From: a virus
Taxonomy: Duplodnaviria > Caudoviricetes
DNA length: 64,000 bases
Virus record (IMG/VR): IMGVR_UViG_3300037634_002636
Span: 1 to 64,000 of that record
Direction: 5' to 3' (one strand)
Both the position numbers and the translations under genes were made by a program. The notes beneath the pieces were generated by a model. The model worked only from the letters and a program-made list of their open reading frames with translations, was not told where the DNA came from and did no database searches. Numbering within the stretch: position 1 is the stretch's first letter; every line of letters begins with the position of its first letter. Positions 1 through 64,000 of this stretch are shown here, piece by piece.

Positions 1-1854
1 ATCTGCTGCATAAGTATCTCCTAAGTCATTAGCATTTCTATAAATTCCAAAATAAATCATATCATCTGCTGCCGGCGAATTACCAACAGTCATAGCTCCT
101 GTAGCATCTGTTATACTAACAGGTTGATCAGCATCAGCTTCTTCATGTGCTGCATCTGTTACTACAACCGCAGTACCAAAAGCAACATCAATCTTATCAT
201 CATTACTCCTAGCATTAGATTTTATACCCCATATAACATCCCCTGCCGCACTAGATGAAGCTTTCCAATAGAATTTAACTTTCATTGTTCCCAAATCCCA
301 TTGCTCTGGCATTACCATATTAAAGAATACGTATTCATTTGTAGTAGCATCAAATATATATTTATCTTGAGTTAAATACTTACTAGTAGAAGTCCATGAG
401 TCTGCTCCTGCGGCTGCTCCATTAGTAGCGGCGGTAGACATTGCTCCTGCTCCAATCCACATTGTTCTATAATTTTTAGAAGTAAGTTGCCCATTAGCAT
501 CAATAGCAGCTAAAGAAGTACCATCATCTTTAAATGTAATATCTCCTCCATCAGCGTCTATTATAATATCTCCATCTACATCTAATGTTAAATGACCTGC
601 TGCTCCTCCACTATCAATAGTAGATATTGTTGATTCTCCATTAGGAGCAACGTCAAAAGTTAAATAATCATTTGAAGTTAATGTAGCATATAGTCTAAGA
701 GTATTTACACTAGTAGTATGATACTCATGTTGAAGTCTCATTGCAATTCTTTGAGTTTGTCCTGTAGCACCTGATGCTACTCTGAAAGATGTGTCCCACT
801 GAAACATTCCTGGATTACCATTACCAGTACCTAAACCACCTCGAAATAATGTGTGTCCTCCAGCTATATTAGTACCTACTGCATCTGCTCCTTCAATAGT
901 TAGAGTTCCTCCAACAGAACCAGACGCATTAGGGAATCTTTTAATAATTGGAAAATCAGCGTCTTCCTCTCCTATCCAAATTTTATCATATATAGTTCCA
1001 TTATCAGGTTTCAAATATATATCTCCATCTACATCTATAGTTAAATCTGCAGCTCCAGCAGCAGCATCTACAGTACTTATAGTTGTAGCTCCATTTGCTG
1101 TTGTGGATACTCTAAAATAATCTGTAGCAGCAAGTGAAGCAGGGTCCCAGATAGTAAAATCACTAGTTGCTGGATCTAAATTCTCAAAATATGCAATACG
1201 TCCTCCAGTATGTCCTCCTGTACCACTAGTAGTATTTCTTGTACCCCAACATTGAACACCACCACTAGCACCAGCTCCTGTACCACTACCTCCTTTTAAA
1301 ATTACATTTCCTCCAGCAGCATCCGTTGGAACCCCATTAAGAGCAGCTTCTGCTTGAATCGTTAAATCGCTAGAATTAGCAACAGTATTAGTATTTCCTC
1401 TTATAGTTTTAGGTGTATATAAAATCTGTGCAGTATCAGTAGCATCAAATTTGAAAACTTCATCTGTTTTAGGATCTAAATTACCCGTAGCAGCTTCCCA
1501 AAGTCCTATCCAACATGTAGAATCATCTGTATCTGCAACCGCTGCTATACCTGGTATAGTTACTGTAACAGCATTACCTGCAGCAGTTGCTGTTACACCT
1601 GCACCAACCCAATCTATAGAAGCAGTAGTAGTTGTTAAACTAACTCCCTCATCTAAACTTTGTAAATTAAGTAGTCCAGATAAAGGTCTCTTTTTAATTA
1701 AACCCCCAGTTTCAACTAAAATACTTGTTAATGAGGCATCTGTAACTAATCCAGTTAAAGTTAAATTCTTTAACCATGAGTCTCCCCATGTTTTAGCAGA
1801 TGTTCCTATCCCACCTTCATCATTTGCTCTTGGTACTAATTTCTTTGTTGCCAT
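1..1854 (-). CDS. Tail fibre/spike-like protein, 3' end truncated by window edge (not in ORF track)
   Basis: ATG at 1854 (MATKKLVPRANDEGGIGTSAKTWGDSW...) opens a frame without stops down to position 1. G/T/A/D-rich beta-structured composition with internal repeats STTANGATTISTVDAAAGAADLTIDVDGDI and APNGESTISTIDSGGAAGHLTLDVDGDI. Confidence 0.8.
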   Translation of the reverse strand, partial: MATKKLVPRANDEGGIGTSAKTWGDSWLKNLTLTGLVTDASLTSILVETGGLIKKRPLSGLLNLQSLDEGVSLTTTTASIDWVGAGVTATAAGNAVTVTIPGIAAVADTDDSTCWIGLWEAATGNLDPKTDEVFKFDATDTAQILYTPKTIRGNTNTVANSSDLTIQAEAALNGVPTDAAGGNVILKGGSGTGAGASGGVQCWGTRNTTSGTGGHTGGRIAYFENLDPATSDFTIWDPASLAATDYFRVSTTANGATTISTVDAAAGAADLTIDVDGDIYLKPDNGTIYDKIWIGEEDADFPIIKRFPNASGSVGGTLTIEGADAVGTNIAGGHTLFRGGLGTGNGNPGMFQWDTSFRVASGATGQTQRIAMRLQHEYHTTSVNTLRLYATLTSNDYLTFDVAPNGESTISTIDSGGAAGHLTLDVDGDIIIDADGGDITFKDDGTSLAAIDANGQLTSKNYRTMWIGAGAMSTAATNGAAAGADSWTSTSKYLTQDKYIFDATTNEYVFFNMVMPEQWDLGTMKVKFYWKASSSAAGDVIWGIKSNARSNDDKIDVAFGTAVVVTDAAHEEADADQPVSITDATGAMTVGNSPAADDMIYFGIYRNANDLGDTYAAD

Positions 1855-1857
1855 ATC

Positions 1858-2064
1858 CTATTTTTTTCTTATATATTCTAAGATTATATCTACTTTCTTT
1901 TTCATCTCTTCCATGTTATCAGCAGCTCTTTCGTGATGGCGAGAAAATTGATTCTTAACCTCATATAAACTAAAAACTAAAAACCTATATAAAGCGTATA
2001 ATGCCCCTAGTAACAATATTAATGGTAATCCATATCCTTCTATAAGCTGCAGTATTTCTTTCAT
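1858..2064 (-). CDS. Small single-TM membrane protein, holin-like
   Basis: Hydrophobic stretch YGLPLILLLGALYALYRFLVFSL followed by a charged coiled C-terminus; late-gene context. Confidence 0.5.
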   Translation of the reverse strand: MKEILQLIEGYGLPLILLLGALYALYRFLVFSLYEVKNQFSRHHERAADNMEEMKKKVDIILEYIRKK

Positions 2065-2076
2065 TATTATTGTTCT

Positions 2077-2340
2077 TTAAACCGCTTCTGGCATTATATC
2101 ACCGTTACTATCTATTTCAAAATGCCCAGAGGCTACAGGGCTAACCTCTGGCATTATATCACTATTACTATCTAAATCAAATGTGTCACAATAATCTACA
2201 ATAACATCCTTTGGCATTAATTGCGTAGCAGGTGCTAAGTTACAAGGCTCAAAGAAACAGTCCATCGCACTTAAATTTGGACTAACCCATTGAGGCTGCC
2301 ATCTAATTGTACCAAGGCCTATATTATGTATAGGACTCAT
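2077..2340 (-). CDS. Small virion-associated protein with FxxDSNxDIMPE repeats
   Basis: ORF track; repeats FDLDSNSDIMPE and FEIDSNGDIMPE; N-terminal IGLG motif. Confidence 0.6.
   Translation of the reverse strand: MSPIHNIGLGTIRWQPQWVSPNLSAMDCFFEPCNLAPATQLMPKDVIVDYCDTFDLDSNSDIMPEVSPVASGHFEIDSNGDIMPEAV
2087..2181. repeat. Imperfect tandem repeat with 60-nt period inside the CDS
   Basis: TCTGGCATTATATCAC..TTACTATCTA..TCAAA starts at 2087 and 2147. Confidence 0.85.
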
Positions 2341-2341
2341 T

Positions 2342-2695
2342 TTACTTACTATATACTATAACTCTACCACTTATTAAAAATATCCTTGTAAAATCTCCAT
2401 AAAAAGGAATTCCAACGGGTAAGGTTATATCAGTTACTAATTCTCCTGAAGGGTTTCCACCACCTGCATTTATATCTTCTCTCCAGTTAGTATCACAATT
2501 AGAAACATCTAATACTGTATCATCTAATATAGCTACTATACAATAACCTTGAACTGCATGTTCTGCTCCAAGAGTTGTTATAATAGTAGCTCCCTGCATT
2601 CCGTAAGGAGCAGCTAATAATTGTTCAGTAGTATTCCTTGTCTCCCCTGGTTTTTTAACCAAGGGTTCATCAGTATTATGTGCGAAATTTGGCAT
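2342..2695 (-). CDS. Small beta-rich virion protein, paralog of 30912..31199
   Basis: C-terminus ITLPVGIPFYGDFTRIFLISGRVIVYSK aligns with FIIPKGVTIYGNFTSIYLVTAGKVLAYKK. Confidence 0.7.
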   Translation of the reverse strand: MPNFAHNTDEPLVKKPGETRNTTEQLLAAPYGMQGATIITTLGAEHAVQGYCIVAILDDTVLDVSNCDTNWREDINAGGGNPSGELVTDITLPVGIPFYGDFTRIFLISGRVIVYSK

Positions 2696-2701
2696 AGTTT
2701 A

Positions 2702-3115
2702 TTATTTTACTATTAATTTAATTGCATCCAATTGCTTTAGATTAATATCCTTTGGTAATTGAGATTCTGATAGTGTCTTTAATTCAAGTTCTACAGATTC
2801 CTCTAAAAGTTTATCTATCTCAGCCATTTGAGCTTTTCTTTCTTCAATAATCTTTACATTTTCTGGTTCTTCTTCTTTAGCTTTAATTTTATCCATATCT
2901 GCATTCATATCAAATTGTTGCATCTGTGCAGATAATTCTTGAAATTCCTTAGTCGGAATAGCTTTTTCTTCAATATCTCTTAATGCATTAGATATTATTT
3001 CTTTGTTTGCTGAATTTGTAAGAGCAAATTTAACACCCTTTAAATTCTCTACTTGTAGTAATCCTTGCATCAAATTTACTAGATCACGTTTAACGTACTG
3101 TTCTGTTTTTGCCAT
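2702..3115 (-). CDS. Hypothetical helical protein (possible tail fibre assembly chaperone)
   Basis: ORF track; coiled-coil composition; directly downstream of a fibre gene, with its own TATCTTTG box. Confidence 0.55.
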   Translation of the reverse strand: MAKTEQYVKRDLVNLMQGLLQVENLKGVKFALTNSANKEIISNALRDIEEKAIPTKEFQELSAQMQQFDMNADMDKIKAKEEEPENVKIIEERKAQMAEIDKLLEESVELELKTLSESQLPKDINLKQLDAIKLIVK

Positions 3116-3150
3116 TGTCTATAATGTTTTTTATTAATAATTAATTTTCG

Positions 3151-3158
3151 CAAAGATA
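3151..3158 (-). promoter_or_regulatory. Bacteroidota sigma-70 -7 box (TAnnTTTG)
   Basis: TATCTTTG on the minus strand in the intergenic gap upstream of 3115. Confidence 0.7.
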
Positions 3159-3176
3159 TAAAAAATATTTTATATC

Positions 3177-4478
3177 CTATGTCCAAGGGGTTGCAATCGC
3201 CCCGTCAGTTATTGCAAATCCTTCAACTAACCAAATAGCATCAGTTATTGCAGTGTATTTTAATCTTGTTCCAAGTAATCTTCCTTTTGTATCTGCATCA
3301 GCTACATATTGATGATCTGCTGCAGCTGGTGAAGCATAACCATGATTATCTGTATTATCAGCTGAATCATTTTTAACTAGTCCAGTTCCCATATAAATAG
3401 CTCCTTGAAGAGTATCTGCTGAACTAGCCGCATTAATAGTTAATGTGCCACTAAATGTAGTACCTATATGAAATTCATAAGTTAATCCTGCAGCCGCAGC
3501 TGGTAAAGTTACTGTTATACCTCCTGCTAAGTTTAATGTAAATATACTTCCTGATTGAGCTGCTGTTGGATTATATGTACCAGAAGCTACATTTACTATA
3601 GGTCTTTTATAAGCTAAAGTAGCATCAGCTTGTGATATTAAATTTCCTGAACTGTCACATACTAATCCTGCTGTTCCTGAAGCATTTTCTAAAGTAGTAA
3701 TTTTTGTAGATAATCCTAAAGCACCAGCTCCAGTTGTAAATGTTATTGTACTATCAGGAGATGTAATAGCACCAAATTGTGGGCTACCAGAAGCATTACC
3801 AATTAATACTGTTCCGTTAGTTCCTCCTGCATTAGTCGTTGTAACAGCTCCTGTATTATTACCTAGTAATACACCTTTTGAAGTATGACTAGTTGCTCCA
3901 GTTCCACCATTACCTACACTTAATGTTCCACTAACATGTGTACCTAAAGCTATTTTACCCCACGACGGAGCAACTCCTATACCGCCAGAGATTAAAGCAT
4001 TTCCTGTAGCTATATCTGCTAATCCAGCTAATGTATCAGTTGCTGAAGCATAAACTATATCTCCAACAACATAAGCAGAGCTTTTATTAGTTCCTCCATT
4101 TGCAGTAGGTAATACAGTTGCTCCTACATTAGTTGTTAAATTAATAGTCGATAAAAAAGGAGTAGTTGTATTTTTACATTTTGATAAATCTATCTGTGTT
4201 TGATCTATACCAACAGTTATTACTGAACTTCCAGCTCCTACTGTTATAATCCCTGAAGCATCCTGCTCTAATGATTTTATAACATGTCTATTAAGAGATG
4301 TAGCTGTCGATACTAAGCTTTTTCCAGTACCTACAGATTCAAATGTAGTTATTAAATTATTTAAAGGTATTTTACTATCTGTTCTAGATAATGCATTAGT
4401 TATATATAAATATTCATTTGAAGCATCAGATACTACTGAAATATTTTTAGTTGTTAAAGAATTTACTTTTATAGCCAT
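3177..4478 (-). CDS. Tail fibre protein
   Basis: LPTANGGTN and LSVGNGGTGAT fibre repeats; G/T/A-rich; C-terminal VTLPAAAAGLTYEF head-like domain. Confidence 0.8.
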   Translation of the reverse strand: MAIKVNSLTTKNISVVSDASNEYLYITNALSRTDSKIPLNNLITTFESVGTGKSLVSTATSLNRHVIKSLEQDASGIITVGAGSSVITVGIDQTQIDLSKCKNTTTPFLSTINLTTNVGATVLPTANGGTNKSSAYVVGDIVYASATDTLAGLADIATGNALISGGIGVAPSWGKIALGTHVSGTLSVGNGGTGATSHTSKGVLLGNNTGAVTTTNAGGTNGTVLIGNASGSPQFGAITSPDSTITFTTGAGALGLSTKITTLENASGTAGLVCDSSGNLISQADATLAYKRPIVNVASGTYNPTAAQSGSIFTLNLAGGITVTLPAAAAGLTYEFHIGTTFSGTLTINAASSADTLQGAIYMGTGLVKNDSADNTDNHGYASPAAADHQYVADADTKGRLLGTRLKYTAITDAIWLVEGFAITDGAIATPWT

Positions 4479-4489
4479 AATTTTATATT

Positions 4490-7400
4490 TTAAAAGTCAA
4501 AATTTGAGTTCGTATTAAGTGTGAAAATAGAAGTTAATGCTTCCATTTGTGCTGGAGTTAAATCTACATCTGTGTCACATGTTGGACATACATCATCTAA
4601 AAAGCCTGTAAACAAGTCTTGTATATCTGATAATGTCATACAAGCATTTAGATTGTGTAATAAATGTCTAATGATTATAGTCATCCATATTTGTCTTATA
4701 TCTAAAGCTCTAGTTGCTAAGGCTCCCATTATTCTAGCATAAGCTGTATTAGCTAATGCTCCAGGACATTCTACTAAATCAGATAATTCAGAATAATCTG
4801 TTACCCAAACATTTCCTAATAATGCTGGAGTAGGGACTCCTCCGTCGTTTGCGTTTACACAAGGTCCTTTTTTAGTCCATTGAGGTTGAGGCACGCCGTT
4901 ACTATCTAAACAATACCCACAATCTAATGGAACTTCACAAGGAGCTGTTGCATCTTGTATACAAAATAAAGCTCCTGAAGAATAACTTACCGCATCTGTT
5001 ACTTCTGTACAAGAATACCCATACGTAGTACCTAATTGTATTTCTTTTGTATCCCAAGATTTACTACTTAAATCTTCATTATTTGCATCTTGTAGTATCC
5101 ACGATTGAAGGTTCGCTGCACTGAACGACCCCCCAAGAATATCTCCAATAAAATAATTATTTGTTGCAGCATCTTGATTTATATATACTTCAAATGCCAT
5201 CATTGCATCGGACGTAGTACTATAAACTTCAAAAGAGATAGTATGTAAACCTCCTGGCAATGATATTGGGAATAGATTGAAATACTGATAATTAGATGTA
5301 TATGTAGTAAGTGTATTTTCATCTGCCGCCATATCAATCCAAACAATTCCATCAACTTTCATTCTCATCTTAGAGTCAGAACATAATGCTATAACTGCTG
5401 GTGTATTAAATTGAAAATTAATTTCTGTTATACATCCTATCCATTCTCCTACAGGTATAGCTGGAGGAGTTATTGGGGATCCTTGATCTAACCATATAGC
5501 TATATCTTTTACCCTATCATTAATATAACTTGTAGTTGCCAAAGTATTCCATATACCTAAATCTACTCCTATTTGGGTAATTCCAGAAGTAGACCTATAT
5601 ATATGATTAGGGCCTGTATTTGCATTAGTAATTATATCTTTTAATAAAGGCAAGTCATTAGTATTTATAACAATACTTTGAGTATAATCAACCGCAGCTC
5701 CAGTCCATACTCCATATAAACTACACCCATTCTGCTGCCATTTTGATGGTGTAATTTGTGCTGTATATAGGTTTTTAACTAATGTCCAGTATCCAGTTGT
5801 TGTATTAGGTTGAGCTGGTGAAGCAACACTAGTTACACACTCTTCTGAATCTTCGTCATAAACATATCCAATAGGACAAACACAATCACAATTCATTGCT
5901 CCATATATAGATATAACTCCAAATATCCCATTATCCATTCCTACATGTGTTGTTTGATAACATCCATGAGCATCTCTAACATAGAATATATATTCTGCAC
6001 CGAGGGCTCCATATCCTAAATCTCTAGAAACACTAACATTAGAGAATCTTATATCTAATAAACTTGTAGTAATAGCTGTCGATGAAGACACCGAATTACT
6101 TGCGCCTCCACCCCATGGAGCATAAGTCATAACTGTTGCTGTATCTAAACTTGGGCCATAATTACTAATAGGATCTCCAGTATATAAACATGGAGAAGTA
6201 GTTGTTAGAGGTCCTATACCATAACAAGGATTCATAGGAATACTAGGTGTATAGAAAGGGCCTGCTTGAGCAACAATACCTATTTCATAAGGAGCAGTAC
6301 CACCTGTTATTGTAAGTCTTATTTCTCCATTAGTATCTCCCGGTATAATATTATGACTAATTATACACGCATTAGCAACTGAAAAATCAGATACAGGTAT
6401 TAATTCTATTTTAGTTGAAGAAGATTCTGTAAATGCATTCGCTGTAGCAACTCCTAAATTAGGGTTATTATATGTAGGAATCCAACTTCCTGAAGTACTT
6501 ATTATACTTGAAGTGTTTGCATTTGCAAAACAATTATCATCGTAAGAAGATAATATATTCACATCATTTGGATCTGCAAAATACTCTACTACACATGACG
6601 ACCCATCCTTAACCCATATACTATTTATACCTCCACACATATTTGTAAATGTATGAGGACTAGTTATAGGCGTAAATGAGATACCATTATTTAATGATAC
6701 TTCTAAAGTTCCATTACCTCCATGTGCTGTAATAGTAAGAGTTCCTGTACAACACCCCGCACATTGAGGTGGAACCCAAGTAATATCATCTATATAAACT
6801 ATAGGATCATTAAGTGTTTCTGTGTCTGTATCAGTTCCTCCACAACTATCAGTTACTACTACAGTATAGATTCCTGGCCATTCAGCTGTTAAATCTTGTG
6901 TAGTTATATTACTCCATTGTGTATTTGTATTGTTATGCCCTGGTACACTACAAGTAGATGCTAAAGTAGCATATGTCCATAAATATGTATAATTAGTATT
7001 TGTATGATCTTCATATGTTCCTCTAATAGGTGTATTATCTATTTCACCATTACATACATTAGTACCAATAGAAGCTCCATAAGAACTACACCCGCAACAT
7101 GTTGGTTGTGTAGTAGCTAGTTGATTATATACATTTCTATAGTCTGAAGGTAATATTGTAGTACTAAATTCATATGAACATGCTGAAACTCCAGTTTCTA
7201 TTAATTTAACATGCCAAGTACTATTTTCAGTAAATGGTAATACTACAGCACCTCCTCCTGGATTCCATTTATCTGAATTTCCAGTTATTTCAAAATAATC
7301 AACTGTACCTGAAGCTGTTTGTGGATCATAAACTGCACTTGTTGAAGCTACTATACCTGTTCCTGTAGTAACTAAATCTGTAGTTAGGACACTTAAATTA

Positions 7401-10400
7401 ACTCCTGAATTATCTGTGGCTTGATAATAAGTTGCTCCACCATCATTACTTAACCATACTTCAAATGGAAAAGATGCTCCTACTACTGGAGTAGAATCAT
7501 CAAGCATTAATCTTATTGTTCCATCACTATCTCCTGGACATGTAGGTCCTCCATACATTCCATATGTATTATCATTAGCTGTTGATTGTGTAATAGAGTC
7601 TCCATAAGGAGTATTATATCCAGACCAAGCATATTGATTAATGTCTACCCATGCCTCTGATCCTCCTGTAGATGCTATTGTCCATGAACCTGTAGTAGTA
7701 CAAGGAGTTCCTGGCGTACTGTCTGTTACCAATACAGTGTATGTACCTACACCTAAACTAGTTAAATCTGCACTAGTCGCTGACGAACTGCCAGACCAAG
7801 CGTAAGTATAAGGACCTATACCTCCAGTTACTGTTGTATCTATAGCTCCATTACTTCCACCTGCACAACTTATTGAAGATACTACTGCTGTTAGAGTTAA
7901 AGGAGCTCCTGCAATTGTTGAAGCTGTAAGAGTTTGTGTGCAGCCATTAGCATCTTGCACAAGGCATTCATAATCATAAGTACCTCCTGGTACAGCTTGT
8001 GTAAATGAGTTTGAACTAGTTGCTGGTGCTACAAAAAGTGGATCAGCAACTCCAGAAGTTCCTGTAGTTACTGTTGTCCAATCATATGTATAAGGACCAG
8101 TACCTCCACTTGCTGAAACAGTTATACTTGCTATACCTCCAGAACATCCTGGGTTTGTAACTGCTATAGTACTTGCTAAAGTGCCTCCTCCCTCAATAGT
8201 CATTTGAACATCTCTAAATAAACATCCACATGAATTTCTTGCCCATATACGATATGTTCCAGCAGGTAAATTAAAAGTTGAACTAGATTGCCATCCTTGT
8301 ATTATATCAGGAGTAAGATCCCAAACATCAGTATTGGTCCAAGTAGAGTTTCCTACTGAGCCAAGTGTTACAGCATATTGCATACTGGCGCATGACATCG
8401 TCGTATCTACTACTAATCCACTTAAAGACCCGTTTCCACCAGAACATAGAGCATGAGTTTGGGTAGTGCTCGCATTTTTTATCATTGGACCAGGTTCGTT
8501 AATAGTTATAGAAACTGAAGTAGTACATCCAGCTGCATCAGTCATATTTATTATGTGTGTTCCAGGACTGATTGGACCGGAAGGATGGTTGCAACCAGCC
8601 TGAAATGTATTACCTGATGAAGATCCATAAGTAGCTGTCCCACCATATATAGCAACTGATGATGTATATGTAAGGCCACAAGGATTAATATGATCTATTG
8701 TAAAAAGCCCATACGCTATTCCAGTGATGTCAATATCAAATTCACCCATATTAGAAGGAGTAAGACCAGAGCAATTGGTTATATATCCAGTATTAGTAGT
8801 AGTATTATAACAATTTGTAAAATTCTCTTCTCTGTCACTACTATTACATACTGGGTGACTTGTATGAGTTACTGTTGCATTAAGAACAGTTGAAGGCATT
8901 ACTATATCAACATGGTCATAACATCCTACTAAATCAAAATCTGCCCAGACTTCATTTGCATCTACTAAATACCACCTATTAGTTAAAGTGACTCTATATG
9001 TACCACCACTTATACCTGGCATAAGGAATTCTTTATTATTTACAGTTGCCCCAGGATTATTAATGTGGTTAGCTCCAAAAATTGGTACACCAGAACCAGG
9101 AATACCAAAATTAATTACAGAAGATTTAAATGGATGGCCTGCAGAATGAAATATCCAAGTACTATTTGTTACATCCCATTCCCAGACTGTCCATTGTAAA
9201 CCACCACAATTAGATATAGTTGTTCCTGTTAAATTTGAAGCATCAAATTTACCTCGGAACCCCCCAGGAGAAGTACATGTAACGGCAGCACCTACGACAA
9301 CTGAATCAAGATTAAAAGAAATTTGCTCACAATTAGGCATGGTAAAGGAGGACGTATAAGTACCATGATTTACAGTTACGACAGTTACAGTATAAGTACC
9401 TACACCAATAAAAAAACTCCAAGTAGTTGATGCATAAATTGTCCCCAAATTTCCAGTAGGAGTGATAGGACTGGTTGTGGCAGCAGGAGAAAAGGATATA
9501 TCATCAATTTCTACTCCACTTGCATCGATATTAGTTAGTACTACATTTACAACTCCATTCCCCGTATCACATACAGGACAATCGGCAACTTGTGCAGTTA
9601 AAATAGGTTGCTGGGAGGTGTCTGGTGTTGTATTATAAACCATACCATTACCTGTACAAATAGCCCATTGATTTTTGGAATTAACAGAATGATTAGTATA
9701 TTGAGGACCTACTCCATAAGCAGATTCAAAAGTCCAATTACTATTAGTAGTATCTGGCCATATATAATTACCAGTAGAATGATCTACATATGTGCAATTA
9801 GTATTTGGAATTGAAGTATTATATTGGAATAAATTTGTTGGAGAACAAAGAACTTCTGGATGACTATCGCCGTTTGGGAAGTTAAAATAAGCAACTGTTG
9901 TTGGCGTAAAAACTGCTTTTAGTCCAATAAAATGATAAGCATATTGATTATCAACCCAACCACCATTTGCAGAAATAGTACTTAAATTACTACTAGATAT
10001 AACATTACCATGTCCTCCATATCCCATTATAGGTTTTTTGCCGTGCACATCCCCTACACATCCAGCATCATCTGTTGCATCTCCATATAAATGTTTAACC
10101 ATTCTATTTTCAAATGCACCATCAGGAAGTCCTAAATATACTCTTGCATCAAGTTCATAAAAATTTCCTTGTATAACTCCTGTGGGGCTCATTAGGTTTG
10201 GAAAAGAAGAGGTTGAACCACCGCCTCCAGTATTTGCCATGTATGAATCCCAATCTACAGTTCTTAAAGTATGAACCTTAACATCAGACCAACTAAAACC
10301 AGAAGAACCAAATATATAAGATTCCCAATCTTTAACTAATTCAGCAGAAATTGTCATACCTTGTGATTCTGATCGTATTGGGGTAGTTTGATCATCACTA

Positions 10401-12163
10401 CCTAAACCCGACTGAAAGCTGCCCATTTCCTCATATGGCGGTGCATTTTCTCCGCCATATCTATTATCTTGTATACCTGTTGCAACATCTCTAAAAACTA
10501 TTGTTTGGCCGGCACCTCCTCCTGATGTTACATGTAGATTAAAATAAGGATTATCAGTAAATAAACTAAGTTGTTCGTTTGTTTCACCTGCGGCAAACAT
10601 GGCTAATTCAGCCTGTAATTTATTATAACTTGGAGCAGCGGCTGGTGTTTTAGTGATTAGTATAGTAACATTCTTATTAGATGGTTGTAATGATGTATCA
10701 AGCCTCTGATAACAAGATTCTCTAATCATATGTTTTTGAAGGGCGCTTAATAATTCAACACCCCAAGGATTATTATAACTAGTACCGTCACCCGACCACC
10801 ACGGATCATCAAGAGTTATAAATTCACCATCCATAATACCTCCATACGCCCTGTCTTCAACCACGCCTCCTGTACCTGTCATGTGATGCATCATACCTGT
10901 ATTAGATTGAGCTAAATACCATCCTAATTCTCCAGTCTCATTTGTACAGAACGAAGTACTGTTAGATCCGTTCCACGAACTAAAGGTATATGCATTACCA
11001 CCAGAACTTGAGTATGCGCTCGATCCATAATAAGATACTGGCCATGCTGGGCCTATTATTTTTTTCCAAGCCTCACTACGCATATCCATATGAAGCTTAA
11101 ATTTATATTCATCAGATAAGACACTACCGTACGTTTGATTTGGGATTGTAGGAAATAATATAATAGCATAATAAGATAAATTCTCTGCCCTATTTTTTCC
11201 CTGTGCATCAAGATCAGGATCTGGCCATATAACATTTCCTACATCACATCCTCCACTCCCATTGTCTGGGCCATTTATTCCTATTGGAGTTGTATTTGTT
11301 GGATGTTCTTTATAAACATAACTACAATCAGTAGTAATATCTTGCATAGTCATTCCTATACCATAATAACTCTTATTATCGTTACCATCAGGTTGTATAG
11401 GAGATCCCCATAATAATGGACCCCCAGTATATTGCATCCATATAGTATCATTATAAGCACCTTTACCTTCAGCAACTACAGTAGAACCACCACCACAAGC
11501 ACCCGCATTACCCCAACCCCAAATTCCAGCAGCGAGATTACTTATACCATGTATATTTTGTGTTGAATGGGTGGAATACATCACAGGTGTTGATCCTGGG
11601 GGATTAAAAGAACTAGGCGAACATGTTGTTAAGTTTGACCCTCTTCTACATTCATAACAATGACAGCAGTGGGCCCCATTATACGAATATCCACCACAAC
11701 CTACTGGGTTAGTTGACGGACAATTGAACCCCAAATTATTTGCCAATCCTACTTCCCATCCAGATTCACAACCTATCATTGAAGTATAACCAAATTCTGG
11801 CTCACAACAAGATTGCTCTGCTAAAAAGGTAGTTGACCCATAAATAAAAGGTAAACATGAGCTAGAGGTATACGATATTTGTGAACTCCACCCAAGTGGA
11901 GATCCCAATACGCAAGACGACCCAAGAGAGCCAGATAATAAAGCGCCGGTACTTGCTTCCTCATATCCTCTAAATGAACTATGAGTACCCCATCTAAATC
12001 CTGCTGCCCATCCAGTATTCTGAACACCACAAGTCCATGTAGGTTTCTTCATATGTAAACTAAAATTATCTAGTTTAACTAATGCAAACCTTAAACCATC
12101 AAAGTCTGAGTGAAAACGATCCGTCGTTGTTTGCGACGGAGGTAGGGAAGGATTCCAAGCCAT
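4490..12163 (-). CDS. Giant Cys/Gly/Thr-rich virion adhesin-like protein with SprB-type repeats
   Basis: 2557 aa. Repeats such as SCAGGSNGAIDTTVTGGIGPYTYAW...LGVGTYTVLVTDS, GGTGPYTYDW...VQDANGC and GGTAPYEI match the Bacteroidota SprB repeat pattern. Possible PA14-like segment near the C-terminus. Confidence 0.75.
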   Translation of the reverse strand: MAWNPSLPPSQTTTDRFHSDFDGLRFALVKLDNFSLHMKKPTWTCGVQNTGWAAGFRWGTHSSFRGYEEASTGALLSGSLGSSCVLGSPLGWSSQISYTSSSCLPFIYGSTTFLAEQSCCEPEFGYTSMIGCESGWEVGLANNLGFNCPSTNPVGCGGYSYNGAHCCHCYECRRGSNLTTCSPSSFNPPGSTPVMYSTHSTQNIHGISNLAAGIWGWGNAGACGGGSTVVAEGKGAYNDTIWMQYTGGPLLWGSPIQPDGNDNKSYYGIGMTMQDITTDCSYVYKEHPTNTTPIGINGPDNGSGGCDVGNVIWPDPDLDAQGKNRAENLSYYAIILFPTIPNQTYGSVLSDEYKFKLHMDMRSEAWKKIIGPAWPVSYYGSSAYSSSGGNAYTFSSWNGSNSTSFCTNETGELGWYLAQSNTGMMHHMTGTGGVVEDRAYGGIMDGEFITLDDPWWSGDGTSYNNPWGVELLSALQKHMIRESCYQRLDTSLQPSNKNVTILITKTPAAAPSYNKLQAELAMFAAGETNEQLSLFTDNPYFNLHVTSGGGAGQTIVFRDVATGIQDNRYGGENAPPYEEMGSFQSGLGSDDQTTPIRSESQGMTISAELVKDWESYIFGSSGFSWSDVKVHTLRTVDWDSYMANTGGGGSTSSFPNLMSPTGVIQGNFYELDARVYLGLPDGAFENRMVKHLYGDATDDAGCVGDVHGKKPIMGYGGHGNVISSSNLSTISANGGWVDNQYAYHFIGLKAVFTPTTVAYFNFPNGDSHPEVLCSPTNLFQYNTSIPNTNCTYVDHSTGNYIWPDTTNSNWTFESAYGVGPQYTNHSVNSKNQWAICTGNGMVYNTTPDTSQQPILTAQVADCPVCDTGNGVVNVVLTNIDASGVEIDDISFSPAATTSPITPTGNLGTIYASTTWSFFIGVGTYTVTVVTVNHGTYTSSFTMPNCEQISFNLDSVVVGAAVTCTSPGGFRGKFDASNLTGTTISNCGGLQWTVWEWDVTNSTWIFHSAGHPFKSSVINFGIPGSGVPIFGANHINNPGATVNNKEFLMPGISGGTYRVTLTNRWYLVDANEVWADFDLVGCYDHVDIVMPSTVLNATVTHTSHPVCNSSDREENFTNCYNTTTNTGYITNCSGLTPSNMGEFDIDITGIAYGLFTIDHINPCGLTYTSSVAIYGGTATYGSSSGNTFQAGCNHPSGPISPGTHIINMTDAAGCTTSVSITINEPGPMIKNASTTQTHALCSGGNGSLSGLVVDTTMSCASMQYAVTLGSVGNSTWTNTDVWDLTPDIIQGWQSSSTFNLPAGTYRIWARNSCGCLFRDVQMTIEGGGTLASTIAVTNPGCSGGIASITVSASGGTGPYTYDWTTVTTGTSGVADPLFVAPATSSNSFTQAVPGGTYDYECLVQDANGCTQTLTASTIAGAPLTLTAVVSSISCAGGSNGAIDTTVTGGIGPYTYAWSGSSSATSADLTSLGVGTYTVLVTDSTPGTPCTTTGSWTIASTGGSEAWVDINQYAWSGYNTPYGDSITQSTANDNTYGMYGGPTCPGDSDGTIRLMLDDSTPVVGASFPFEVWLSNDGGATYYQATDNSGVNLSVLTTDLVTTGTGIVASTSAVYDPQTASGTVDYFEITGNSDKWNPGGGAVVLPFTENSTWHVKLIETGVSACSYEFSTTILPSDYRNVYNQLATTQPTCCGCSSYGASIGTNVCNGEIDNTPIRGTYEDHTNTNYTYLWTYATLASTCSVPGHNNTNTQWSNITTQDLTAEWPGIYTVVVTDSCGGTDTDTETLNDPIVYIDDITWVPPQCAGCCTGTLTITAHGGNGTLEVSLNNGISFTPITSPHTFTNMCGGINSIWVKDGSSCVVEYFADPNDVNILSSYDDNCFANANTSSIISTSGSWIPTYNNPNLGVATANAFTESSSTKIELIPVSDFSVANACIISHNIIPGDTNGEIRLTITGGTAPYEIGIVAQAGPFYTPSIPMNPCYGIGPLTTTSPCLYTGDPISNYGPSLDTATVMTYAPWGGGASNSVSSSTAITTSLLDIRFSNVSVSRDLGYGALGAEYIFYVRDAHGCYQTTHVGMDNGIFGVISIYGAMNCDCVCPIGYVYDEDSEECVTSVASPAQPNTTTGYWTLVKNLYTAQITPSKWQQNGCSLYGVWTGAAVDYTQSIVINTNDLPLLKDIITNANTGPNHIYRSTSGITQIGVDLGIWNTLATTSYINDRVKDIAIWLDQGSPITPPAIPVGEWIGCITEINFQFNTPAVIALCSDSKMRMKVDGIVWIDMAADENTLTTYTSNYQYFNLFPISLPGGLHTISFEVYSTTSDAMMAFEVYINQDAATNNYFIGDILGGSFSAANLQSWILQDANNEDLSSKSWDTKEIQLGTTYGYSCTEVTDAVSYSSGALFCIQDATAPCEVPLDCGYCLDSNGVPQPQWTKKGPCVNANDGGVPTPALLGNVWVTDYSELSDLVECPGALANTAYARIMGALATRALDIRQIWMTIIIRHLLHNLNACMTLSDIQDLFTGFLDDVCPTCDTDVDLTPAQMEALTSIFTLNTNSNFDF

Positions 12164-12176
12164 AGTTTAATTTAAT

Positions 12177-12722
12177 TTAACAGTCGCAATTACAATTTTT
12201 AGTGCCACACATCTCTTTAGCTTTCAAATACTCGTCTATAGATTTTTCATATAAAGTAGTAGTTTGAACGCATCCTGCTACATTTGTTTTAGCGCCATTA
12301 AGTAATAAAAATATCTTTGCTATATCTGCAAGTATAGATGCACATTCTTTACATTCTGTACACTTGCATTTTAATAAGTCTTTTGTTTTCGCAGCTAAAC
12401 AACAATTAATATCACACATACCTACTGCACCTATTTCAAATACTCCAGAATTAGTTGTTATTACAAATTTAAATATCCCATTAAAATGAGTATATGTGGT
12501 AGCAGCTGCTCCTGTATCATCTATGAAATTACTAAGAGATAGAACGAGATCTCCTGCAGCTGTTAAATTAAGAATTGGGTTAAAAGGGTTAGTTAGTTCT
12601 CTTGGTATAGATGTAATCGTTACATCATTCCAATATATATCAATTTCTGCATTTGAATAATTCGCACCTCCCGCAATCGTCATTGTTTTACAATCTGCTG
12701 CTATAGTTGCCGTTAAAGCCAT
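12177..12722 (-). CDS. Virion protein with Cys-rich C-terminus
   Basis: ORF track; CDINCC, CKCTECKEC and CGTKNCNCDC clusters. Confidence 0.65.
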   Translation of the reverse strand: MALTATIAADCKTMTIAGGANYSNAEIDIYWNDVTITSIPRELTNPFNPILNLTAAGDLVLSLSNFIDDTGAAATTYTHFNGIFKFVITTNSGVFEIGAVGMCDINCCLAAKTKDLLKCKCTECKECASILADIAKIFLLLNGAKTNVAGCVQTTTLYEKSIDEYLKAKEMCGTKNCNCDC

Positions 12723-12745
12723 AATTTTTAAGTTTTTAAATGTTA

Positions 12746-12753
12746 CAAAAATA
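12746..12753 (-). promoter_or_regulatory. Bacteroidota -7 box (TAnnTTTG)
   Basis: TATTTTTG on the minus strand upstream of 12722. Confidence 0.5.
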
Positions 12754-12754
12754 T

Positions 12755-12779
12755 AAAAACTAGGGGATTTTCACCCCTA
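12755..12779 (-). terminator. Rho-independent terminator
   Basis: Minus strand TAGGGG-TGAAAAT-CCCCTA followed by GTTTTT. Confidence 0.7.
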
Positions 12780-12799
12780 ATTCTCATATTAATTTAATA

Positions 12800-13822
12800 C
12801 TACTTTTGGTATAATACCATAGTATCTCCTGCTGTTGTAGTTGAAGTCGCTGGACCCCAGAAGTCATTCATAATACCTCCACCATCTGTATATCCTGATG
12901 GAACCCAAAGCTCAATAATTAAATCGTCTTTTGCGTTTGTAGCATCTTGTCTTACTCCACCGTCACATTCAATTGTGAAAATGTCATAAGTTTTAGATGC
13001 AGATGCAAATTGCTCAACTGAATCAGCGAAGTACATTCTATTGTGGTGAGCACCTCTGTGGTGTAAAGATTTCTTTTCAGCTTCTACCGCTTGAAATCCA
13101 TTACCTACACCTTCAGTAAATCCAAAGTTACCTACTAAAGTACCAGACGCATACGTCATAGTTGTAGTACTAGTATCAATAACTTTAAAAGCAGTACCAT
13201 TATCTTTAGCTGTAATTTGAATCTCACCAGCACCTGCATTAGCTGCAGTTACCCAAGCTCCAGAATCTGCATTAATTGCAGCTACTAAACCAGTAGCGAT
13301 TTCAGCTACAGTACCAGTAGCGTCAGATACAAACTCATAACTTCTAACTGCTCCAACTCTGTCGTCATATTCTCCTGTTGGGTTTAAAAATTCATTGTAA
13401 TCACTGTATCCAGATAACTTCACAATTTTAATACCCCAAGTAGCACTATTTAATGCTGAAGCGTTATTAATAGTTCTGTTTCCAGTAGTTGCTTTTGCAC
13501 TAGCTAAATACGTAGTATGAGTAACTCTTTTTACTCTACTTTTCTCAATTAAAGGAGAAGCATACGGATAACCGCTTGTAGTTTGTTGAGTAATTTGAAA
13601 TACATCTGGACAAATGGTGTAATCAAGTTGCCCACCAGCATTGTCTAAAAAGAATTCAGGAGAAATTCCGTCTAAGTGGTCTCCCGTTACAGTTGTAGTA
13701 CCAGGTTCAGTTACCCACATTCCTATATTTCCGACGGTACCTCCTGCAAACGCTGAGTTTATGTTCATTGCATAAGTAGTTGTTGCTGAGGCTGCGCCAT
13801 CTATAAATGTTAATTTTGCCAT
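12800..13822 (-). CDS. Virion structural protein (crAss-like auxiliary capsid/tail-associated protein)
   Basis: Conserved block downstream of the MCP; IATGLVAAINAD..WVTA..IQITAK segment typical of phage structural proteins. Confidence 0.55.
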   Translation of the reverse strand: MAKLTFIDGAASATTTYAMNINSAFAGGTVGNIGMWVTEPGTTTVTGDHLDGISPEFFLDNAGGQLDYTICPDVFQITQQTTSGYPYASPLIEKSRVKRVTHTTYLASAKATTGNRTINNASALNSATWGIKIVKLSGYSDYNEFLNPTGEYDDRVGAVRSYEFVSDATGTVAEIATGLVAAINADSGAWVTAANAGAGEIQITAKDNGTAFKVIDTSTTTMTYASGTLVGNFGFTEGVGNGFQAVEAEKKSLHHRGAHHNRMYFADSVEQFASASKTYDIFTIECDGGVRQDATNAKDDLIIELWVPSGYTDGGGIMNDFWGPATSTTTAGDTMVLYQK

Positions 13823-13856
13823 TTTATTATTTTTTTAATGGTTAATAATTATTTTA

Positions 13857-15017
13857 CTATTCAGATTTTAATATCTCTATATTACTACTTTGATATCGAG
13901 GATCTGATAGTTCCTCTAAAATTGTACTTACTGTCATATCCACAATTTCTTGATGTGTATGATCTGGTAGGTCGCAGTTTATACTATTGCCGTTATCTAC
14001 TGTTTCAGGTTTTCTTAAGTACGTAATTTTAATGTCTTGTACTATAAATGTGTCATCAGTATAGATTTCAACGTAATTTTCCTTCATTGTAAATAAAGGA
14101 GATTTATATTTTGTTTTATTAAAAGGGTCTTGTAATAGCTTATATATATCATCATGTTGAGCAAACTCATTAATTCCTACTGTCTGAGTAAAATCTTGAT
14201 CATCACAAGGAGTTCTTTTTGCAGCCCAATATGCATTTGAATCAAAAACTAAAGAGCTAGGAGTTGCATTACCACCTGCATCATCTGTCTCACTAGCATC
14301 CATTGCAGTTGAGCCTGTTCCATTATTCCATAGTATTCCTAAAAAATTGACCTGCAGATTAAATCCTATTGGAAAAGTAACAACAACTTTATTAATACCA
14401 GTGTTAAGGTTCATAATAGACATTCCTGGCACCAACCAATTGCCCGAATATAAAAGAAATGATTTAAGGGCTGATGCTGTATCATATATTCCTGCGTATG
14501 GAGTTGTTATAGGAGTTAGCGGCGGTGATCCTGTACTATTTGCTGGTTCATAACCAATAAATGCTCCAAAATGTGAAGTAAAACTATTTGGTAGAGTATG
14601 ATGAAGTATATCAACATCTAGTATAAACTCTATTGGTCTCATTTGAGCTGTTGCCTCAGCCCAACAGAGTTTTTTACATTTATCTTGCCTTACTAATGAT
14701 TTCATATTAATTAAATATAAATAATCAATTGGTAAAAATGATGCATCTATCCATGTATTATCAAACACATGCCCTTTATATATAGTAGGCATACTTTGTT
14801 CTACAATTAAAGATCTTAAATCATCAATACGTTTTTGAGACATCTCAAAACCTTTTTGATATCTATTACCTCTAGGATTAAATCTAGTATTAATAAATCT
14901 TAAAATATTTTTATTTAATTCTAGATCTATTTCTTCTGGAAGAAGAATATCAGAGTGCATGGAGTTGATCTTGTCAACCCCATGCTGTACTGATATATGC
15001 ATTTCTGATATATTCAC
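13857..15017 (-). CDS. Tail tubular/ring (head-tail connector) protein
   Basis: N-terminal EEIDLELNK..GFEMSQKRIDDLRSL and C-terminal ITYLRKP..CDLPDHTHQEIVDMTV resemble crAss-like ring proteins. Confidence 0.7.
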   Translation of the reverse strand: MNISEMHISVQHGVDKINSMHSDILLPEEIDLELNKNILRFINTRFNPRGNRYQKGFEMSQKRIDDLRSLIVEQSMPTIYKGHVFDNTWIDASFLPIDYLYLINMKSLVRQDKCKKLCWAEATAQMRPIEFILDVDILHHTLPNSFTSHFGAFIGYEPANSTGSPPLTPITTPYAGIYDTASALKSFLLYSGNWLVPGMSIMNLNTGINKVVVTFPIGFNLQVNFLGILWNNGTGSTAMDASETDDAGGNATPSSLVFDSNAYWAAKRTPCDDQDFTQTVGINEFAQHDDIYKLLQDPFNKTKYKSPLFTMKENYVEIYTDDTFIVQDIKITYLRKPETVDNGNSINCDLPDHTHQEIVDMTVSTILEELSDPRYQSSNIEILKSE

Positions 15018-15829
15018 TATATATATGCTTCTTTTAATTTAGCCCTCAAAGTTGTTAATTTCCCTGAGTTCTTTTTATCACTAAGATGGATAACTGTATC
15101 TCGTAATGTATCTCCAAGAATATCATCTTGATAAATAATTTGATTTCCTATCTTTCTTAAAATTTCCGCACTTATCATTTCTTCAATTTCCGATTTCATT
15201 TTTAAATGCTTATCTTGAGAGATCCTAATGAATCTACTAGGTTTATCGCTTTTTAAAGAATAAAGTCTATTCTCAATTTCTAAATCAGTTAACCTATCAG
15301 GATTATCATTTGCTAGTAAACGATAAACTCTTCTCATATCTGATTTATTATCTGATAATTTTATAAACTCTTTATCAGCATCTTTTAAAAGTTGAATTTT
15401 ATTATTCGCTTGTCTTAAATCTCTTTGAGTATCTTGAATAAAAAATCTCTTTTTAATATCACCAATCATTTCTTCTTTATTTAAACCTACATGAGGATGT
15501 TTTAATATCCATTTGTATCTTAACCAGTCTTCAATATCTTCAGGCTCTCCATCTGTTGAGGTAGAAATATTTAATTCTACTCCTCCAAATGGTACCATAA
15601 TAGACATGTTTGTCCAATATAATTTTTCATGTTTAGGCCAATCTACATGTTCCGGACCTACATCTAAAATACCATTTAAGTATTTCTTTGATTCTTCAGC
15701 AGTTACTCCTTTTAAAGGTTGTCTATTCATATAGACACTACTGATATACATTCTTGATTCTGCTCTAACTGACTTAGGTAAAAACCCTGTAGGTTCTTTA
15801 CGCAGAATTACTATTTTTCTTTTTCCCAT
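15017..15829 (-). CDS. Conserved crAss-like protein downstream of the MCP
   Basis: ORF track; syntenic position MCP-X-ring protein. Confidence 0.65.
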   Translation of the reverse strand: MGKRKIVILRKEPTGFLPKSVRAESRMYISSVYMNRQPLKGVTAEESKKYLNGILDVGPEHVDWPKHEKLYWTNMSIMVPFGGVELNISTSTDGEPEDIEDWLRYKWILKHPHVGLNKEEMIGDIKKRFFIQDTQRDLRQANNKIQLLKDADKEFIKLSDNKSDMRRVYRLLANDNPDRLTDLEIENRLYSLKSDKPSRFIRISQDKHLKMKSEIEEMISAEILRKIGNQIIYQDDILGDTLRDTVIHLSDKKNSGKLTTLRAKLKEAYI

Positions 15830-15913
15830 TTTTATGTTCTTTTAAAATTATTAATTAAGTTAAATTTCCTTTCAGGCTTATAAGAATACTAGGCCTTACT
15901 TTCTTTATATAAA

Positions 15914-15949
15914 TAGGATAGTGGGGGTTTTTACACCCCCTCAATCCTA
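15914..15949 (-). terminator. Terminator/attenuator-like hairpin after the MCP gene
   Basis: Minus strand TAGGAT.GAGGGGG-loop-CCCCC.ACT.ATCCTA followed by a weak U-tract (TTTATAT). Confidence 0.6.
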
Positions 15950-16009
15950 CAAAAAACTAGATATATAGACTACGAAAACGTTAGTTAACGCCGTTCATCT
16001 AAACGTATA

Positions 16010-17446
16010 CTATGCTTTAACACATTCTAAATCAATAGAAGTATCAAATCTTTTAAGAACGATACCTGCTGTTTTTAACATATGTACACTTGCACCATCA
16101 ATGTCAGAAGCTCGTAGATCACTTGATCCGAAGCCTGTTGGAACAACAGAACCCGCAACTGCCCATCTTAAGTACTCACGTCCTTTCTTGTTAATCATTT
16201 GAATATTCGCTTGACCATCATAATTAGATGTGTCAACAAATACCATTCTATATGATTCTAAAGAGTAGCCAGTCACAGGATGCTTAGATCTTGCTTGAGC
16301 TACAGGACCATGATCAAACATTGGATGTTTAACCACATTTACTGTATGTCCATCAATATGGTCATAACTTGTAAAGTAACCAGTCATTCCTAAAGAACGT
16401 CCTGATCCAGTAATAAATTTACTATCTGCATTTACTGTCCAAGGTGTACCAGCACCAGTAGGGAAACCGCCTTGGTAGTTCTTTAACGCATTGTCAAATT
16501 CTCTTGCTCCACCAATACCAGTAAACAATGTAATGCTTTTATTACTTGCATCAGTCATACCGTAAAATAAATCTCCGATAAGATTTGTTAATTTAGTTTC
16601 AGTTAAAGTAGAGTAAGTGTCCTTATTGATAATTTGTTGTAATAATCCAGGACCTGTGATTACTGGTTGCCCATTCTCATCAGTCATGTTTACTATACCA
16701 TCATTACCATAAGTTTTTTCTCCGTACCAATAAAGTAATTCACATTCTTCTTTAAAAGATAACATGTGTAAGTACTCTTCATAATCCATCCACATTTTGG
16801 TAGTTTTTCCACCTTTAGTAGGTAAAGCAAATTCAGCAACATAGTTCTTAGCATTTCCTGCGAAGTGATAAGATTTTCTAACAGTACCAATTTTGTTTCT
16901 TACCATACCTGGTGTACTCCAATTAGAAGCATTACCTCTAGAGAAGTCAACCCCAACGTTAGCATATAATTGACCCCAAATTGCACCTAAAGCGTGATCA
17001 CCCGCAGGTAATGAAGCCGTTGAATCTGGATCTACTAATTGCAGCGTGTAGACATAGTTACTTCCAGCTGCCTTAGGCTCAGCCATAATTCTTGCTTGTA
17101 CACCTGATTGTGAAATCAATGTATAAGGGAATATGAACCATTTATCTGGAAATGTTAAAGTAAATGTTGCTCCACCTAAACCTAGGTTAGAACCAGCATT
17201 TGCAGCAGCGAGAGGACGAGTGTTGATAGTATGAGATTTAACTCGGTATTCATATTCCCATCTATCAATGGACTTAGAATTACCAACCCCTTCTGTTAAC
17301 ATAGTTAACGGAAATTTTCTATCGTCTTTCCCTGCAAGATGTGTGATGATTGGAGAAAGCTCTGCTGGCTTTTCCAATAACGCATTAACTAATGAATTAG
17401 TATCAGTCATCTGCGCATCATTGTAATAAGTTTTTAATACTTGCAT
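16010..17446 (-). CDS. Major capsid protein (crAss-like, HK97 fold)
   Basis: 478 aa. Order portal-cargo-scaffold-MCP. Motifs MTDTNSL, GPGLLQQI, LFTGIGGAREFDNA and VVKHPMFD are typical of crAss-like MCPs. Confidence 0.85.
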   Translation of the reverse strand: MQVLKTYYNDAQMTDTNSLVNALLEKPAELSPIITHLAGKDDRKFPLTMLTEGVGNSKSIDRWEYEYRVKSHTINTRPLAAANAGSNLGLGGATFTLTFPDKWFIFPYTLISQSGVQARIMAEPKAAGSNYVYTLQLVDPDSTASLPAGDHALGAIWGQLYANVGVDFSRGNASNWSTPGMVRNKIGTVRKSYHFAGNAKNYVAEFALPTKGGKTTKMWMDYEEYLHMLSFKEECELLYWYGEKTYGNDGIVNMTDENGQPVITGPGLLQQIINKDTYSTLTETKLTNLIGDLFYGMTDASNKSITLFTGIGGAREFDNALKNYQGGFPTGAGTPWTVNADSKFITGSGRSLGMTGYFTSYDHIDGHTVNVVKHPMFDHGPVAQARSKHPVTGYSLESYRMVFVDTSNYDGQANIQMINKKGREYLRWAVAGSVVPTGFGSSDLRASDIDGASVHMLKTAGIVLKRFDTSIDLECVKA

Positions 17447-17494
17447 TTTTATTTTAAATTTAAAGGGTTATGATAACCAAGCTCCTTTCGCGCT

Positions 17495-18607
17495 TTATAG
17501 GTTACCCAGGTTTAAATCTAGTGCTTCAATATCAAATCCTCCTTTCCTTTTAGGGCGAGGAGTACCTTTCACTGAACTACTTGATTTAATCTTTTTTCGC
17601 AAACTCTTAGCGTTAGACGTCTTTGCTTTAGCTGCGATAATATCTTTCAAATTAAATCCTTTGAACATTAAATAATCTATAGCTAGTTTAACATCTTGAG
17701 AGGACTCTTTATGAGATTTCTCCCTCTCAGTTATACCATTACTATCAGGTTTACTTAAATAATCAAAGAATTTGTTTTTATCTTTTTCTTGAACTGTAAT
17801 ACCAGCAAAATCTTTAGAAGTTTGAATAGTCTCATTAATTTCATCCCAAAACTCTCTTTGTTTTTGTTGGTTAGCTATTTGTTCACGTTTCTGTTGTTCT
17901 AATCTCGTATCTCTTTCTTTACTATAATACTGATTAAGGGCTGTCTTTGCTTTTACCGCTTTATTATATAACTTATCAGATTCTATATAATCATCTAATA
18001 ATTCATTTATAAATTCCGCATCATGTCCTTTAAGTTTAAAGTATTCTCCAAGAACAGCTTTTTGTGTTCTTAGATCATTCTCATTAACTTGTATATTTTC
18101 AAAGTCAGTTATTTGAATACTTGACTTCATCCAATCTTCAGATTTACCTCCATTTAAAACATAATCTAAATGTTTTTGAATCTCTGGATAAGCTTGAAAT
18201 AATCCATCAAGTTGATCTTCCGCCATTTTAGTTCCAACAGCTTTAGCTAACTTTACCAACCCGTCAGTATCATCTTCAAACTCTTCATCAGGAAATTCAT
18301 ATCCTAATTGAGAAAGAACTTCATTTACTACAGTGTCATCAATCTCTTCCTCTTCTTCCTCCTCTTCAATTCTAGGCTGAGTTTTGATTTTCTTTTTACT
18401 TACTACTTCTTTTTCCTCTTCAACTTTATCATCTACATCAGTATCGAGTTCTTTGGAAGCATCTTTAATATCTTCCTCTGTAGCTTCTTTTTTTGTTTCT
18501 ACGACTGCTTCGTTACTTGCTTCTTCTTTTAATTCAGCCGTGAGACCATCACCTATGAAATCATCAAATGTGATATCTTCTAATTTTAACTTGTTTTCGT
18601 CTGCCAT
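17495..18607 (-). CDS. Capsid scaffold-like protein
   Basis: Very acidic N-terminus and coiled coil; directly upstream of the MCP. Confidence 0.65.
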   Translation of the reverse strand: MADENKLKLEDITFDDFIGDGLTAELKEEASNEAVVETKKEATEEDIKDASKELDTDVDDKVEEEKEVVSKKKIKTQPRIEEEEEEEEIDDTVVNEVLSQLGYEFPDEEFEDDTDGLVKLAKAVGTKMAEDQLDGLFQAYPEIQKHLDYVLNGGKSEDWMKSSIQITDFENIQVNENDLRTQKAVLGEYFKLKGHDAEFINELLDDYIESDKLYNKAVKAKTALNQYYSKERDTRLEQQKREQIANQQKQREFWDEINETIQTSKDFAGITVQEKDKNKFFDYLSKPDSNGITEREKSHKESSQDVKLAIDYLMFKGFNLKDIIAAKAKTSNAKSLRKKIKSSSSVKGTPRPKRKGGFDIEALDLNLGNL

Positions 18608-18624
18608 ATCTATTTATTTTTATG

Positions 18625-18632
18625 CAAATTTA
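18625..18632 (-). promoter_or_regulatory. Bacteroidota -7 box (TAnnTTTG)
   Basis: TAAATTTG on the minus strand upstream of scaffold/MCP. Confidence 0.65.
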
Positions 18633-18696
18633 TGATTAATATTCTATTTATTTGTGTTTTTTATTTTTTTTACTTTACCTTTTATTATATACCACT

Positions 18697-21600
18697 TTAT
18701 TCTATTTTTGAAGGAGGTTGTACAACTTGAAAGTGTTCGTCAATCATTTCCATAATCTTTTGATTTGAAAAATTAGGATGTTTTACCTTAAGTGATTCTC
18801 CATACTTTAATTTATCTATCATTATCGCTGCTTGCTGCCATCCTTTATCTGAACTTAGTTTTTGCAATTGATCTATTATTTTGTTTTTATATTTATTTGA
18901 TTTAGAGAAAAAATCAGATGTTATATTTACATTACCATACTTATTTACAACGTCAGTAGTTCTACTTTGCATAAACTTCCAATCGTCTTCAGATTTATTC
19001 TCTGTAGTCATAGTCGGACCACTTTTCTCAAATATGTATCCTTCTGGATTAGAACTCGTATATTCACCTCTTTCCTCTAAAGCTTTCTTAAACTTATAAC
19101 TATTAATATTAACTTGAGCTGAATGAGAAATTGCAAAATTAGAATATGTTCTAAAAGCTTCTTGACTCCACTCTAAAGGAGTCTTTCCTCCCTGTGCTAT
19201 CCTGTCATAATTAGGATTATTATGCATTTGTATTGCTATATAATCTGCAGGCACTCCATCAAACGTATCGTCCTCTAAATTATATCTTTTATCCTGTCTT
19301 AGTTTATGCTTATTATGTAAATAAAATAATATAGCTGCATCAATAGAATTAGCCATACCACGGTCACCAGGAATACCAGTTAGCAGATTATCTCCAGAAC
19401 CTAAACTATGTATCCAATTACCGTCCTCATCTTCTTGAATTAATCCCATCTTTGCATACCATATTCCTAATTGATTTAATTTACCTTTATTTTCTTCTCC
19501 ATCTGGCATTCCGTCCGCATCAAAAATTTGATAAGGAACTTTTATACGCATAATTCCTTCACTAGGAGGTGATAAAGCATTAGACATATATGACCCCTCA
19601 TTTAAATTTGTTGCAGACCATGCACCACGAAGCAATCTTAAACTCAGGGGGGCAAAAGGGTGTTCCTGGGTTTCGGTAACAAATTTATTTTCATCAAAAG
19701 TAATATCAAGATTTTTAAAAGCTGCTATTTGTGCATTAGTCTCAGGGGAAAAATGCTCCTTCATCCAAGTTTTAATTAATCCTTCTTGAACATTACTTAT
19801 TATACCAATATCTCCAGTCTCTCTCATAAAAGTTCCATATACCATAGATGCAGCATGAGCGACTTCCTTTTCATTAAACATAGTAACGTTAGAGATTCTT
19901 GTAATAGGAGAATTTCTTTGGACGATAGCTAAATCAGCTTGATCACTAATTATAGATGTAATATTATCTTGAGTTATATACTCGTCTCCGCCCTCACGAG
20001 AATAAATCTTTCCATTTTTTGTATACTGTGAAAGCTGTGCCCCATAACCGTAAGATATTGTATTATACGCTTTTTCCTCCTCTTGGAGTTTATCCCGCCC
20101 ATACTTGCTATAATACACTTCCTGTATAGTTTCCTCATTAAGTAGATAGGTATCGGGCATTCTATTACTATAAACACCGCCATATATATCGGACTCAAAA
20201 CTTATATATCCATTTATATATTGCTCAAAAAAGTTTGTTGTCTTTAATTCTTCTTCTGATAGTGTGTTTTGATAATCTTCATTGAACGAAATTTGGTTTA
20301 AAATATATTTATTCTCTTTTTCTGCAAAAGGAGCTAAAGCGCTATAATTAGGTATAGCGTTTGGATTATTTACTAACCCAGCAGGCCTAGTTACTCCTTG
20401 TATAACATACTCCTGAGTTCTATCTATCTCTGTACCGTTAACGTAAGCACGCGCATCGTTACTTCCATGCCAATCTATTTTATCTAATCTTTCCACAAAC
20501 ATATCTCCACCCACACCGTGCATAACTAAAGGTATACCTGTTGATGAATCTCTACCAATTATAAGTCCTGAATGTCCTACACTAGTATTATAAGATGTGC
20601 TATATCCTTTGGCTTCTCCCGCCTTTCTTTTTTCCTTACTAAAGTTCCCCATATCTCTAAATCCAGCAGCTTGTAGATGTACGACATCTCCTACCATAAA
20701 ATCTTTCCACACTTCCATAGGAGGAAAATTTATATTTCCTGATTCAATATTACCCTCGTCATCATAAGTTCCTCTAGCTTTTTGAGACCATATACTTTGA
20801 CCTCCATTATCTAGCATGTACCCTTCCCTAAACCAACTATCAGCAGCTCCTGCATCTTTTCTGGAATTTATTATCCCGTCATAGCCATATAACATCATTA
20901 TCATATCAGTAACTTGCGCTCCACATGTTTCACTAGTACAACCAACTTCATCTAGTTTCCAATCTGTATTCCATACAGGTAAATGAGTTAAATTTTCTTC
21001 TCCATTCTTATGTAAAGCTTCTTTTGTTTGTGTGTTCATACTACCGCTTAATTCTATGTCATATCCGTTTGCTATAAGTGACTGTTGTAATGAAATATAA
21101 GAATCACTTCTATCAATAAGTTCTGTCCTCTCGTGGCCTTTAGATTGAGAAACGTATCTGTCTCCTTGTGAATTTAAATAGTCCGCCCATTCAAACTCCT
21201 CACCCTCTGAGTTATAATGTGAATGCTCAGCTATATAACCTATATCTCCTGGATTACCTATACCACCTTCATGCATTTTTATTTTCTCAGTTCTATTCCA
21301 ATATCCAGAATCTTTCTCCCATTGTTCTAACGCTTTTTTAGTTTCAGGTCCCCATATTTGATCAACATTTCCTAATTTTGTAGTAGATTTAGGTAATTTA
21401 TATCCTTTTCCTTTTAAAGCTTCTTGTAAAATCCCAATTGATCTTTGTTTATCATTACCATTAACTAATCGCCAAGAATTCCGTAGAACCTCATCATAGT
21501 TATTACTATGTAGTAAGTCTTCATATTTCCTATATAATAAATAATATGCAGATTTATCTCTACCAGATATATCCATTGTTGGAAATTTTAATTTAATAGC

Positions 21601-23295
21601 ATCTAAAACTTTAGTTGGACTATCTACTAACCCTAAAACTTTACAAACTTTTTTACCATTTAAATCTAAAGCAAACCCATCTGCTGTAACATCAGCGCAA
21701 TTATTAGTTAAGAAATTATAAGCTTCAACACCTTCAATATCTTCTGTTTGTATTGCTTCATAAAAACCTGCCCAATCTTTAATTTTTTTACCTTTTGTAG
21801 TTTTATAAATTGTTCCTCCAAGAACTCCTTGATCTTTTAATTCTTTAGCAGTTAAACTCTGAAGTTTAAGATGAGTTTTTAAATATTGTTGTTGATCAAC
21901 ATTAAAAACCATTGTTTGAGTTCCTTTTTGTGTGTAGTTACCTCTTGCTGTTTTACTAAAAGTTGGAGATGTTCCACTCTTTTTAAAAGAAGCCCAATCT
22001 ATAAAAAGCGTAGGATTTTTTATATTATAAGACGCTATATGAGAGGGTGGGTATCTAGAATCTTCACCCCAATCATATTTATTCACTGCTATTGTTTCCT
22101 CATTAGTTCTATGTATAATATTTCCTTTACCGTCATTTACACCGTATGTTTTTAGCTCTTGTTCTGGTGTACCAGCATAATCTACGTTTTTATGTTGGCC
22201 CTTCCAAGTAAATTGATAATCTTTTTTATCAGTATGAACAGCCCATTTCTTTGCAGCGTTATATGCCTCATCCCAAGTTTCTATATGACTCCAATCATCT
22301 AATCCATGTTCTTGCCAATTATCCCATGGAAGTTTATTAAATACATTATTAGAATATTGATTTTTATCTGTCTCTGGGTGTAGCCCACCATGACTCATTT
22401 TTATAGGCCCATTATTTTTAGTTTGATATTGAGCCGACTCTGCAGGAGCTTGTAAAGGTTTATATTTTTCATCCGTTAAAAATCTTATAATAGCACGTGA
22501 ATTAGGTTCAACAGTATGTGTCGATGTATGAAAATTAGAAATGTCTTTAAAAGTGTGAGGAGTTTTATTTATAAGTAAAGACTTAATACTAGGTTTAAAA
22601 TCTTCTTTTAAATAAGAATCATCTGGTTTATTTTGTGATTCATCTATTCCACCTCCATCTCCATATTTAAATCCACCATCTCTCCAACCAATTTTACCAG
22701 CAAGCCATTTACCTCCAGGTAACTTAGGTAATCCCCATTGACCTAGGGCTTTTCCTGGCCCTCCCCATAGACTTCCTGTTACTGTATTTTTTAACTGTTG
22801 TTTAGCTATGTCTCCAAAAAACTGTTTACCTGCTCCCCACATACCTCCTTTAGCATCCGCTGCATTATATCTATCCAGTGCTGTAGTAATATCACCAGTT
22901 CCTAACATATTACTACTACCGTATTGCAATATAGGCATTCCTATATTATCCAAAATAAAATCTCCTGCATTTTGCATCCACCCAGGTTGCCCTCCAGAAT
23001 AAGTTCCTCCACTACTACCTCCACTACTACCTCCACCAGTAGAAGTATTAGGATCTCCAGTTTGCGGATCAGGTGGATCATTTGGATCATTTGGATTAAA
23101 TGGATCATTTGGATCATTTTCTCCTCCAGCTCCATATTTTCTCACTCCACCTTCTTTATATGTTTTTATATCGTCTTCCCCGTCAAATATCTTATCCTTT
23201 TCCGCTTGTTTAAATAGATCTGTATAATCTCCTTGATAGTCTTCCGCTTTAGCAATTCGTATTATTTTAGATTTCTGACTATTATTTAGACCCAT
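18697..23295 (-). CDS. Large internal virion (cargo) protein with peptidoglycan-binding and putative murein hydrolase domains
   Basis: PG-binding-like LQEALKGKGY..DQIWGPETKKALEQW and LQQSLIANGY..TQTKEAL; permuted papain-like SHI..YNFLTNNCA; NlpC/P60-like CGAQV..GHSGLIIG..VMHG. Confidence 0.65.
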   Translation of the reverse strand: MGLNNSQKSKIIRIAKAEDYQGDYTDLFKQAEKDKIFDGEDDIKTYKEGGVRKYGAGGENDPNDPFNPNDPNDPPDPQTGDPNTSTGGGSSGGSSGGTYSGGQPGWMQNAGDFILDNIGMPILQYGSSNMLGTGDITTALDRYNAADAKGGMWGAGKQFFGDIAKQQLKNTVTGSLWGGPGKALGQWGLPKLPGGKWLAGKIGWRDGGFKYGDGGGIDESQNKPDDSYLKEDFKPSIKSLLINKTPHTFKDISNFHTSTHTVEPNSRAIIRFLTDEKYKPLQAPAESAQYQTKNNGPIKMSHGGLHPETDKNQYSNNVFNKLPWDNWQEHGLDDWSHIETWDEAYNAAKKWAVHTDKKDYQFTWKGQHKNVDYAGTPEQELKTYGVNDGKGNIIHRTNEETIAVNKYDWGEDSRYPPSHIASYNIKNPTLFIDWASFKKSGTSPTFSKTARGNYTQKGTQTMVFNVDQQQYLKTHLKLQSLTAKELKDQGVLGGTIYKTTKGKKIKDWAGFYEAIQTEDIEGVEAYNFLTNNCADVTADGFALDLNGKKVCKVLGLVDSPTKVLDAIKLKFPTMDISGRDKSAYYLLYRKYEDLLHSNNYDEVLRNSWRLVNGNDKQRSIGILQEALKGKGYKLPKSTTKLGNVDQIWGPETKKALEQWEKDSGYWNRTEKIKMHEGGIGNPGDIGYIAEHSHYNSEGEEFEWADYLNSQGDRYVSQSKGHERTELIDRSDSYISLQQSLIANGYDIELSGSMNTQTKEALHKNGEENLTHLPVWNTDWKLDEVGCTSETCGAQVTDMIMMLYGYDGIINSRKDAGAADSWFREGYMLDNGGQSIWSQKARGTYDDEGNIESGNINFPPMEVWKDFMVGDVVHLQAAGFRDMGNFSKEKRKAGEAKGYSTSYNTSVGHSGLIIGRDSSTGIPLVMHGVGGDMFVERLDKIDWHGSNDARAYVNGTEIDRTQEYVIQGVTRPAGLVNNPNAIPNYSALAPFAEKENKYILNQISFNEDYQNTLSEEELKTTNFFEQYINGYISFESDIYGGVYSNRMPDTYLLNEETIQEVYYSKYGRDKLQEEEKAYNTISYGYGAQLSQYTKNGKIYSREGGDEYITQDNITSIISDQADLAIVQRNSPITRISNVTMFNEKEVAHAASMVYGTFMRETGDIGIISNVQEGLIKTWMKEHFSPETNAQIAAFKNLDITFDENKFVTETQEHPFAPLSLRLLRGAWSATNLNEGSYMSNALSPPSEGIMRIKVPYQIFDADGMPDGEENKGKLNQLGIWYAKMGLIQEDEDGNWIHSLGSGDNLLTGIPGDRGMANSIDAAILFYLHNKHKLRQDKRYNLEDDTFDGVPADYIAIQMHNNPNYDRIAQGGKTPLEWSQEAFRTYSNFAISHSAQVNINSYKFKKALEERGEYTSSNPEGYIFEKSGPTMTTENKSEDDWKFMQSRTTDVVNKYGNVNITSDFFSKSNKYKNKIIDQLQKLSSDKGWQQAAIMIDKLKYGESLKVKHPNFSNQKIMEMIDEHFQVVQPPSKIE
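23020..23120 (-). repeat. Low-complexity coding repeats (NDP)n and (GGSS)n
   Basis: 9-nt GGATCATTT units and CCTCCACTACTA units on the + strand. Confidence 0.8.
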
Positions 23296-25615
23296 TATTT
23301 TTCTTTACTTTTACCATTGCCTTAATCTTTTTATCTTCAACTTTATTTTTAGCATTAGCTATTGTTAGATCTGTTTGATTGTCCTCTTTATTCATTTGAA
23401 CGTTTGCTTTAATTTTTTCTCTATCAACTTTAATATTTTCTTTATCTACTTGTTGTTTACGCTGTATTTCTGCAGCCTCTAAAGCAATCTTCATTTGTTG
23501 TTCTTGGTCATTAGCTTGAGCATTAATTATAGCCACTTCGATTTGAGTCATTCTATCTTTCTCTCTTTGATCTGAATCATATTGCATTTTTTGTTGTGCT
23601 ATCTCATTTTGCTGTTGAGCTATTTGGTTTTGAGCTTCTTGTTGAGCTTGTTCTAATTTTTGTCTCATAGCTTCAGCCTTACCAATTTTATCTTTGATTT
23701 TTGTAAAACTATCACTATCTATAGCTTCTGCAACAATAGACGCAGGCACTCCATTCTGAATCATAGCTTGTGCTAACATTTCTACTTTCTGTTTCTTTTC
23801 AATATCTGCTCCAGCATCTGTTATAAAGATACCATACTCTGATTCCATATGTTGTATTGGATCAACAGTTAAAAATTCTACAGCACCATCAGGTTGTATA
23901 AAAGAAGTTTTCTTCCCATCTACCCATGCTATCTTTGAATAATCTAACATAGCTTGTAAATCACTAGCTTCAAGCATAGATATTTTTCTAAAGTAATCTT
24001 CAGTAATATGAGATGATTGCATTATAGCTTGTTGTGATGTTCCTTTACCTTCATACTGACCAATAGCACCTTGTCTTTGTCTATTAACTCCTGATAATCT
24101 TTCCCACTCTCCTAATATAGAATCTAATAAAACAACATATTGCTCTATAGTTCTAATAGATAAATCCATAACAGTTTGATGTTGCGGATTCAATTGCATT
24201 CCTTCTTTATTATAATCTACCCATGCAATACCAGTGGCATCAATATAATACATAAACTTATCCATATCCCATTTTTTAGGAATCATATTAATATCAAACT
24301 GAGCAATAATATCTTTAGATTTAGCAATAGCTACTTCTAATCTATATTTATATATATTATAATTTATCTGATATGGTAGTCCTAATTTAACTAATGATAT
24401 ATTATCTGAATTAATCTCTGAATATTTAATTCCATTAACAGGTAATTTACATACAGATGGATTATCCATAGACCTTCTTTGATTTCTTAACTTTCCTATT
24501 TTACAAAATATTTTTTCTCCAATTTTTGTCCCTTCCCACACTTCTGGTATCCATCCCCAATCTAATACTGCGCCTTGTTGTTTTAATGCGGACGGTAATT
24601 TATAACCGTCTGGAACTTCTATTGTTTCTATATCACCTGTATTTGGGTCAGGATAAGATAAAAAACCTACTCTAGAAATACTTTTCCAGTATACTGTTAC
24701 ACATTCAATAAGTCTTGACCTTCCTCCCCTTACTCTATCATTAGATGGATTAACAGAATGTATTAAGAATGAGCCGTCATCAAATACTTCTGGAGATTCT
24801 AATTGATCAATTTGAGCATCCGTTAAATTCTCTCTATATGTATCTACTATAGTACTTACATGCGCATCTTTTCTGATTAAAGCCCAGTCTCCATCTTCTA
24901 TTAACTCTACATCTGGATCTTTATCATAATCTACGTCCAAAGGATTAATAATATCATAAAATGGTTCTTTATTTCTTACCCCTCTATGACTATAAGCTTC
25001 TCCTGACACTAAGAAGTGAAACCATAACTTTTGAAATTTATCATATATATTCTCTTTATACATCAAATAACTAATACTATTCTGTCCTATGATTGCTCTT
25101 TGATCTACATAACTTGCATTAAACATGTCAACTACATGTTGAGGCATCTCTGTCTCTTGTGAAGGGCTTCCTGTTTGTTGCCCCATTTGATTAAGTTGAT
25201 TAACAAATCGTTGTTGCATAATTTGCATTACTTTTTGTTTTCTTATTTCTTCTTTTTGGGAAATGGTATCCGCATTAGCAACAGCTACCGTATAATTAAG
25301 AGGTCTTTTAGATTTTTCTCCTAATAATAGATCTACGACAGGTTTGATAATAGGATAATTTCTGATCTTGGAAGGGAAGTTACGTCTTGCTTTACCATAT
25401 GGTTTTAAAACGTAATGATAATCATCCTCTAATATATGACCATTATAAAAGTCATATAATTGTTGAATGTCGCCTCTGCGGGAACCAAATCCACCAATAT
25501 CTGATAAACTAATATAAGCCTCTATACATTCTTCTCCCCATTTCTGTGTTTTTTTAGAGGTTGGTATTTTTTGTTTTGGTATACTATGATGTGTCTGTGT
25601 AAAGTCTATTGCCAT
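23282..25615 (-). CDS. Portal protein
   Basis: 777 aa adjacent to TerL; YPIIKPVVDLLLGE, EVWEGTKIG and LSGVNRQRQG motifs; Q-rich coiled C-terminus (P22-like portal). Confidence 0.88.
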   Translation of the reverse strand: MAIDFTQTHHSIPKQKIPTSKKTQKWGEECIEAYISLSDIGGFGSRRGDIQQLYDFYNGHILEDDYHYVLKPYGKARRNFPSKIRNYPIIKPVVDLLLGEKSKRPLNYTVAVANADTISQKEEIRKQKVMQIMQQRFVNQLNQMGQQTGSPSQETEMPQHVVDMFNASYVDQRAIIGQNSISYLMYKENIYDKFQKLWFHFLVSGEAYSHRGVRNKEPFYDIINPLDVDYDKDPDVELIEDGDWALIRKDAHVSTIVDTYRENLTDAQIDQLESPEVFDDGSFLIHSVNPSNDRVRGGRSRLIECVTVYWKSISRVGFLSYPDPNTGDIETIEVPDGYKLPSALKQQGAVLDWGWIPEVWEGTKIGEKIFCKIGKLRNQRRSMDNPSVCKLPVNGIKYSEINSDNISLVKLGLPYQINYNIYKYRLEVAIAKSKDIIAQFDINMIPKKWDMDKFMYYIDATGIAWVDYNKEGMQLNPQHQTVMDLSIRTIEQYVVLLDSILGEWERLSGVNRQRQGAIGQYEGKGTSQQAIMQSSHITEDYFRKISMLEASDLQAMLDYSKIAWVDGKKTSFIQPDGAVEFLTVDPIQHMESEYGIFITDAGADIEKKQKVEMLAQAMIQNGVPASIVAEAIDSDSFTKIKDKIGKAEAMRQKLEQAQQEAQNQIAQQQNEIAQQKMQYDSDQREKDRMTQIEVAIINAQANDQEQQMKIALEAAEIQRKQQVDKENIKVDREKIKANVQMNKEDNQTDLTIANAKNKVEDKKIKAMVKVKKNNGSK

Positions 25616-25617
25616 AA

Positions 25618-27588
25618 TTAAAATATTTGTCTATCAAAAAATTCATCAAGAGCTCTATCTTGATATAAATCTGTTACCTCAGCATTATATAATTCTCTAG
25701 TATGATACATACCGATCATTAACGCCATAACTCTATCAAAGTTTCCTTTATGATTGAATTTAGTTAATTCTTGTATTAATGCTGGGTCATAGATCTTTTG
25801 CAAATTTAGTAATTTTTTTCCATCTACGTCTACTCCTCTCAATGAATTTAACCAATCCCTTATATATATCTCACCTTGTTGTTTCCTTGCTTCTGTCATA
25901 TGCATACCATATGTCCTTCTAACACGTCTAGACTGCAATTCTTTCTTGTCTAACATTTCAAATTCTGGTTGCAATTTATGCAACTTTCTATATCTTTTTG
26001 CGTAAGCTATTATCTCTCCACGATCATTCTCAAATCCTATCTTAGCGTTATAATAATCTGCTAACATAAAAAGATTACGATTATAATCATCTTGAGTTGC
26101 AGGTCTACCTACATAAGATGCTACAATTATATCATCTGGCTGTGATAAATTATTAGGCCTCTTTAATACATATGCAGCACCTAATGATGATGAGTCAGCT
26201 GATTGATTCTGTCCGTAAGGGTCATGACATATTACATATAAATTATGCGGTGTAATATTTTCCTTATTTCTATAAGGTGATTCATATATAACTACACATC
26301 CAGTATTATTATCATCTTTCCTATGTGGAAATTTTAAAACAGGTCTTAAATCATAATCAGGTTTAAATTCTACTTGTTCTTTTTTATAATATAAGCTACC
26401 TGGAGTACCTTTAGTATGTAAGTTATTGGCTTTCAGGTTATTATAATGTTCTTGTAAAGATGCTACATCAAATAAATTAGATGTAATTTGTAAAGTAGCT
26501 TCTTGAGGGGAGAATGGGTGTTCTGCGATGTATTGATCTAATGATTTTGCATCTGCAGCACCTTTCTTCTTTTCCCTCATTTCTATTTCATATTCTATTG
26601 CTTCTTCCGCTTGTGAGTTACCATTACCATCTATAAACCCATCTAAATTCTTTTGTATTGGAATAAAATATCCGCATCTTGTTCCTAAAGCTCCAGCATC
26701 CCATTCATTTTCATAATCCATACAATCATATGCAGCTGGATTATAAAATATTTCTTCCATAGCTTCAAAATCAGCACCTTCTGTACCACCTGTACCAAAC
26801 GCTATCATCATACCTAATGTCTTTGCCCCTTGTCTCATAGTAGGCATTGTTACCTCCCATGCTTTTAATAATCCTGGAAAAGATCCTGCCTCTTCAAAGA
26901 AAACTAATTCACCTGCCTTTCCCCTTACTTTGTCTGGAGCATCCTTTAAAGATACCCCCATTATCTGAGATTTCATACCCATTTCTATTTCAATACCATT
27001 AACTTTCTTTTTATATCCAGACATTTTACTCATTTCTCTGTCCCTTAATCTAGGTTGAGCCCATGCTGTATTATCATCTATAAATGATAAAAACTCCCAC
27101 GCTTTAGATAAAAGTCCATCTCCAATTAAATATTCTTTTTGTCCTGCAAACACAAAGTTTTTTGAATTTTTAACAAAGAAATAATTACGAGCTAACATAG
27201 ATCCTGCTTTATAAGAGTATCCTTTACGCCTAGCTTTAAGCACAATCATATGCCTATTCTCTGATCTAGCTTTATCTATTTCTTGAAAGTATTCCCAATC
27301 TCCATCATAAAAAGCAGGAAAGGTTCTTTCACGTTTAGATTGAATTGTACCATCTGGTAATACCTCATCTACCGCTCTATCAATAGGACAATAATTTAAA
27401 TAAAAGTAATGAAATCCTGTAACATATAATTCATCTATTTCGTATCCATACATACACCTTTTAGCTTCTTCATCCCAAAAATCATAATAATTTTTAGTAT
27501 TAGGTAAAGCATCTGTATAATAACCATGTTCTTCAAAGAATTTGGCCGCAGGCCTTATCCTATCTATGTTTTTGAACTTTTCTGACAT
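25618..27588 (-). CDS. terL: Terminase large subunit
   Basis: Walker A KARRKGYS, Walker B LVFFEEAG, coupling motif FGTGG, RNase H-like ICHDPY and FDRVMAL. Confidence 0.92.
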   Translation of the reverse strand: MSEKFKNIDRIRPAAKFFEEHGYYTDALPNTKNYYDFWDEEAKRCMYGYEIDELYVTGFHYFYLNYCPIDRAVDEVLPDGTIQSKRERTFPAFYDGDWEYFQEIDKARSENRHMIVLKARRKGYSYKAGSMLARNYFFVKNSKNFVFAGQKEYLIGDGLLSKAWEFLSFIDDNTAWAQPRLRDREMSKMSGYKKKVNGIEIEMGMKSQIMGVSLKDAPDKVRGKAGELVFFEEAGSFPGLLKAWEVTMPTMRQGAKTLGMMIAFGTGGTEGADFEAMEEIFYNPAAYDCMDYENEWDAGALGTRCGYFIPIQKNLDGFIDGNGNSQAEEAIEYEIEMREKKKGAADAKSLDQYIAEHPFSPQEATLQITSNLFDVASLQEHYNNLKANNLHTKGTPGSLYYKKEQVEFKPDYDLRPVLKFPHRKDDNNTGCVVIYESPYRNKENITPHNLYVICHDPYGQNQSADSSSLGAAYVLKRPNNLSQPDDIIVASYVGRPATQDDYNRNLFMLADYYNAKIGFENDRGEIIAYAKRYRKLHKLQPEFEMLDKKELQSRRVRRTYGMHMTEARKQQGEIYIRDWLNSLRGVDVDGKKLLNLQKIYDPALIQELTKFNHKGNFDRVMALMIGMYHTRELYNAEVTDLYQDRALDEFFDRQIF

Positions 27589-27863
27589 TTTTCTTTAATC
27601 TTTACTAGTTCTGAGCACTTTTCATATTCTTCAGTTGATGTAAAATACTCTATAAGAATATCAATCATATCAGGTGTTCTACCATCTTCTTCCATTGGAT
27701 TAAATGGTAAAGGAAAAGTAATTTTATTCCCATCCTCTAACTCATAATAAATATCATCTAAAGTTCTTTTTCTAGTTATTAGATGATATGCATTATTCAT
27801 TGCAGTACCGTAAAGTTCTAAATCTTCTTCATATTCTTTATGTTTTTCTTGCCATTCTTCCAT
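27564..27863 (-). CDS. Hypothetical protein with UvrB/UvrC-type coiled motif
   Basis: C-terminal LIEYFTSTEEYEKCSELVKIK. Confidence 0.6.
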   Translation of the reverse strand: MEEWQEKHKEYEEDLELYGTAMNNAYHLITRKRTLDDIYYELEDGNKITFPLPFNPMEEDGRTPDMIDILIEYFTSTEEYEKCSELVKIKEKCQKSSKT

Positions 27864-28378
27864 TACATACTATATTTATTTACTTCTACTCCACCTCTAT
27901 TACTATTAGCAGCTTGTTCTTCTTTTCTAACTATATCCTCTAATCTACTTAATCCATCAACTACTTTACCCATCTTTTCTAGATTATTTATTAAATCTTT
28001 AGCATGAAATATAGGTTTACCATTATCATCCATTAAAGTTAAATCTATATCTCTAAAATATTTTTCTAGTTTTATAATAGATTCTCTAGCAGCCTTTAAT
28101 AACTTAACTGCTGAGGTTTCAGTTAGCTCTGCATACTTTTCACAAGCTGCTTTAACCTTAGATGTTTCTTTCCATTTCTTGGCAAATATACTATTTTTTA
28201 CCTCATCTTTACGTTGAATCCACTCATAAACTGCATATGGAGATCTATAATCTATCATAAAGTATACATATGCTAGAGACCTAGCATCCAAATCTTTGAA
28301 TTCTAATACAGTCTTAGCATACGCAGATGGTATAGCTTTGTTATCAACTATTGTTAATAGATCCTTTGTTAGCTTCAT
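27863..28378 (-). CDS. Conserved crAss-like protein upstream of TerL (possible small terminase)
   Basis: Position upstream of TerL; LAYVYFMIDYRSPY and C-terminal RGG. Confidence 0.5.
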   Translation of the reverse strand: MKLTKDLLTIVDNKAIPSAYAKTVLEFKDLDARSLAYVYFMIDYRSPYAVYEWIQRKDEVKNSIFAKKWKETSKVKAACEKYAELTETSAVKLLKAARESIIKLEKYFRDIDLTLMDDNGKPIFHAKDLINNLEKMGKVVDGLSRLEDIVRKEEQAANSNRGGVEVNKYSM

Positions 28379-28583
28379 TTTTTAACTTAGTTATATAATT
28401 AACTCTATTCTTATTAACTGAGAACTTACCAAAATATGGTAATCTTATTGTTTCAAATTTTCCTTTCGCCATTATATCAGTAACGAATTTAAATTGATAT
28501 GTTACAACTCTTTCAATAATATCAATAGAAAGTTCATACTTATTAGCTAAAGAGTATATTATATCTTTTTTATTCTTTAGCAC
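28344..28583 (-). CDS. HU/IHF-like DNA-binding protein
   Basis: KKDIIYSLA... and IRLPYFGKFSV (HU/IHF FGxF motif); crAss-like capsid modules are known to carry IHF genes. Confidence 0.75.
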   Translation of the reverse strand: MLKNKKDIIYSLANKYELSIDIIERVVTYQFKFVTDIMAKGKFETIRLPYFGKFSVNKNRVNYITKLKNEANKGSINNS

Positions 28584-28944
28584 GCTCCTCTACACTCCTT
28601 AAACTAGCTTGGTGTTTTTTATAAATTTCTATTTCTGCTTTATATTCCTTATCTTCTAATTTAGCTCTTAAAGATTTCTCATCTGCATTCATCGTTAACT
28701 TATTCCATTTAGGTGGATCATCAGGACATTTTGATGTCTGCCATTTAGCTTTTACTGGCATATGACACCCACATAAATTACATGAACTATTTTGTTTGTA
28801 GTGCTCACATTCTATACACAAAGACATTCTTTCTTCATATTGTTCTTCTGTGCATATCGGAGCCCCTTCTTTTAAAAACTGTACAGACTCTTCAGCAAAG
28901 GTCTTAAGCATTTTAAGGAAAGATCGTGTTTCTGTCTTCTTCAT
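28570..28944 (-). CDS. Cys-rich metal-binding protein (DUF6171-like)
   Basis: RMSLCIECEH..CNLCGCHMPVKA..CP..KW. Confidence 0.6.
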   Translation of the reverse strand: MKKTETRSFLKMLKTFAEESVQFLKEGAPICTEEQYEERMSLCIECEHYKQNSSCNLCGCHMPVKAKWQTSKCPDDPPKWNKLTMNADEKSLRAKLEDKEYKAEIEIYKKHQASLRSVEERAKE

Positions 28945-29041
28945 ATTTTGTATTTTGCATATCTATACGCACACATGTTCCATCATAAGATTGATAAATC
29001 GTAAAATATATATCTTCATTATAAGGATATATAAAAATCAT
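28913..29041 (-). CDS. Small hypothetical protein, 42 aa (below ORF-track cutoff)
   Basis: MIFIYPYNEDIYFTIYQSYDGTCVRIDMQNTKYEEDRNTIFP fills the gap between neighbouring genes. Confidence 0.4.
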   Translation of the reverse strand: MIFIYPYNEDIYFTIYQSYDGTCVRIDMQNTKYEEDRNTIFP

Positions 29042-29048
29042 AAATAGA

Positions 29049-29396
29049 TCAGTTGCGTCTGATATTAATTTCAACTTTATTTGTTTTAATGTCTAATATA
29101 GAGTTAATTCTATACTTTTTATTCTCATATAATATAGCTCCCTTATCCTTTAATCTCTTAACATAGTTATTTAATGTTCTATAATCATCTACTTTAAGTA
29201 GTTTAGCTACTCTTTTTTTATTAGATGCACTACATAAATTAATATCTGTATCTAAAGATGTGTCTAATAAAGAGGATAATACCTCTAATTCCATCATAGT
29301 TAAGTCAAAAATGCCATTCCAGATTTGAAGAGCCTTTATTGTATTATTTGCGGTTATCGTTAATTTTTTCATTAAATTCAATTTTTGCTTTTCCAT
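29049..29396 (-). CDS. Winged-helix DNA-binding protein (RepL-like)
   Basis: LTMMELEVL...KRVAKLL...TLNNYVKRLKDKGAI wHTH pattern. Confidence 0.55.
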   Translation of the reverse strand: MEKQKLNLMKKLTITANNTIKALQIWNGIFDLTMMELEVLSSLLDTSLDTDINLCSASNKKRVAKLLKVDDYRTLNNYVKRLKDKGAILYENKKYRINSILDIKTNKVEINIRRN

Positions 29397-29607
29397 CTAC
29401 AATCTTTATCTTAGAGTTCTTTGCTTGGTTATTATATTCAATTACATAAGGTTCTATATCCTCACGTGTACATATAAAAGATAGAAATACTTCTATTTCT
29501 TTAGACGCTGCATGTAGATTATTGCGAATTATATTAACTTTAGGATACTCCTCTTTAAGTTTAGTGAAGTCTCCTAAGCTAATAGTTACTGTTCCAATTA
29601 CTTCCAT
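29344..29607 (-). CDS. Hypothetical protein
   Basis: ORF track; coupled to neighbouring genes. Confidence 0.65.
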   Translation of the reverse strand: MEVIGTVTISLGDFTKLKEEYPKVNIIRNNLHAASKEIEVFLSFICTREDIEPYVIEYNNQAKNSKIKIVDGKAKIEFNEKINDNRK

Positions 29608-29870
29608 TAAAATGTACCTAATACTTGGAATTCTTGTATTAATAAATAATTACAGTCCTCTATAGTAGAACGAACCGCCTCTGTACGGGGATCAATTAAT
29701 ACAGTATCACCTGCTTCAACAAATTTACAGTCTGGGCCCACTTTAAGCGCCTCTAATACATTAGTTGACTGCGCTTTAGCAGCAGCTTCACCTAATATAA
29801 TACCTGATTCTGTTTTAGTTTTGGTAGGATCTGGGATAAGGATCCAGTTTCCATTTGGTGTAAATTTCAT
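29607..29870 (-). CDS. groES: Co-chaperonin GroES (Cpn10)
   Basis: FTPNGNWILI, mobile loop KTESGIIL, VGP..VEAGDTVL, YLLIQEFQVLG. Confidence 0.88.
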   Translation of the reverse strand: MKFTPNGNWILIPDPTKTKTESGIILGEAAAKAQSTNVLEALKVGPDCKFVEAGDTVLIDPRTEAVRSTIEDCNYLLIQEFQVLGTF

Positions 29871-29888
29871 AGTTTATATATTTTTTGA

Positions 29889-29919
29889 CAAAGATATAAA
29901 CTATTTCTTTATAAACAAA
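29889..29919 (-). promoter_or_regulatory. Bacteroidota promoter (-7 TATCTTTG with upstream TTTG)
   Basis: Minus strand TATCTTTG at 29896-29889 and TTTG near 29915-29918. Confidence 0.75.
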
Positions 29920-29934
29920 TATTTTTTACAATTT

Positions 29935-30150
29935 TTATTCTTGTATCCAAGCAGAAGAATTCACTATTGCTAATATTTCCTCGTGAGTATATTGGTGTAG
30001 ACCTGTTAAAAAATTAGGAGTTTCACCTATAAATTTTAATACTGTTTTTGTTCCATCTAAAGATAATCTTAATGTATCTTGACTTATTTCTCTTACTTGA
30101 GAAAAATCAATACTTGCTATATTTGTCATATCATAAATTACATATATCAT
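29935..30150 (-). CDS. Small phage protein associated with the LamG gene
   Basis: IDFSQV...TLRLSLDGTKTVLKF...YTHEEILAI..W; coupled to the LamG gene. Confidence 0.7.
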   Translation of the reverse strand: MIYVIYDMTNIASIDFSQVREISQDTLRLSLDGTKTVLKFIGETPNFLTGLHQYTHEEILAIVNSSAWIQE

Positions 30151-30161
30151 ATCAATATTTT

Positions 30162-30908
30162 TTAAGGTACAGCTGTTGTTATATCTCCACTAACCATATT
30201 TGTCATTGTTCCGTCGTTACTGTTAGAACTGTCATCAGGTATTGTTGGGGATGTAGCACCATCACCCATTCTCCAATAACCAACCAATCCTGTATGTGAT
30301 GATAAGTCAGTTGGTGTCCCGCTATTATAAATATCTGTTACTTGTGCTGATGATAACTCTATATTAAATAACGCAACTTCATCTATGTCCCCATCTAAAT
30401 AAAACGAGTTCATTTCAGAAGAAGCAATCCTTAAAGCAGAAGTTGTGTTTTCCATTGCTGTATATGTCCCTGAAGATGTTTGGGTTTGTGTTGGGGACGA
30501 CCCATCTTTATAAATAGTTATCCCTGTCTGACTGCCACTACCATCATAAGTAAAAGTATAATAAACCCAACTTCCTGTACTAACTACATCATCCAGTTGA
30601 CATTGTATATAAGCATTAGTGCTCTGGTCATACAATCTAAATCTTAACTTATCAGTATGACCAGAAAGAATATGATACTCTTTAGTAGATGATCCTGCCT
30701 TTGCACAAAATGGCTGTTGTGATGGGTCATTTAATTTAACCCACATTGATATACTAAAAGAGCTATCTGTTGAGCCATCACCAAAAGAAAAATCATTACT
30801 ATCACCGCAGTCTATATAATCATCAACACCATCAAAGTTTATTGACTTGATATTAGAAAATCCACTAATAGCTCCACTAGTACTTAAACTTGCTCCTAAT
30901 CCTAACAT
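30162..30908 (-). CDS. LamG/concanavalin A-like virion protein
   Basis: SINFDGVDDYID, FSISMWVK, GDIDEVALFN and LVGYWRMGDG motifs; N-terminal MLGLG. Confidence 0.85.
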   Translation of the reverse strand: MLGLGASLSTSGAISGFSNIKSINFDGVDDYIDCGDSNDFSFGDGSTDSSFSISMWVKLNDPSQQPFCAKAGSSTKEYHILSGHTDKLRFRLYDQSTNAYIQCQLDDVVSTGSWVYYTFTYDGSGSQTGITIYKDGSSPTQTQTSSGTYTAMENTTSALRIASSEMNSFYLDGDIDEVALFNIELSSAQVTDIYNSGTPTDLSSHTGLVGYWRMGDGATSPTIPDDSSNSNDGTMTNMVSGDITTAVP

Positions 30909-30911
30909 TTA

Positions 30912-31199
30912 TTATTTTTTATATGCTAATACTTTACCAGCAGTTACTAAATATATAGATGTAAAATTACCATATATCGTTACTCCTTTTGGAATTATAA
31001 AGTCTGCCCCATTAGTAATATTAGTTGTACATGCTGAATGATCTATTGTAGAGTCTTCTAAAGCTGTAACCGCAAAAAACGGTCCTGCGTGCAATGCACC
31101 TACAGTTGGTATTAATACCGTTTCACTAGGTTGTATTGCTGATCTTGTATTATTTTTTACATCATTTATTAATGCCTCTTGTTCTGTTCTTATTGCCAT
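30912..31199 (-). CDS. Small beta-rich virion protein, paralog of 2342..2695
   Basis: Alignable C-terminal two-thirds. Confidence 0.7.
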   Translation of the reverse strand: MAIRTEQEALINDVKNNTRSAIQPSETVLIPTVGALHAGPFFAVTALEDSTIDHSACTTNITNGADFIIPKGVTIYGNFTSIYLVTAGKVLAYKK

Positions 31200-31231
31200 T
31201 TTTTTATTTTTTATTTTAAAAAAGATATAAT

Positions 31232-31462
31232 TATCCCCCTTTGGGATTCTTTTTCAAGTTTAGATTTCCGTTTAGCAGTGCTCCAATGGACCTAGGGATA
31301 ATAAGACCGGTGTTAATTCACCACACATACTTATGTGTACTCTACCCCAACTAAATTTTATACTTAACTCTTTTGCAACTACCGGAGAAAACTCTAATCC
31401 TTATTTAGGATCTACAATCCGATGTCTTTGCCCTTTTATGGTTACCAGGGGCTGAAATTGTT
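31232..31462 (-). ncRNA. Candidate large structured RNA (leader of the late operon or stand-alone ncRNA)
   Basis: GC-enriched intergenic island directly downstream of a TATCTTTG box, with at least 7 nested helices found by manual folding (see findings). Confidence 0.55.
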
Positions 31463-31468
31463 GCGGTG

Positions 31469-31476
31469 CAAAGATA
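31469..31476 (-). promoter_or_regulatory. Bacteroidota -7 box driving the structured RNA/late operon
   Basis: TATCTTTG(C) on the minus strand. Confidence 0.7.
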
Positions 31477-31545
31477 AAATAAAATAATTGATATAAAAAA
31501 ATAAAATGGGAAAAAAATTTTTTTAATTTGTTATTGAGTGTGTGA

Positions 31546-31589
31546 AGGTCCCCAAATGTAACCCCTATCGGGAATAGTGATTGGGACCT
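31546..31589 (+). promoter_or_regulatory. GC-rich hairpin ahead of the first early gene (candidate vRNAP promoter or terminus signal)
   Basis: AGGTCCC...GGGACCT inverted repeat at the divergent strand switch. Confidence 0.35.
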
Positions 31590-31654
31590 CCTCCCCTTCA
31601 TATTCTCAAATTTTTACATTTTGTAAAGATACAGAATAAATACATACTTAATTT

Positions 31655-32002
31655 ATGGCAACAAAATCCGTATTAGCTAAACCATTGTCTATTGACAAAA
31701 TCAGAAAGGAAATAGACAATTACATTAAAGAAGGAAGAACAACAGCCTTTGGTGGTGGAACTAAATTACCGTTAGATACGACTGATAAATCAGCGACTCT
31801 TACAGGTAACTATGAAAATATTCCTTACACTAATGCAAGTGGTGAAGATAAAGTTCTTACTCTTGCTGAGTTCAAATGTGGTACTATCTTAGATACGACT
31901 GCAGTAAACCATTCAGATACTAGATTGGTAAAAGGTACAAAAATTCTAGTTTCTGTAAAAGAAATATCAGGACAAATGCGAAACAGAATAGAATTTGTCT
32001 AA
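31655..32002 (+). CDS. Early hypothetical protein (possible OB-fold)
   Basis: ORF track; first gene of the plus-strand block, with its own terminator. Confidence 0.75.
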   Translation: MATKSVLAKPLSIDKIRKEIDNYIKEGRTTAFGGGTKLPLDTTDKSATLTGNYENIPYTNASGEDKVLTLAEFKCGTILDTTAVNHSDTRLVKGTKILVSVKEISGQMRNRIEFV

Positions 32003-32015
32003 TCATTTCACAATT

Positions 32016-32042
32016 AAGGGAGAGTAATTCTCCCTTTTTTTT
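32016..32042 (+). terminator. Rho-independent terminator
   Basis: AAGGGAGA-GTAAT-TCTCCCTT followed by a T-run. Confidence 0.85.
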
Positions 32043-32278
32043 AAATGAATGCAACTTATTATGTCGTGAGAGTGTACACCAACGCTCTCACAGGCATTTT
32101 AAGCATTTATAATTAACTATGTATTTCAGGAGTATTAAATAAATATAACACAAACAACAGTTGAGGTAAAGTGGAGTGTCCATATAGATCATAGAACAAC
32201 CACATCTAAAATAACTCTGGGACATGTAGTAAACTTACTGTTGTTTTATAAAATAGAAAGGACGTGATAATCGTCGTA

Positions 32279-32348
32279 TTCCTAGGCATGAAGACAAAAG
32301 GCTTTTTAACTAACCTTGACACAGACGAGACAACTGGATAAAACTGTC
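32279..32348 (+). promoter_or_regulatory. Two tandem H-type pseudoknot-like motifs in the 5' leader
   Basis: TTC-CTAGGCAT-GAA-GACAAAAG-GCTT and CAG-ACGAGACAA-CTG-GATAAAAC-TGTC. Confidence 0.45.
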
Positions 32349-32358
32349 ACTAATTATT

Positions 32359-32835
32359 ATGAATTCAAATGAAAAAAATGTTGAACTATTATACCAGGAC
32401 ATGGATACTAAGTTTAACAAAAACTATTATCGTAACAAATATGTAGAAACAACTAATAAAATTGCACATATGACTGGCACAATAGTAGATCTTCAACAAC
32501 AGTTAATAACAGCAAAAGATAGAATAGATATTCTTAAATCAACTAATAGCACTTATAAAAAGACTATAATGCTAAAGGATGGTAATGAAGCACTTCATAA
32601 CTTATTTTCTAAAACAGAAATAGAGTTAATAGAATATAAGAACTATCTTAAGACAGCACATTGGAAGATAAACAATTTAGAACAACAATTATTAGAAAAA
32701 CAAGATGAGTTATTAAAAGCTCATTTTATAATTCAACATCTTACAGAAGATGTAGATGTTATAGATCTAATGAAAAGAGTTCAAGAAGTAAGAAAACAAA
32801 GAGAACAAGATCGTTTGGAAGACCAAGCGATGTAA
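32359..32835 (+). CDS. Early coiled-coil protein
   Basis: ORF track; heptad-rich. Confidence 0.75.
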   Translation: MNSNEKNVELLYQDMDTKFNKNYYRNKYVETTNKIAHMTGTIVDLQQQLITAKDRIDILKSTNSTYKKTIMLKDGNEALHNLFSKTEIELIEYKNYLKTAHWKINNLEQQLLEKQDELLKAHFIIQHLTEDVDVIDLMKRVQEVRKQREQDRLEDQAM

Positions 32836-32840
32836 TAATT

Positions 32841-32880
32841 AACCTTGATAAACAGAAGAGTCAACTGGATAACACGGACA
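32841..32880 (+). repeat. Near-copy of the 32312-32349 intergenic motif
   Basis: AACCTTGA..ACAGA.GAG.CAACTGGATAA.AC.G.CA shared between the two sites. Confidence 0.85.
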
Positions 32881-32889
32881 ACAAAGACA

Positions 32890-33063
32890 ATGACAATTAA
32901 AACAGAACATGAATTCATACCACATTGTGGTATTGGATTAGGAACAGCAAGTAGATTAAGACATGGATGGAATTGGTATGGTATAAATATTCAATTACCA
33001 TTTATCATGATTTGTATCTTACTTAAATGGAGTGATGCAGATAAAGCAACAACAAATTTATAA
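32890..33063 (+). CDS. Small early protein (ATG 32890 preferred over TTG 32845)
   Basis: MTIKTEHEFIPHCGIGLG...; the upstream TTG lies inside the repeated intergenic motif. Confidence 0.6.
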   Translation: MTIKTEHEFIPHCGIGLGTASRLRHGWNWYGINIQLPFIMICILLKWSDADKATTNL

Positions 33064-33137
33064 CAATGTGCCTAAGTAAGCCTAAACTGCTTGTAGTACT
33101 ACATTTTGTAGTATTATAATTATAAACCTTGACAGAT

Positions 33138-33803
33138 ATGAACAAAAGACAAGAAGTCAACTATTGTGTTTCAGGCACAACAGGACGTAAAATAGCACCT
33201 TATACTAGTATGTATAAGCCAAAACCTGAAAACTGGTTCAAAAGAAACATACGTTATCCTTATAATGCAATATTAACGTGGTTAGCTTGTATTGGAACAG
33301 TAATAACAATATTACTATTACTAACATCATGTAGTATGCCTCCAAAATGTGGAGATCCAATAGGCGAGTTTAATAATGTTATAGTATATTATAATGATGG
33401 ATTTAATTCATGCGATGATAGACATTTTGCAAGTGATGGATATTCATATGGTATGAAATGGCAATGTGTTGAATACATTAGAAGATACTACAAAGATGTA
33501 TTTAATCATGAAATGGTAAAATGGGGACATGCTAGTGGATATTTTGATAAAACTGTTGAAAATGGTGATCGAAATACTACACGAGGCTTAACTCAATATT
33601 ATAATGGTATGGAAAAACCACAAGTACATGATATTGTAGTTTGGAACGGTAAATATGGTCATGTTGCAATTGTAACTGAAGTAACAGATGATTATATAAC
33701 TGTAATTGCCCAAAATATTGGAGCTCAATGTATAAATAAATTAGAATTAGAAGGTAATACAATTGCACCTGGTTTTAATGTTCTTGGGTTATTAAGATTA
33801 TAG
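33138..33803 (+). CDS. Membrane-anchored/lipoprotein CHAP-domain amidase
   Basis: TM segment ending in lipobox-like LLLTSC; CHAP motifs GMKWQCVEYIRRY and YGHVAIV; ATG at 33138. Confidence 0.8.
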   Translation: MNKRQEVNYCVSGTTGRKIAPYTSMYKPKPENWFKRNIRYPYNAILTWLACIGTVITILLLLTSCSMPPKCGDPIGEFNNVIVYYNDGFNSCDDRHFASDGYSYGMKWQCVEYIRRYYKDVFNHEMVKWGHASGYFDKTVENGDRNTTRGLTQYYNGMEKPQVHDIVVWNGKYGHVAIVTEVTDDYITVIAQNIGAQCINKLELEGNTIAPGFNVLGLLRL

Positions 33804-33943
33804 AAAGTAGTACTTTATTAGCGTAAAGTAACAGACAGGTAGAGGTGACTCTATGAATAAAAACAAGTATTACAACAAGACATAATTGCTAGCGCAAAAA
33901 CTATTGTTGTATATTAAATTACATTTATATGGTATGCAAGCAG

Positions 33944-33951
33944 TATATTTG
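33944..33951 (+). promoter_or_regulatory. Bacteroidota -7 box
   Basis: TATATTTG in an intergenic region. Confidence 0.5.
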
Positions 33952-34120
33952 TGAGCCTGTCTACTACTTTTTATATTAAAATATACAGAATAGAATGAGT
34001 AAAATATTTCATAATATCACTTATTTTGTCGTAAGAGGTTGCGATTCCATCTCAATTCTATTCTATAAAACACAAGTATTACGCACATAAAATGAATGTT
34101 AAATTAAATAAATCAAAGAG

Positions 34121-34348
34121 ATGAAAATCAAGATTAAAGGTGTTTGTGTTGACATAAACAGACCAAGAACTCAAGAAGATTTAAACAGATTACTAAATGT
34201 GTGTAAGTCAGAAGCCTCGACAGCTTCAGGAGCAAGAAAACAATTTATTCATATGATTATTAAAATGATTGATAGCAAACTCACGAAAGAGTACTATTCA
34301 TCAACTAAAATAAATATATATGAAGAAAAAACAGTTAAACTTGCGTAA
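34121..34348 (+). CDS. Hypothetical protein
   Basis: ORF track. Confidence 0.6.
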   Translation: MKIKIKGVCVDINRPRTQEDLNRLLNVCKSEASTASGARKQFIHMIIKMIDSKLTKEYYSSTKINIYEEKTVKLA

Positions 34349-35024
34349 CTCTGGTGATGCAGAATCATTAGAACAAGATAATAGTCTTTTACAAGCTGTT
34401 ATCAAAACAAACTCAGAAGCTGGACTTCTTCAGATTAGGTTACTAGAAATAGTAGCACCTGATCCTGAAGAGTCTAGAGATCTGAAACAATTATTTCAAT
34501 CAATAACGAGAGCTGATAATAATGATCGTAAACCAAGACATGCATATATGCCAATAGGTTATGCAGAGTTAGAAGCTTTTTTTGGTATTAAAATATCAGA
34601 AAGAAGTGATTGGAAAATAAACAAAAGAGGTAAAGAAGAGTTAACATTAAATATGCTTAATCCAACATTTATTAAATCATTTAATAAAGGTAAGAGATTA
34701 AGAGTACAAGTGAGAGAGTCAGTATATCCTAAAGATGAATGGCAAGCAGATCATGCTGATGATGAAGTTAAAATAAATCCATCAACCGGACAAAGATATT
34801 ATTATGAAGGACAATATATATTTGCTAATTGTTTTATAGTTGTAGGTAAACCCAAACATATATGGTTAGCTGCTGATGCAGATTATAGAGAAAAAGGGAC
34901 ATTTAAATTAGACACAAAAGATAAAACTAAATTTGAAGATTTAAGTTGGTCTCCTCCAAAGAATATTATAATTCCAAAAAAAGGTTCATTTGATGATTTG
35001 CGAAAAAGTTTAGAATTATCATAA
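34320..35024 (+). CDS. Hypothetical protein
   Basis: ORF track, 234 aa. Confidence 0.75.
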   Translation: MKKKQLNLRNSGDAESLEQDNSLLQAVIKTNSEAGLLQIRLLEIVAPDPEESRDLKQLFQSITRADNNDRKPRHAYMPIGYAELEAFFGIKISERSDWKINKRGKEELTLNMLNPTFIKSFNKGKRLRVQVRESVYPKDEWQADHADDEVKINPSTGQRYYYEGQYIFANCFIVVGKPKHIWLAADADYREKGTFKLDTKDKTKFEDLSWSPPKNIIIPKKGSFDDLRKSLELS

Positions 35025-35062
35025 AAATTTTAATAAATACACTGTTATATTAAATTTCTTTG

Positions 35063-35070
35063 TATATTTG
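35063..35070 (+). promoter_or_regulatory. Bacteroidota -7 box
   Basis: TATATTTG(C) in an intergenic region. Confidence 0.7.
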
Positions 35071-35076
35071 CATAGA

Positions 35077-35192
35077 ATTGTAATAAAATTTAATATACAT
35101 AAATGTTAACTGATTGAGTTTAAATGGTTTATATAGACTACGGCTATTTAACGCTACTGAAACCAGGGGAAGAAATTCCTCTGGTTTTCTTT
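35077..35192 (+). ncRNA. Candidate trans-acting sRNA (~115 nt)
   Basis: Bounded by a -7 box and a strong terminator; the central hairpin displays a seed complementary to the MCP 3' UTR. Confidence 0.5.
35160..35192 (+). terminator. Rho-independent terminator
   Basis: AAACCAGGGGAA-GAAA-TTCCTCTGGTTT followed by TCTTT. Confidence 0.8.
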
Positions 35193-35197
35193 ACTAG

Positions 35198-35290
35198 ATG
35201 GAAGAAATAATAAGAAATATAATAGCGGCTTTTATAGTATTCATAATACCATTATGTATTATGTATGATAAATTACGCAATAAAAATTAA
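35198..35290 (+). CDS. Small membrane peptide, 30 aa
   Basis: MEEIIRNIIAAFIVFIIPLCIMYDKLRNKN. Confidence 0.4.
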   Translation: MEEIIRNIIAAFIVFIIPLCIMYDKLRNKN

Positions 35291-35295
35291 AATTT

Positions 35296-37182
35296 ATGAT
35301 ATATTTTGTTGGACCTGAAACAGTATTGTCATGTTGTGAAGTTGCAACTATGGCTGATGTTGTTAAATATTGTAGTGGTAAAAACTACTTAGGTGTGGAT
35401 ACAGAAACTGAGGGTTTAGACTTTACCTGTGATAAGATGATAATGTTTCAAATAGGTGATGGGGACAATCAGTTTGTAATAGATACACGACATGTTAGTA
35501 TAGAACCATTAAGGTCAGTTCTAGAAGATATTAACATTCAAAAGATCTTTCATAATGTTAAATTTGACTACAAATTCATCAAGAAATGGTCAAACATTAC
35601 TTGTCAAGGGGTGTGGGACACATTTCTTGTTGAAGTAGTCTTAAACTGCGGTAAAAGAATAGGTTTTGGATTAAAAGATTTAGTTAAAAGATATTGTAAT
35701 GAAGAACTAGATAAAGAAGTAAGAAGCAAGTTTATTGGAGCAAATAAACAATTATTTATAGAGTCTCAAATAATTTATGGTGCTAAAGATATATCATACT
35801 TAAGTAGTATTAAATGGGAACAAGTGCATAAATTAACTAAACTACAATTGGGACCAGTTGCTAATCTTGAGAATGAAGCAGTACTTGCGTTTGCTGACAT
35901 TGAATATAATGGATTAGATTTAGATATAGATAAATGGAAATCATTAGAATCAGAATCTATATTGAAAGCAAATGCATTAGCTATTAATTTAGACGCATTA
36001 GTACTTGAAAACTCTAAATTAGACAAATTCATTAAAACACATATTCAAGCGGATATGTTTAAAAGTCTTGATGATATAAGAAAGATAGATGTTAAATGGA
36101 CATCACCTAAACAAGTATTAGAGGTATTTAAAACTCTTGTACCTGATTTAGATGATGTAAATGGTAAGAATATGTATAAACATAGATTTAAACATGAAAT
36201 TATAGATACTTATATTAGATATAAAGAAGCTATGAAATTATGCACATCTTATGGAGATGCATTTCTTAAGAATGTTAAAAATGATAATAAAATCCATACC
36301 AATTTTCACCAAATACTAGACACAGGACGTGTTAGTAGTAGTAAACCTAATATGCAACAGATACCTGCAGATAATAAATATAGAAATTGTTTTATAGCTC
36401 CTCAAGGTTGGAGTTATGTATCTGCAGATTATAGTTCACAAGAACTGAATGTAATCGCCTTTGGATCTAAGGATCCGGTTTGGTTGGAGGCTTTAGAAGA
36501 AGGTCAAGACTTACATTCAACATGTGCAGAATTAGTTTATGGTAAAGATTGGATGGAAAGTGGAGAAGATAATTGTGCTTACCTTAAGAAAAAGGAAAAG
36601 TGCAATTGTCCTTCACATAAAAAACTTAGAACAAATGTCAAAACAATCAATTTTGGTCTTGCTTACGGTATGGGTCCTAATAAGCTTGCTGATACCCTTA
36701 ATATTAGTGTGGACGATGCTAAGCTTCTTATTAAGAAGTATTTTAAAGCTTTTCCTGCTATTAAAGGGTTCTTAGATAAATTAGGTTCATATGGTGTTAG
36801 ATATGGTTATATCAAAACATTTCCACCTTATAATAGAAAAAGATGGTTTACTAACTGGTATCCTAAGATATGGGATAGTAGAGCATCTAAGTTAGAGCTT
36901 GGTACTATTGAACGAGCTTCAAAGAATACACCAATTCAAGGAGCTAGTGCAGATATGACTAAACGTGCTTTAATATTAATGCGTGAGCACATACAAACAT
37001 TTGATATTCCTGTTAAAATGGTAATGACTGTACATGATCAGATAGATACTATATGTAAGAATGATTATATAGATCAATGGAAAGAGGATATTAAAATGAT
37101 AATGGAATGGGCAGCTGATGAAATAGTAACCAACAAACTATTAAAAGCTGAAGCAACAGTAAGTAATTGTTGGGAGAAATAA
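35296..37182 (+). CDS. polA: DNA polymerase family A with 3'-5' exonuclease
   Basis: Exonuclease motifs GVDTET, FHNVKFD, YGAKD; TGRVSSSKPNMQQIP; motif A ADYSSQEL, motif B KTINFGLAYG, motif C VHDQI. Confidence 0.95.
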   Translation: MIYFVGPETVLSCCEVATMADVVKYCSGKNYLGVDTETEGLDFTCDKMIMFQIGDGDNQFVIDTRHVSIEPLRSVLEDINIQKIFHNVKFDYKFIKKWSNITCQGVWDTFLVEVVLNCGKRIGFGLKDLVKRYCNEELDKEVRSKFIGANKQLFIESQIIYGAKDISYLSSIKWEQVHKLTKLQLGPVANLENEAVLAFADIEYNGLDLDIDKWKSLESESILKANALAINLDALVLENSKLDKFIKTHIQADMFKSLDDIRKIDVKWTSPKQVLEVFKTLVPDLDDVNGKNMYKHRFKHEIIDTYIRYKEAMKLCTSYGDAFLKNVKNDNKIHTNFHQILDTGRVSSSKPNMQQIPADNKYRNCFIAPQGWSYVSADYSSQELNVIAFGSKDPVWLEALEEGQDLHSTCAELVYGKDWMESGEDNCAYLKKKEKCNCPSHKKLRTNVKTINFGLAYGMGPNKLADTLNISVDDAKLLIKKYFKAFPAIKGFLDKLGSYGVRYGYIKTFPPYNRKRWFTNWYPKIWDSRASKLELGTIERASKNTPIQGASADMTKRALILMREHIQTFDIPVKMVMTVHDQIDTICKNDYIDQWKEDIKMIMEWAADEIVTNKLLKAEATVSNCWEK

Positions 37183-37282
37183 CAAGTATTACGAAGGGGT
37201 GGATATAAAGGCGTTTTTGCCGTAACAGTTGATACTATTATCCACCCTGGAGTAATTTAAATATTAATCAAAAATAATAAAA

Positions 37283-37432
37283 ATGGCAATAGAAGCAATA
37301 ACATTTATAGCACTAGTTCTTTTAATAATAATTTTTCTTGGAAGAATAGCATTATCTGAAGGACGTAGAGCAGAAGAAAGAAAGAAATTAAGAGAGAACC
37401 TTAAAAAATTTGATGATGAAAGAAATAGATGA
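37283..37432 (+). CDS. Small single-TM protein, 49 aa
   Basis: MAIEAITFIALVLLIIIFLGRIALSEGRRAEERKK...; A-rich leader. Confidence 0.6.
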   Translation: MAIEAITFIALVLLIIIFLGRIALSEGRRAEERKKLRENLKKFDDERNR

Positions 37433-37517
37433 AATGTTAGATAGATGGATATTTAATTCTATTATAAGAAAAAAGTTAAGAAATTTAATAATTAAAAAAT
37501 TAAAACATGGTAAATAA
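37413..37517 (+). CDS. Small basic hypothetical protein, 34 aa
   Basis: MMKEIDEMLDRWIFNSIIRKKLRNLIIKKLKHGK overlapping both neighbours. Confidence 0.35.
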   Translation: MMKEIDEMLDRWIFNSIIRKKLRNLIIKKLKHGK

Positions 37518-37869
37518 AAAATTAGTTAGATATTTTATAAATGAATGTAAAAGAGATCAAGAATGGGAAGAACGTTGGATTGCAAATTATATTGAAATGG
37601 ATAATTTTTTTAAATATAGTGGTAGAATTGAAAAAACTACAAATATAATAGAATGTTATTATAGTCAAGGTAAATATGGTATGATGCTTGAGAAGCCTAT
37701 ATTAAAAGCAAAAGATCCAGTAGTTAGATGGTATTTCCAAAATCCAAATGAATCTATGTATAATATAGCAATTAGATTTAATGTTAGTTATAAAGAAGTA
37801 AGTAATAGAATCAGTAAATATTTAAAGACAAGAACGAATGAACAAGGTAAAAAAATATTTACATTATGA
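37507..37869 (+). CDS. HTH-containing protein
   Basis: C-terminal SMYNIAIRFNVSYKEVSNRISKYL HTH pattern. Confidence 0.6.
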   Translation: MVNKKLVRYFINECKRDQEWEERWIANYIEMDNFFKYSGRIEKTTNIIECYYSQGKYGMMLEKPILKAKDPVVRWYFQNPNESMYNIAIRFNVSYKEVSNRISKYLKTRTNEQGKKIFTL

Positions 37870-38066
37870 GTAGTTTAAGAGATCAGTTAAAAAGAAATAA
37901 AACAGTAAGAGGAAGACGCTGGACCATACGTAGAAACAAAGAAAACAAATTAACAGAGGTTAAAATGATATTTGACCCTCATGTTTATAAAACTTTTAAG
38001 AACTCTAAGAAAATGTATGGAGATAAAGCACTTCTTAAAATATTAAATAAAGAATTTAAAGAATAA
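37866..38066 (+). CDS. Hypothetical basic protein
   Basis: ORF track; ATGA coupling. Confidence 0.65.
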   Translation: MSSLRDQLKRNKTVRGRRWTIRRNKENKLTEVKMIFDPHVYKTFKNSKKMYGDKALLKILNKEFKE

Positions 38067-38070
38067 AATT

Positions 38071-38730
38071 ATGGAATACACAATTATAGGGCACCCATTA
38101 ATGTTAGTAGCAGGGTGTTTAATCGCAGGTATAAGTTTAGGTGCATTTTTTATGTATCGTAAGTATAATATAGATATACACTTACTAGAAACAGACCTAG
38201 GTATAGCTCATGAAAGGCTAAGAGAATTACTCGGACAATACAATGTTGTACGTTCAAAAAAAGATAAAATTACTCCTACAAAGCTTGATGATTCATTTAA
38301 AGCACAACTTCAAATAAAGGATGATACTATCGACAGGCTCAATGGTTTACTAGAGTCTAAAACTACTCAATTAGAGCATGATTCTAAAAACTTAGAAATT
38401 GCAGCTTCACAAATTTTAGTATTAGAAGGTAGAATATCTAAAAATAAAAAAGTAGCTATTGAAAGAGAAGAAGAATTAGTAAAAGCTTTAACAAAGATAA
38501 ATGATCACTTATCTACTATAGATGATTTAGAGTCTAATAATAGATCTGAAGGTATACAATTAAAATCTAGTAATGATGAAATCGATGATCTTAAGAAAAC
38601 TATTAAAATAAGAGATAATAAATTAGAAAGATTAAATACAAGAGTAACAGAATTAGAGAGTGAATTAGAAGAGCATAAACCTATAGAAGGTGAAACTGGA
38701 TATTATAAAAAAATGAAAAAATTTAATTAA
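38071..38730 (+). CDS. N-terminal TM anchor plus long coiled coil
   Basis: LMLVAGCLIAGISLGAFFMY followed by heptads. Confidence 0.75.
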   Translation: MEYTIIGHPLMLVAGCLIAGISLGAFFMYRKYNIDIHLLETDLGIAHERLRELLGQYNVVRSKKDKITPTKLDDSFKAQLQIKDDTIDRLNGLLESKTTQLEHDSKNLEIAASQILVLEGRISKNKKVAIEREEELVKALTKINDHLSTIDDLESNNRSEGIQLKSSNDEIDDLKKTIKIRDNKLERLNTRVTELESELEEHKPIEGETGYYKKMKKFN

Positions 38731-38735
38731 AAATT

Positions 38736-38903
38736 ATGAAAAAAAGAAAGCTGGGAAGCAAAAATCCAAAGTATAAATCAGTAGAAGAAATAGGAGAGAA
38801 AGTAATCCTTAAAAGAGTTCATATGTGTGATGCTAAAATAAGAACAGCAAGCGGTAAAGACACAGGATTTACTGCTGCAGTACATAGTATATGGTATGAA
38901 TGA
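38736..38903 (+). CDS. Small hypothetical protein, 55 aa
   Basis: MKKRKLGSKNPKYKSVEEIGEK...HSIWYE fills the gap. Confidence 0.55.
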   Translation: MKKRKLGSKNPKYKSVEEIGEKVILKRVHMCDAKIRTASGKDTGFTAAVHSIWYE

Positions 38904-39132
38904 AGAAGATATAGAAGAGATTTTAGGTTATAATTATTGGCCTGTTGTAGATTTAGCTTGGATACCAAATAAATCTCATCCCCCAGCATTTATTGCTAAA
39001 TTATATAAGAATGTTACTCGTGGTAAACGTAAAGGTTGGAGATTAATAAAAACAAGATCTTTTAAAACACCACTAGAAGCTTGGGATTATCTAAAAGAAA
39101 CTTTAGCAGATACATTAAAATTTGTATTATGA
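38896..39132 (+). CDS. Hypothetical protein
   Basis: ORF track. Confidence 0.65.
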   Translation: MNEEDIEEILGYNYWPVVDLAWIPNKSHPPAFIAKLYKNVTRGKRKGWRLIKTRSFKTPLEAWDYLKETLADTLKFVL

Positions 39133-40352
39133 TAACACAACAATTAAAACTTTTTAAAATGGATACAAATGATTTAAGAGATCAGCAACAACGAAAAGCC
39201 CTTAATAATTGGGCTATAAATGGATTTGAAGGTAGTATAATAGCAGGGACTGGTTTTGGTAAATCTAGATGTGGTGTTATAGCAGTAGGTGAAACTATTA
39301 AACGTTTAACTGAATATAATGATTATGGCGAACGTATTGTATATATTACAGGCTTAATATTAGTACCAACAACACAACTAAAAGATCAGTTTAGAGAAGA
39401 ATTTATTAAATGGGGATATGAAAATGTATTAGATACTGTAGATATTATGTGCTACCAAAGTGCTTATAAAATGACAGGTAGACATTATGATATAGTAGTA
39501 TGTGATGAAATACATTTAGGACTATCTAAAGAATATCGTAAATTCTTTGACAATAATGTATTTGATCGTTTATTATGTATGACTGCTACATTACCTGAAG
39601 AATTTGAATATAAAGAGTTATTAGTAGAGATGGCACCTATTGTATATGAAATTACATTAGATGAATGTGTTGATCTTGGGCTAGTGTCTCCTTATAATAT
39701 TATATGTAAACCTTTAGAATTAACATATAATGAACGAACTAAGTACAAAAAAATAAATAATAGATTTGTTTATTGGAAAGGTCAATTAGGTAACTTTGAT
39801 GCTTGGGAAAATGCTAGTTATATATTAAAAAATATATCTGCAAGTCCTGAAGAAAAAAAAGCTGCCATACAATTCTATAAAGCTATAAGAGAACGTAAGA
39901 AAATTATAGATTTTGCAGAAAATAAAATAGAAACATTTAAAGATATAGTATTAAATAATCCTAATAAAAGAATACTTGCATTTAGTGGTGCTAATGAATT
40001 TACTGATATATTAACAGATTCAGTAATACCATTAGCGCAAGCTTATCATTCAAAGAAAACTAAGAAACAAAGAAAAAGGGCTTTAGAGCATTTTAAGAGT
40101 GGTATGATAAATGTATTATGTTCAACTAAGGCTTTGAACCAAGGATTTGATGTGCCGGACGCCAACATGGGTATTGTATGTGGATTGACAAGTAAGTCTC
40201 TGCCTATGATACAAAGAGTTGGTAGGTTAATTAGATTTCAAGAAGATAAGACAGGTGAAATTATAATATTATATATTAAAGATAGCCAAGAAGAGAAATG
40301 GCTAAAGAATGCAGTTAAGAATTTAAACAACGTAAAATTTGAAGAATCATGA
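39129..40352 (+). CDS. Superfamily 2 (DExH, UvsW/XPB-like) helicase
   Basis: AGTGFGKS, VVCDEIH, MTAT, ALNQGFDVP and QRVGRLIR; start probably ATG 39129 (ATGA coupling). Confidence 0.9.
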   Translation: MITQQLKLFKMDTNDLRDQQQRKALNNWAINGFEGSIIAGTGFGKSRCGVIAVGETIKRLTEYNDYGERIVYITGLILVPTTQLKDQFREEFIKWGYENVLDTVDIMCYQSAYKMTGRHYDIVVCDEIHLGLSKEYRKFFDNNVFDRLLCMTATLPEEFEYKELLVEMAPIVYEITLDECVDLGLVSPYNIICKPLELTYNERTKYKKINNRFVYWKGQLGNFDAWENASYILKNISASPEEKKAAIQFYKAIRERKKIIDFAENKIETFKDIVLNNPNKRILAFSGANEFTDILTDSVIPLAQAYHSKKTKKQRKRALEHFKSGMINVLCSTKALNQGFDVPDANMGIVCGLTSKSLPMIQRVGRLIRFQEDKTGEIIILYIKDSQEEKWLKNAVKNLNNVKFEES

Positions 40353-40870
40353 AAATAGAAATAGATTTAGAACTCTTAGATGAGTTAAAATTAACACCTA
40401 ATGAATACATTGCTTTACATTGTAAACATAAAGAGATTGAAAGAGAATCTTATGGAGATTTAAGATTTGGCCATTTACAAGCAGAAGGATGGTTAGATGA
40501 AGAGTGGGAATTAACTGATAAGTGGCTAGATTTATTTGCAGCAGATTTTGATGATTTGTTTAAAGAGTTACTTTCAGTTTATCCTGCAATAGTAGAGTCT
40601 CCGGGTAGAGGTAGGCGTGTATTACATGCTAAGGACCCGGATGCTTATACTAATATGAAAGCTAAGAACAGGTACCGTAAAATTACTAATGAAAAAGTAG
40701 CAAAGCATAAAGAGATTATGAGACTCTTATATATCCAATTAGAAACAGATAAAGATAGTCTTGGGTATATGCAGAAACTAGAAACATGGCTTAATAATTA
40801 TACGTGGGAAGATTACATAGATATTAACTTAGAAGAAAATAACGATGGAAGAATCACAAGATCCCTTTAA
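40349..40870 (+). CDS. Putative replication initiator/helicase loader
   Basis: FDDLFKELLSVYP and ETWLNNYTWEDY (replisome-organizer-like C-terminus); directly upstream of DnaB. Confidence 0.5.
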   Translation: MKIEIDLELLDELKLTPNEYIALHCKHKEIERESYGDLRFGHLQAEGWLDEEWELTDKWLDLFAADFDDLFKELLSVYPAIVESPGRGRRVLHAKDPDAYTNMKAKNRYRKITNEKVAKHKEIMRLLYIQLETDKDSLGYMQKLETWLNNYTWEDYIDINLEENNDGRITRSL

Positions 40871-41768
40871 AGGGTTTCAAAAAATAGGTAAGGCAGTAAA
40901 ACAATCGCTTACTGTAGTAAAGAATGCTATGCTTGGTCGACGAGATGTTATACCTACTAAGTGGCCAAGATTAAATCGTAATTTATTAGGTGGTTTACAA
41001 AAAGGTAAACTATATGTTATTGCGGGACGTCCTGGAGTGGGTAAATCAGCATTTAGTAATCAAATGATATTTGATATATTAGATGTTAATGTTAACCACT
41101 CTATTGTTGTATTATATTGGACATTTGAAATGCCAGGATATCAACAAATAATGAGAAGCGCCTCTAAAGACCTTAAAAAGGGGTTAGGAGAGTTATTTTC
41201 TTTAGACAATCCTTTATCTAAGGATGATTTTGATAGATACGCTGCTAATGCTATTAGATATAATAAATATGAAATATATTTTAATAATCATCCTAGAAGT
41301 ATGAATTCTATAATAGAATCTAATGAAAATATATTTATAGCATATCCAGATAAAACTATTATTAATATATTTGATCATTCTAGGCTAATTAAAGGTAAAG
41401 CAGAAACAGAATTACAACGCTTAAATGTAGTATCTAAAGGATGTATGGAAATGCAATCTAAAATGGGAGCTATAAATATCTTGTTATCTCAGTTAAATAG
41501 AAATATAGAACAAGAGCATCGTGCAAAGAACCAATACCAACCATTACTGACAGATTTATTCGGGGGTGATAGTATTGGGCAGGATGCTCATGTAGTTATG
41601 ATACTTAACAGACCAAATGATTTATATGGAATTACAGGAACCTATTGTGACGAGGATCCTGTTGGATTATTAGCATGTCACGTAGAAAAGAACAGAGATG
41701 GAATGTTAGGTATGATACCATATCAAGCAGAAATGTCTACATTTACAATTAACGAAAGAAAAAAATAA
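40845..41768 (+). CDS. dnaB: DnaB-like replicative helicase (C-terminal domain only)
   Basis: IAGRPGVGKS, TFEMP, LLSQLNR, IGQDAHVV, KNRDG. Confidence 0.9.
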   Translation: MEESQDPFKGFQKIGKAVKQSLTVVKNAMLGRRDVIPTKWPRLNRNLLGGLQKGKLYVIAGRPGVGKSAFSNQMIFDILDVNVNHSIVVLYWTFEMPGYQQIMRSASKDLKKGLGELFSLDNPLSKDDFDRYAANAIRYNKYEIYFNNHPRSMNSIIESNENIFIAYPDKTIINIFDHSRLIKGKAETELQRLNVVSKGCMEMQSKMGAINILLSQLNRNIEQEHRAKNQYQPLLTDLFGGDSIGQDAHVVMILNRPNDLYGITGTYCDEDPVGLLACHVEKNRDGMLGMIPYQAEMSTFTINERKK

Positions 41769-41771
41769 ATT

Positions 41772-41981
41772 ATGTCAAAAAAAAGAGCAATTGAAATCGT
41801 TCAAGATTTAATGCAAACTATTAATAAAATGGAAGTTAAATCAATTATTACAAAATCTGGTAATTCAATTTTTAAGCATCCATCAGTATCTAAAACATCT
41901 TTAATAAGAAAAAAAGATAAATTAATAAAAAAATACAATCTTAATAAAAAAGAATATGGAATTACCAAAAACGAAGGTTAA
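41772..41981 (+). CDS. Hypothetical basic protein
   Basis: ORF track. Confidence 0.6.
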   Translation: MSKKRAIEIVQDLMQTINKMEVKSIITKSGNSIFKHPSVSKTSLIRKKDKLIKKYNLNKKEYGITKNEG

Positions 41982-42654
41982 AGCGAGCCGTAAATCGCCT
42001 AAGAATATGATAATATACGGTCCCCCTAAAATAGGTAAAACTAGTGTATTAGCAGAACTAGATAATTGTTTAATTATTGATTTAGAAGATGGTTCAGATA
42101 TGGTTGATGCTTTAAAAATTAAAGTGAATAGCTTAGAAGAATTAACTGAAGTTGGTAAAGAAATAATAAAAAACAAAAAACCATATAAATATGTAGCTAT
42201 TGATACTATCTCAAAGTTAGAAGAGTGGTGTGAAGCAGAAGCTAAAGAACTTTATATGAAAACTCCTATGGGTAAAAACTTTAATCAAAAGTATCCTGGA
42301 ATGTCAATACTATCATTGCCAAACGGCGGTGGCTATTTATATTTAAGAATAGCCTTTAAAAAATGGGTAGATAAATTGAACAAACTAGCAGATCATGTGA
42401 TTTTAGTTGGTCATCTTAAGGATAAAATGCTTGATAAGAAAGGTCAGGAAGTAGTTGTAAAAGATTTAGATTTGACTGGAAAACTTAAGCAAATAACATG
42501 TGCAGGATCTGATGCAATTGGTTATATTAGCCGTGAAGGTAATGAGACTATAATCTCATTTGATTCTTTACAAGATGTAACTGGAGGTACTAGATGCCCG
42601 CATTTAATAGGGAAGACCATGCCCTTGGACTGGTCACAGATATTTATAGATTAA
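41956..42654 (+). CDS. AAA_24/Sak4-like ATPase (recombination)
   Basis: IIYGPPKIGKT, IIDLEDGS, VAIDTIS, ILVGH. Confidence 0.8.
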   Translation: MELPKTKVKASRKSPKNMIIYGPPKIGKTSVLAELDNCLIIDLEDGSDMVDALKIKVNSLEELTEVGKEIIKNKKPYKYVAIDTISKLEEWCEAEAKELYMKTPMGKNFNQKYPGMSILSLPNGGGYLYLRIAFKKWVDKLNKLADHVILVGHLKDKMLDKKGQEVVVKDLDLTGKLKQITCAGSDAIGYISREGNETIISFDSLQDVTGGTRCPHLIGKTMPLDWSQIFID

Positions 42655-42662
42655 AATAACAA

Positions 42663-43040
42663 ATGATTGAAGCAAATGAACCAACTAATGGCACGGTTGT
42701 AAAACAAGAAACGCCAGAAAGAATTACCACTACTCAGATCATAGAAGATTTAGAAAATGGTATAAATAGAGATGGAATTAAAGAGAAGTACAGTTTAGAA
42801 ACTTGGATGGTTACTCAATTATTTCAACATCCTAAGTTAAAAGGTAAAAAAGCTAAAAAAATTAGAAAATTACCTTTTCAAATTATAGATGATACTGTAG
42901 AAGAAGCATATGGAGTAGATAAACCTTCTAGTATACTTGATATAGAAGCTACAATAGATGATCCTAATCAAACTGTTATAGAAATAGATGCTGTAACTTC
43001 TTTTGAAGAAGAAGATTCAAATGAATTTAATAATTATTAA
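42663..43040 (+). CDS. Hypothetical protein with acidic tail
   Basis: ORF track. Confidence 0.7.
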   Translation: MIEANEPTNGTVVKQETPERITTTQIIEDLENGINRDGIKEKYSLETWMVTQLFQHPKLKGKKAKKIRKLPFQIIDDTVEEAYGVDKPSSILDIEATIDDPNQTVIEIDAVTSFEEEDSNEFNNY

Positions 43041-43051
43041 AAATTAAGAAA

Positions 43052-43810
43052 ATGATAGAAAGTAACGACAGCTCAAAGGAAGTTTTGGGCACAATTAAAT
43101 TATGGGCAGGATTAACTAATATGGAAGTTAAAGCTGTAAACCCGACAATGGCAGAATTACATGCTATGGGTATAAATGTTAAACAAGAACCAAATTATGA
43201 GATAGAATTACAACCTGGTAGACCTGTTTTTAAAGTTGTGTTTTGGGTAAGCAATCCTGATCTTACAACTAAGGTAGAATTTTTATTAGAGAATAATCCT
43301 AAGAAAACTAGAGATGGAATAAAAACTCAATGGGTTAATGATTTTGGTCAGTTTATATATGCCGCTGAAATAGAAGATTTAGCACAATGGGATTGGTATA
43401 AAACTGAAGGTGTTAGAGCTGCATATCCTAATGAAGAGAAATTAATTAAATTTATTAAAGCTTGGGCTAATGTTGCAAGTGGAGGTAAAGTTAGTTTAGA
43501 AACTATGGATAAAATTACTTCAGGTACTGATCTTTCAGAACTTAAACAATTAGTTACTCAATTATCTAATAATAGAGTTAGAGTATTGGTTGGAGTTAAA
43601 GATGGTAAATATCAAAATGTATATACACATTATTTTGGTAGAACTCAAAAATCTGGTGATCATTATTTTGTTAAAGAACTTAATGGAGAATATTCAAGTT
43701 TTAATGCTGAATTCCCTGGAGATTTACAATGGGGACAATTTACACCTCAATTATCAGTAACACAACCAGATGAAGAAAAAGCTCCAGCTGAAACAGATGA
43801 TTGGGTATAA
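43052..43810 (+). CDS. Putative single-stranded DNA-binding protein
   Basis: Lies between the Sak4-like ATPase and primase; acidic aromatic C-terminus ETDDWV. Confidence 0.5.
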   Translation: MIESNDSSKEVLGTIKLWAGLTNMEVKAVNPTMAELHAMGINVKQEPNYEIELQPGRPVFKVVFWVSNPDLTTKVEFLLENNPKKTRDGIKTQWVNDFGQFIYAAEIEDLAQWDWYKTEGVRAAYPNEEKLIKFIKAWANVASGGKVSLETMDKITSGTDLSELKQLVTQLSNNRVRVLVGVKDGKYQNVYTHYFGRTQKSGDHYFVKELNGEYSSFNAEFPGDLQWGQFTPQLSVTQPDEEKAPAETDDWV

Positions 43811-44853
43811 TGATTGAAAGTAGAGATAGTGATGCTTACCTTCATACGGATGTAATATTAAAGAAAATATCACCTTATGATATATTTAGATATTATTGTA
43901 ACCCGTTTACAGATGTAGGAAAAAGGTTTTGTAGTGAACTTAGAGAGGACACTTCAAACGATAGTGTTATTATAGCCTGGAATGGAGGACTGTTATACAA
44001 AGACTTTGGGCACCCAGAGCACACGTTTAACTGTTTTACATATGTAAGCTATAAACATGGATGTAACTTTCACGAAGCTTTACAAATAATTGATATAGAT
44101 TTTAATTTAGGACTAGGTTCTAGGGATCTTGGAGTACGCTCTGAGAGACCTAAGCCTGTCTTATATAATAAACAGATTGAACAACACAAGAAACTAACAA
44201 TTATTAAGAAAAAGAAACGTGCATGGAACATGTATGATCAAATATTTTGGACTCCGTTTAATATAACTAAAAAGATTTTAAAAGATTTTCTTGTTGAACC
44301 AATATCACATTATTGGATTAATGAGAATAGATTTGTATGTAAATCTATTACTTATGCTTATAGAATAGGGCTAAAATATAAGATATATGCACCAAAAGAA
44401 TTGGAAAGGAAATGGTTTTCAAATACTAATTCAACTCAAATTCAAGGATTGCATATGATAAAAGGACTCGAAGGCACACTAGTTATAACCTCCTCACTAA
44501 AGGATGTAATGACTCTGTATAGTATTGGAATCCCGGCTATTGCGTTTCAAAGTGAAACAACAATGCCTGATGAAAATATAGTAGAACAGCTTAAAAGTCG
44601 TTTTAATTGTATAATTTTGTTTTACGATACTGATCTTGCTGGTCAAACTATGGCAGAAAGAATTTGTGGTACATTTGGATTCTTAAATGTTAAGTTAGAT
44701 GAAGATTATGCAAGTAAAGATATATCAGATTTTATAGCAAATGAATATGTTCAAAGAGGTAAAGAATGGAGAATTAATCATATTAAAGAATTAATACATA
44801 GTGTACAAAGTCATGAGAAGATACAAGAAAAGACCAAAAAACAAGAAAGTTAG
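43810..44853 (+). CDS. DNA primase (crAss-type, CHC2-like + TOPRIM)
   Basis: CSELRED..LYKDFG N-domain; TOPRIM LVITSSLKDVM and ILFYDTDLAG, KDISD; start ATG 43810. Confidence 0.85.
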   Translation: MIESRDSDAYLHTDVILKKISPYDIFRYYCNPFTDVGKRFCSELREDTSNDSVIIAWNGGLLYKDFGHPEHTFNCFTYVSYKHGCNFHEALQIIDIDFNLGLGSRDLGVRSERPKPVLYNKQIEQHKKLTIIKKKKRAWNMYDQIFWTPFNITKKILKDFLVEPISHYWINENRFVCKSITYAYRIGLKYKIYAPKELERKWFSNTNSTQIQGLHMIKGLEGTLVITSSLKDVMTLYSIGIPAIAFQSETTMPDENIVEQLKSRFNCIILFYDTDLAGQTMAERICGTFGFLNVKLDEDYASKDISDFIANEYVQRGKEWRINHIKELIHSVQSHEKIQEKTKKQES

Positions 44854-45259
44854 AAATGCAGTAGCTAGTTCTTATAAAGGAATAAAGTTTAGATCAAAAT
44901 TAGAATTATTCACTTATAAAAAATTAGAAGAAGCTGGTATTAAATCATTATATGAAAAGAAAAAATTCATATTAATGGAAGGCTTTCGTTTTAGTAATAG
45001 GTCTGTAGAACCTCATAAAAGTAAAGGATATATAGACATGACCACCAAAATTAGAGATATAACATATACTCCTGATTTTGTGGATCCTAATGGTGCTTGG
45101 ATAATAGAAGTTAAAGGCTTTGCCAATGACGTCTTCCCACTTAAGTGGAAATTATTTAAACAACATCTTATGGATCATGGTCATGGCTATGTCCTTTTTC
45201 TACCAAAGAATCAAAAGCAAGTTCTAGAAACAATAGAACTAATCAAACAAATAGGTTAA
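44801..45259 (+). CDS. PD-(D/E)xK endonuclease (T7 endonuclease I/DUF1064-like resolvase)
   Basis: FRSKLE, YTPDF, IIEVKG. Confidence 0.8.
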   Translation: MYKVMRRYKKRPKNKKVRNAVASSYKGIKFRSKLELFTYKKLEEAGIKSLYEKKKFILMEGFRFSNRSVEPHKSKGYIDMTTKIRDITYTPDFVDPNGAWIIEVKGFANDVFPLKWKLFKQHLMDHGHGYVLFLPKNQKQVLETIELIKQIG

Positions 45260-45343
45260 GGTTTTTCCATCAGAGGAACATTAAATGAGGGTCTAATTGT
45301 GACCACAGCCTTTTCCTTTTTATTAATTAATCAAATTAAAATT

Positions 45344-45610
45344 ATGGCCTATATGGTAAGCCCTTGCTGTGGGGCAGAATATAACAGTGATGAAGTTCCT
45401 ATAAGTACTTGTTGCGGGGCTAAAAAACAAGAAGATTCTGAGTTATGTGCAGATTTTGATTGTTTAGAGCATGCAGATTTTTTAGAATACCAATGCGTAA
45501 ATTGTAGTGATTGGTTTGAAGAGCCTGAAGAAGACTATGAGTATAAAGAACGTATGAAAGAATCTATTGCGGAAGATCGTATGGATGAAAAAAGAGATAT
45601 GGGAGAATGA
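45344..45610 (+). CDS. Cys-rich zinc-finger protein
   Basis: SPCCGA, STCCGA, CADFDCLEH, CVNC; ATG 45344 preferred. Confidence 0.7.
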   Translation: MAYMVSPCCGAEYNSDEVPISTCCGAKKQEDSELCADFDCLEHADFLEYQCVNCSDWFEEPEEDYEYKERMKESIAEDRMDEKRDMGE

Positions 45611-45747
45611 AAGAAATATATGAAATGATCCTGCAAGAAAAATTAAAAGAAAACTCGAATAAAAAATTTATTCAATGGTTACAGAAACTTACTAAAAATA
45701 AGTTAAAACGAATATTAATTAATCAATATAAAAAATATGAGTATTAA
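45607..45747 (+). CDS. Small hypothetical protein, 46 aa
   Basis: MKEIYEMILQEKLKENSNKK...; ATGA-coupled. Confidence 0.4.
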   Translation: MKEIYEMILQEKLKENSNKKFIQWLQKLTKNKLKRILINQYKKYEY

Positions 45748-48484
45748 AACAATTGATAAACCTATGCAGGGCAGCGCCGGCATAGCTAAAAAGATCAACA
45801 AGGGCGCTGAGAAGATGGTATTTGACATTCTTCAATCCACACAATATTCTATGCCGGTTCAGTCTACAATTAGAGAGTTAGTTACAAATGCATGTGACTC
45901 TCAACGTGAGAAAGAAATAGCTATAGAAATATTGATAGGTACAAAGAAAGTTGAAGACTATTATATTGAGAGGCATGGTCCTCAATATGAAGATAGTAAC
46001 TTTGATATAAGTTATTATAATAGAGATCATTTAGATACTGCATCTGAAATAGAGTTAGTTTATACTAAAAATGAAGGTGTAGGTTATTGTGATACTTTTG
46101 CGGTTACTGACTATGGTGTAGGTATTGGAGCAAGGCGTTTAGAAGGTATATTGGAACTGGGTTATTCTACGAAAAGAAATACCAGTGAAAATTTTGGTGC
46201 CTTTGGTCTTGGTGCAAAAGCTGCGCTATCAACAGGTGTAGACTTTTATACTATAGAAACTATATACAATGGTATGAGGTTTAAATGTAATTGTTATAAT
46301 TACAAAACAGACTTTATTATACCTGCGTTTAACCCGGTAACTGGTACTACAAATCCATTTGTTACATTTAGTGATGGATCTAAAGTTTATTATGTTCCTA
46401 CTGAAGCTACTAATCAAACTACTGTATCATTTGGTGTTAAGAAACACAATCGTAATAAGTTTGAAGAAGCTATTGAAGAGCAGTTAATGTACTTTGATAA
46501 TGTTAACTTTAAAATTCTAGATACAGACGAAGATGCTTGGGAGAAAGAGAAGGTTGTTAATTTTAAAGCTGGAATAATTTATAATTCTAAGAATCTTATA
46601 GTTTCTGATTCATATTATTATAATAAACCACATATTGTACTTGTTAAAGATGAAAATGCTACAACAGGTATTAACTATGGTTATATTGATTTTCGTGAGT
46701 TAGAAATGGAACAAATGTATGGTTCTATTGCTTTCAAATGTCCTGCTCGTCAGGTTGTTACTAATGAAGACGGTACAGAAACTATATTACAAGAGGGTGT
46801 AGATGTTACTCCATCTCGTGAGAAAGTTATATGGAATGAAGCTACTAAAAAATACATTAAAGGTGTAATTATGGCTGCAGCTAAAGAAGCTAGTGATATT
46901 ATAGAAGAAGAATTACAAGAAACTGATTTCCTTAAATGGGTTGATGCTTGTAGGTCAATTATCACTGGGAACAGTAGCGAGAATAGAATTCTTAATAAGC
47001 TTGCACGTATTATAGATACTGATACATTAAAACCTAAATTTAGTCCTGATCCTAGAATTAAATACGGGCCAGCCAATAAACTATTTGAAGGATTACAAAT
47101 AATGAGGCCTTATCAACATAATAATGAGCATAAAAGAGAGACAGTTAAAGATTGGTCTGGATTTGACGCTAAGCATTTTTATAACAGAGAAGATAAATGG
47201 TCTAAATATAAAGATATGTATTTAATGGATAAAGGTCAAGAAGACTCTTATCATAAAAATCATGTTACTACTTATAGTATCCAGGATCTAGATGAAAAGT
47301 ATGATTCTCAAATAGGTAAAGCTACAGGTGATGCTAAAACTAAGTTATCTAAAGAAAAGATTAGAGTTACAGCTAAACGTACCGCTATACTTAAGCTTAT
47401 TGAAGCATCGGAGTGGTATAAAAGCTATGATGATGTTGAAATTCCTGAAGAATGGTTAGCTAATTGTAAAGAAGAAGAAGCAGAAATAGAAGAGAAATCT
47501 AAATTTTCTAATCTTACTGCTGCAGAACGTAGAGAGATAGAAAAAAGAATGGTAGCTTATACAGTTAGATGGGATAAACGTAAAGATGATAATTTTATTA
47601 TGGAAAAGATTGAGCCTAAAGCTAAAGATCTTATGAATAGTAAAAATCGTATTTATTATTGTACTAGAGAGGATGAAGGTAAGATGAAAGCAGCTGCTTT
47701 AATGCTTAAGAACATAGCACCTAAATTTAATCAAGTTTATACTGATGCTGCCAATTATGCTAATGGGAATGATTTTGAATCTCAAGAGTATCCTATATAT
47801 TGGTATGAACATGCCCCTGTTAGATATGCTAATTGGCAGGATACATATCCTGAATGGGCCGTACCTAAGCAAGGATGGGATACACCTCAGCTTATACGTG
47901 TTAGTCAAAATAAAGTTAAGTTTATTAAACAAAACCCTAATGTCAAACACATAGATGAAATCTTTTTACAAACTAACGATAACAATGAATATATTATGGA
48001 TGAATCATTAGTAAAATACTACACAGCTCATAAACTAAAAAAGATAAACCAATTTAAATTTATGCAAGGTTTAGGCTGTATACATGATCAATTACAAAAA
48101 GATTACTGTGAACTTAAAGATTTAAGAGACAATAATTATTCTGAATATGAGTATAGAAATGTAAGTACAATAGTACCAGCTATAACTGATCACATGGATA
48201 AACTATATGAGTTTCAAAAGTTTTGTAATGAATGTGATGACGCAGAAATGATTAAAGATAAATCGAGAGAGTTATTTGTTTTATCTGATATTAGTGCTGC
48301 TAGAGCTGTAGACTTAGATATATTAGCAAAGTATGATAATATATGTGAATTTGCAGAAGAAATTAAACCGCTATTAGATGAATTTGACCTTCTTGAACAA
48401 AGAGAATGTAACATGTCTCCTGAACTTGAGAAAGAATTAAGAGTGTATTTAAGAGCAAAATCAAGAGAAACCTGGGACGAGTAA
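45737..48484 (+). CDS. rIIA: rIIA-like protein (N-terminal GHKL/HATPase domain)
   Basis: IRELVTNACDS, DYGVGI, YSTKR..GAFGLGAK, VDVTPSREKV; paired with an rIIB-like gene. Confidence 0.8.
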   Translation: MSIKTIDKPMQGSAGIAKKINKGAEKMVFDILQSTQYSMPVQSTIRELVTNACDSQREKEIAIEILIGTKKVEDYYIERHGPQYEDSNFDISYYNRDHLDTASEIELVYTKNEGVGYCDTFAVTDYGVGIGARRLEGILELGYSTKRNTSENFGAFGLGAKAALSTGVDFYTIETIYNGMRFKCNCYNYKTDFIIPAFNPVTGTTNPFVTFSDGSKVYYVPTEATNQTTVSFGVKKHNRNKFEEAIEEQLMYFDNVNFKILDTDEDAWEKEKVVNFKAGIIYNSKNLIVSDSYYYNKPHIVLVKDENATTGINYGYIDFRELEMEQMYGSIAFKCPARQVVTNEDGTETILQEGVDVTPSREKVIWNEATKKYIKGVIMAAAKEASDIIEEELQETDFLKWVDACRSIITGNSSENRILNKLARIIDTDTLKPKFSPDPRIKYGPANKLFEGLQIMRPYQHNNEHKRETVKDWSGFDAKHFYNREDKWSKYKDMYLMDKGQEDSYHKNHVTTYSIQDLDEKYDSQIGKATGDAKTKLSKEKIRVTAKRTAILKLIEASEWYKSYDDVEIPEEWLANCKEEEAEIEEKSKFSNLTAAERREIEKRMVAYTVRWDKRKDDNFIMEKIEPKAKDLMNSKNRIYYCTREDEGKMKAAALMLKNIAPKFNQVYTDAANYANGNDFESQEYPIYWYEHAPVRYANWQDTYPEWAVPKQGWDTPQLIRVSQNKVKFIKQNPNVKHIDEIFLQTNDNNEYIMDESLVKYYTAHKLKKINQFKFMQGLGCIHDQLQKDYCELKDLRDNNYSEYEYRNVSTIVPAITDHMDKLYEFQKFCNECDDAEMIKDKSRELFVLSDISAARAVDLDILAKYDNICEFAEEIKPLLDEFDLLEQRECNMSPELEKELRVYLRAKSRETWDE

Positions 48485-48523
48485 TAAAGCTAGTTCCTTT
48501 AACCAATTTAAATAAAGTAAATT

Positions 48524-49690
48524 ATGATTACAATTAATGTCATAGAAGACAAAATATGTGGATCGTATGGGGATAACCCATTTACGGTAGAATATAGCAA
48601 AGAGCTATATGATGAAATGCAAAAACTAGCTGCAGAAAGTGCTAGTGTTAAAACAATAGATGACTACAAAACTATTATAAGTGAATTTGCAGACTTATGT
48701 ATTGTAGATTATACTAAAACCATTGAAACACAATGTGAATACATTTATGTTAACAAGGGAACGGGAGAATTCTTTCTTAAGCACGAAGGTGTGGTGTCTA
48801 CGATACCTATGCCTCAAGCGCTAGTAGATAGAATATTTGAATCCTTAGATAAAGATCTAGACTTTATGCCTTTAGTTAAAATGTGGACTAGATGGTTACG
48901 TAACCCAATCTTGTGGAGAAAGATGAAGCAAGGTCACGGGAACGATTTCTGTGAGAGATTCTTTAACTTTGTGAATATGCAATATGTTCACCCAAAACAT
49001 AAAGAAGATCTTATAGAGCAAGGTCTTACTGATGAAGCAGCTTCTAAAAGAGCGACAATGTACCAAATGAAAATCACCCATGAGGGATTACTTAATGGTT
49101 ATAAGGTCTCTAGTGAAGTGCTTCATAAGTATGACGCAGAAACCGGTGAACAAGTTGATCGTTATAAAAGAACGTTCAATATTGATACTGGTGAGATAGA
49201 TGGTGAAGGATTACCTGAATTTGTAGAAGATAGATTATTTGAACCTTCTATGATGGGCTCAAGGGGTGACGCTTTCTTCTGTGAAGGGCCTAATGGCTTT
49301 GCTAATCCAGGCCATTTTATCAAAGTTGGGTGTACTCATAGACTAGAAGATTGGAGCCAAGTTAATGTTAATGATACTATATCATGCGTTAAAGGTCTTC
49401 ATATTGGCGGTCTTAAGTATATTAATTGCTATAGTGGAGAAATCCACAATATCTTTGTAGACCCTATGCACATCGGAGCAGTACCAGATGATACTGATGG
49501 AGCTATAAGATGTAAGCAATATTTTGTTCATTCATCTCTTGTTGGGGTGAATGGATCTATTTATCATAGTTCTAGCTATGCAGCAATGACTGATGCAGAA
49601 TGGGACGATATGAGAGCTAAAGCTGTTCAAGAAAGAGCAGAGAAAAAGGTTCAACAAGACAGAGAGATTGCAGAGATAAATGCTTTGTAG
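48524..49690 (+). CDS. rIIB: rIIB-like protein
   Basis: WLRNP, ITHEGLLNGYK, CVKGLHIGG..Y..VDPMHIGAVP..RCKQY. Confidence 0.8.
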   Translation: MITINVIEDKICGSYGDNPFTVEYSKELYDEMQKLAAESASVKTIDDYKTIISEFADLCIVDYTKTIETQCEYIYVNKGTGEFFLKHEGVVSTIPMPQALVDRIFESLDKDLDFMPLVKMWTRWLRNPILWRKMKQGHGNDFCERFFNFVNMQYVHPKHKEDLIEQGLTDEAASKRATMYQMKITHEGLLNGYKVSSEVLHKYDAETGEQVDRYKRTFNIDTGEIDGEGLPEFVEDRLFEPSMMGSRGDAFFCEGPNGFANPGHFIKVGCTHRLEDWSQVNVNDTISCVKGLHIGGLKYINCYSGEIHNIFVDPMHIGAVPDDTDGAIRCKQYFVHSSLVGVNGSIYHSSSYAAMTDAEWDDMRAKAVQERAEKKVQQDREIAEINAL

Positions 49691-49806
49691 TTAGTTATGA
49701 TAAGATATAATTGGGGAGAGAGAACTAGATAGTATATGAAATATTGCGTTAGTAATATACATACGGTTATGCAATCTCTCCCCTTTATATCACAAAATAA
49801 ATTAAT

Positions 49807-50577
49807 ATGATAAGAAAAATAGCATTAATAGACGGTGATAGTCTATTATATTATGAGATGGGAAAACCTACTTTAGAAGAAGCTATGGAAAATTTAGATA
49901 CTAGAATTAAACATATACTAAATTTTGCTGGAACTAATGAATATTTAGGTTTTCTTACTTTAAGTCGATGTTTTAGATATGAAAGAGCTAAAACGCGTCC
50001 TTATAAGTATAATCGTAAAGGAGGTACATCAAAACCACCTATATTTTATGCTTTAAAAGAATATATTCAACAAAAATGGGGGTTTTTAGGTATAAAAGGT
50101 TTGGAAGCAGATGATTTAGTAGCGATATTTCAAGAAGAACTTATATCTACTCCTTTAACCCAAACAATTATATGTAGTCCTGATAAAGATGTTCTTAAAC
50201 AATTAATAGGAACACATTTTAATTATGGAAAAATGGAATATATTGAAACAACTGAAGAAGAAGCGAATAAATTTTTATTGATGCAAGTACTAATGGGTGA
50301 TTCCACAGACGGTATTCCTGGTATCCCAAAAGTTGGACCTAAAACTGCAGAAAAATGGGTGAATGATAACCCATCTTTTGAAATGATTCTAGAAAAATAT
50401 CAAGAAAAATTTGGTATTAGAGAAGGAATTCATAAATTTGCAGAGACTTTTGACTTAGTTTATCTTATACGAACTTCAAAGGAGGCATTAGATTTAAGTA
50501 TAGAAATACCTAAATTAAAGATTCTTAAATTTAATATTGAAGAAGAAATAACAGACGATGACAGTGAATGGAACTAA
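49807..50577 (+). CDS. 5'-3' exonuclease/RNase H (T7 gp6/FEN-like)
   Basis: LIDGDS, YKYNR, LEADD, SPDKD, GDSTDGIPGIPKVGPKTA. Confidence 0.9.
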   Translation: MIRKIALIDGDSLLYYEMGKPTLEEAMENLDTRIKHILNFAGTNEYLGFLTLSRCFRYERAKTRPYKYNRKGGTSKPPIFYALKEYIQQKWGFLGIKGLEADDLVAIFQEELISTPLTQTIICSPDKDVLKQLIGTHFNYGKMEYIETTEEEANKFLLMQVLMGDSTDGIPGIPKVGPKTAEKWVNDNPSFEMILEKYQEKFGIREGIHKFAETFDLVYLIRTSKEALDLSIEIPKLKILKFNIEEEITDDDSEWN

Positions 50578-51301
50578 CATATCATTTCAACCACTTAGTG
50601 CTACATCAGTAAGAGTGCAAGGAAATACTGAAGATATAATCCCTTCTTATTTTAAAGACGAATTATTATCTTTAGAGTTTCCAACAGGTAAAAAGATTTC
50701 AATAGGAGAAACTATAAAAATTAAAAAAATACCATATAAGATCAATATTATAGATAGTATAATTATTGATGATGAGTTATTTTATGATTTAAAAGTAGCT
50801 TCTCCTACAAAATCTTCGTTATTTATACTTCCTATGTTAGGAGGCAATCGTACATTATTATTTTATGATAGTTTATTAGTTAATACCTTTATAGAAACCA
50901 ATGAAGATGAAGATTGTATTGCTTTATTATATAGAAAATCTACTAAGAAAGTATTTAAAGAATTTTGTGAATTATTATTAGAAACAAAATCTTTTAAGAG
51001 AACTTATGAGCCTACTAAATATCATGTGATATTTATATTTAATATACCTTATAAACAGAAATTTAATTATAAAATATTTAAGAAAGGACAATATTCTAAA
51101 TTTAAAGATGAGTATAAATTAAAAATATTAGATTTTCATAGATGGGATATAGATGGTCCTATGGGACAAATCTTATTCAAATCAAGCGAAAGAAAAAAGC
51201 AATTAGAAGAAAGACTAGATGCTATATTACCAGAAGGTTCTGAATTATATAGTATAATGAATAAAAAAGAAGAAACGTTTAACGAAAATTATTATTTTTA
51301 A
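50558..51301 (+). CDS. Conserved phage hypothetical protein
   Basis: ORF track; FILPML and FKKGQYSK motifs. Confidence 0.7.
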   Translation: MTVNGTNISFQPLSATSVRVQGNTEDIIPSYFKDELLSLEFPTGKKISIGETIKIKKIPYKINIIDSIIIDDELFYDLKVASPTKSSLFILPMLGGNRTLLFYDSLLVNTFIETNEDEDCIALLYRKSTKKVFKEFCELLLETKSFKRTYEPTKYHVIFIFNIPYKQKFNYKIFKKGQYSKFKDEYKLKILDFHRWDIDGPMGQILFKSSERKKQLEERLDAILPEGSELYSIMNKKEETFNENYYF

Positions 51302-51302
51302 A

Positions 51303-51716
51303 ATGACAAAAAAGAAAAAAGAAGTAAAATGTTCTGTACCTAAAGGTGCAGAATTTAACACAAGTTATACTATACCTAATGAAAATATGGATACTACAAT
51401 ACATAGTAAATATTATTGGGAGTATGAAAGAAACGGACGAGTTGATATTAGTAATATTTTTTCTGATCAAGTAGATAATATAGTTATAGAGATAACAAAT
51501 CTATTAAAAGAAAAAAACAAAGCATATGGAAATACAGCGCTTAATCCTCCTAAAATATTTAGTAAACTAAATTCTACAGAGGCTTTATGTGCTAGAATAG
51601 ATGATAAAATTTCAAGAATTAAAAATAAAGGAATTAATGATGAAACAGAAGATACAGTAAGTGATTTAATAGGATATTTAATATTATTAAAAATATCAAT
51701 GAATGAAAAAGAATAA
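51303..51716 (+). CDS. Nucleotide-modification-associated domain protein (DUF1599/Nmad1-like)
   Basis: LLKEKNKAYG, RIDDKISRI, EDTVSDLIGYLIL. Confidence 0.75.
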   Translation: MTKKKKEVKCSVPKGAEFNTSYTIPNENMDTTIHSKYYWEYERNGRVDISNIFSDQVDNIVIEITNLLKEKNKAYGNTALNPPKIFSKLNSTEALCARIDDKISRIKNKGINDETEDTVSDLIGYLILLKISMNEKE

Positions 51717-52038
51717 ATTATACAAACCATTACCTGACTATTTATCAATAGGGCCCTCTTCTATACATGGGGCAGGTATTATTGCTAAGGAAGATATTCC
51801 TTCTGATATTGAGATAGGAATAAGTCACGTATATGATCCTAATTTTCAACATGAATACATACGCACACCTCTTGGTGGGTTTATAAATCATTCAGAAAAA
51901 CCTAATTGTGAATTAATAGATGATGATGAGAACACTGATTATAAAAAGATTAAAACTATTAAAAAGATAGAACAAGGTAAAGAATTAACATTAAAATATA
52001 GTTTATATGATATATGTGATTATTTAGATTGTAAATAA
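51703..52038 (+). CDS. SET-domain protein (putative lysine methyltransferase)
   Basis: SSIHGAGIIAKEDI, GFINHSEKPNC and IEQGKELTLKY are SET signature motifs. Confidence 0.85.
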   Translation: MKKNKLYKPLPDYLSIGPSSIHGAGIIAKEDIPSDIEIGISHVYDPNFQHEYIRTPLGGFINHSEKPNCELIDDDENTDYKKIKTIKKIEQGKELTLKYSLYDICDYLDCK

Positions 52039-52042
52039 AAAG

Positions 52043-52068
52043 AAAAGGGGCTTTTGCCCCTTTTTTTT
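52043..52068. terminator. Bidirectional terminator at the convergent strand switch
   Basis: AAAAGGGGC-TTTT-GCCCCTTTTTTTT. Confidence 0.9.
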
Positions 52069-55000
52069 ACCTTTCTATCAAACCGTATCGTTCTAATTCA
52101 TATCCCATAGATAAAAATGGTATATCTTTTCTCATTGCATCTGGAGAAGTTGCTTCTATTAAACTATTTAAATGTGTAATTACAGCAAATGGATTTTTAA
52201 GAGTTCTAGCAAGTTCAAAAGGGTCTAACCCTTGAAGTGCATCCTTTCTTAAATAAACCAATCTTTGGAATATTGCATCCTCATCATCTCCATCCATACC
52301 AGATAACGCAAATCCCATAAGGAAATATACTAAAAATTTAGAATGTATCCCTATAATATCATGTTTATCTCTTTCATTTAAATTACCCCATTTATAATTA
52401 GTGTATTGTCCGCCGAATAAACTACCAATTGTAGTTTTTAATAACAACTTAGCTCTACCTTCATGTTCCCAAGTTTTCCAATCCATAACATCCATATCAA
52501 CCATCTCACCATCAATTTCTACTTCTTGTTTAATTCTATTGCCATTTTCATCTGTAAATTCCTGAAATGCACCTAAATGTACATCATCTTTTCTAGACTC
52601 CCATTCTTGAATTAATAATGCAGGTAAATATTTTTTAAATTGCACTGCCCACACACCTACTGAAGTACTCTCTAATAACATTCTTTCATGTGATCTATAA
52701 GCACCATGTACATCAGTAGATGTTTTTAACATTCTAATTATTTCATCTTCTGTTAACTCATCAATTATAGTTTTTTTACCACTAGGTTCAATCCTTACTC
52801 CCCTTATATTTCTTTTTCCATTTTTAACTTTCATAAAAGTACCATCGTCATTATAATTGTCCCAAATAGAAGACTTATCTGGCATCTTTATTCTTCTCAT
52901 TTGTGCAGCTAAAAATAATGCATGCCCCCATTCTTCATGGATAGCATGAAAAAAGAATAATTTATCATAACTAAGCCCCTTATTCTTTAAAAACATCATA
53001 TCTGAATTATCTACAGCATAATCATAGTTATCTGGTAAATATTTAAAACGTCTTAATAAATTATGTAGTTTATTTTCAGATGGTTTATCTGTAAATGAAT
53101 TTTTAATCTGATCTGCAAAATATCCTGCAACTATTTTAGAGCCCCATATAAGATCACTTGTTGTTAAATCAATAGCACTAGGATGATAACCGGCACGCTT
53201 AGCAATACTTCCTTGAAGACCTTTCATAACAGTAAACATAGTAATAAGTAATCCGTTTACTGTACCAGCAATAACTTTAAAGAATAAAGCTTTACCCGTA
53301 GTTAAATGTTTCATTGCCATCATTATTTTAAATAAACTAATATTAAAACTTCGTCTATTAGTTAAAGTAGCTGGTTTAGTTTTATCAAAAAATGGATTTA
53401 CTATAGAGAATTGTTTAGAAGACCAATGATCTCTTCTACCCGCTGCTCTTTCTTCCATAACAGAACTAATTATAAAATTCTCCATAAAGTTTTCATAATT
53501 CTTCCACCCTTTATCATCATCCCCTTTAACCCTTTTCATTGTATTGTAAAAACTTTTTAAACCATCTCCTAAAGCTACTACAAAATCCATTTCTTGTTTA
53601 CGTATAAGATTACCAACAAAACTATAATGCATGTTTTCTAAGTTAAAAGAATGGAGCTCATCTGCTATAATACCTGAAGACCCTATATATCTAACAGGAA
53701 TATGGGCATTTATAGAATCTGTTTGTCCATAGTAATTTTCTTCAAGAAATAATGAAAAAGTCTTTGCGGCAAAATTATTAAGCACTCTTCCGGTACCTTT
53801 CCATCTTCTTGTAATAAAATTTTCATCATCATACCTTTCATAAGCTTCTCCCGTTTCCATAGGAAGCCTAGGCATAAAGTTTTTGTGTAATTTACCGTCT
53901 ACAACCGCATTATCTACATCATGCATCCCAATATGTTTAGAATAAGGAACTCCACTTTCCATTTTTTTCTCCATAAGAGCATTCCACTCTGTATTCCATG
54001 TAGTATGTAAATGTTCTAACAACTCATATTGAGCTTTAGTTATTTCTTCATTAGCTCTTTTCTTTTGGGCGTCTTCTAAGCTTATCATATATACCCCTGG
54101 AGTCTGTACACCATCCATTCTTTGTTCAAAAGCAAAACTAAAAGCATCCTTATACGAATACTTAGATAATTGACCAAAAGATAAAGCACCTATGGCTTTA
54201 GCTCCAAGATTATCAGCCATATATTCAGATTTAACGGCTGCAAATAACTTTTGTGCCTTTTGTTTCTCATCTTCTATTCTCTTTTGATATTTATTAGTAG
54301 CTTTGAAGAATATTTTTGCAAATGCTTGTATTCTAGGACTTGCTATATTATATATTGAACTAGCCCAAGTTTTAAAATTACCAAAATCTTTTTCAGAATT
54401 TAAAGATTCTTTGGAAATTTTAGTTAATTCTAGATATTCATTAGTTAATACTTGAAGTAATTCTTCGTCTTCATATATATCAGAAGACATTCCTGGAGTC
54501 TTAATTTTATTTCTTAACACTTCTATATCTTTTTCTAACCCTTGCAGTTGCTCTTCCATAGGTAAATGATCATATTTAGATAAAGCAGCGCTATTTCTAA
54601 TCTTGGTTGTAGTATAATTATCACCATTTAATAAATCTGCAGCCATCAATCTCTGATATACTTCAGGTTTTTCAGCTTGTAAATAATTACCAACAATAGT
54701 AAGATAATCTTTTAAATGTACTTCATAAGGAGCTTTAAATGGATTATTTCTTTCTAAATGCTGAACAATAACTTGTCTAAATTTTGCATCTGGCATATGC
54801 TCTTTAACCATTATAGCCCTTAAAGCTAATTCTAACATAGCTTTACTTAATTTACTATTAGAAACATTATCTAAGGTACCATTAGAATATCTCATCATTT
54901 CTGTAGTAGTTTTATCATTTAAAAAATACCCACCAGATTTCCAATCTACCATACTTAAAGTACCATCATCATGTTGAATCAAACCATCTATCTGTGTAGC

Positions 55001-56758
55001 TATACCTAATGAAGGGCTGTGAATCATTAATTCAGCTACCATTTTATCTGTAGATGTAACGCCTATTCTTCTTAATACTCCTTCTGCAACATTCCAAACC
55101 CATTGAAGTGATTGATCTGTAATTTCATCTTGATTAGACTTCTCTTTTTGTATCTCTGCTAATTCCTTTAAAATACGTTTATCTTTATTTGCACTGTATT
55201 CCATTATTTTATGAACAGCGTGACCTCTAGCTGTAGCATTATTAGACTTCTTTTGATATTTATCAACTAACTCTGGATAAGTATATTCTATTTTATCTTG
55301 TGTTAAAGTATCAGTTTCTATATTCTTTTTATTTTTTATGAACTGCCTTTTTGCTGCATATTCAGAATTAACAGTATCACTGTCTTGTCCCATAATATTG
55401 ACTTTAACAAAGTGTGTTAACCTTTGAAATATGCCTGATCTACCTTCATATTCAGATTCATCTGTAGATAATCTTACTTTTTCTGTATCTCTTGCACTTT
55501 CTAAAGTTGATATAGTATCCCCTTCAACTATTTTTTCTACAGATGGTTTCTCATCAATACTTATATCATCTTCTATAACTTGATATTGAGCATTAGCATT
55601 AAAATTAGTTGGATCAGCATCAAAATTAAAAGCAACATCATTATCAACACGTCTGATTAAACCTGGAAAGTATTTTTCATATTGATCAATAATTCTAATA
55701 TTCTTATCTAATACTTCTTTATTTATTTTAATTTCACCTGGTAAGGTATCTACAATACCATAATATCCTCGAACTTGTCCCGGTGTTACAATATTATCTT
55801 GTTGAAGACGTTTTAAGAAATTTCTTTTAGTTACTCTTCTAGGAGCATTAGTAAACTCTGATAATTCTGTTTCTAATCTAGCATCAGTTTCAACCATAAC
55901 CATAGCTAAATTTCGTAATTTTAATCCTGACAGATCTTTAGGTGTAATAACTGCATCAGAATCATATAATTTTTTTATAAGATTTCCTATTTTTTTAAGT
56001 AATTCAAATATAGCTTGGCCTAATCCTTTACCTTTTTCATCGATCATACCTGCAGCATATTCTCCTATAGCTGTTACAATAGCCTCTTTATAATATTCAT
56101 TTCCCCCTAATTTAGGATATCTATCTTTTACTTTCTTTAATATAGCACGTCCTTCAGGACTATTATGTAACTCTTGCTTCAAAGATTTAAATAAAGCAGG
56201 GTTCTGTGTAAATATAGCTTCAACCCATGGGTGTGCAAACTCATGAAAAGCAGTATCTGCTCTCATATATGCTATATTTATTATAGGAATATCAGCTACA
56301 AATTTACCAGCCCATTTCTTATCTTTTCTATTTATTACTTTAGCTTTAAATCCAAATACTCTTTCTAATCTTTCAACTATTCTTAAAGCAGCTGGTTCAC
56401 CTATTGTCTGAGCATCAGATGTTTTTTGATTCCACTTTATTTGTCTTTCTTCTAACTCTTTATCTTCTATGTCTTGTATTTTATCCTCCACATCCATTAT
56501 ACCACCAAAACGTAAAGAGTCTAGTCTAGGCTCACCGTTTAGGTCCAGATCCATTTCTCCTCGCTCATCCCCTTCATAAGTTGTAAAATCTAGCCAATCT
56601 CCAAACTTATCTATAAATTCATCAGAAAAAATTCTTTTATAAATCTCATCAGCTTTTCTTTCATCTTGAAACACATTTAATAAGCCATTAAAAAGACGAC
56701 TATTAGTTTTTTTCCCTTTATTAGGACCTCTACTTGGTATTATTAATCTACAAGCCAT
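52067..56758 (-). CDS. Large injected virion protein with zincin metallopeptidase and PD-(D/E)xK nuclease domains
   Basis: N-terminal FGDW..DLNGEP motif; HEFAH...KEAIV zincin; RGHAVHKIME..QIDGL..VDWKSG RecB/Cas4-like nuclease. Confidence 0.75.
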   Translation of the reverse strand: MACRLIIPSRGPNKGKKTNSRLFNGLLNVFQDERKADEIYKRIFSDEFIDKFGDWLDFTTYEGDERGEMDLDLNGEPRLDSLRFGGIMDVEDKIQDIEDKELEERQIKWNQKTSDAQTIGEPAALRIVERLERVFGFKAKVINRKDKKWAGKFVADIPIINIAYMRADTAFHEFAHPWVEAIFTQNPALFKSLKQELHNSPEGRAILKKVKDRYPKLGGNEYYKEAIVTAIGEYAAGMIDEKGKGLGQAIFELLKKIGNLIKKLYDSDAVITPKDLSGLKLRNLAMVMVETDARLETELSEFTNAPRRVTKRNFLKRLQQDNIVTPGQVRGYYGIVDTLPGEIKINKEVLDKNIRIIDQYEKYFPGLIRRVDNDVAFNFDADPTNFNANAQYQVIEDDISIDEKPSVEKIVEGDTISTLESARDTEKVRLSTDESEYEGRSGIFQRLTHFVKVNIMGQDSDTVNSEYAAKRQFIKNKKNIETDTLTQDKIEYTYPELVDKYQKKSNNATARGHAVHKIMEYSANKDKRILKELAEIQKEKSNQDEITDQSLQWVWNVAEGVLRRIGVTSTDKMVAELMIHSPSLGIATQIDGLIQHDDGTLSMVDWKSGGYFLNDKTTTEMMRYSNGTLDNVSNSKLSKAMLELALRAIMVKEHMPDAKFRQVIVQHLERNNPFKAPYEVHLKDYLTIVGNYLQAEKPEVYQRLMAADLLNGDNYTTTKIRNSAALSKYDHLPMEEQLQGLEKDIEVLRNKIKTPGMSSDIYEDEELLQVLTNEYLELTKISKESLNSEKDFGNFKTWASSIYNIASPRIQAFAKIFFKATNKYQKRIEDEKQKAQKLFAAVKSEYMADNLGAKAIGALSFGQLSKYSYKDAFSFAFEQRMDGVQTPGVYMISLEDAQKKRANEEITKAQYELLEHLHTTWNTEWNALMEKKMESGVPYSKHIGMHDVDNAVVDGKLHKNFMPRLPMETGEAYERYDDENFITRRWKGTGRVLNNFAAKTFSLFLEENYYGQTDSINAHIPVRYIGSSGIIADELHSFNLENMHYSFVGNLIRKQEMDFVVALGDGLKSFYNTMKRVKGDDDKGWKNYENFMENFIISSVMEERAAGRRDHWSSKQFSIVNPFFDKTKPATLTNRRSFNISLFKIMMAMKHLTTGKALFFKVIAGTVNGLLITMFTVMKGLQGSIAKRAGYHPSAIDLTTSDLIWGSKIVAGYFADQIKNSFTDKPSENKLHNLLRRFKYLPDNYDYAVDNSDMMFLKNKGLSYDKLFFFHAIHEEWGHALFLAAQMRRIKMPDKSSIWDNYNDDGTFMKVKNGKRNIRGVRIEPSGKKTIIDELTEDEIIRMLKTSTDVHGAYRSHERMLLESTSVGVWAVQFKKYLPALLIQEWESRKDDVHLGAFQEFTDENGNRIKQEVEIDGEMVDMDVMDWKTWEHEGRAKLLLKTTIGSLFGGQYTNYKWGNLNERDKHDIIGIHSKFLVYFLMGFALSGMDGDDEDAIFQRLVYLRKDALQGLDPFELARTLKNPFAVITHLNSLIEATSPDAMRKDIPFLSMGYELERYGLIER

Positions 56759-59700
56759 TAGTTACATTTATTTTCGCTGGCAACATGTGCTGCATATCTT
56801 TTAGCTGCAATATTTTTAAAGTTAGATAGTGGTGTATGTTTAGCAAGTGATACTTTCCATTTAATACTATCTTCTGTTTCTACCTTTTCAATACCAGTTA
56901 CAATTGCCTGTACAGCATTAATTCTTAATCTATCATCATGAGTTCTTAATAACATTTTATCTCCCTCTTTTAAACCTTTGACTTCTGAGAATAATTCTAT
57001 AGATTCTGTTGTAATATCATTTACAGGTCTCACTAAAGTATTTTTCTTAAAATGATCATTAATTGAATAAGGTTCTGATAAATATGCTTCTTTAACACTA
57101 TATAAACTAGAAGTAGCTGATCCCTTTGCTATTGTTTGATAATATGCATTACCTCCTGTACCATCCTTTTTTACATCAGAATGTACTAAAACATAAACTT
57201 GACCATAGTTAGGGTTAGATATAAATCTAGGCGGCGAAGGTAATAAATTTTGATCAATTTTCAAATCATAAAATACAGTTTCTCCAGTTGTTAAATCTTT
57301 TCTTCTAGTTCCAAATATAGAATTATTCTCGGAAACAACTGCTTGACTTATTTTTTTACTACTTAAAGATGCAATTTGATTAATATTACTTAAAGCATAC
57401 TGAACCATAAAAGACTCTTTACTATTTTCTAGTCTAGTACTAATTCCTGTTTTTGTATTTACTTCACGTTTAACTAATTTAAATAATAAATCAGATCTTT
57501 TCTTATCGTATCCAATAGAACCCTTTTCTCTAGCTCCATATAGTTCTGGACGCATTAACATAGTTATATTACTAGCAGCAAAAAGCATTCCTTCTTTAGC
57601 TATTGTATATAATAATAAAGACTCTTGTAATTTAGGATTTAATCTACTAAAGTCAGAATAAACTTGGACTAATTCTGGTTGTAATATTCCTTTAGAATTT
57701 CCAACTATATATTTAATACCCCGTCTATCTGTTTTAACAGATATTCTATTTATAAAAGAGTTTGATGCTATTTCTGATTTAAGATGTGCTATCTCTTCTG
57801 CTACTCTATGCGATAAGGCTTCAGTACCTGACGCAATTGTTTCTATATCTCCTCTTTTTATAATAATTGGATCTATAGCTGTTGTGTCAACTAATGACGA
57901 CGCTAAATATCTAATAAACTCTTCTCTTATTATTTTATATTTCTCAGTAGCTGTTGTATTATCTTCTGATTTAGAAGTTAAACCTAGTATATCAGATATC
58001 TCTTCTGCATATTTCACAAGTCCTGGATTATTCACATCTAAAATGTGCCCTGACATACTATATAAATGGTCTGAAGTTTCTCTTGCTGCTTTTAAATGTG
58101 GTAATGCTGTTTCTATACCGGATATCTCTAAAGATAAATTAGAATCCTCATTAAACATTTCTGCCATATCTCTTGTCAGATCTGTTAATTCCTCATGATT
58201 AGAAGGTAATTTCCTAAGTATATTTAAAGTAGTTGCAACTTTAGTTAAATCTGAACCAAACTTATTAAGACCTCTTTTTTTACCCCCAGGACTTAATAAT
58301 TCCAACACTTTTAATTGGAATAATAAATCTGGAACAGTGGTACCTAATTGTTTATCTAAGCTATTTTTAAATTTAGGATTAGTTCTTTTTATACCTTTTG
58401 ATAGTTTTTGACTAATAAGTTTAATCTCAGCATATTGGCTCTCTAACGCTTTTGCAGTATAATTACTTTCCGCCAACTTTTTATTAATAAGCTCTCTAAC
58501 TTGTGTTGCGCCTTTACTAAAATCTTTTGGATTCAATCTAGCCGCCTCTTTAACTGCCGGTTGTAGTAAAATCCTTACAGCTGTATGTAATGGAACCCCT
58601 GTACCTATCATAACATAGAACATAGAAGCAGTAGCCCGATTCATATTAATAATATTTAATATCTGCTCTTTAGCATTATCAATTGCTGCATTAATTATAG
58701 AGTCCATAGTAGCCCAAATAGTATTAGTGCTAAACTTATTTTTTGGGTGTTTTTCATATCTAGATAACTCACTATATGTTACACCATCTATTTCAAAACT
58801 AAATGGAATTATATCTATAGTACCATCTTTTTGTTGTGTTCTACTATGAATTAAATAAGAAGGGCCTCCATCTCTAGCTGCCTCCATCATATATACCAAA
58901 GCTTTCATTGCATTAGCTCCTGCACCTGTTAATATAGATCCTTGTTGATTACTTTGATGCATATATAACTCATCTAAAGGATTAGATAAATCTCTAGTTT
59001 CGTATAATTGTGAATGGTCTTCTTTTAAAACTAATCCCAAATCTTTAGATATTATATCAAATACAGAATTATTAATATCTACACCGTTAACTACATCACC
59101 TTTAAGATTATTCATAGTAATAGGAGATAAAATAGAGTTTCTATTTTCAGGTTTTTTTAGAACCTTTAAATAAATATCCAACATTTTATTTTTTAAAGCT
59201 GCTTGTTGAACTGTTTCAAGTATTTTAAGTAATTTTTTATGCGCTTTTTTTGTTTCTTTAAAAATTTCTATATCCTCTGAAACTATTGATTGTCCAATTT
59301 TTGTATTAAGTTCTTTAAGCTTATTTTTAATCTCATTCATATCAATAATTAAATTAGCTAAGAACTTATCATCGGACGGAATTACATCACCAGTTGTAAA
59401 GTATAGTTTATCATTTCTAGATACTAATCCTTTATCAGAATTTGTATATAATTTATTACCAGATTTTGATGTATCTGTAGCATGAGCTTTTCGTATTACA
59501 AACAAAGAATCTACATCAAAATCTGACCCATGTATAGTCTGCAGCTCTTTAGGTGCAATAACAACATTAGTATCTAAACTATCATAAAATCCAACTACTT
59601 TAAGTGCTACAGAGGAATGTAGTTCAGTAGAAGGTATACGGAATCCCATCATATATTCGTTTTGATATATCTCATCTCCTATTTTAAATTTCTTTGAATG

Positions 59701-62700
59701 TACTCTAGGCATTAGCACCTCTGCATATGGTCTATCAGCTGTAATATGCTTTAAAGGTCTTTCTATAATACCACTGTCTTTTATATATGCATCAAGAGTC
59801 ACCCCTGCTTCTGCGGCTAGATCTATAAGATCATCTTGTAATAACACTTCTCCAAGTTGTGTTTCATATACACTAGCTCCATATCCAGTTTGCAGAACTA
59901 GTTTAGAGCCTGGAAATTTAATTTTTATAGTGGCTTTAGATAGCGCAGAAGATAATACAGAAAATACCTTATTAACTACTCCTGGGAAGTTTATAGTAAC
60001 CGCTGGATTACCATTAACATCTTTTGCATGTAAAATTTCTGCTTCTTTATGTGCAGACTCTTGTATTTTAGTTCCTTGTAAAATCTTCTTTCTTATTTTT
60101 GCTTCTACAGATTTTCTACGTGCAGGCTTTAGATTTGAAAAATCTCTTATTTGACCATTACTCATTAACCCTATACCATGAAAAAATTCTTTAGTTCCTA
60201 AATCTATTATTTGCGCCATAGTTTCATAATACTCCTGAGCTTCTACAGAATTTAAACCATTTGTATTAATCATATAAGCTAACTGACTGGGATTACTAAC
60301 TAAAGTATTAGCATCATGTACTGGATCTAACTGAAGTCTAAGATATTTGTTATTTAATGTCTTTATAGAATTAGGATTAATTTTTGGAGCTAATTTAAAG
60401 CCTTTCTTACCAGGTCTCCATGGAGAGTATCCATGCTTTGATAAATCTTCTTTATTAGGAGCGCCAATCTTAACAGCTGATTTCATTACTAGTTCATCTA
60501 CTTCAGAACCTTCCATAACATCTCTTAATGCTTTTAATCCTTTATGCTTACTAACTAAATCGTTTGTTAAAACTACAGTAGAATATTTTAAAGCTATTTG
60601 ATCGCCATTCTCATCAATACCATAATATACAGGCTTCATAACTGTTCCTGCTTTCAATCCTCCTCCAAAACCTTTACGTAAATCCTTTAATCTACTAGGT
60701 AATACAAACCCTTGGCCATCTGCTAATTCAAATGCTTTATCTAATCCTAAGTCTTTTAAATCTTTTAATAAAGCTGTTCTTTCTTTTGGTGCTAAGAAAT
60801 CAAATGCTGTTCCTTGAGGATCTTCCATTACAGCAACTCTAAATGTGTTTTTCATACCTATAATAGGATTAACAAAACCTCTATATCCAGGCGCAAAAGC
60901 AATAGACATACGCTTCACTACGTCATAAGAGTCTTTAAATTTAGCAGTGTCTCCTAATACTATTTGATTTAAGAAAAAAGAATTAATAGCGTAATTAGCA
61001 ACAAATACAGAAGCTAAATCTTTATTATTTTCTTGTAATTCTTTTTCTGCTTTTTTACCTTTAGGTTTCTTTAAATATTTTTTATCTCTTAAATTAGCTC
61101 TAGCACTAGCAAGATCAGAAGATATTCTATCAAATAAACCTTCAGTTTGCATTTTAGTAACTAATTCGTCTGTTCTTTTATTAAATTCTTCAAGAATTCG
61201 AGATACCTTTTGTGCTTTATTTAAATTTGAATTATTTAATATATTAGAAAATACAAGAGATTTTTTTATTGGTTTCTTATGGTACTGCTCAACGATTGCT
61301 TTAACAGCTTCTACAATCTGTTGGTCAGTTAATAACTGTACTTGAGCTGCTTTAGGAGATGATTTGTCTGAAACAGTAGTTAATTGTTGTGTATAATATA
61401 AACTATCTTTAGATTCTTTTAAACCATTAACAAACCAATAATTAAAATTTCTATCTAACCACCCTTTTTCAGATTCTTGAGAATACGTTACCGGGGTGTA
61501 TTTACGTTTTTTATCTATAATACCATCCCAATCATGTATCTCTCTTAGTTCACTTTTACCGTTGGCAAATATATTAAATTGATAAATGTTATCATACGAT
61601 TTTGTATTTTTCTGTAGATGTAAAGGTGTACTGTCTTTTCTATTACTTATAATACCACTCAAAATATCTATACCAAAAGAACTATTATGATAAGCATATA
61701 TGGTTTTACCCTCAACGTTTCTAATGCTATGTGCTTTAGTTCCTTCATGCTCTAATTTTAACATGTCTCCTAAAGCTTCAACAAATGTTTTTTCATCATC
61801 TAATAAATCACTGATAGTAAATAAAGGATAAACTTCTCTACCTTTATCATTAACTATTTTTTTAGCGCTTTGATCTCTTTTACCTACTTTAGGAACCTCT
61901 TTAAGAAATCCTTCTAATTTCATAATAACATTATCTAACTCTTTAGGACTGAGGATAACTTTCTCTGCAGGATATCCTATTAAGTTCATAAAGTTTTTAG
62001 CTATTTCCCTTTTATCTGCTTCTTTGATGGCTTTTCCTTTATTTTGAATCTTAGCTAATATCTTAGGAGCATTATTTTGTATTTTAACTATGTGTTCTTC
62101 AATAAAATTTTGAATATCAGAACTTATTATAGATCTTGTTCCAAATTCTTTATGTTTATAATATCTTAATGATTTTTTTGATTGTTTAGTGTCAGAGTCA
62201 AATTTATACTCATAATCACCCATCATGAAGTTTTCCTCTCTTAAACTTGCAGTATTAACAAATATATTCTTTAAATCTCTGTCGGCTTTATTCTTACGAT
62301 TTAAGGCTATTAATAGCTCTGCAGGTACTCCTATACCTTTTGAGTTCAACTCTTCATATATACGATAATAATAATCTTCTGAAGCCTCCCCTTTCTTTCT
62401 TGCTATAGCAGAATGAATATCTTGTTGTTTTATGTCATAAAGAATATCACTAGCTTCAACCTTAATATCTTCTGAATAAACAAATAAATCATTATTGACA
62501 AAATGCATGTTTTTAGGCATAGGAAGTATACTTGTTTTATTTTCAGCATTTTCTAATTTCTTTTGAAGTCTTTTTCTTTTTGCTTTAATTGCCTTAGTTT
62601 TACCTTTTAATTCAGATAATTCTTTTCGTAATCTTATAGCATCTGCTCTCCCTTCGCCAACAATAACTTGATTCATAAACGCTGTGTCTATTAAATCAAC

Positions 62701-63999
62701 TATAGCTTCTTTTACAGCCCATCCAGCACTGCCCTTTTTATGGCCAAGTGAGTTAGACTTAGCTACTATATTCCTTCTAAATTCTAAATAATTAATTGAA
62801 TCTGTATCACTTAACATTTGTAGTATCTTATAGTAAGCATGTGGAATAGTCAATCTTTTTGTTTTTCCATCTGCTGTTTGATAAGTTATACCTGTTAAAA
62901 ACTCTATAACAGATTCTGTAAGGTTTTTATTATGATCTTTTGAATTTGCATTTTCAATCACATCCATTAAGTTAACAGTATCTAAATATGTGTCTTCTTC
63001 TAATTCATATCCTTGTGTAAATTGATCTCTTTGATATACATCAGCAAACATATATTTAGCTAATCTTTTATTACCTAATGCTTTTACTCCTTTATAAGCA
63101 TTCATTTGATGTATATTTAAATTATCAAGTCCTATTTTCTCAAATGCTTCTATTTGCTCTGGTACAAGATCGTCAATTAAATACTCTAAAGCCTCGTCTC
63201 TAGACATTGGTGTCTCTGATATAGTACCACTTTCATGATCTACTTCAGATATAATATAAGTACCGTCTAAGGTTACTGAATCATACTGTCCTAGTAATGA
63301 AGACATTCCTATAACAAATCTAGATCTAGCTTCTCTATATATTTCAATAGAACCCCAATTCTTTTCAATATCTTGGTAATTCATATTAGTATCTATAGGA
63401 TCTCCTACCATTCTTTTACCAGAGAAATAACCAGAATCTATATTATCAAATAATTTTTCTATATTATCTGCATTCTTATTAATGAATCCTAAAAATTTAG
63501 CTATCTTTTTAAATATACGTCTTATTACAGCTGGGACACTATTCTCATTTCGTCTAAACTTCATAAACTCTCGTGCTAATCTTTCCTCAACTTCAGAGTT
63601 AGTCATAAAGGCAGGTAAATTATATTTAACACGAGCTGTGCTAAACAAAATTTCTCTTTCTTTTTTAGTTAAATAATATGATACAATTTTATGAAATACC
63701 TCATGCCTAATTACGTTATCTAATATCCCATCTCTTTCCTCTAATAAAAATATTCTTTGATTTATAAACTTTCCTAATACATCACTACTTTCAGATAATT
63801 CTAACATTCTTAATGAGTCTAAAAACACTACATTACCTGGTATTAAATCGCCATGCTTATTAAATAGATCAGGTAATAAACTCTTAAGCAACCATTTAGC
63901 GTCGTCTTTAGTTATATAATCACCTTTTAATCCTTCTTCAGTACCTTCATCTCTAAATTCATCGCCTGTAAGAGAATCAGTTCCTCCTAAATTACCTCT
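56758..63999 (-). CDS. Virion-packaged double-psi-barrel RNA polymerase (phi14:2 gp66-like) fused to a zincin; 5' end beyond the window
   Basis: Catalytic loop GSDFDVDSLF preceded by FRIPS; ADGQGF, MKPVY..LKYS, SAVKIG; N-terminal RHEVFH...EERLA zincin. The frame stays open from 63891 to the window edge. Confidence 0.85.
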   Translation of the reverse strand, partial: RGNLGGTDSLTGDEFRDEGTEEGLKGDYITKDDAKWLLKSLLPDLFNKHGDLIPGNVVFLDSLRMLELSESSDVLGKFINQRIFLLEERDGILDNVIRHEVFHKIVSYYLTKKEREILFSTARVKYNLPAFMTNSEVEERLAREFMKFRRNENSVPAVIRRIFKKIAKFLGFINKNADNIEKLFDNIDSGYFSGKRMVGDPIDTNMNYQDIEKNWGSIEIYREARSRFVIGMSSLLGQYDSVTLDGTYIISEVDHESGTISETPMSRDEALEYLIDDLVPEQIEAFEKIGLDNLNIHQMNAYKGVKALGNKRLAKYMFADVYQRDQFTQGYELEEDTYLDTVNLMDVIENANSKDHNKNLTESVIEFLTGITYQTADGKTKRLTIPHAYYKILQMLSDTDSINYLEFRRNIVAKSNSLGHKKGSAGWAVKEAIVDLIDTAFMNQVIVGEGRADAIRLRKELSELKGKTKAIKAKRKRLQKKLENAENKTSILPMPKNMHFVNNDLFVYSEDIKVEASDILYDIKQQDIHSAIARKKGEASEDYYYRIYEELNSKGIGVPAELLIALNRKNKADRDLKNIFVNTASLREENFMMGDYEYKFDSDTKQSKKSLRYYKHKEFGTRSIISSDIQNFIEEHIVKIQNNAPKILAKIQNKGKAIKEADKREIAKNFMNLIGYPAEKVILSPKELDNVIMKLEGFLKEVPKVGKRDQSAKKIVNDKGREVYPLFTISDLLDDEKTFVEALGDMLKLEHEGTKAHSIRNVEGKTIYAYHNSSFGIDILSGIISNRKDSTPLHLQKNTKSYDNIYQFNIFANGKSELREIHDWDGIIDKKRKYTPVTYSQESEKGWLDRNFNYWFVNGLKESKDSLYYTQQLTTVSDKSSPKAAQVQLLTDQQIVEAVKAIVEQYHKKPIKKSLVFSNILNNSNLNKAQKVSRILEEFNKRTDELVTKMQTEGLFDRISSDLASARANLRDKKYLKKPKGKKAEKELQENNKDLASVFVANYAINSFFLNQIVLGDTAKFKDSYDVVKRMSIAFAPGYRGFVNPIIGMKNTFRVAVMEDPQGTAFDFLAPKERTALLKDLKDLGLDKAFELADGQGFVLPSRLKDLRKGFGGGLKAGTVMKPVYYGIDENGDQIALKYSTVVLTNDLVSKHKGLKALRDVMEGSEVDELVMKSAVKIGAPNKEDLSKHGYSPWRPGKKGFKLAPKINPNSIKTLNNKYLRLQLDPVHDANTLVSNPSQLAYMINTNGLNSVEAQEYYETMAQIIDLGTKEFFHGIGLMSNGQIRDFSNLKPARRKSVEAKIRKKILQGTKIQESAHKEAEILHAKDVNGNPAVTINFPGVVNKVFSVLSSALSKATIKIKFPGSKLVLQTGYGASVYETQLGEVLLQDDLIDLAAEAGVTLDAYIKDSGIIERPLKHITADRPYAEVLMPRVHSKKFKIGDEIYQNEYMMGFRIPSTELHSSVALKVVGFYDSLDTNVVIAPKELQTIHGSDFDVDSLFVIRKAHATDTSKSGNKLYTNSDKGLVSRNDKLYFTTGDVIPSDDKFLANLIIDMNEIKNKLKELNTKIGQSIVSEDIEIFKETKKAHKKLLKILETVQQAALKNKMLDIYLKVLKKPENRNSILSPITMNNLKGDVVNGVDINNSVFDIISKDLGLVLKEDHSQLYETRDLSNPLDELYMHQSNQQGSILTGAGANAMKALVYMMEAARDGGPSYLIHSRTQQKDGTIDIIPFSFEIDGVTYSELSRYEKHPKNKFSTNTIWATMDSIINAAIDNAKEQILNIINMNRATASMFYVMIGTGVPLHTAVRILLQPAVKEAARLNPKDFSKGATQVRELINKKLAESNYTAKALESQYAEIKLISQKLSKGIKRTNPKFKNSLDKQLGTTVPDLLFQLKVLELLSPGGKKRGLNKFGSDLTKVATTLNILRKLPSNHEELTDLTRDMAEMFNEDSNLSLEISGIETALPHLKAARETSDHLYSMSGHILDVNNPGLVKYAEEISDILGLTSKSEDNTTATEKYKIIREEFIRYLASSLVDTTAIDPIIIKRGDIETIASGTEALSHRVAEEIAHLKSEIASNSFINRISVKTDRRGIKYIVGNSKGILQPELVQVYSDFSRLNPKLQESLLLYTIAKEGMLFAASNITMLMRPELYGAREKGSIGYDKKRSDLLFKLVKREVNTKTGISTRLENSKESFMVQYALSNINQIASLSSKKISQAVVSENNSIFGTRRKDLTTGETVFYDLKIDQNLLPSPPRFISNPNYGQVYVLVHSDVKKDGTGGNAYYQTIAKGSATSSLYSVKEAYLSEPYSINDHFKKNTLVRPVNDITTESIELFSEVKGLKEGDKMLLRTHDDRLRINAVQAIVTGIEKVETEDSIKWKVSLAKHTPLSNFKNIAAKRYAAHVASENKCN

Positions 64000-64000
64000 T

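Follow-up and report, generated by a model that had tools for sequence, protein, structure and literature searches.

Genomic context

The DNA analysed here, a window of 64,000 nt, covers positions 1 to 64,000 of the IMG/VR record IMGVR_UViG_3300037634_002636, a viral genome of 93,080 bp that is complete according to CheckV. Its large terminase (TerL), portal and major head protein match crass-type PHROGs, which marks the virus as a crAss-like phage. The closest classified relatives by TerL are gut Suoliviridae, at only about 40% identity, a value that no cultured relative exceeds; Cellulophaga phage phi14:2 and the Flavobacterium phages stand further away. The hosts are marine Flavobacteriia. 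The structural genes lie on the minus strand and run leftward from about 31.2 kb, and the replication genes run rightward from 31.65 kb. The RNA locus is the 455-bp divergent spacer between the ORFs at 30912-31199 (minus) and 31655-32002 (plus), and the cumulative GC skew has a local minimum at about 31.4 kb, where the two arms diverge. The main features of this part of the genome are:

25618-27588, minus strand: large terminase gene (TerL), matching a crass-type PHROG
29607-29870, minus strand: groES-like gene, the ancestral neighbour of the RNA
29889..29925, minus strand: separate groES promoter, TTTG-N-TATATCTTTG, the same promoter and leader as in relatives
29935..31199, minus strand: three-gene insertion with ORFs of 95 aa, 248 aa (LamG/ConA-like; Pfam Laminin_G_3) and 71 aa
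31218..31242, minus strand: 3' tail AAAGGGGGA (31234-31242), weak hairpin GAUAAUUAUAUC (31224-31235) and U6 run (31218-31223), from fold and conservation
31235..31468, minus strand: core of the structured non-coding RNA, about 234 nt (model R1, 262.6 bits at 31222-31468; covariation; RNA-library contigs)
31469..31505, minus strand: predicted promoter of the RNA, with -7 box TATCTTTG (31469-31476) and an upstream T-rich, -33-like element, from sequence and regex

An earlier note on this DNA had proposed a structured RNA on the minus strand at 31232-31462, which covariation in relatives confirms. It had also described the locus as a GC-enriched island. This holds against the adjoining A/T-rich DNA (0.23-0.31), but with a GC content of 0.35-0.40 the enrichment is weak, and neighbouring genes reach 0.42. 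According to model R1 (described below) the RNA is single-copy in its genome. In relatives its position is constant: transcription of the structural arm always begins with it. Upstream of it lie opposite-pointing genes or a variable small ORF, and the flanking small ORFs differ from genome to genome.

ARAGORN detected no tRNA or tmRNA in the window or in the whole 93,080-bp genome, and a genome-wide search for reverse transcriptase (PF00078) gave no match with positive controls. Neither a NusG-like protein nor bS21 was found in the 93-kb genome. No nuclease or transposase ORF lies beside the RNA; the flanking ORFs encode 71-248 aa, with only GroES-like and LamG matches among them.

Promoter, extent and 3' end of the RNA

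The RNA extends on the minus strand from 31468 to about 31235, or to about 31218 if the 3' hairpin and the U-run are counted, which gives a total of about 235-250 nt. That it starts a few nucleotides after TATCTTTG had been correctly recognised beforehand. The full -33/-7 regex match ends at 31469 (minus strand), the RNA starts 4-5 nt past a Bacteroidetes-type TAnnTTTG box, and its first helix, P1, begins approximately at the predicted +1. A T[AT]nnTTT[GA] box is located immediately 5' of P1 in 82 of 85 typed relatives. In our promoter-motif census TAnnTTTG occurs genome-wide at about the chance rate, so that the promoter call rests on position and conservation and not on the motif alone. Judged by its sequence, the box before the RNA is a promoter motif of the Bacteroidetes sigma-A type.

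An invariant AAGGGGG (31235-31241) closes the 3' tail, and AAGGGG(G)AUAACUAU is kept in both subtypes of the RNA. The subsequent hairpin and U6 run may act as a weak terminator or as a processing site. A run of at least four T within 45 nt of the RNA is present in 47 of 106 relatives; with a weak hairpin, and a U-run in fewer than half of the relatives, no strong intrinsic terminator is recognisable at the 3' end. Read-through into the structural genes is therefore likely and a role in cis possible. Probably much of the transcription continues into these genes, which would make the RNA also the leader of their transcripts.

The comparison of sequences marks the region as non-coding. No ORF is conserved in the RNA, the median longest ATG ORF among relatives has 14 aa, and the RNA lengths of 230-335 nt display no bias towards multiples of three.

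Comparative evidence for a structured RNA

The minimum free energy of the single sequence is not below that of dinucleotide shuffles (z of +0.30 on the minus and -0.62 on the plus strand), and the case for an RNA consequently rests on comparative data. RNAalifold predicted 46 pairs from 32 sequences, 24 of them with compensatory changes. The covariance model R1 (251 positions, 51 pairs) was built from 45 close sequences, and its alignment contains 100 matches from IMG/VR crAss-like contigs, of which 93 are distinct. In this alignment, which is fitted to the model and thus somewhat flattering, 95.7% of the cells in the 51 pairs are canonical among the 93 homologues, versus 83.4% after shuffling and 37-52% with slid partners. 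Double compensatory changes are found at 30 of the 51 modelled pairs, compensatory cells number 653 as opposed to 203 in the shuffles, and the covariation score is 0.406 compared with 0.04-0.10 for slid partners. None of 500 shuffles reached any of the observed measures, and analyses with MAFFT alone show the same helices. Covariation among collected crAss-like homologues, which the earlier note had named as a check, is therefore present.

The modelled pairs include 566 G-U against 78 A-C combinations, and this excess indicates that the fold belongs to the minus-strand RNA and not to its complement or to DNA. It bears directly on the alternative, likewise raised in the earlier note as an origin or terminus, that conservation here reflects a DNA-level element such as an origin, a pac site or terminus, or a protein-binding array. 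The conserved intergenic position at the switch region would suit such an element. However, the compensatory changes preserve pairing and tolerate G-U on the minus strand only, a promoter lies directly in front, and the element is present in RNA libraries, which leaves a purely DNA-level role scarcely credible. We have little doubt that the locus is a real, conserved and phage-specific gene for a structured non-coding RNA that is absent from curated RNA libraries.

Secondary structure

The consensus consists of two multi-branch domains followed by the 3' tail. Domain 1 has the following elements, all on the minus strand:

31375..31464, minus strand: domain 1, closed by P1 and holding P2/P2a and P3/P3a (covariation)
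31460-31464 / 31375-31379, minus strand: P1, GCAAC/GUUGC, in at least 12 compensatory versions
31449-31452 / 31430-31433, minus strand: P2, GCCC/GGGC, covarying in relatives
31440-31446, minus strand: P2a hairpin inside P2, GG-UAA-CC, covarying in relatives
31418-31423 / 31381-31386, minus strand: P3, AUCGGA/UCCGGU, covarying in relatives
31396-31412, minus strand: P3a hairpin, GAUCCU-AAAUA-AGGAU, 5 of 5 pairs covarying
31424-31429 and 31387-31395, minus strand: invariant junctions, AAAGAC and AGAGUUUUC (conservation)

Double changes affect 5/5, 3/4, 2/6 and 5/5 pairs in model helices 1, 2, 4 and 5 of this domain. P1 is especially variable in sequence, with GCAAC/GUUGC, GUAAC/GUUAC, GCAAU/AUUGC, UCCAAU/AUUGGA, UGUGGU/ACCACA, GAAGC/GCUUC, GAGGC/GCCUC, GAGAC/GUCUC and further versions. 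The P3a loop AAAUA(A/G) is almost invariant. In some relatives P1 is followed by an extra hairpin with a GNRA cap, or P3 holds a large insertion, so that their RNAs reach lengths of up to 335 nt, and GNRA tetraloops are found in some subgroups (P1a, P2a).

Domain 2 is built around a long-range helix and a conserved internal loop:

31256..31370, minus strand: domain 2, closed by P10 and holding the internal loop, P5, P6, P7, P8 and P9 (covariation)
31367-31370 / 31256-31259, minus strand: long-range P10, GAGU/ACUU (covariation)
31356-31366 and 31260-31270, minus strand: conserved internal loop, UAAGUAUAAAA and CGGAAAUCUAA, with GUAUAA opposite GAAAUC (conservation)
31350-31355 / 31271-31276, minus strand: P5, UUUAGU/GCUAAA (covariation)
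31342-31348 / 31295-31301, minus strand: P6, GGGGUAG/UUAUCCC, enclosing P7 and P8 (covariation)
31323-31338, minus strand: P7, CAC/GUG (covariation)
31309-31322, minus strand: P8, GGUGAAUUAACACC, GGUG-AAUUAA-CACC (covariation)
31278-31292, minus strand: P9 with an invariant GGUC/AGCA internal loop (covariation)

P9 arises at the junction of P5 and P6, after P6 and ahead of the 3' strand of P5. The closing helix P10 occurs as GAGU/ACUU, GAAC/GUUU, GAGC/GCUU and GAAUU/AAUUU. The AGAGU segment that contributes to it has two mutually exclusive partners, one in the local hairpin P4 (AGAGU/GCUCU) and one in the long-range P10; P4 is poorly supported and was dropped in favour of P10. A pairwise covariation search for pseudoknots, in which G/U-rich columns and subgroup structure drowned out the signal, yielded single-pair hints only (columns 250-446 and 437-445).

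Seven of the nine helices in the earlier list (P2 with P2a, P3, P3a, P5, P6, P7 and P8) exist and covary in relatives; P1, P9 and the long-range P10 had been missed. The other two do not stand. The proposed GAG-UUUU-CUC hairpin is invariant and incompatible with the two innermost P3 pairs, and in the terminal AUCCC/GGGAU hairpin, which is absent from the RNAalifold prediction, the 5' arm varies without a matching change in the invariant GGGGG tail.

Distribution and subtypes

Searches with blastn located the element in 52 of 80 TerL-linked loci (TerL 70-95% identical), with DNA identities of up to 88%. Where a locus extends 5.5 kb or more upstream of TerL, the element is present in 27 of 28 cases. 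In the one TerL locus without an nhmmer match (L146) R1 likewise finds nothing, and this contig possibly ends too soon. A 21-nt degenerate core motif retrieved at least 120 further IMG/VR viral contigs, every one of which was confirmed by nhmmer. Overall, the fold is kept by compensatory mutations in more than 150 related viral contigs, and its carriers are environmental crAss-like phages, mostly marine, that form a large clade.

Outside this clade no homologue was detected in the genomes searched. R1 found nothing in five Crassvirales or crass-like genomes of cultured or gut origin (cr114_1, cr10_1, Flavobacterium phage Fpv1, phi14:2 and Carjivirus communis), and blastn of the intergenic region against 50,697 phage records gave no match. 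R1 was also negative for 151 Flavobacteriales genomes, and the 15 matches of the core pattern in 185,579 species genomes are all due to chance and all fail nhmmer. Both sets are samples and no proof of absence; within them, the lack of a confirmed homologue speaks against a host-derived RNA. As far as tested, the RNA is phage-specific.

A second subtype (type B) was traced from two weak R1 matches (L148 and L155), and its variant motif is present in 43 more viral contigs, all 43 of which R1 recognises at 27-64 bits. It retains the P2/P3 region of domain 1, P10, a GAUAUAA/GAAA loop, P5 and the tail CAAGGGGAUAACUAU; P1 could not be resolved in this subtype. Its P10 has 6 bp and covaries richly. 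In place of the P6-P9 interior it has a different module, in which a covarying GUGGG/CCCAC helix surrounds an invariant ACUAUAGGCUGANAGAAAUGU and AGGCUAAANACGG comes next. Because the second subtype keeps these parts and swaps the P6-P9 interior, the functional core likely consists of domain 1, P10 with its internal loop and the 3' tail, and the interior of domain 2 appears to be exchangeable.

Comparison with known RNAs

None of the 4227 models of Rfam 15 matched anywhere in the window at gathering thresholds. In E-value mode, the interval 30900-31800 produced two chance-level matches, both outside the RNA (RUF1 and srg1; 14-15 bits versus 70). The Rfam comparison that the earlier note had suggested hence returned no family, and its remark that signatures of tRNA, tmRNA, RNase P, SRP RNA and group I introns are missing proved accurate, as none of these classes matched. 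Its view of an undescribed structured phage RNA at the head of the late, or structural, arm agrees with the conserved position, the covariation, the lack of an ORF and the lack of an Rfam match. Full-text literature searches found no prior description of the RNA; it may already be among the roughly 10,000 unnamed candidate structured RNAs that were catalogued from IMG/VR in 2023 (PMC10690425). The RNA matches no known family and looks like a new phage RNA.

Several classes were rejected on their defining features. Retron, DRT and UG27 RNAs accompany a reverse transcriptase, and omega-RNA/HEARO elements (the guides of IscB, IsrB and TnpB) a RuvC/HNH nuclease; neither gene is adjacent here. A 6S RNA was dismissed as the consensus forms two multi-branch domains, not a rod with a bubble, and as 6S, 6S-Flavo and Bacteroidales-1 do not match. 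A group I intron does not agree with an intergenic element behind its own promoter, nor is there an Intron_gpI match. Classification as a riboswitch or cis-regulatory leader was not adopted, since the downstream gene varies and usually has its own promoter.

P9 (NGGUCC-loop-GGAGCAC) resembles domain IV of SRP RNA, of which the E. coli 4.5S segment AGGUCC-GGAA-GGAAGCAG is an example, at the motif level only; its GGU and AGCA nucleotides are invariant. In contrast to domain IV, P9 is one A short on the 3' side and has an apical loop of variable length and sequence. As it possesses neither a GNAR tetraloop nor an asymmetric loop and the SRP models do not score, an SRP RNA was likewise rejected.

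The put RNAs of phage HK022 and the EAR leaders are also structured and form the first part of a long transcript of a phage or operon, from where they act in cis on RNA polymerase. The present RNA parallels them in its place directly 3' of the operon promoter, with P1 4-5 nt past the -7 box. It differs from them in that a promoter separates it from the genes behind it in 64 of 106 relatives, and at 29889 in the window. The known put (about 70 nt) and EAR (about 120 nt) elements comprise two or three stem-loops, whereas the phage RNA has 235-335 nt and about 11 helices in two domains, and they share no sequence or structure match with it.

Other comparisons concern RNAs of similar size or discovery history. 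GOLLD, ROOL, HEARO/omega-RNA and OLE likewise emerged from comparative genomics as complex covarying folds, many of them in phages or metagenomes, and had no known biochemical role when first described. They are, however, about 300-800 nt long compared with about 250 nt here, their Rfam models do not match, and the phage RNA lacks neighbouring tRNAs as well as an adjacent nuclease or transposase ORF. The pRNA of phi29 is likewise a structured RNA encoded by a phage, in the size range of about 170-250 nt and behind a promoter of its own, and the invariant P8 loop AAUUAA of the present RNA contains a 4-nt palindrome through which loop-loop contacts could in principle arise. By contrast, there is no Rfam pRNA match, phi29 belongs to another phage family, the phage studied here packages with a classical TerL, and nothing in these data ties the RNA to the portal.

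Among crAss-like phages, transcription has been followed in phi14:2, where host RNA polymerase transcribes the middle and late genes (Drobysheva et al., bioRxiv 10.1101/2020.03.07.982082). This phage makes abundant intergenic lncRNAs (g004-g006 junctions) that are commoner than most mRNAs and present at the earliest time sampled, when early transcripts of the virion RNA polymerase predominate (bioRxiv 10.1101/2020.03.07.982082). Like the RNA described here, they are non-coding transcripts, in their case of a marine crAss-like phage of Flavobacteriia. Unlike it, they derive from a non-coding stretch of about 1.7 kb in the early, rightward arm, and the present RNA lies behind a sigma-A-type box. 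With filters off, R1 gave only noise on the lncRNA region (best 9 bits) and nothing elsewhere in phi14:2.

Transcription units downstream of the RNA

A groES-like ORF directly follows the RNA in most relatives. In 64 of 106 distinct relatives (about 60%) groES has a TAnnTTTG promoter 50-75 nt past the RNA, 52 of them with a -33 TTTG. The window has this promoter too, displaced 1.3 kb downstream of the RNA by the three-gene insertion. The separate groES promoter implies that the RNA is transcribed as a unit of its own and does not have to serve as a leader, and it also makes the processive antiterminator acting in cis, which the earlier note had given as an example, less likely. No promoter was found for the three-gene insertion, which is therefore probably read from the RNA promoter; L117, L210 and L183 similarly have an ORF after the RNA without a new promoter. 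The gene that follows varies between genomes (a 95-aa ORF, a 268-aa ORF, a 409-aa ORF, groES-like and others). The RNA is its own transcription unit, and the site just 3' of it is a hot spot for accessory genes.

A search with the 95-aa ORF found no relatives. Loci fetched with the LamG protein were discarded as syntenic relatives, as the domain is mobile and these loci are neither syntenic nor carriers of the element. The RNA as a pseudogene was also rejected, given the lack of tblastn similarity to the upstream ORFs of those LamG-fetched loci.

Occurrence in RNA libraries

A k-mer index placed the element in marine metagenomes (DNA) and in three marine metatranscriptome runs from three studies. 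The aligning Logan contigs from the metatranscriptomes have 215 nt (31237-31450), 248 nt (about 31236-31470) and 151 nt, and all three, from relatives of about 90% identity, lie wholly inside the RNA. The gap over the flanking genes carries no weight, because the runs were found via the conserved RNA and the flanks of relatives would not align. Two contigs from different studies end in the invariant G run (31235-31239) though the conserved sequence continues. Contigs of this kind carry no strand, level or true ends, and we read them as presence in RNA libraries, where DNA carry-over is possible, and as a weak hint of a discrete species.

Possible functions

We give an even chance to the locus being a stand-alone gene for a stable, trans-acting RNA of complex fold, either the core of a ribonucleoprotein or an RNA-only machine. 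Host RNA polymerase would transcribe it, as the promoter type and the published result for phi14:2 suggest, and the RNA would accumulate as a discrete species of about 235-250 nt. It would then act in trans via its invariant unpaired segments AGACAU, AAAUA, UUUUCUCC, GUAUAA, GAAAUC, AGCAC and AAGGGGGA, and as a ribonucleoprotein core or RNA-only machine it would engage a host or phage factor during infection. More tentatively, we consider it possible that the RNA represents a new class of complex-fold phage RNA (ribozyme, ribonucleoprotein core or RNA-only assembly), of the kind that GOLLD, ROOL or HEARO were when first found, which an abundant clade of oceanic crAss-like phages would produce in large quantity so as to take over a host process. 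In Bacteroidetes ribosomes the anti-Shine-Dalgarno end of 16S rRNA is normally sequestered. One version of this idea would have the Shine-Dalgarno-like AAGGGGG tail, apparently 3'-terminal, engage that end, and the invariant P8 loop or the GGUC/AGCA loop might bind a protein or a second copy of the RNA.

The location of the RNA, always first on the co-directional structural arm and starting from the promoter +1, is also what would be expected of a leader that controls transcription in cis, in which the nascent RNA modifies its RNA polymerase in the manner of put and EAR or sets the entry into the structural arm of more than 31 kb. The lack of a strong terminator and the promoterless ORFs behind the RNA in the window, L117, L210 and L183 point in the same direction. 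Nevertheless, the full promoter before the next gene in 64 of 106 relatives means that most downstream transcription need not cross the RNA, the genome has no NusG-like protein, and the RNA, at 3-4 times the size of put or EAR, has a far more elaborate fold. The RNA-library contigs, which hold the RNA alone, argue weakly in the same sense, and altogether we consider a cis leader unlikely. Somewhat less probable still is a ribozyme or self-processing RNA, which might cleave its own 3' end near GGGGG and so free itself from read-through transcripts, or act on another RNA. A large junction-rich fold with many invariant unpaired nucleotides, the GNRA tetraloops of some subgroups and the two RNA-library contigs ending in the invariant G run (31235-31239) are compatible with it, but contig ends are not RNA ends, neither cleavage-site covariation nor a conserved catalytic motif was recognised, and the RNA bears no likeness to any Rfam ribozyme family. 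These functional readings are not fully exclusive, as a released ribozyme would also act in trans.

The position exactly at the divergence of the arms, at the local skew minimum of about 31.4 kb, together with an invariant G run at the apparent 3' end, could suggest a replication-origin transcript, whose persistent RNA-DNA hybrid (e.g., at the G run) primes or activates replication as in ColE1 RNA II. The change in gene orientation explains the skew switch equally well, however, nothing ties the fold to replication, and conserved loops and an exchangeable domain 2 are unexpected for a mere primer; we regard such a transcript as very improbable. A riboswitch-like sensor that controls the immediately downstream gene would be in keeping with three-way-junction domains and with the alternative pairing of AGAGU in P4 or P10. 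As P4 is poorly supported, the gene that follows is not the same in every genome and mostly has a promoter of its own, and no Rfam riboswitch matches, we see hardly any room for this explanation.

Crassvirales are among the most abundant phages of Bacteroidota, and their RNA biology is almost unstudied. The RNA is a well-defined object of study: about 250 nt long, it has two architectural subtypes, over 150 natural variants and a structure model in which 30 of 51 pairs covary, and its place in the genome, at the early/late switch, is fixed. If it turned out to be a ribozyme, a ribonucleoprotein scaffold or a modifier of polymerase or ribosome, it would constitute a new functional RNA class and would offer a way into the late programme that these phages carry out with the host polymerase. 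R1 allows members of the family to be annotated in viromes, and in marine metatranscriptomes the RNA could serve as a marker of active infection. A scan of the phage genome for complementarity to the conserved loops returned mainly the RNA's own locus, plus a few isolated 9-nt matches.

Genes around the RNA

The RNA and the groES promoter are separated by a short gene cassette:

Window 29935-31199, minus strand: three-gene cassette, ORFs of 95, 248 and 71 aa

The 95-aa protein is without an assigned family, and the 248-aa protein is Laminin_G_3/ConA-like. At this insertion site the genes of other relatives are different ones (268 aa; 409 aa; 122 and 178 aa), which suggests that this site is a hot spot of moron insertion, with the inserted genes expressed from the promoter of the RNA. 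The LamG-like domain of the 248-aa protein recurs in other marine viral contigs (L005-L010, e.g. L005:2536-3708), where it is joined to a longer N-terminal part in proteins of 370-398 aa and is surrounded by a gene order unlike that of the window. We therefore reject the domain as a synteny marker and regard it as mobile.

Directly upstream of the RNA, ORFs are found in four relatives (L154, L228, L215 and L239). In some of these a small Cys-rich ORF with the C-terminus ...DCENCGS has its stop directly before P1, the first helix of the RNA, and the promoter box is absent in between; in others the RNA is preceded by a hydrophobic ORF of 73-74 aa (MESVFKYATSFFKGM...). In these relatives the RNA would share a transcript with the ORF before it and would have to be processed.

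Subtypes and other non-coding regions

A second subtype of the RNA has a distinct domain-2 core:

L298-L340 (e.g. L305:8756-8991, L148:3651-3880, L155:2177-2426): type-B subfamily

This core consists of a covarying GUGGG/CCCAC helix enclosing the invariant ACUAUAGGCUGANAGAAAUGU, followed by AGGCUAAANACGG; we recognised no known motif in this module.

In Cellulophaga phage phi14:2, the g004-g006 interval (2905-4601) comprises about 1.7 kb without annotated CDS, the CDS features between the two genes having been withdrawn in 2020. It coincides with the published, highly expressed lncRNA region (bioRxiv 10.1101/2020.03.07.982082). A search with R1, the covariance model of the RNA, found no relationship, and by this measure the region and the RNA are unrelated.

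Further features of the window

Window 31546-31610, both strands: GC-rich inverted repeat, arms GGAGGUCCC ... GGGGACCUU

The repeat folds better than its shuffles (z -2.45 and -3.05 for the two strands tested) and may serve as a terminator in both directions, as a protein site or as the hairpin of an early promoter. Its place in the divergent spacer is upstream of the promoter of the RNA and ahead of the first plus-strand gene.

Three ORFs are very large:

Window 4490-12163, minus strand: 2557 aa
Window 52067-56758, minus strand: 1563 aa
Window 56758-63891, minus strand: 2377 aa

The crass-type virion RNA polymerase is probably encoded by one of them.

Follow-up and report, generated by a model that had tools for sequence, protein, structure and literature searches.

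Among the phages that infect Bacteroidota of the gut and the sea, the crAss-like phages rank with the most abundant. In other phages, two regulatory RNAs resemble what is described here: the OOP RNA of lambda is 77 nt long, has its own promoter and terminator, adjoins the replication genes and acts via RNase III, and the c4 RNA of P1 and P7 is processed from its target's own operon and blocks a ribosome-binding site. Regulators derived from 3'UTRs, in turn, carry a conserved motif just before a terminator; to our knowledge, few regulatory RNAs are known whose target is a 3'UTR adjoining an intra-operon terminator. Within the crAss-like phages, regulation by RNA is essentially undescribed. The virion RNA polymerase of phi14:2 transcribes the replication module early, whereas the middle and late genes are transcribed by the host polymerase; abundant non-coding RNAs arise in the replication module, at the g004-g006 junctions, and persist late, and the capsid mRNA is the most abundant transcript (bioRxiv 10.1101/2020.03.07.982082). 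Like the RNA proposed below, these transcripts are non-coding and originate within the replication module, and the phage is likewise a marine crAss-like one; unlike that RNA, they are long and intergenic, their function is undescribed and no target has been proposed for them. They were the only, and unexplained, non-coding transcripts that we found in the crAss-like phage literature, and a full-text search returned no description of an RNA of the present kind for these phages, in agreement with the earlier note on this DNA, which had known of none.

The window analysed here, a single stretch of 64 kb, is the first part of a 93-kb virus record. Minus-strand structural genes occupy positions 1 to ~31.2 kb, a Crassvirus-type major capsid protein among them, and are followed by a replication block on the plus strand that includes a family A DNA polymerase gene (polA). 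The closest GenBank phages by protein share only ~30-33% capsid identity, and DNA searches of GenBank phages gave no match; the phage DNA is, however, present in marine metagenomes, and the public runs listed as containing it include no RNA run. From this occurrence, the type of capsid protein and its low identity to GenBank entries, we conclude that the source is an uncultured marine crAss-like phage. At such a distance (closest GenBank capsids ~30% identical), no sequence relation to the phi14:2 RNAs is to be expected, nor is the phi14:2 RNA-seq transferable to this phage. Just upstream of polA, where the earlier note had placed a small regulatory RNA, lies a short unit that, judged from its sequence and from comparison with relatives, is the probable partner of the capsid 3'UTR in an antisense RNA pair. 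The features concerned are the following.

35063 to 35070, plus strand: Bacteroidota-type -7 promoter box TAnnTTTG, invariant in 11 relatives; presumed transcript start at ~35077
35077 to 35095, plus strand: conserved 5' segment with a small palindrome or hairpin at the presumed transcript start; one covarying pair
35120 to 35151, plus strand: hairpin H1, a 10-bp AU/GU-rich stem with a 12-nt loop, from folding and one compensatory pair
35130 to 35142, plus strand: 13-mer antisense to the capsid 3'UTR, identical to 15962-15974, with an invariant 10-nt core at 35133-35142
35148 to 35154, plus strand: second complementary block of 7 nt, identical to 15985-15991, kept in 9 of 11 unit variants
35159 to 35192, plus strand: intrinsic terminator, a 13-bp GC-rich stem with a U-tract, from folding and covariation
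35198 to 35290, plus strand: small hydrophobic ORF of 30 aa, starting 6 nt past the unit terminator
35296 to 37182, plus strand: polA, family A DNA polymerase with a 3'-5' exonuclease domain, from Pfam and PHROGs matches
16010 to 17446, minus strand: major capsid protein gene (Pfam PF23898, Crass_capsid, E 7e-82; PHROG major head protein)
15950 to 15991, minus strand: motif of the capsid mRNA 3'UTR, with the 13-nt site at 15962-15974 and the 7-nt site at 15985-15991, from conservation
15905 to 15948, minus strand: terminator hairpin behind the capsid gene (hairpin 15916-15948), from fold and conservation

The unit (hereafter type A) opens with a box of the TAnnTTTG type, the consensus of the Bacteroidota -7 promoter element. 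It is of the same type as the boxes upstream of the phage structural genes and is invariant among the relatives, in line with the proposed host-type promoter, which is presumably active. Intergenic plus-strand boxes of this type number only two in the whole replication block, the other, at 33944-33951, lying inside a 500-nt stretch that holds tiny ORFs only (33803-34320). The palindrome at 35077-35095 could be an operator or a 5' stabiliser. Further downstream, the arms of H1 (35120-35129 and 35142-35151) enclose a loop at 35130-35141, which is predicted to be unpaired with a probability of 0.81; the proposed stem that presents a seed in its loop is thus recovered, and it is a weak one (-4.2 kcal/mol alone). 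The 7-nt block falls partly within the 3' arm of H1, so that the stem must open for this block to pair. The unit closes with a stem at 35159-35188 followed by a U-tract: at -18.2 kcal/mol alone, and with covarying pairs, it is the strong terminator that had been claimed, and fold and covariation support it even though a simple consensus scan missed it. Rfam covariance models gave nothing near gathering score at either the unit or its target, and ARAGORN found no tRNA.

A scan for promoter boxes found none between the unit terminator (35192) and polA, and relatives that lack the unit carry the same box ~25 nt before polA. The unit is therefore also a leader, running without an intervening promoter into the operon formed by the small ORF and polA, and a role in cis is possible too. 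Accordingly, the description of the locus as a phage sRNA holds for a conserved, non-coding unit running from promoter to terminator; that it is free-standing is not supported. Both the position and the want of a downstream promoter would equally suit a purely cis-acting element, that is, one that serves the polA operon as leader or attenuator or affects stability, its H1 loop being read by a protein and the complementarity to the capsid message coincidental.

Relatives were collected by polymerase searches and DNA patterns in viral and metagenome contigs, yielding 11 distinct versions of the type-A unit. The promoter box, H1 and the terminator hairpin are kept in all 11, and the U-tract in 10. 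Among these versions the H1 stem contains one compensatory exchange (U-A to C-G), which speaks for structure at the RNA level, and the terminator stem several compensatory pairs. The loop of H1 reads NNN followed by nine invariant bases (positions 4-12), and the G that closes the stem is invariant as well; divergence is far greater from the promoter to H1, in the flanks and in the polymerase (71-84% identity). The 30-aa ORF downstream (35198-35290) is retained as an ORF in all type-A relatives; its amino-acid sequence is not.

Conservation of this kind might reflect a coding sequence, as an ORF of 28 codons (35125..35211) starts in the 5' arm of H1, is ATG-initiated in nine of the 11 versions and keeps a similar N-terminus of ~10 residues. 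Its behaviour among the relatives is nonetheless not that of a functional small protein. In two variants the ATG has become ACG, with the stem kept by a compensating change across it, and a premature stop is present in one of these two; the terminator loop contains a 2-nt indel that shifts the reading frame, and the C-terminal halves are in different frames; and changes are mostly non-synonymous, while the wobble positions of three consecutive codons never vary. The lost start, the frame shifts and the invariant wobble bases place the constraint on nucleotides and not on a peptide, in line with the original description of ~115 nt devoid of a convincing ORF, and we consider a functional ~28-aa product very unlikely. 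We are confident, in contrast, that the unit is a real conserved non-coding element.

The putative target lies on the minus strand between the capsid stop codon and the terminator hairpin at 15916-15948. Most of 80 related loci have a recognisable copy of its motif in the capsid 3'UTR, directly 5' of the terminator hairpin, and such copies extend to a capsid identity of ~72%; the motif is thus conserved far beyond the clade that carries the unit. In some clades the capsid stop codon falls within the first bases of the motif. Within the window's own clade, the core, which runs from the 13-nt site to the terminator, does not vary, differences being confined to a 2-nt deletion in one locus and a few substitutions in the flanks. 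Clades that have no unit at all still keep the motif, which must therefore have another function of its own; it is an unexplained element that deserves study in itself. Its structure departs from what had been proposed: the target is mostly paired, with a predicted unpaired probability of 0.35 as against 0.81 for the H1 loop, and neither the MFE nor the centroid structure places it in a defined loop. Neither a looped target nor a kissing-loop geometry is therefore upheld. Past the capsid terminator, the promoter-box scan found three genes without a box of their own, which puts this terminator inside an operon, where it probably determines how much capsid protein is made relative to the head proteins encoded downstream.

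Several further elements near the capsid terminator, or resembling the motif, were recorded. Between that terminator and the next gene (15830-15905, minus strand), AGT(T)ATTCTT is followed after ~10-20 nt by AAAAGAAC, shortly before the ATG; the block is kept in many clades (at the same place in L017-L096), is repeated in L082 and may be a phage-specific translation or promoter signal. In the replication block, an 11-mer complementary to the capsid 3'UTR motif (45027-45037) lies directly upstream of an ATG at 45038; by count it is at chance level, and its position is like that of an sRNA target. Finally, the short 5'UTR of a late gene, just past a TATCTTTG box (29868-29896, minus strand), resembles the antisense of the motif, as do sites in several genomes (a 12-mer in G001 near 14751, and G017 near 65516); the region is AT-rich and the likeness possibly due to chance.

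Both matches that had been pointed out between unit and capsid 3'UTR are exact: 35130-35142 is identical to 15962-15974 and 35148-35154 to 15985-15991, on the same DNA strand and ~19 kb apart. Since the capsid gene is on the opposite strand, a transcript of the unit would be antisense to the capsid 3'UTR, and the two blocks together give a predicted duplex of -26.2 kcal/mol. The variants listed for four metagenome runs over 15700-35400 included none at either site, an uninformative outcome. The repeat of a 13-mer is, by itself, at chance level, as the window contains 240 direct pairs of identical 13-mers (a Markov model gives ~165) and 249 inverted ones; the commonness of such repeats in an AT-rich genome is a further point for the purely cis-acting reading. 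Several comparisons single out the capsid site more sharply. With unit and UTR defined beforehand, a match to the unit of at least 13 nt occurred in only 4 of 5148 other windows of the genome (0.08%), and the best duplex partner of the H1 loop in the 93-kb genome, on both strands, is the capsid UTR site. None of 40 shuffled loops did as well anywhere in the genome, the best shuffle coming close (-16.8 versus -16.9 kcal/mol for the real loop). Under lax Smith-Waterman scoring, the similarity of unit and UTR is not outstanding. The scan with the unit loop also returned a 17-bp duplex with three G.U pairs at a plus-strand site near genome position 78,885. A likeness of the capsid 3'UTR to helix 69 of 23S rRNA, judged by eye, is partial, is not kept in 8 of the 11 loop-flank variants and was set aside.

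Two identical copies in the same DNA orientation might also be expected if both bound a single phage DNA-binding protein. Such a shared double-stranded site is hard to reconcile with a sequence that is not palindromic, with a spacing between the two blocks that is 5 nt in one copy and 10 nt in the other, with the covariation of the H1 stem at the RNA level and with the fact that the other unit types, described below, share a different part of the UTR motif; we regard it as extremely improbable.

Among the four genomes in which both sites are available, the match of the type-A unit to its own UTR spans 13, 13, 11 and 10 nt. The first three bases of the loop occur in four versions, with no compensation in the type-A target, which never changes within this clade. 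A loop variant beginning with ATA would pair at 13 of 13 positions with the UTR variant of L032 and L061. The seed of 13 nt put forward in the earlier note has, then, to be shortened: its 10-nt core is invariant in the 11 variants and its first three bases are not, so that the supported seed consists of 10 nt plus the 7-nt block. That three loop bases vary freely is also what a purely cis-acting leader would allow.

The same locus is occupied by other units in relatives of other clades. In two genomes (G008 and G024), a different arrangement of promoter, leader and terminator (type B) is found at the same position upstream of polA: downstream of a ~210-aa gene and upstream of a small ORF and polA, it has a box of the same type, ~110 nt and a terminator, and its middle part is antisense to the motif of its own capsid UTR, which itself differs from that of the window. 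The G024 copy agrees at 25 of 26 nt, apart from two 2-nt insertions, and extends into the base of the capsid terminator stem. Under stringent scoring, the UTR match ranks first of 2218 windows in G024 and sixth of 5110 in G008; with whole-unit RNAduplex, the capsid UTR comes second in G008 and about fourth to fifth in G024, though these duplexes are loop-rich and inflated and the ranks only supportive. The type-B leader also has a stronger partner ~3 kb upstream on the same strand, which pairs perfectly over two blocks, of 11 and 7 bp, arranged in inverted order; the two sites are at 31283-31320 and 34350-34375 in L166/L167 (G024) and near 5299 and 2600 (minus strand) in G008. This partner sits at the start of an ORF-free, GC-richer region of ~600 nt and also resembles a motif of a capsid 3' end.

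A third unit (type C; G011 and G015) lies upstream of three small ORFs and polA. Here the antisense block is in the single-stranded linker before the terminator: in G011 it is a perfect 13-nt antisense of the genome's own UTR, in G015 a single A-to-G change keeps the pairing as G.U, and in each contig the 13-mer occurs in those two places only. The per-genome fractions expected by chance are 0.001-0.004 for types B and C and 0.0008-0.004 over all three types. The three types match overlapping but shifted parts of the same UTR motif, a pattern that fits antisense pairing and not a common protein-binding site. Where no unit is present upstream of polA (G012, G016 to G019 and G007), no credible match was found, nor any complementary site of at least 11 nt on the correct strand; apparent matches, a 12-mer in G007 (located in coding DNA) and 8 plus 10 nt in G017, fell in coding DNA or on the untranscribed strand and were discarded.

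As the complementarity recurs in three unit architectures and three clades, it looks selected, and we judge, from these sequence comparisons, that it probably is. One contig, L158, stands apart in combining a type-B unit with a UTR and late region of type A. The match is hence not obligatory, unless the contig is recombinant or chimeric; it is either a natural recombinant with a degraded match or an assembly chimera. In L158 and L159, the 656-aa structural protein and the capsid 3'UTR are identical, and the polymerase genes and leader types differ, which indicates module exchange between phages or chimeric assembly. The mixing of types in L158 is one more argument for a unit that acts in cis and merely happens to match the capsid UTR. 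Against it, such coincidence would have to have arisen three times, at the same genomic position and with the same UTR motif, each at a fraction of 0.0008-0.004. On this evidence, a purely cis-acting leader with fortuitous complementarity appears improbable.

The explanation that we favour, on balance and on sequence evidence, is that a non-coding RNA of ~115 nt pairs with the capsid 3'UTR and acts in trans on the capsid message. A host-type promoter would drive this RNA, which would end at the strong intrinsic terminator; the invariant 10-nt sequence would be displayed in the loop of the weak hairpin H1 and, aided by the 7-nt block, would base-pair with the capsid 3'UTR motif in vivo. Between the capsid gene and the next head genes stands a terminator, and the paired site would fall a few bases before it; the short RNA may alter 3'-end stability or read-through at this intra-operon terminator and so may link the replication block to the dosage of late genes. 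By analogy with phi14:2, the box at 35063 would be active together with the late genes and give mostly terminated RNA of ~115 nt that coexists with the capsid mRNA; the box type that it shares with the structural genes fits co-expression with late mRNAs.

The direction of action may alternatively be the reverse, with the late capsid 3'UTR, or a processed fragment of it with the terminator hairpin, regulating the polA leader. Pairing over the start of the short leader ORF or over H1 would then change termination in the leader, and the operon of the small ORF and polA would be shut off or boosted late in infection. Much in the arrangement is compatible with this: no transcript of phi14:2 is more abundant than the capsid mRNA; the motif is placed just before a terminator, as in 3'UTR-derived regulators; all three unit types are leaders with no promoter past their terminator, and unit-less relatives carry the same box directly upstream of polA; and the antisense block of types A and C extends over the initial codons of a short ORF that reads through the terminator. 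Yet no conserved antiterminator fold was found, the leader ORF has lost its start in two variants, and the complementary sites of at least 11 nt that a conserved UTR seed should have in the unit-less clades were not found there on the correct strand. One candidate antiterminator, in which the 5' arm of H1 pairs with the 5' arm of the terminator over 6 bp, looked covarying in two variants; it is lost in L142 and L146 and was rejected. We therefore hold regulation of the polA leader by the capsid message to be rather unlikely, if the most serious of the alternatives. Action of the short RNA on the capsid UTR is preferred because the UTR motif, as judged from unit-less clades, has a function of its own that would be open to modulation, and because a conserved UTR seed would call for further targets, none of which was found.

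In either direction, a conserved antisense pair in which the polA leader is tied to the most abundant late message at its 3' end would constitute a testable circuit of temporal control. More broadly, it is an evenly balanced matter whether this marine crAss-like lineage as a whole keeps an RNA-RNA axis from the replication module to the capsid message, in which RNAs encoded upstream of polA, in at least three architectures (loop-borne; small-loop or extended; linker-borne), address one ancient motif. If it does, the motif would be a control point for the dosage of the capsid operon or for the late shut-off of the replication genes.

The proposed pair has a number of partial counterparts. With the OOP RNA of lambda it would share a short RNA antisense to the 3' end of another phage message; OOP, however, is cis-encoded and fully complementary, whereas here the partners are 19 kb apart and complementary over 10-13 plus 7 nt. 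Like c4 of P1 and P7, it would be a phage RNA acting in trans via short, exposed, loop-borne complementary blocks, but the target here precedes a terminator in the 3'UTR of a different operon, on the other strand. GadY of Escherichia coli, which pairs with the gadX 3'UTR, and other 3'UTR-targeting sRNAs are alike in that the pairing affects processing or stability and not the initiation of translation; GadY differs in being cis-encoded and bacterial. The attenuation systems of the plasmid rep genes (pT181, pIP501 and pAMbeta1) combine a terminator-bearing leader before a replication gene with an antisense RNA that contacts a leader loop, a likeness that fits regulation of the polA leader by the capsid message; their RNAs, however, are cis-encoded and they need alternative leader folds, whereas no conserved alternative fold is seen here. 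CopA/CopT and RNA I/RNA II resemble the pair in the presentation of the recognition sequence by a loop, from which the duplex could extend into the second block, but in those systems both partners are looped and here the target is not predicted to be. The present pair thus differs from all of these systems: it would be trans-encoded, its target is a 3'UTR motif that adjoins an intra-operon terminator, and its own place is the leader of a polymerase gene.
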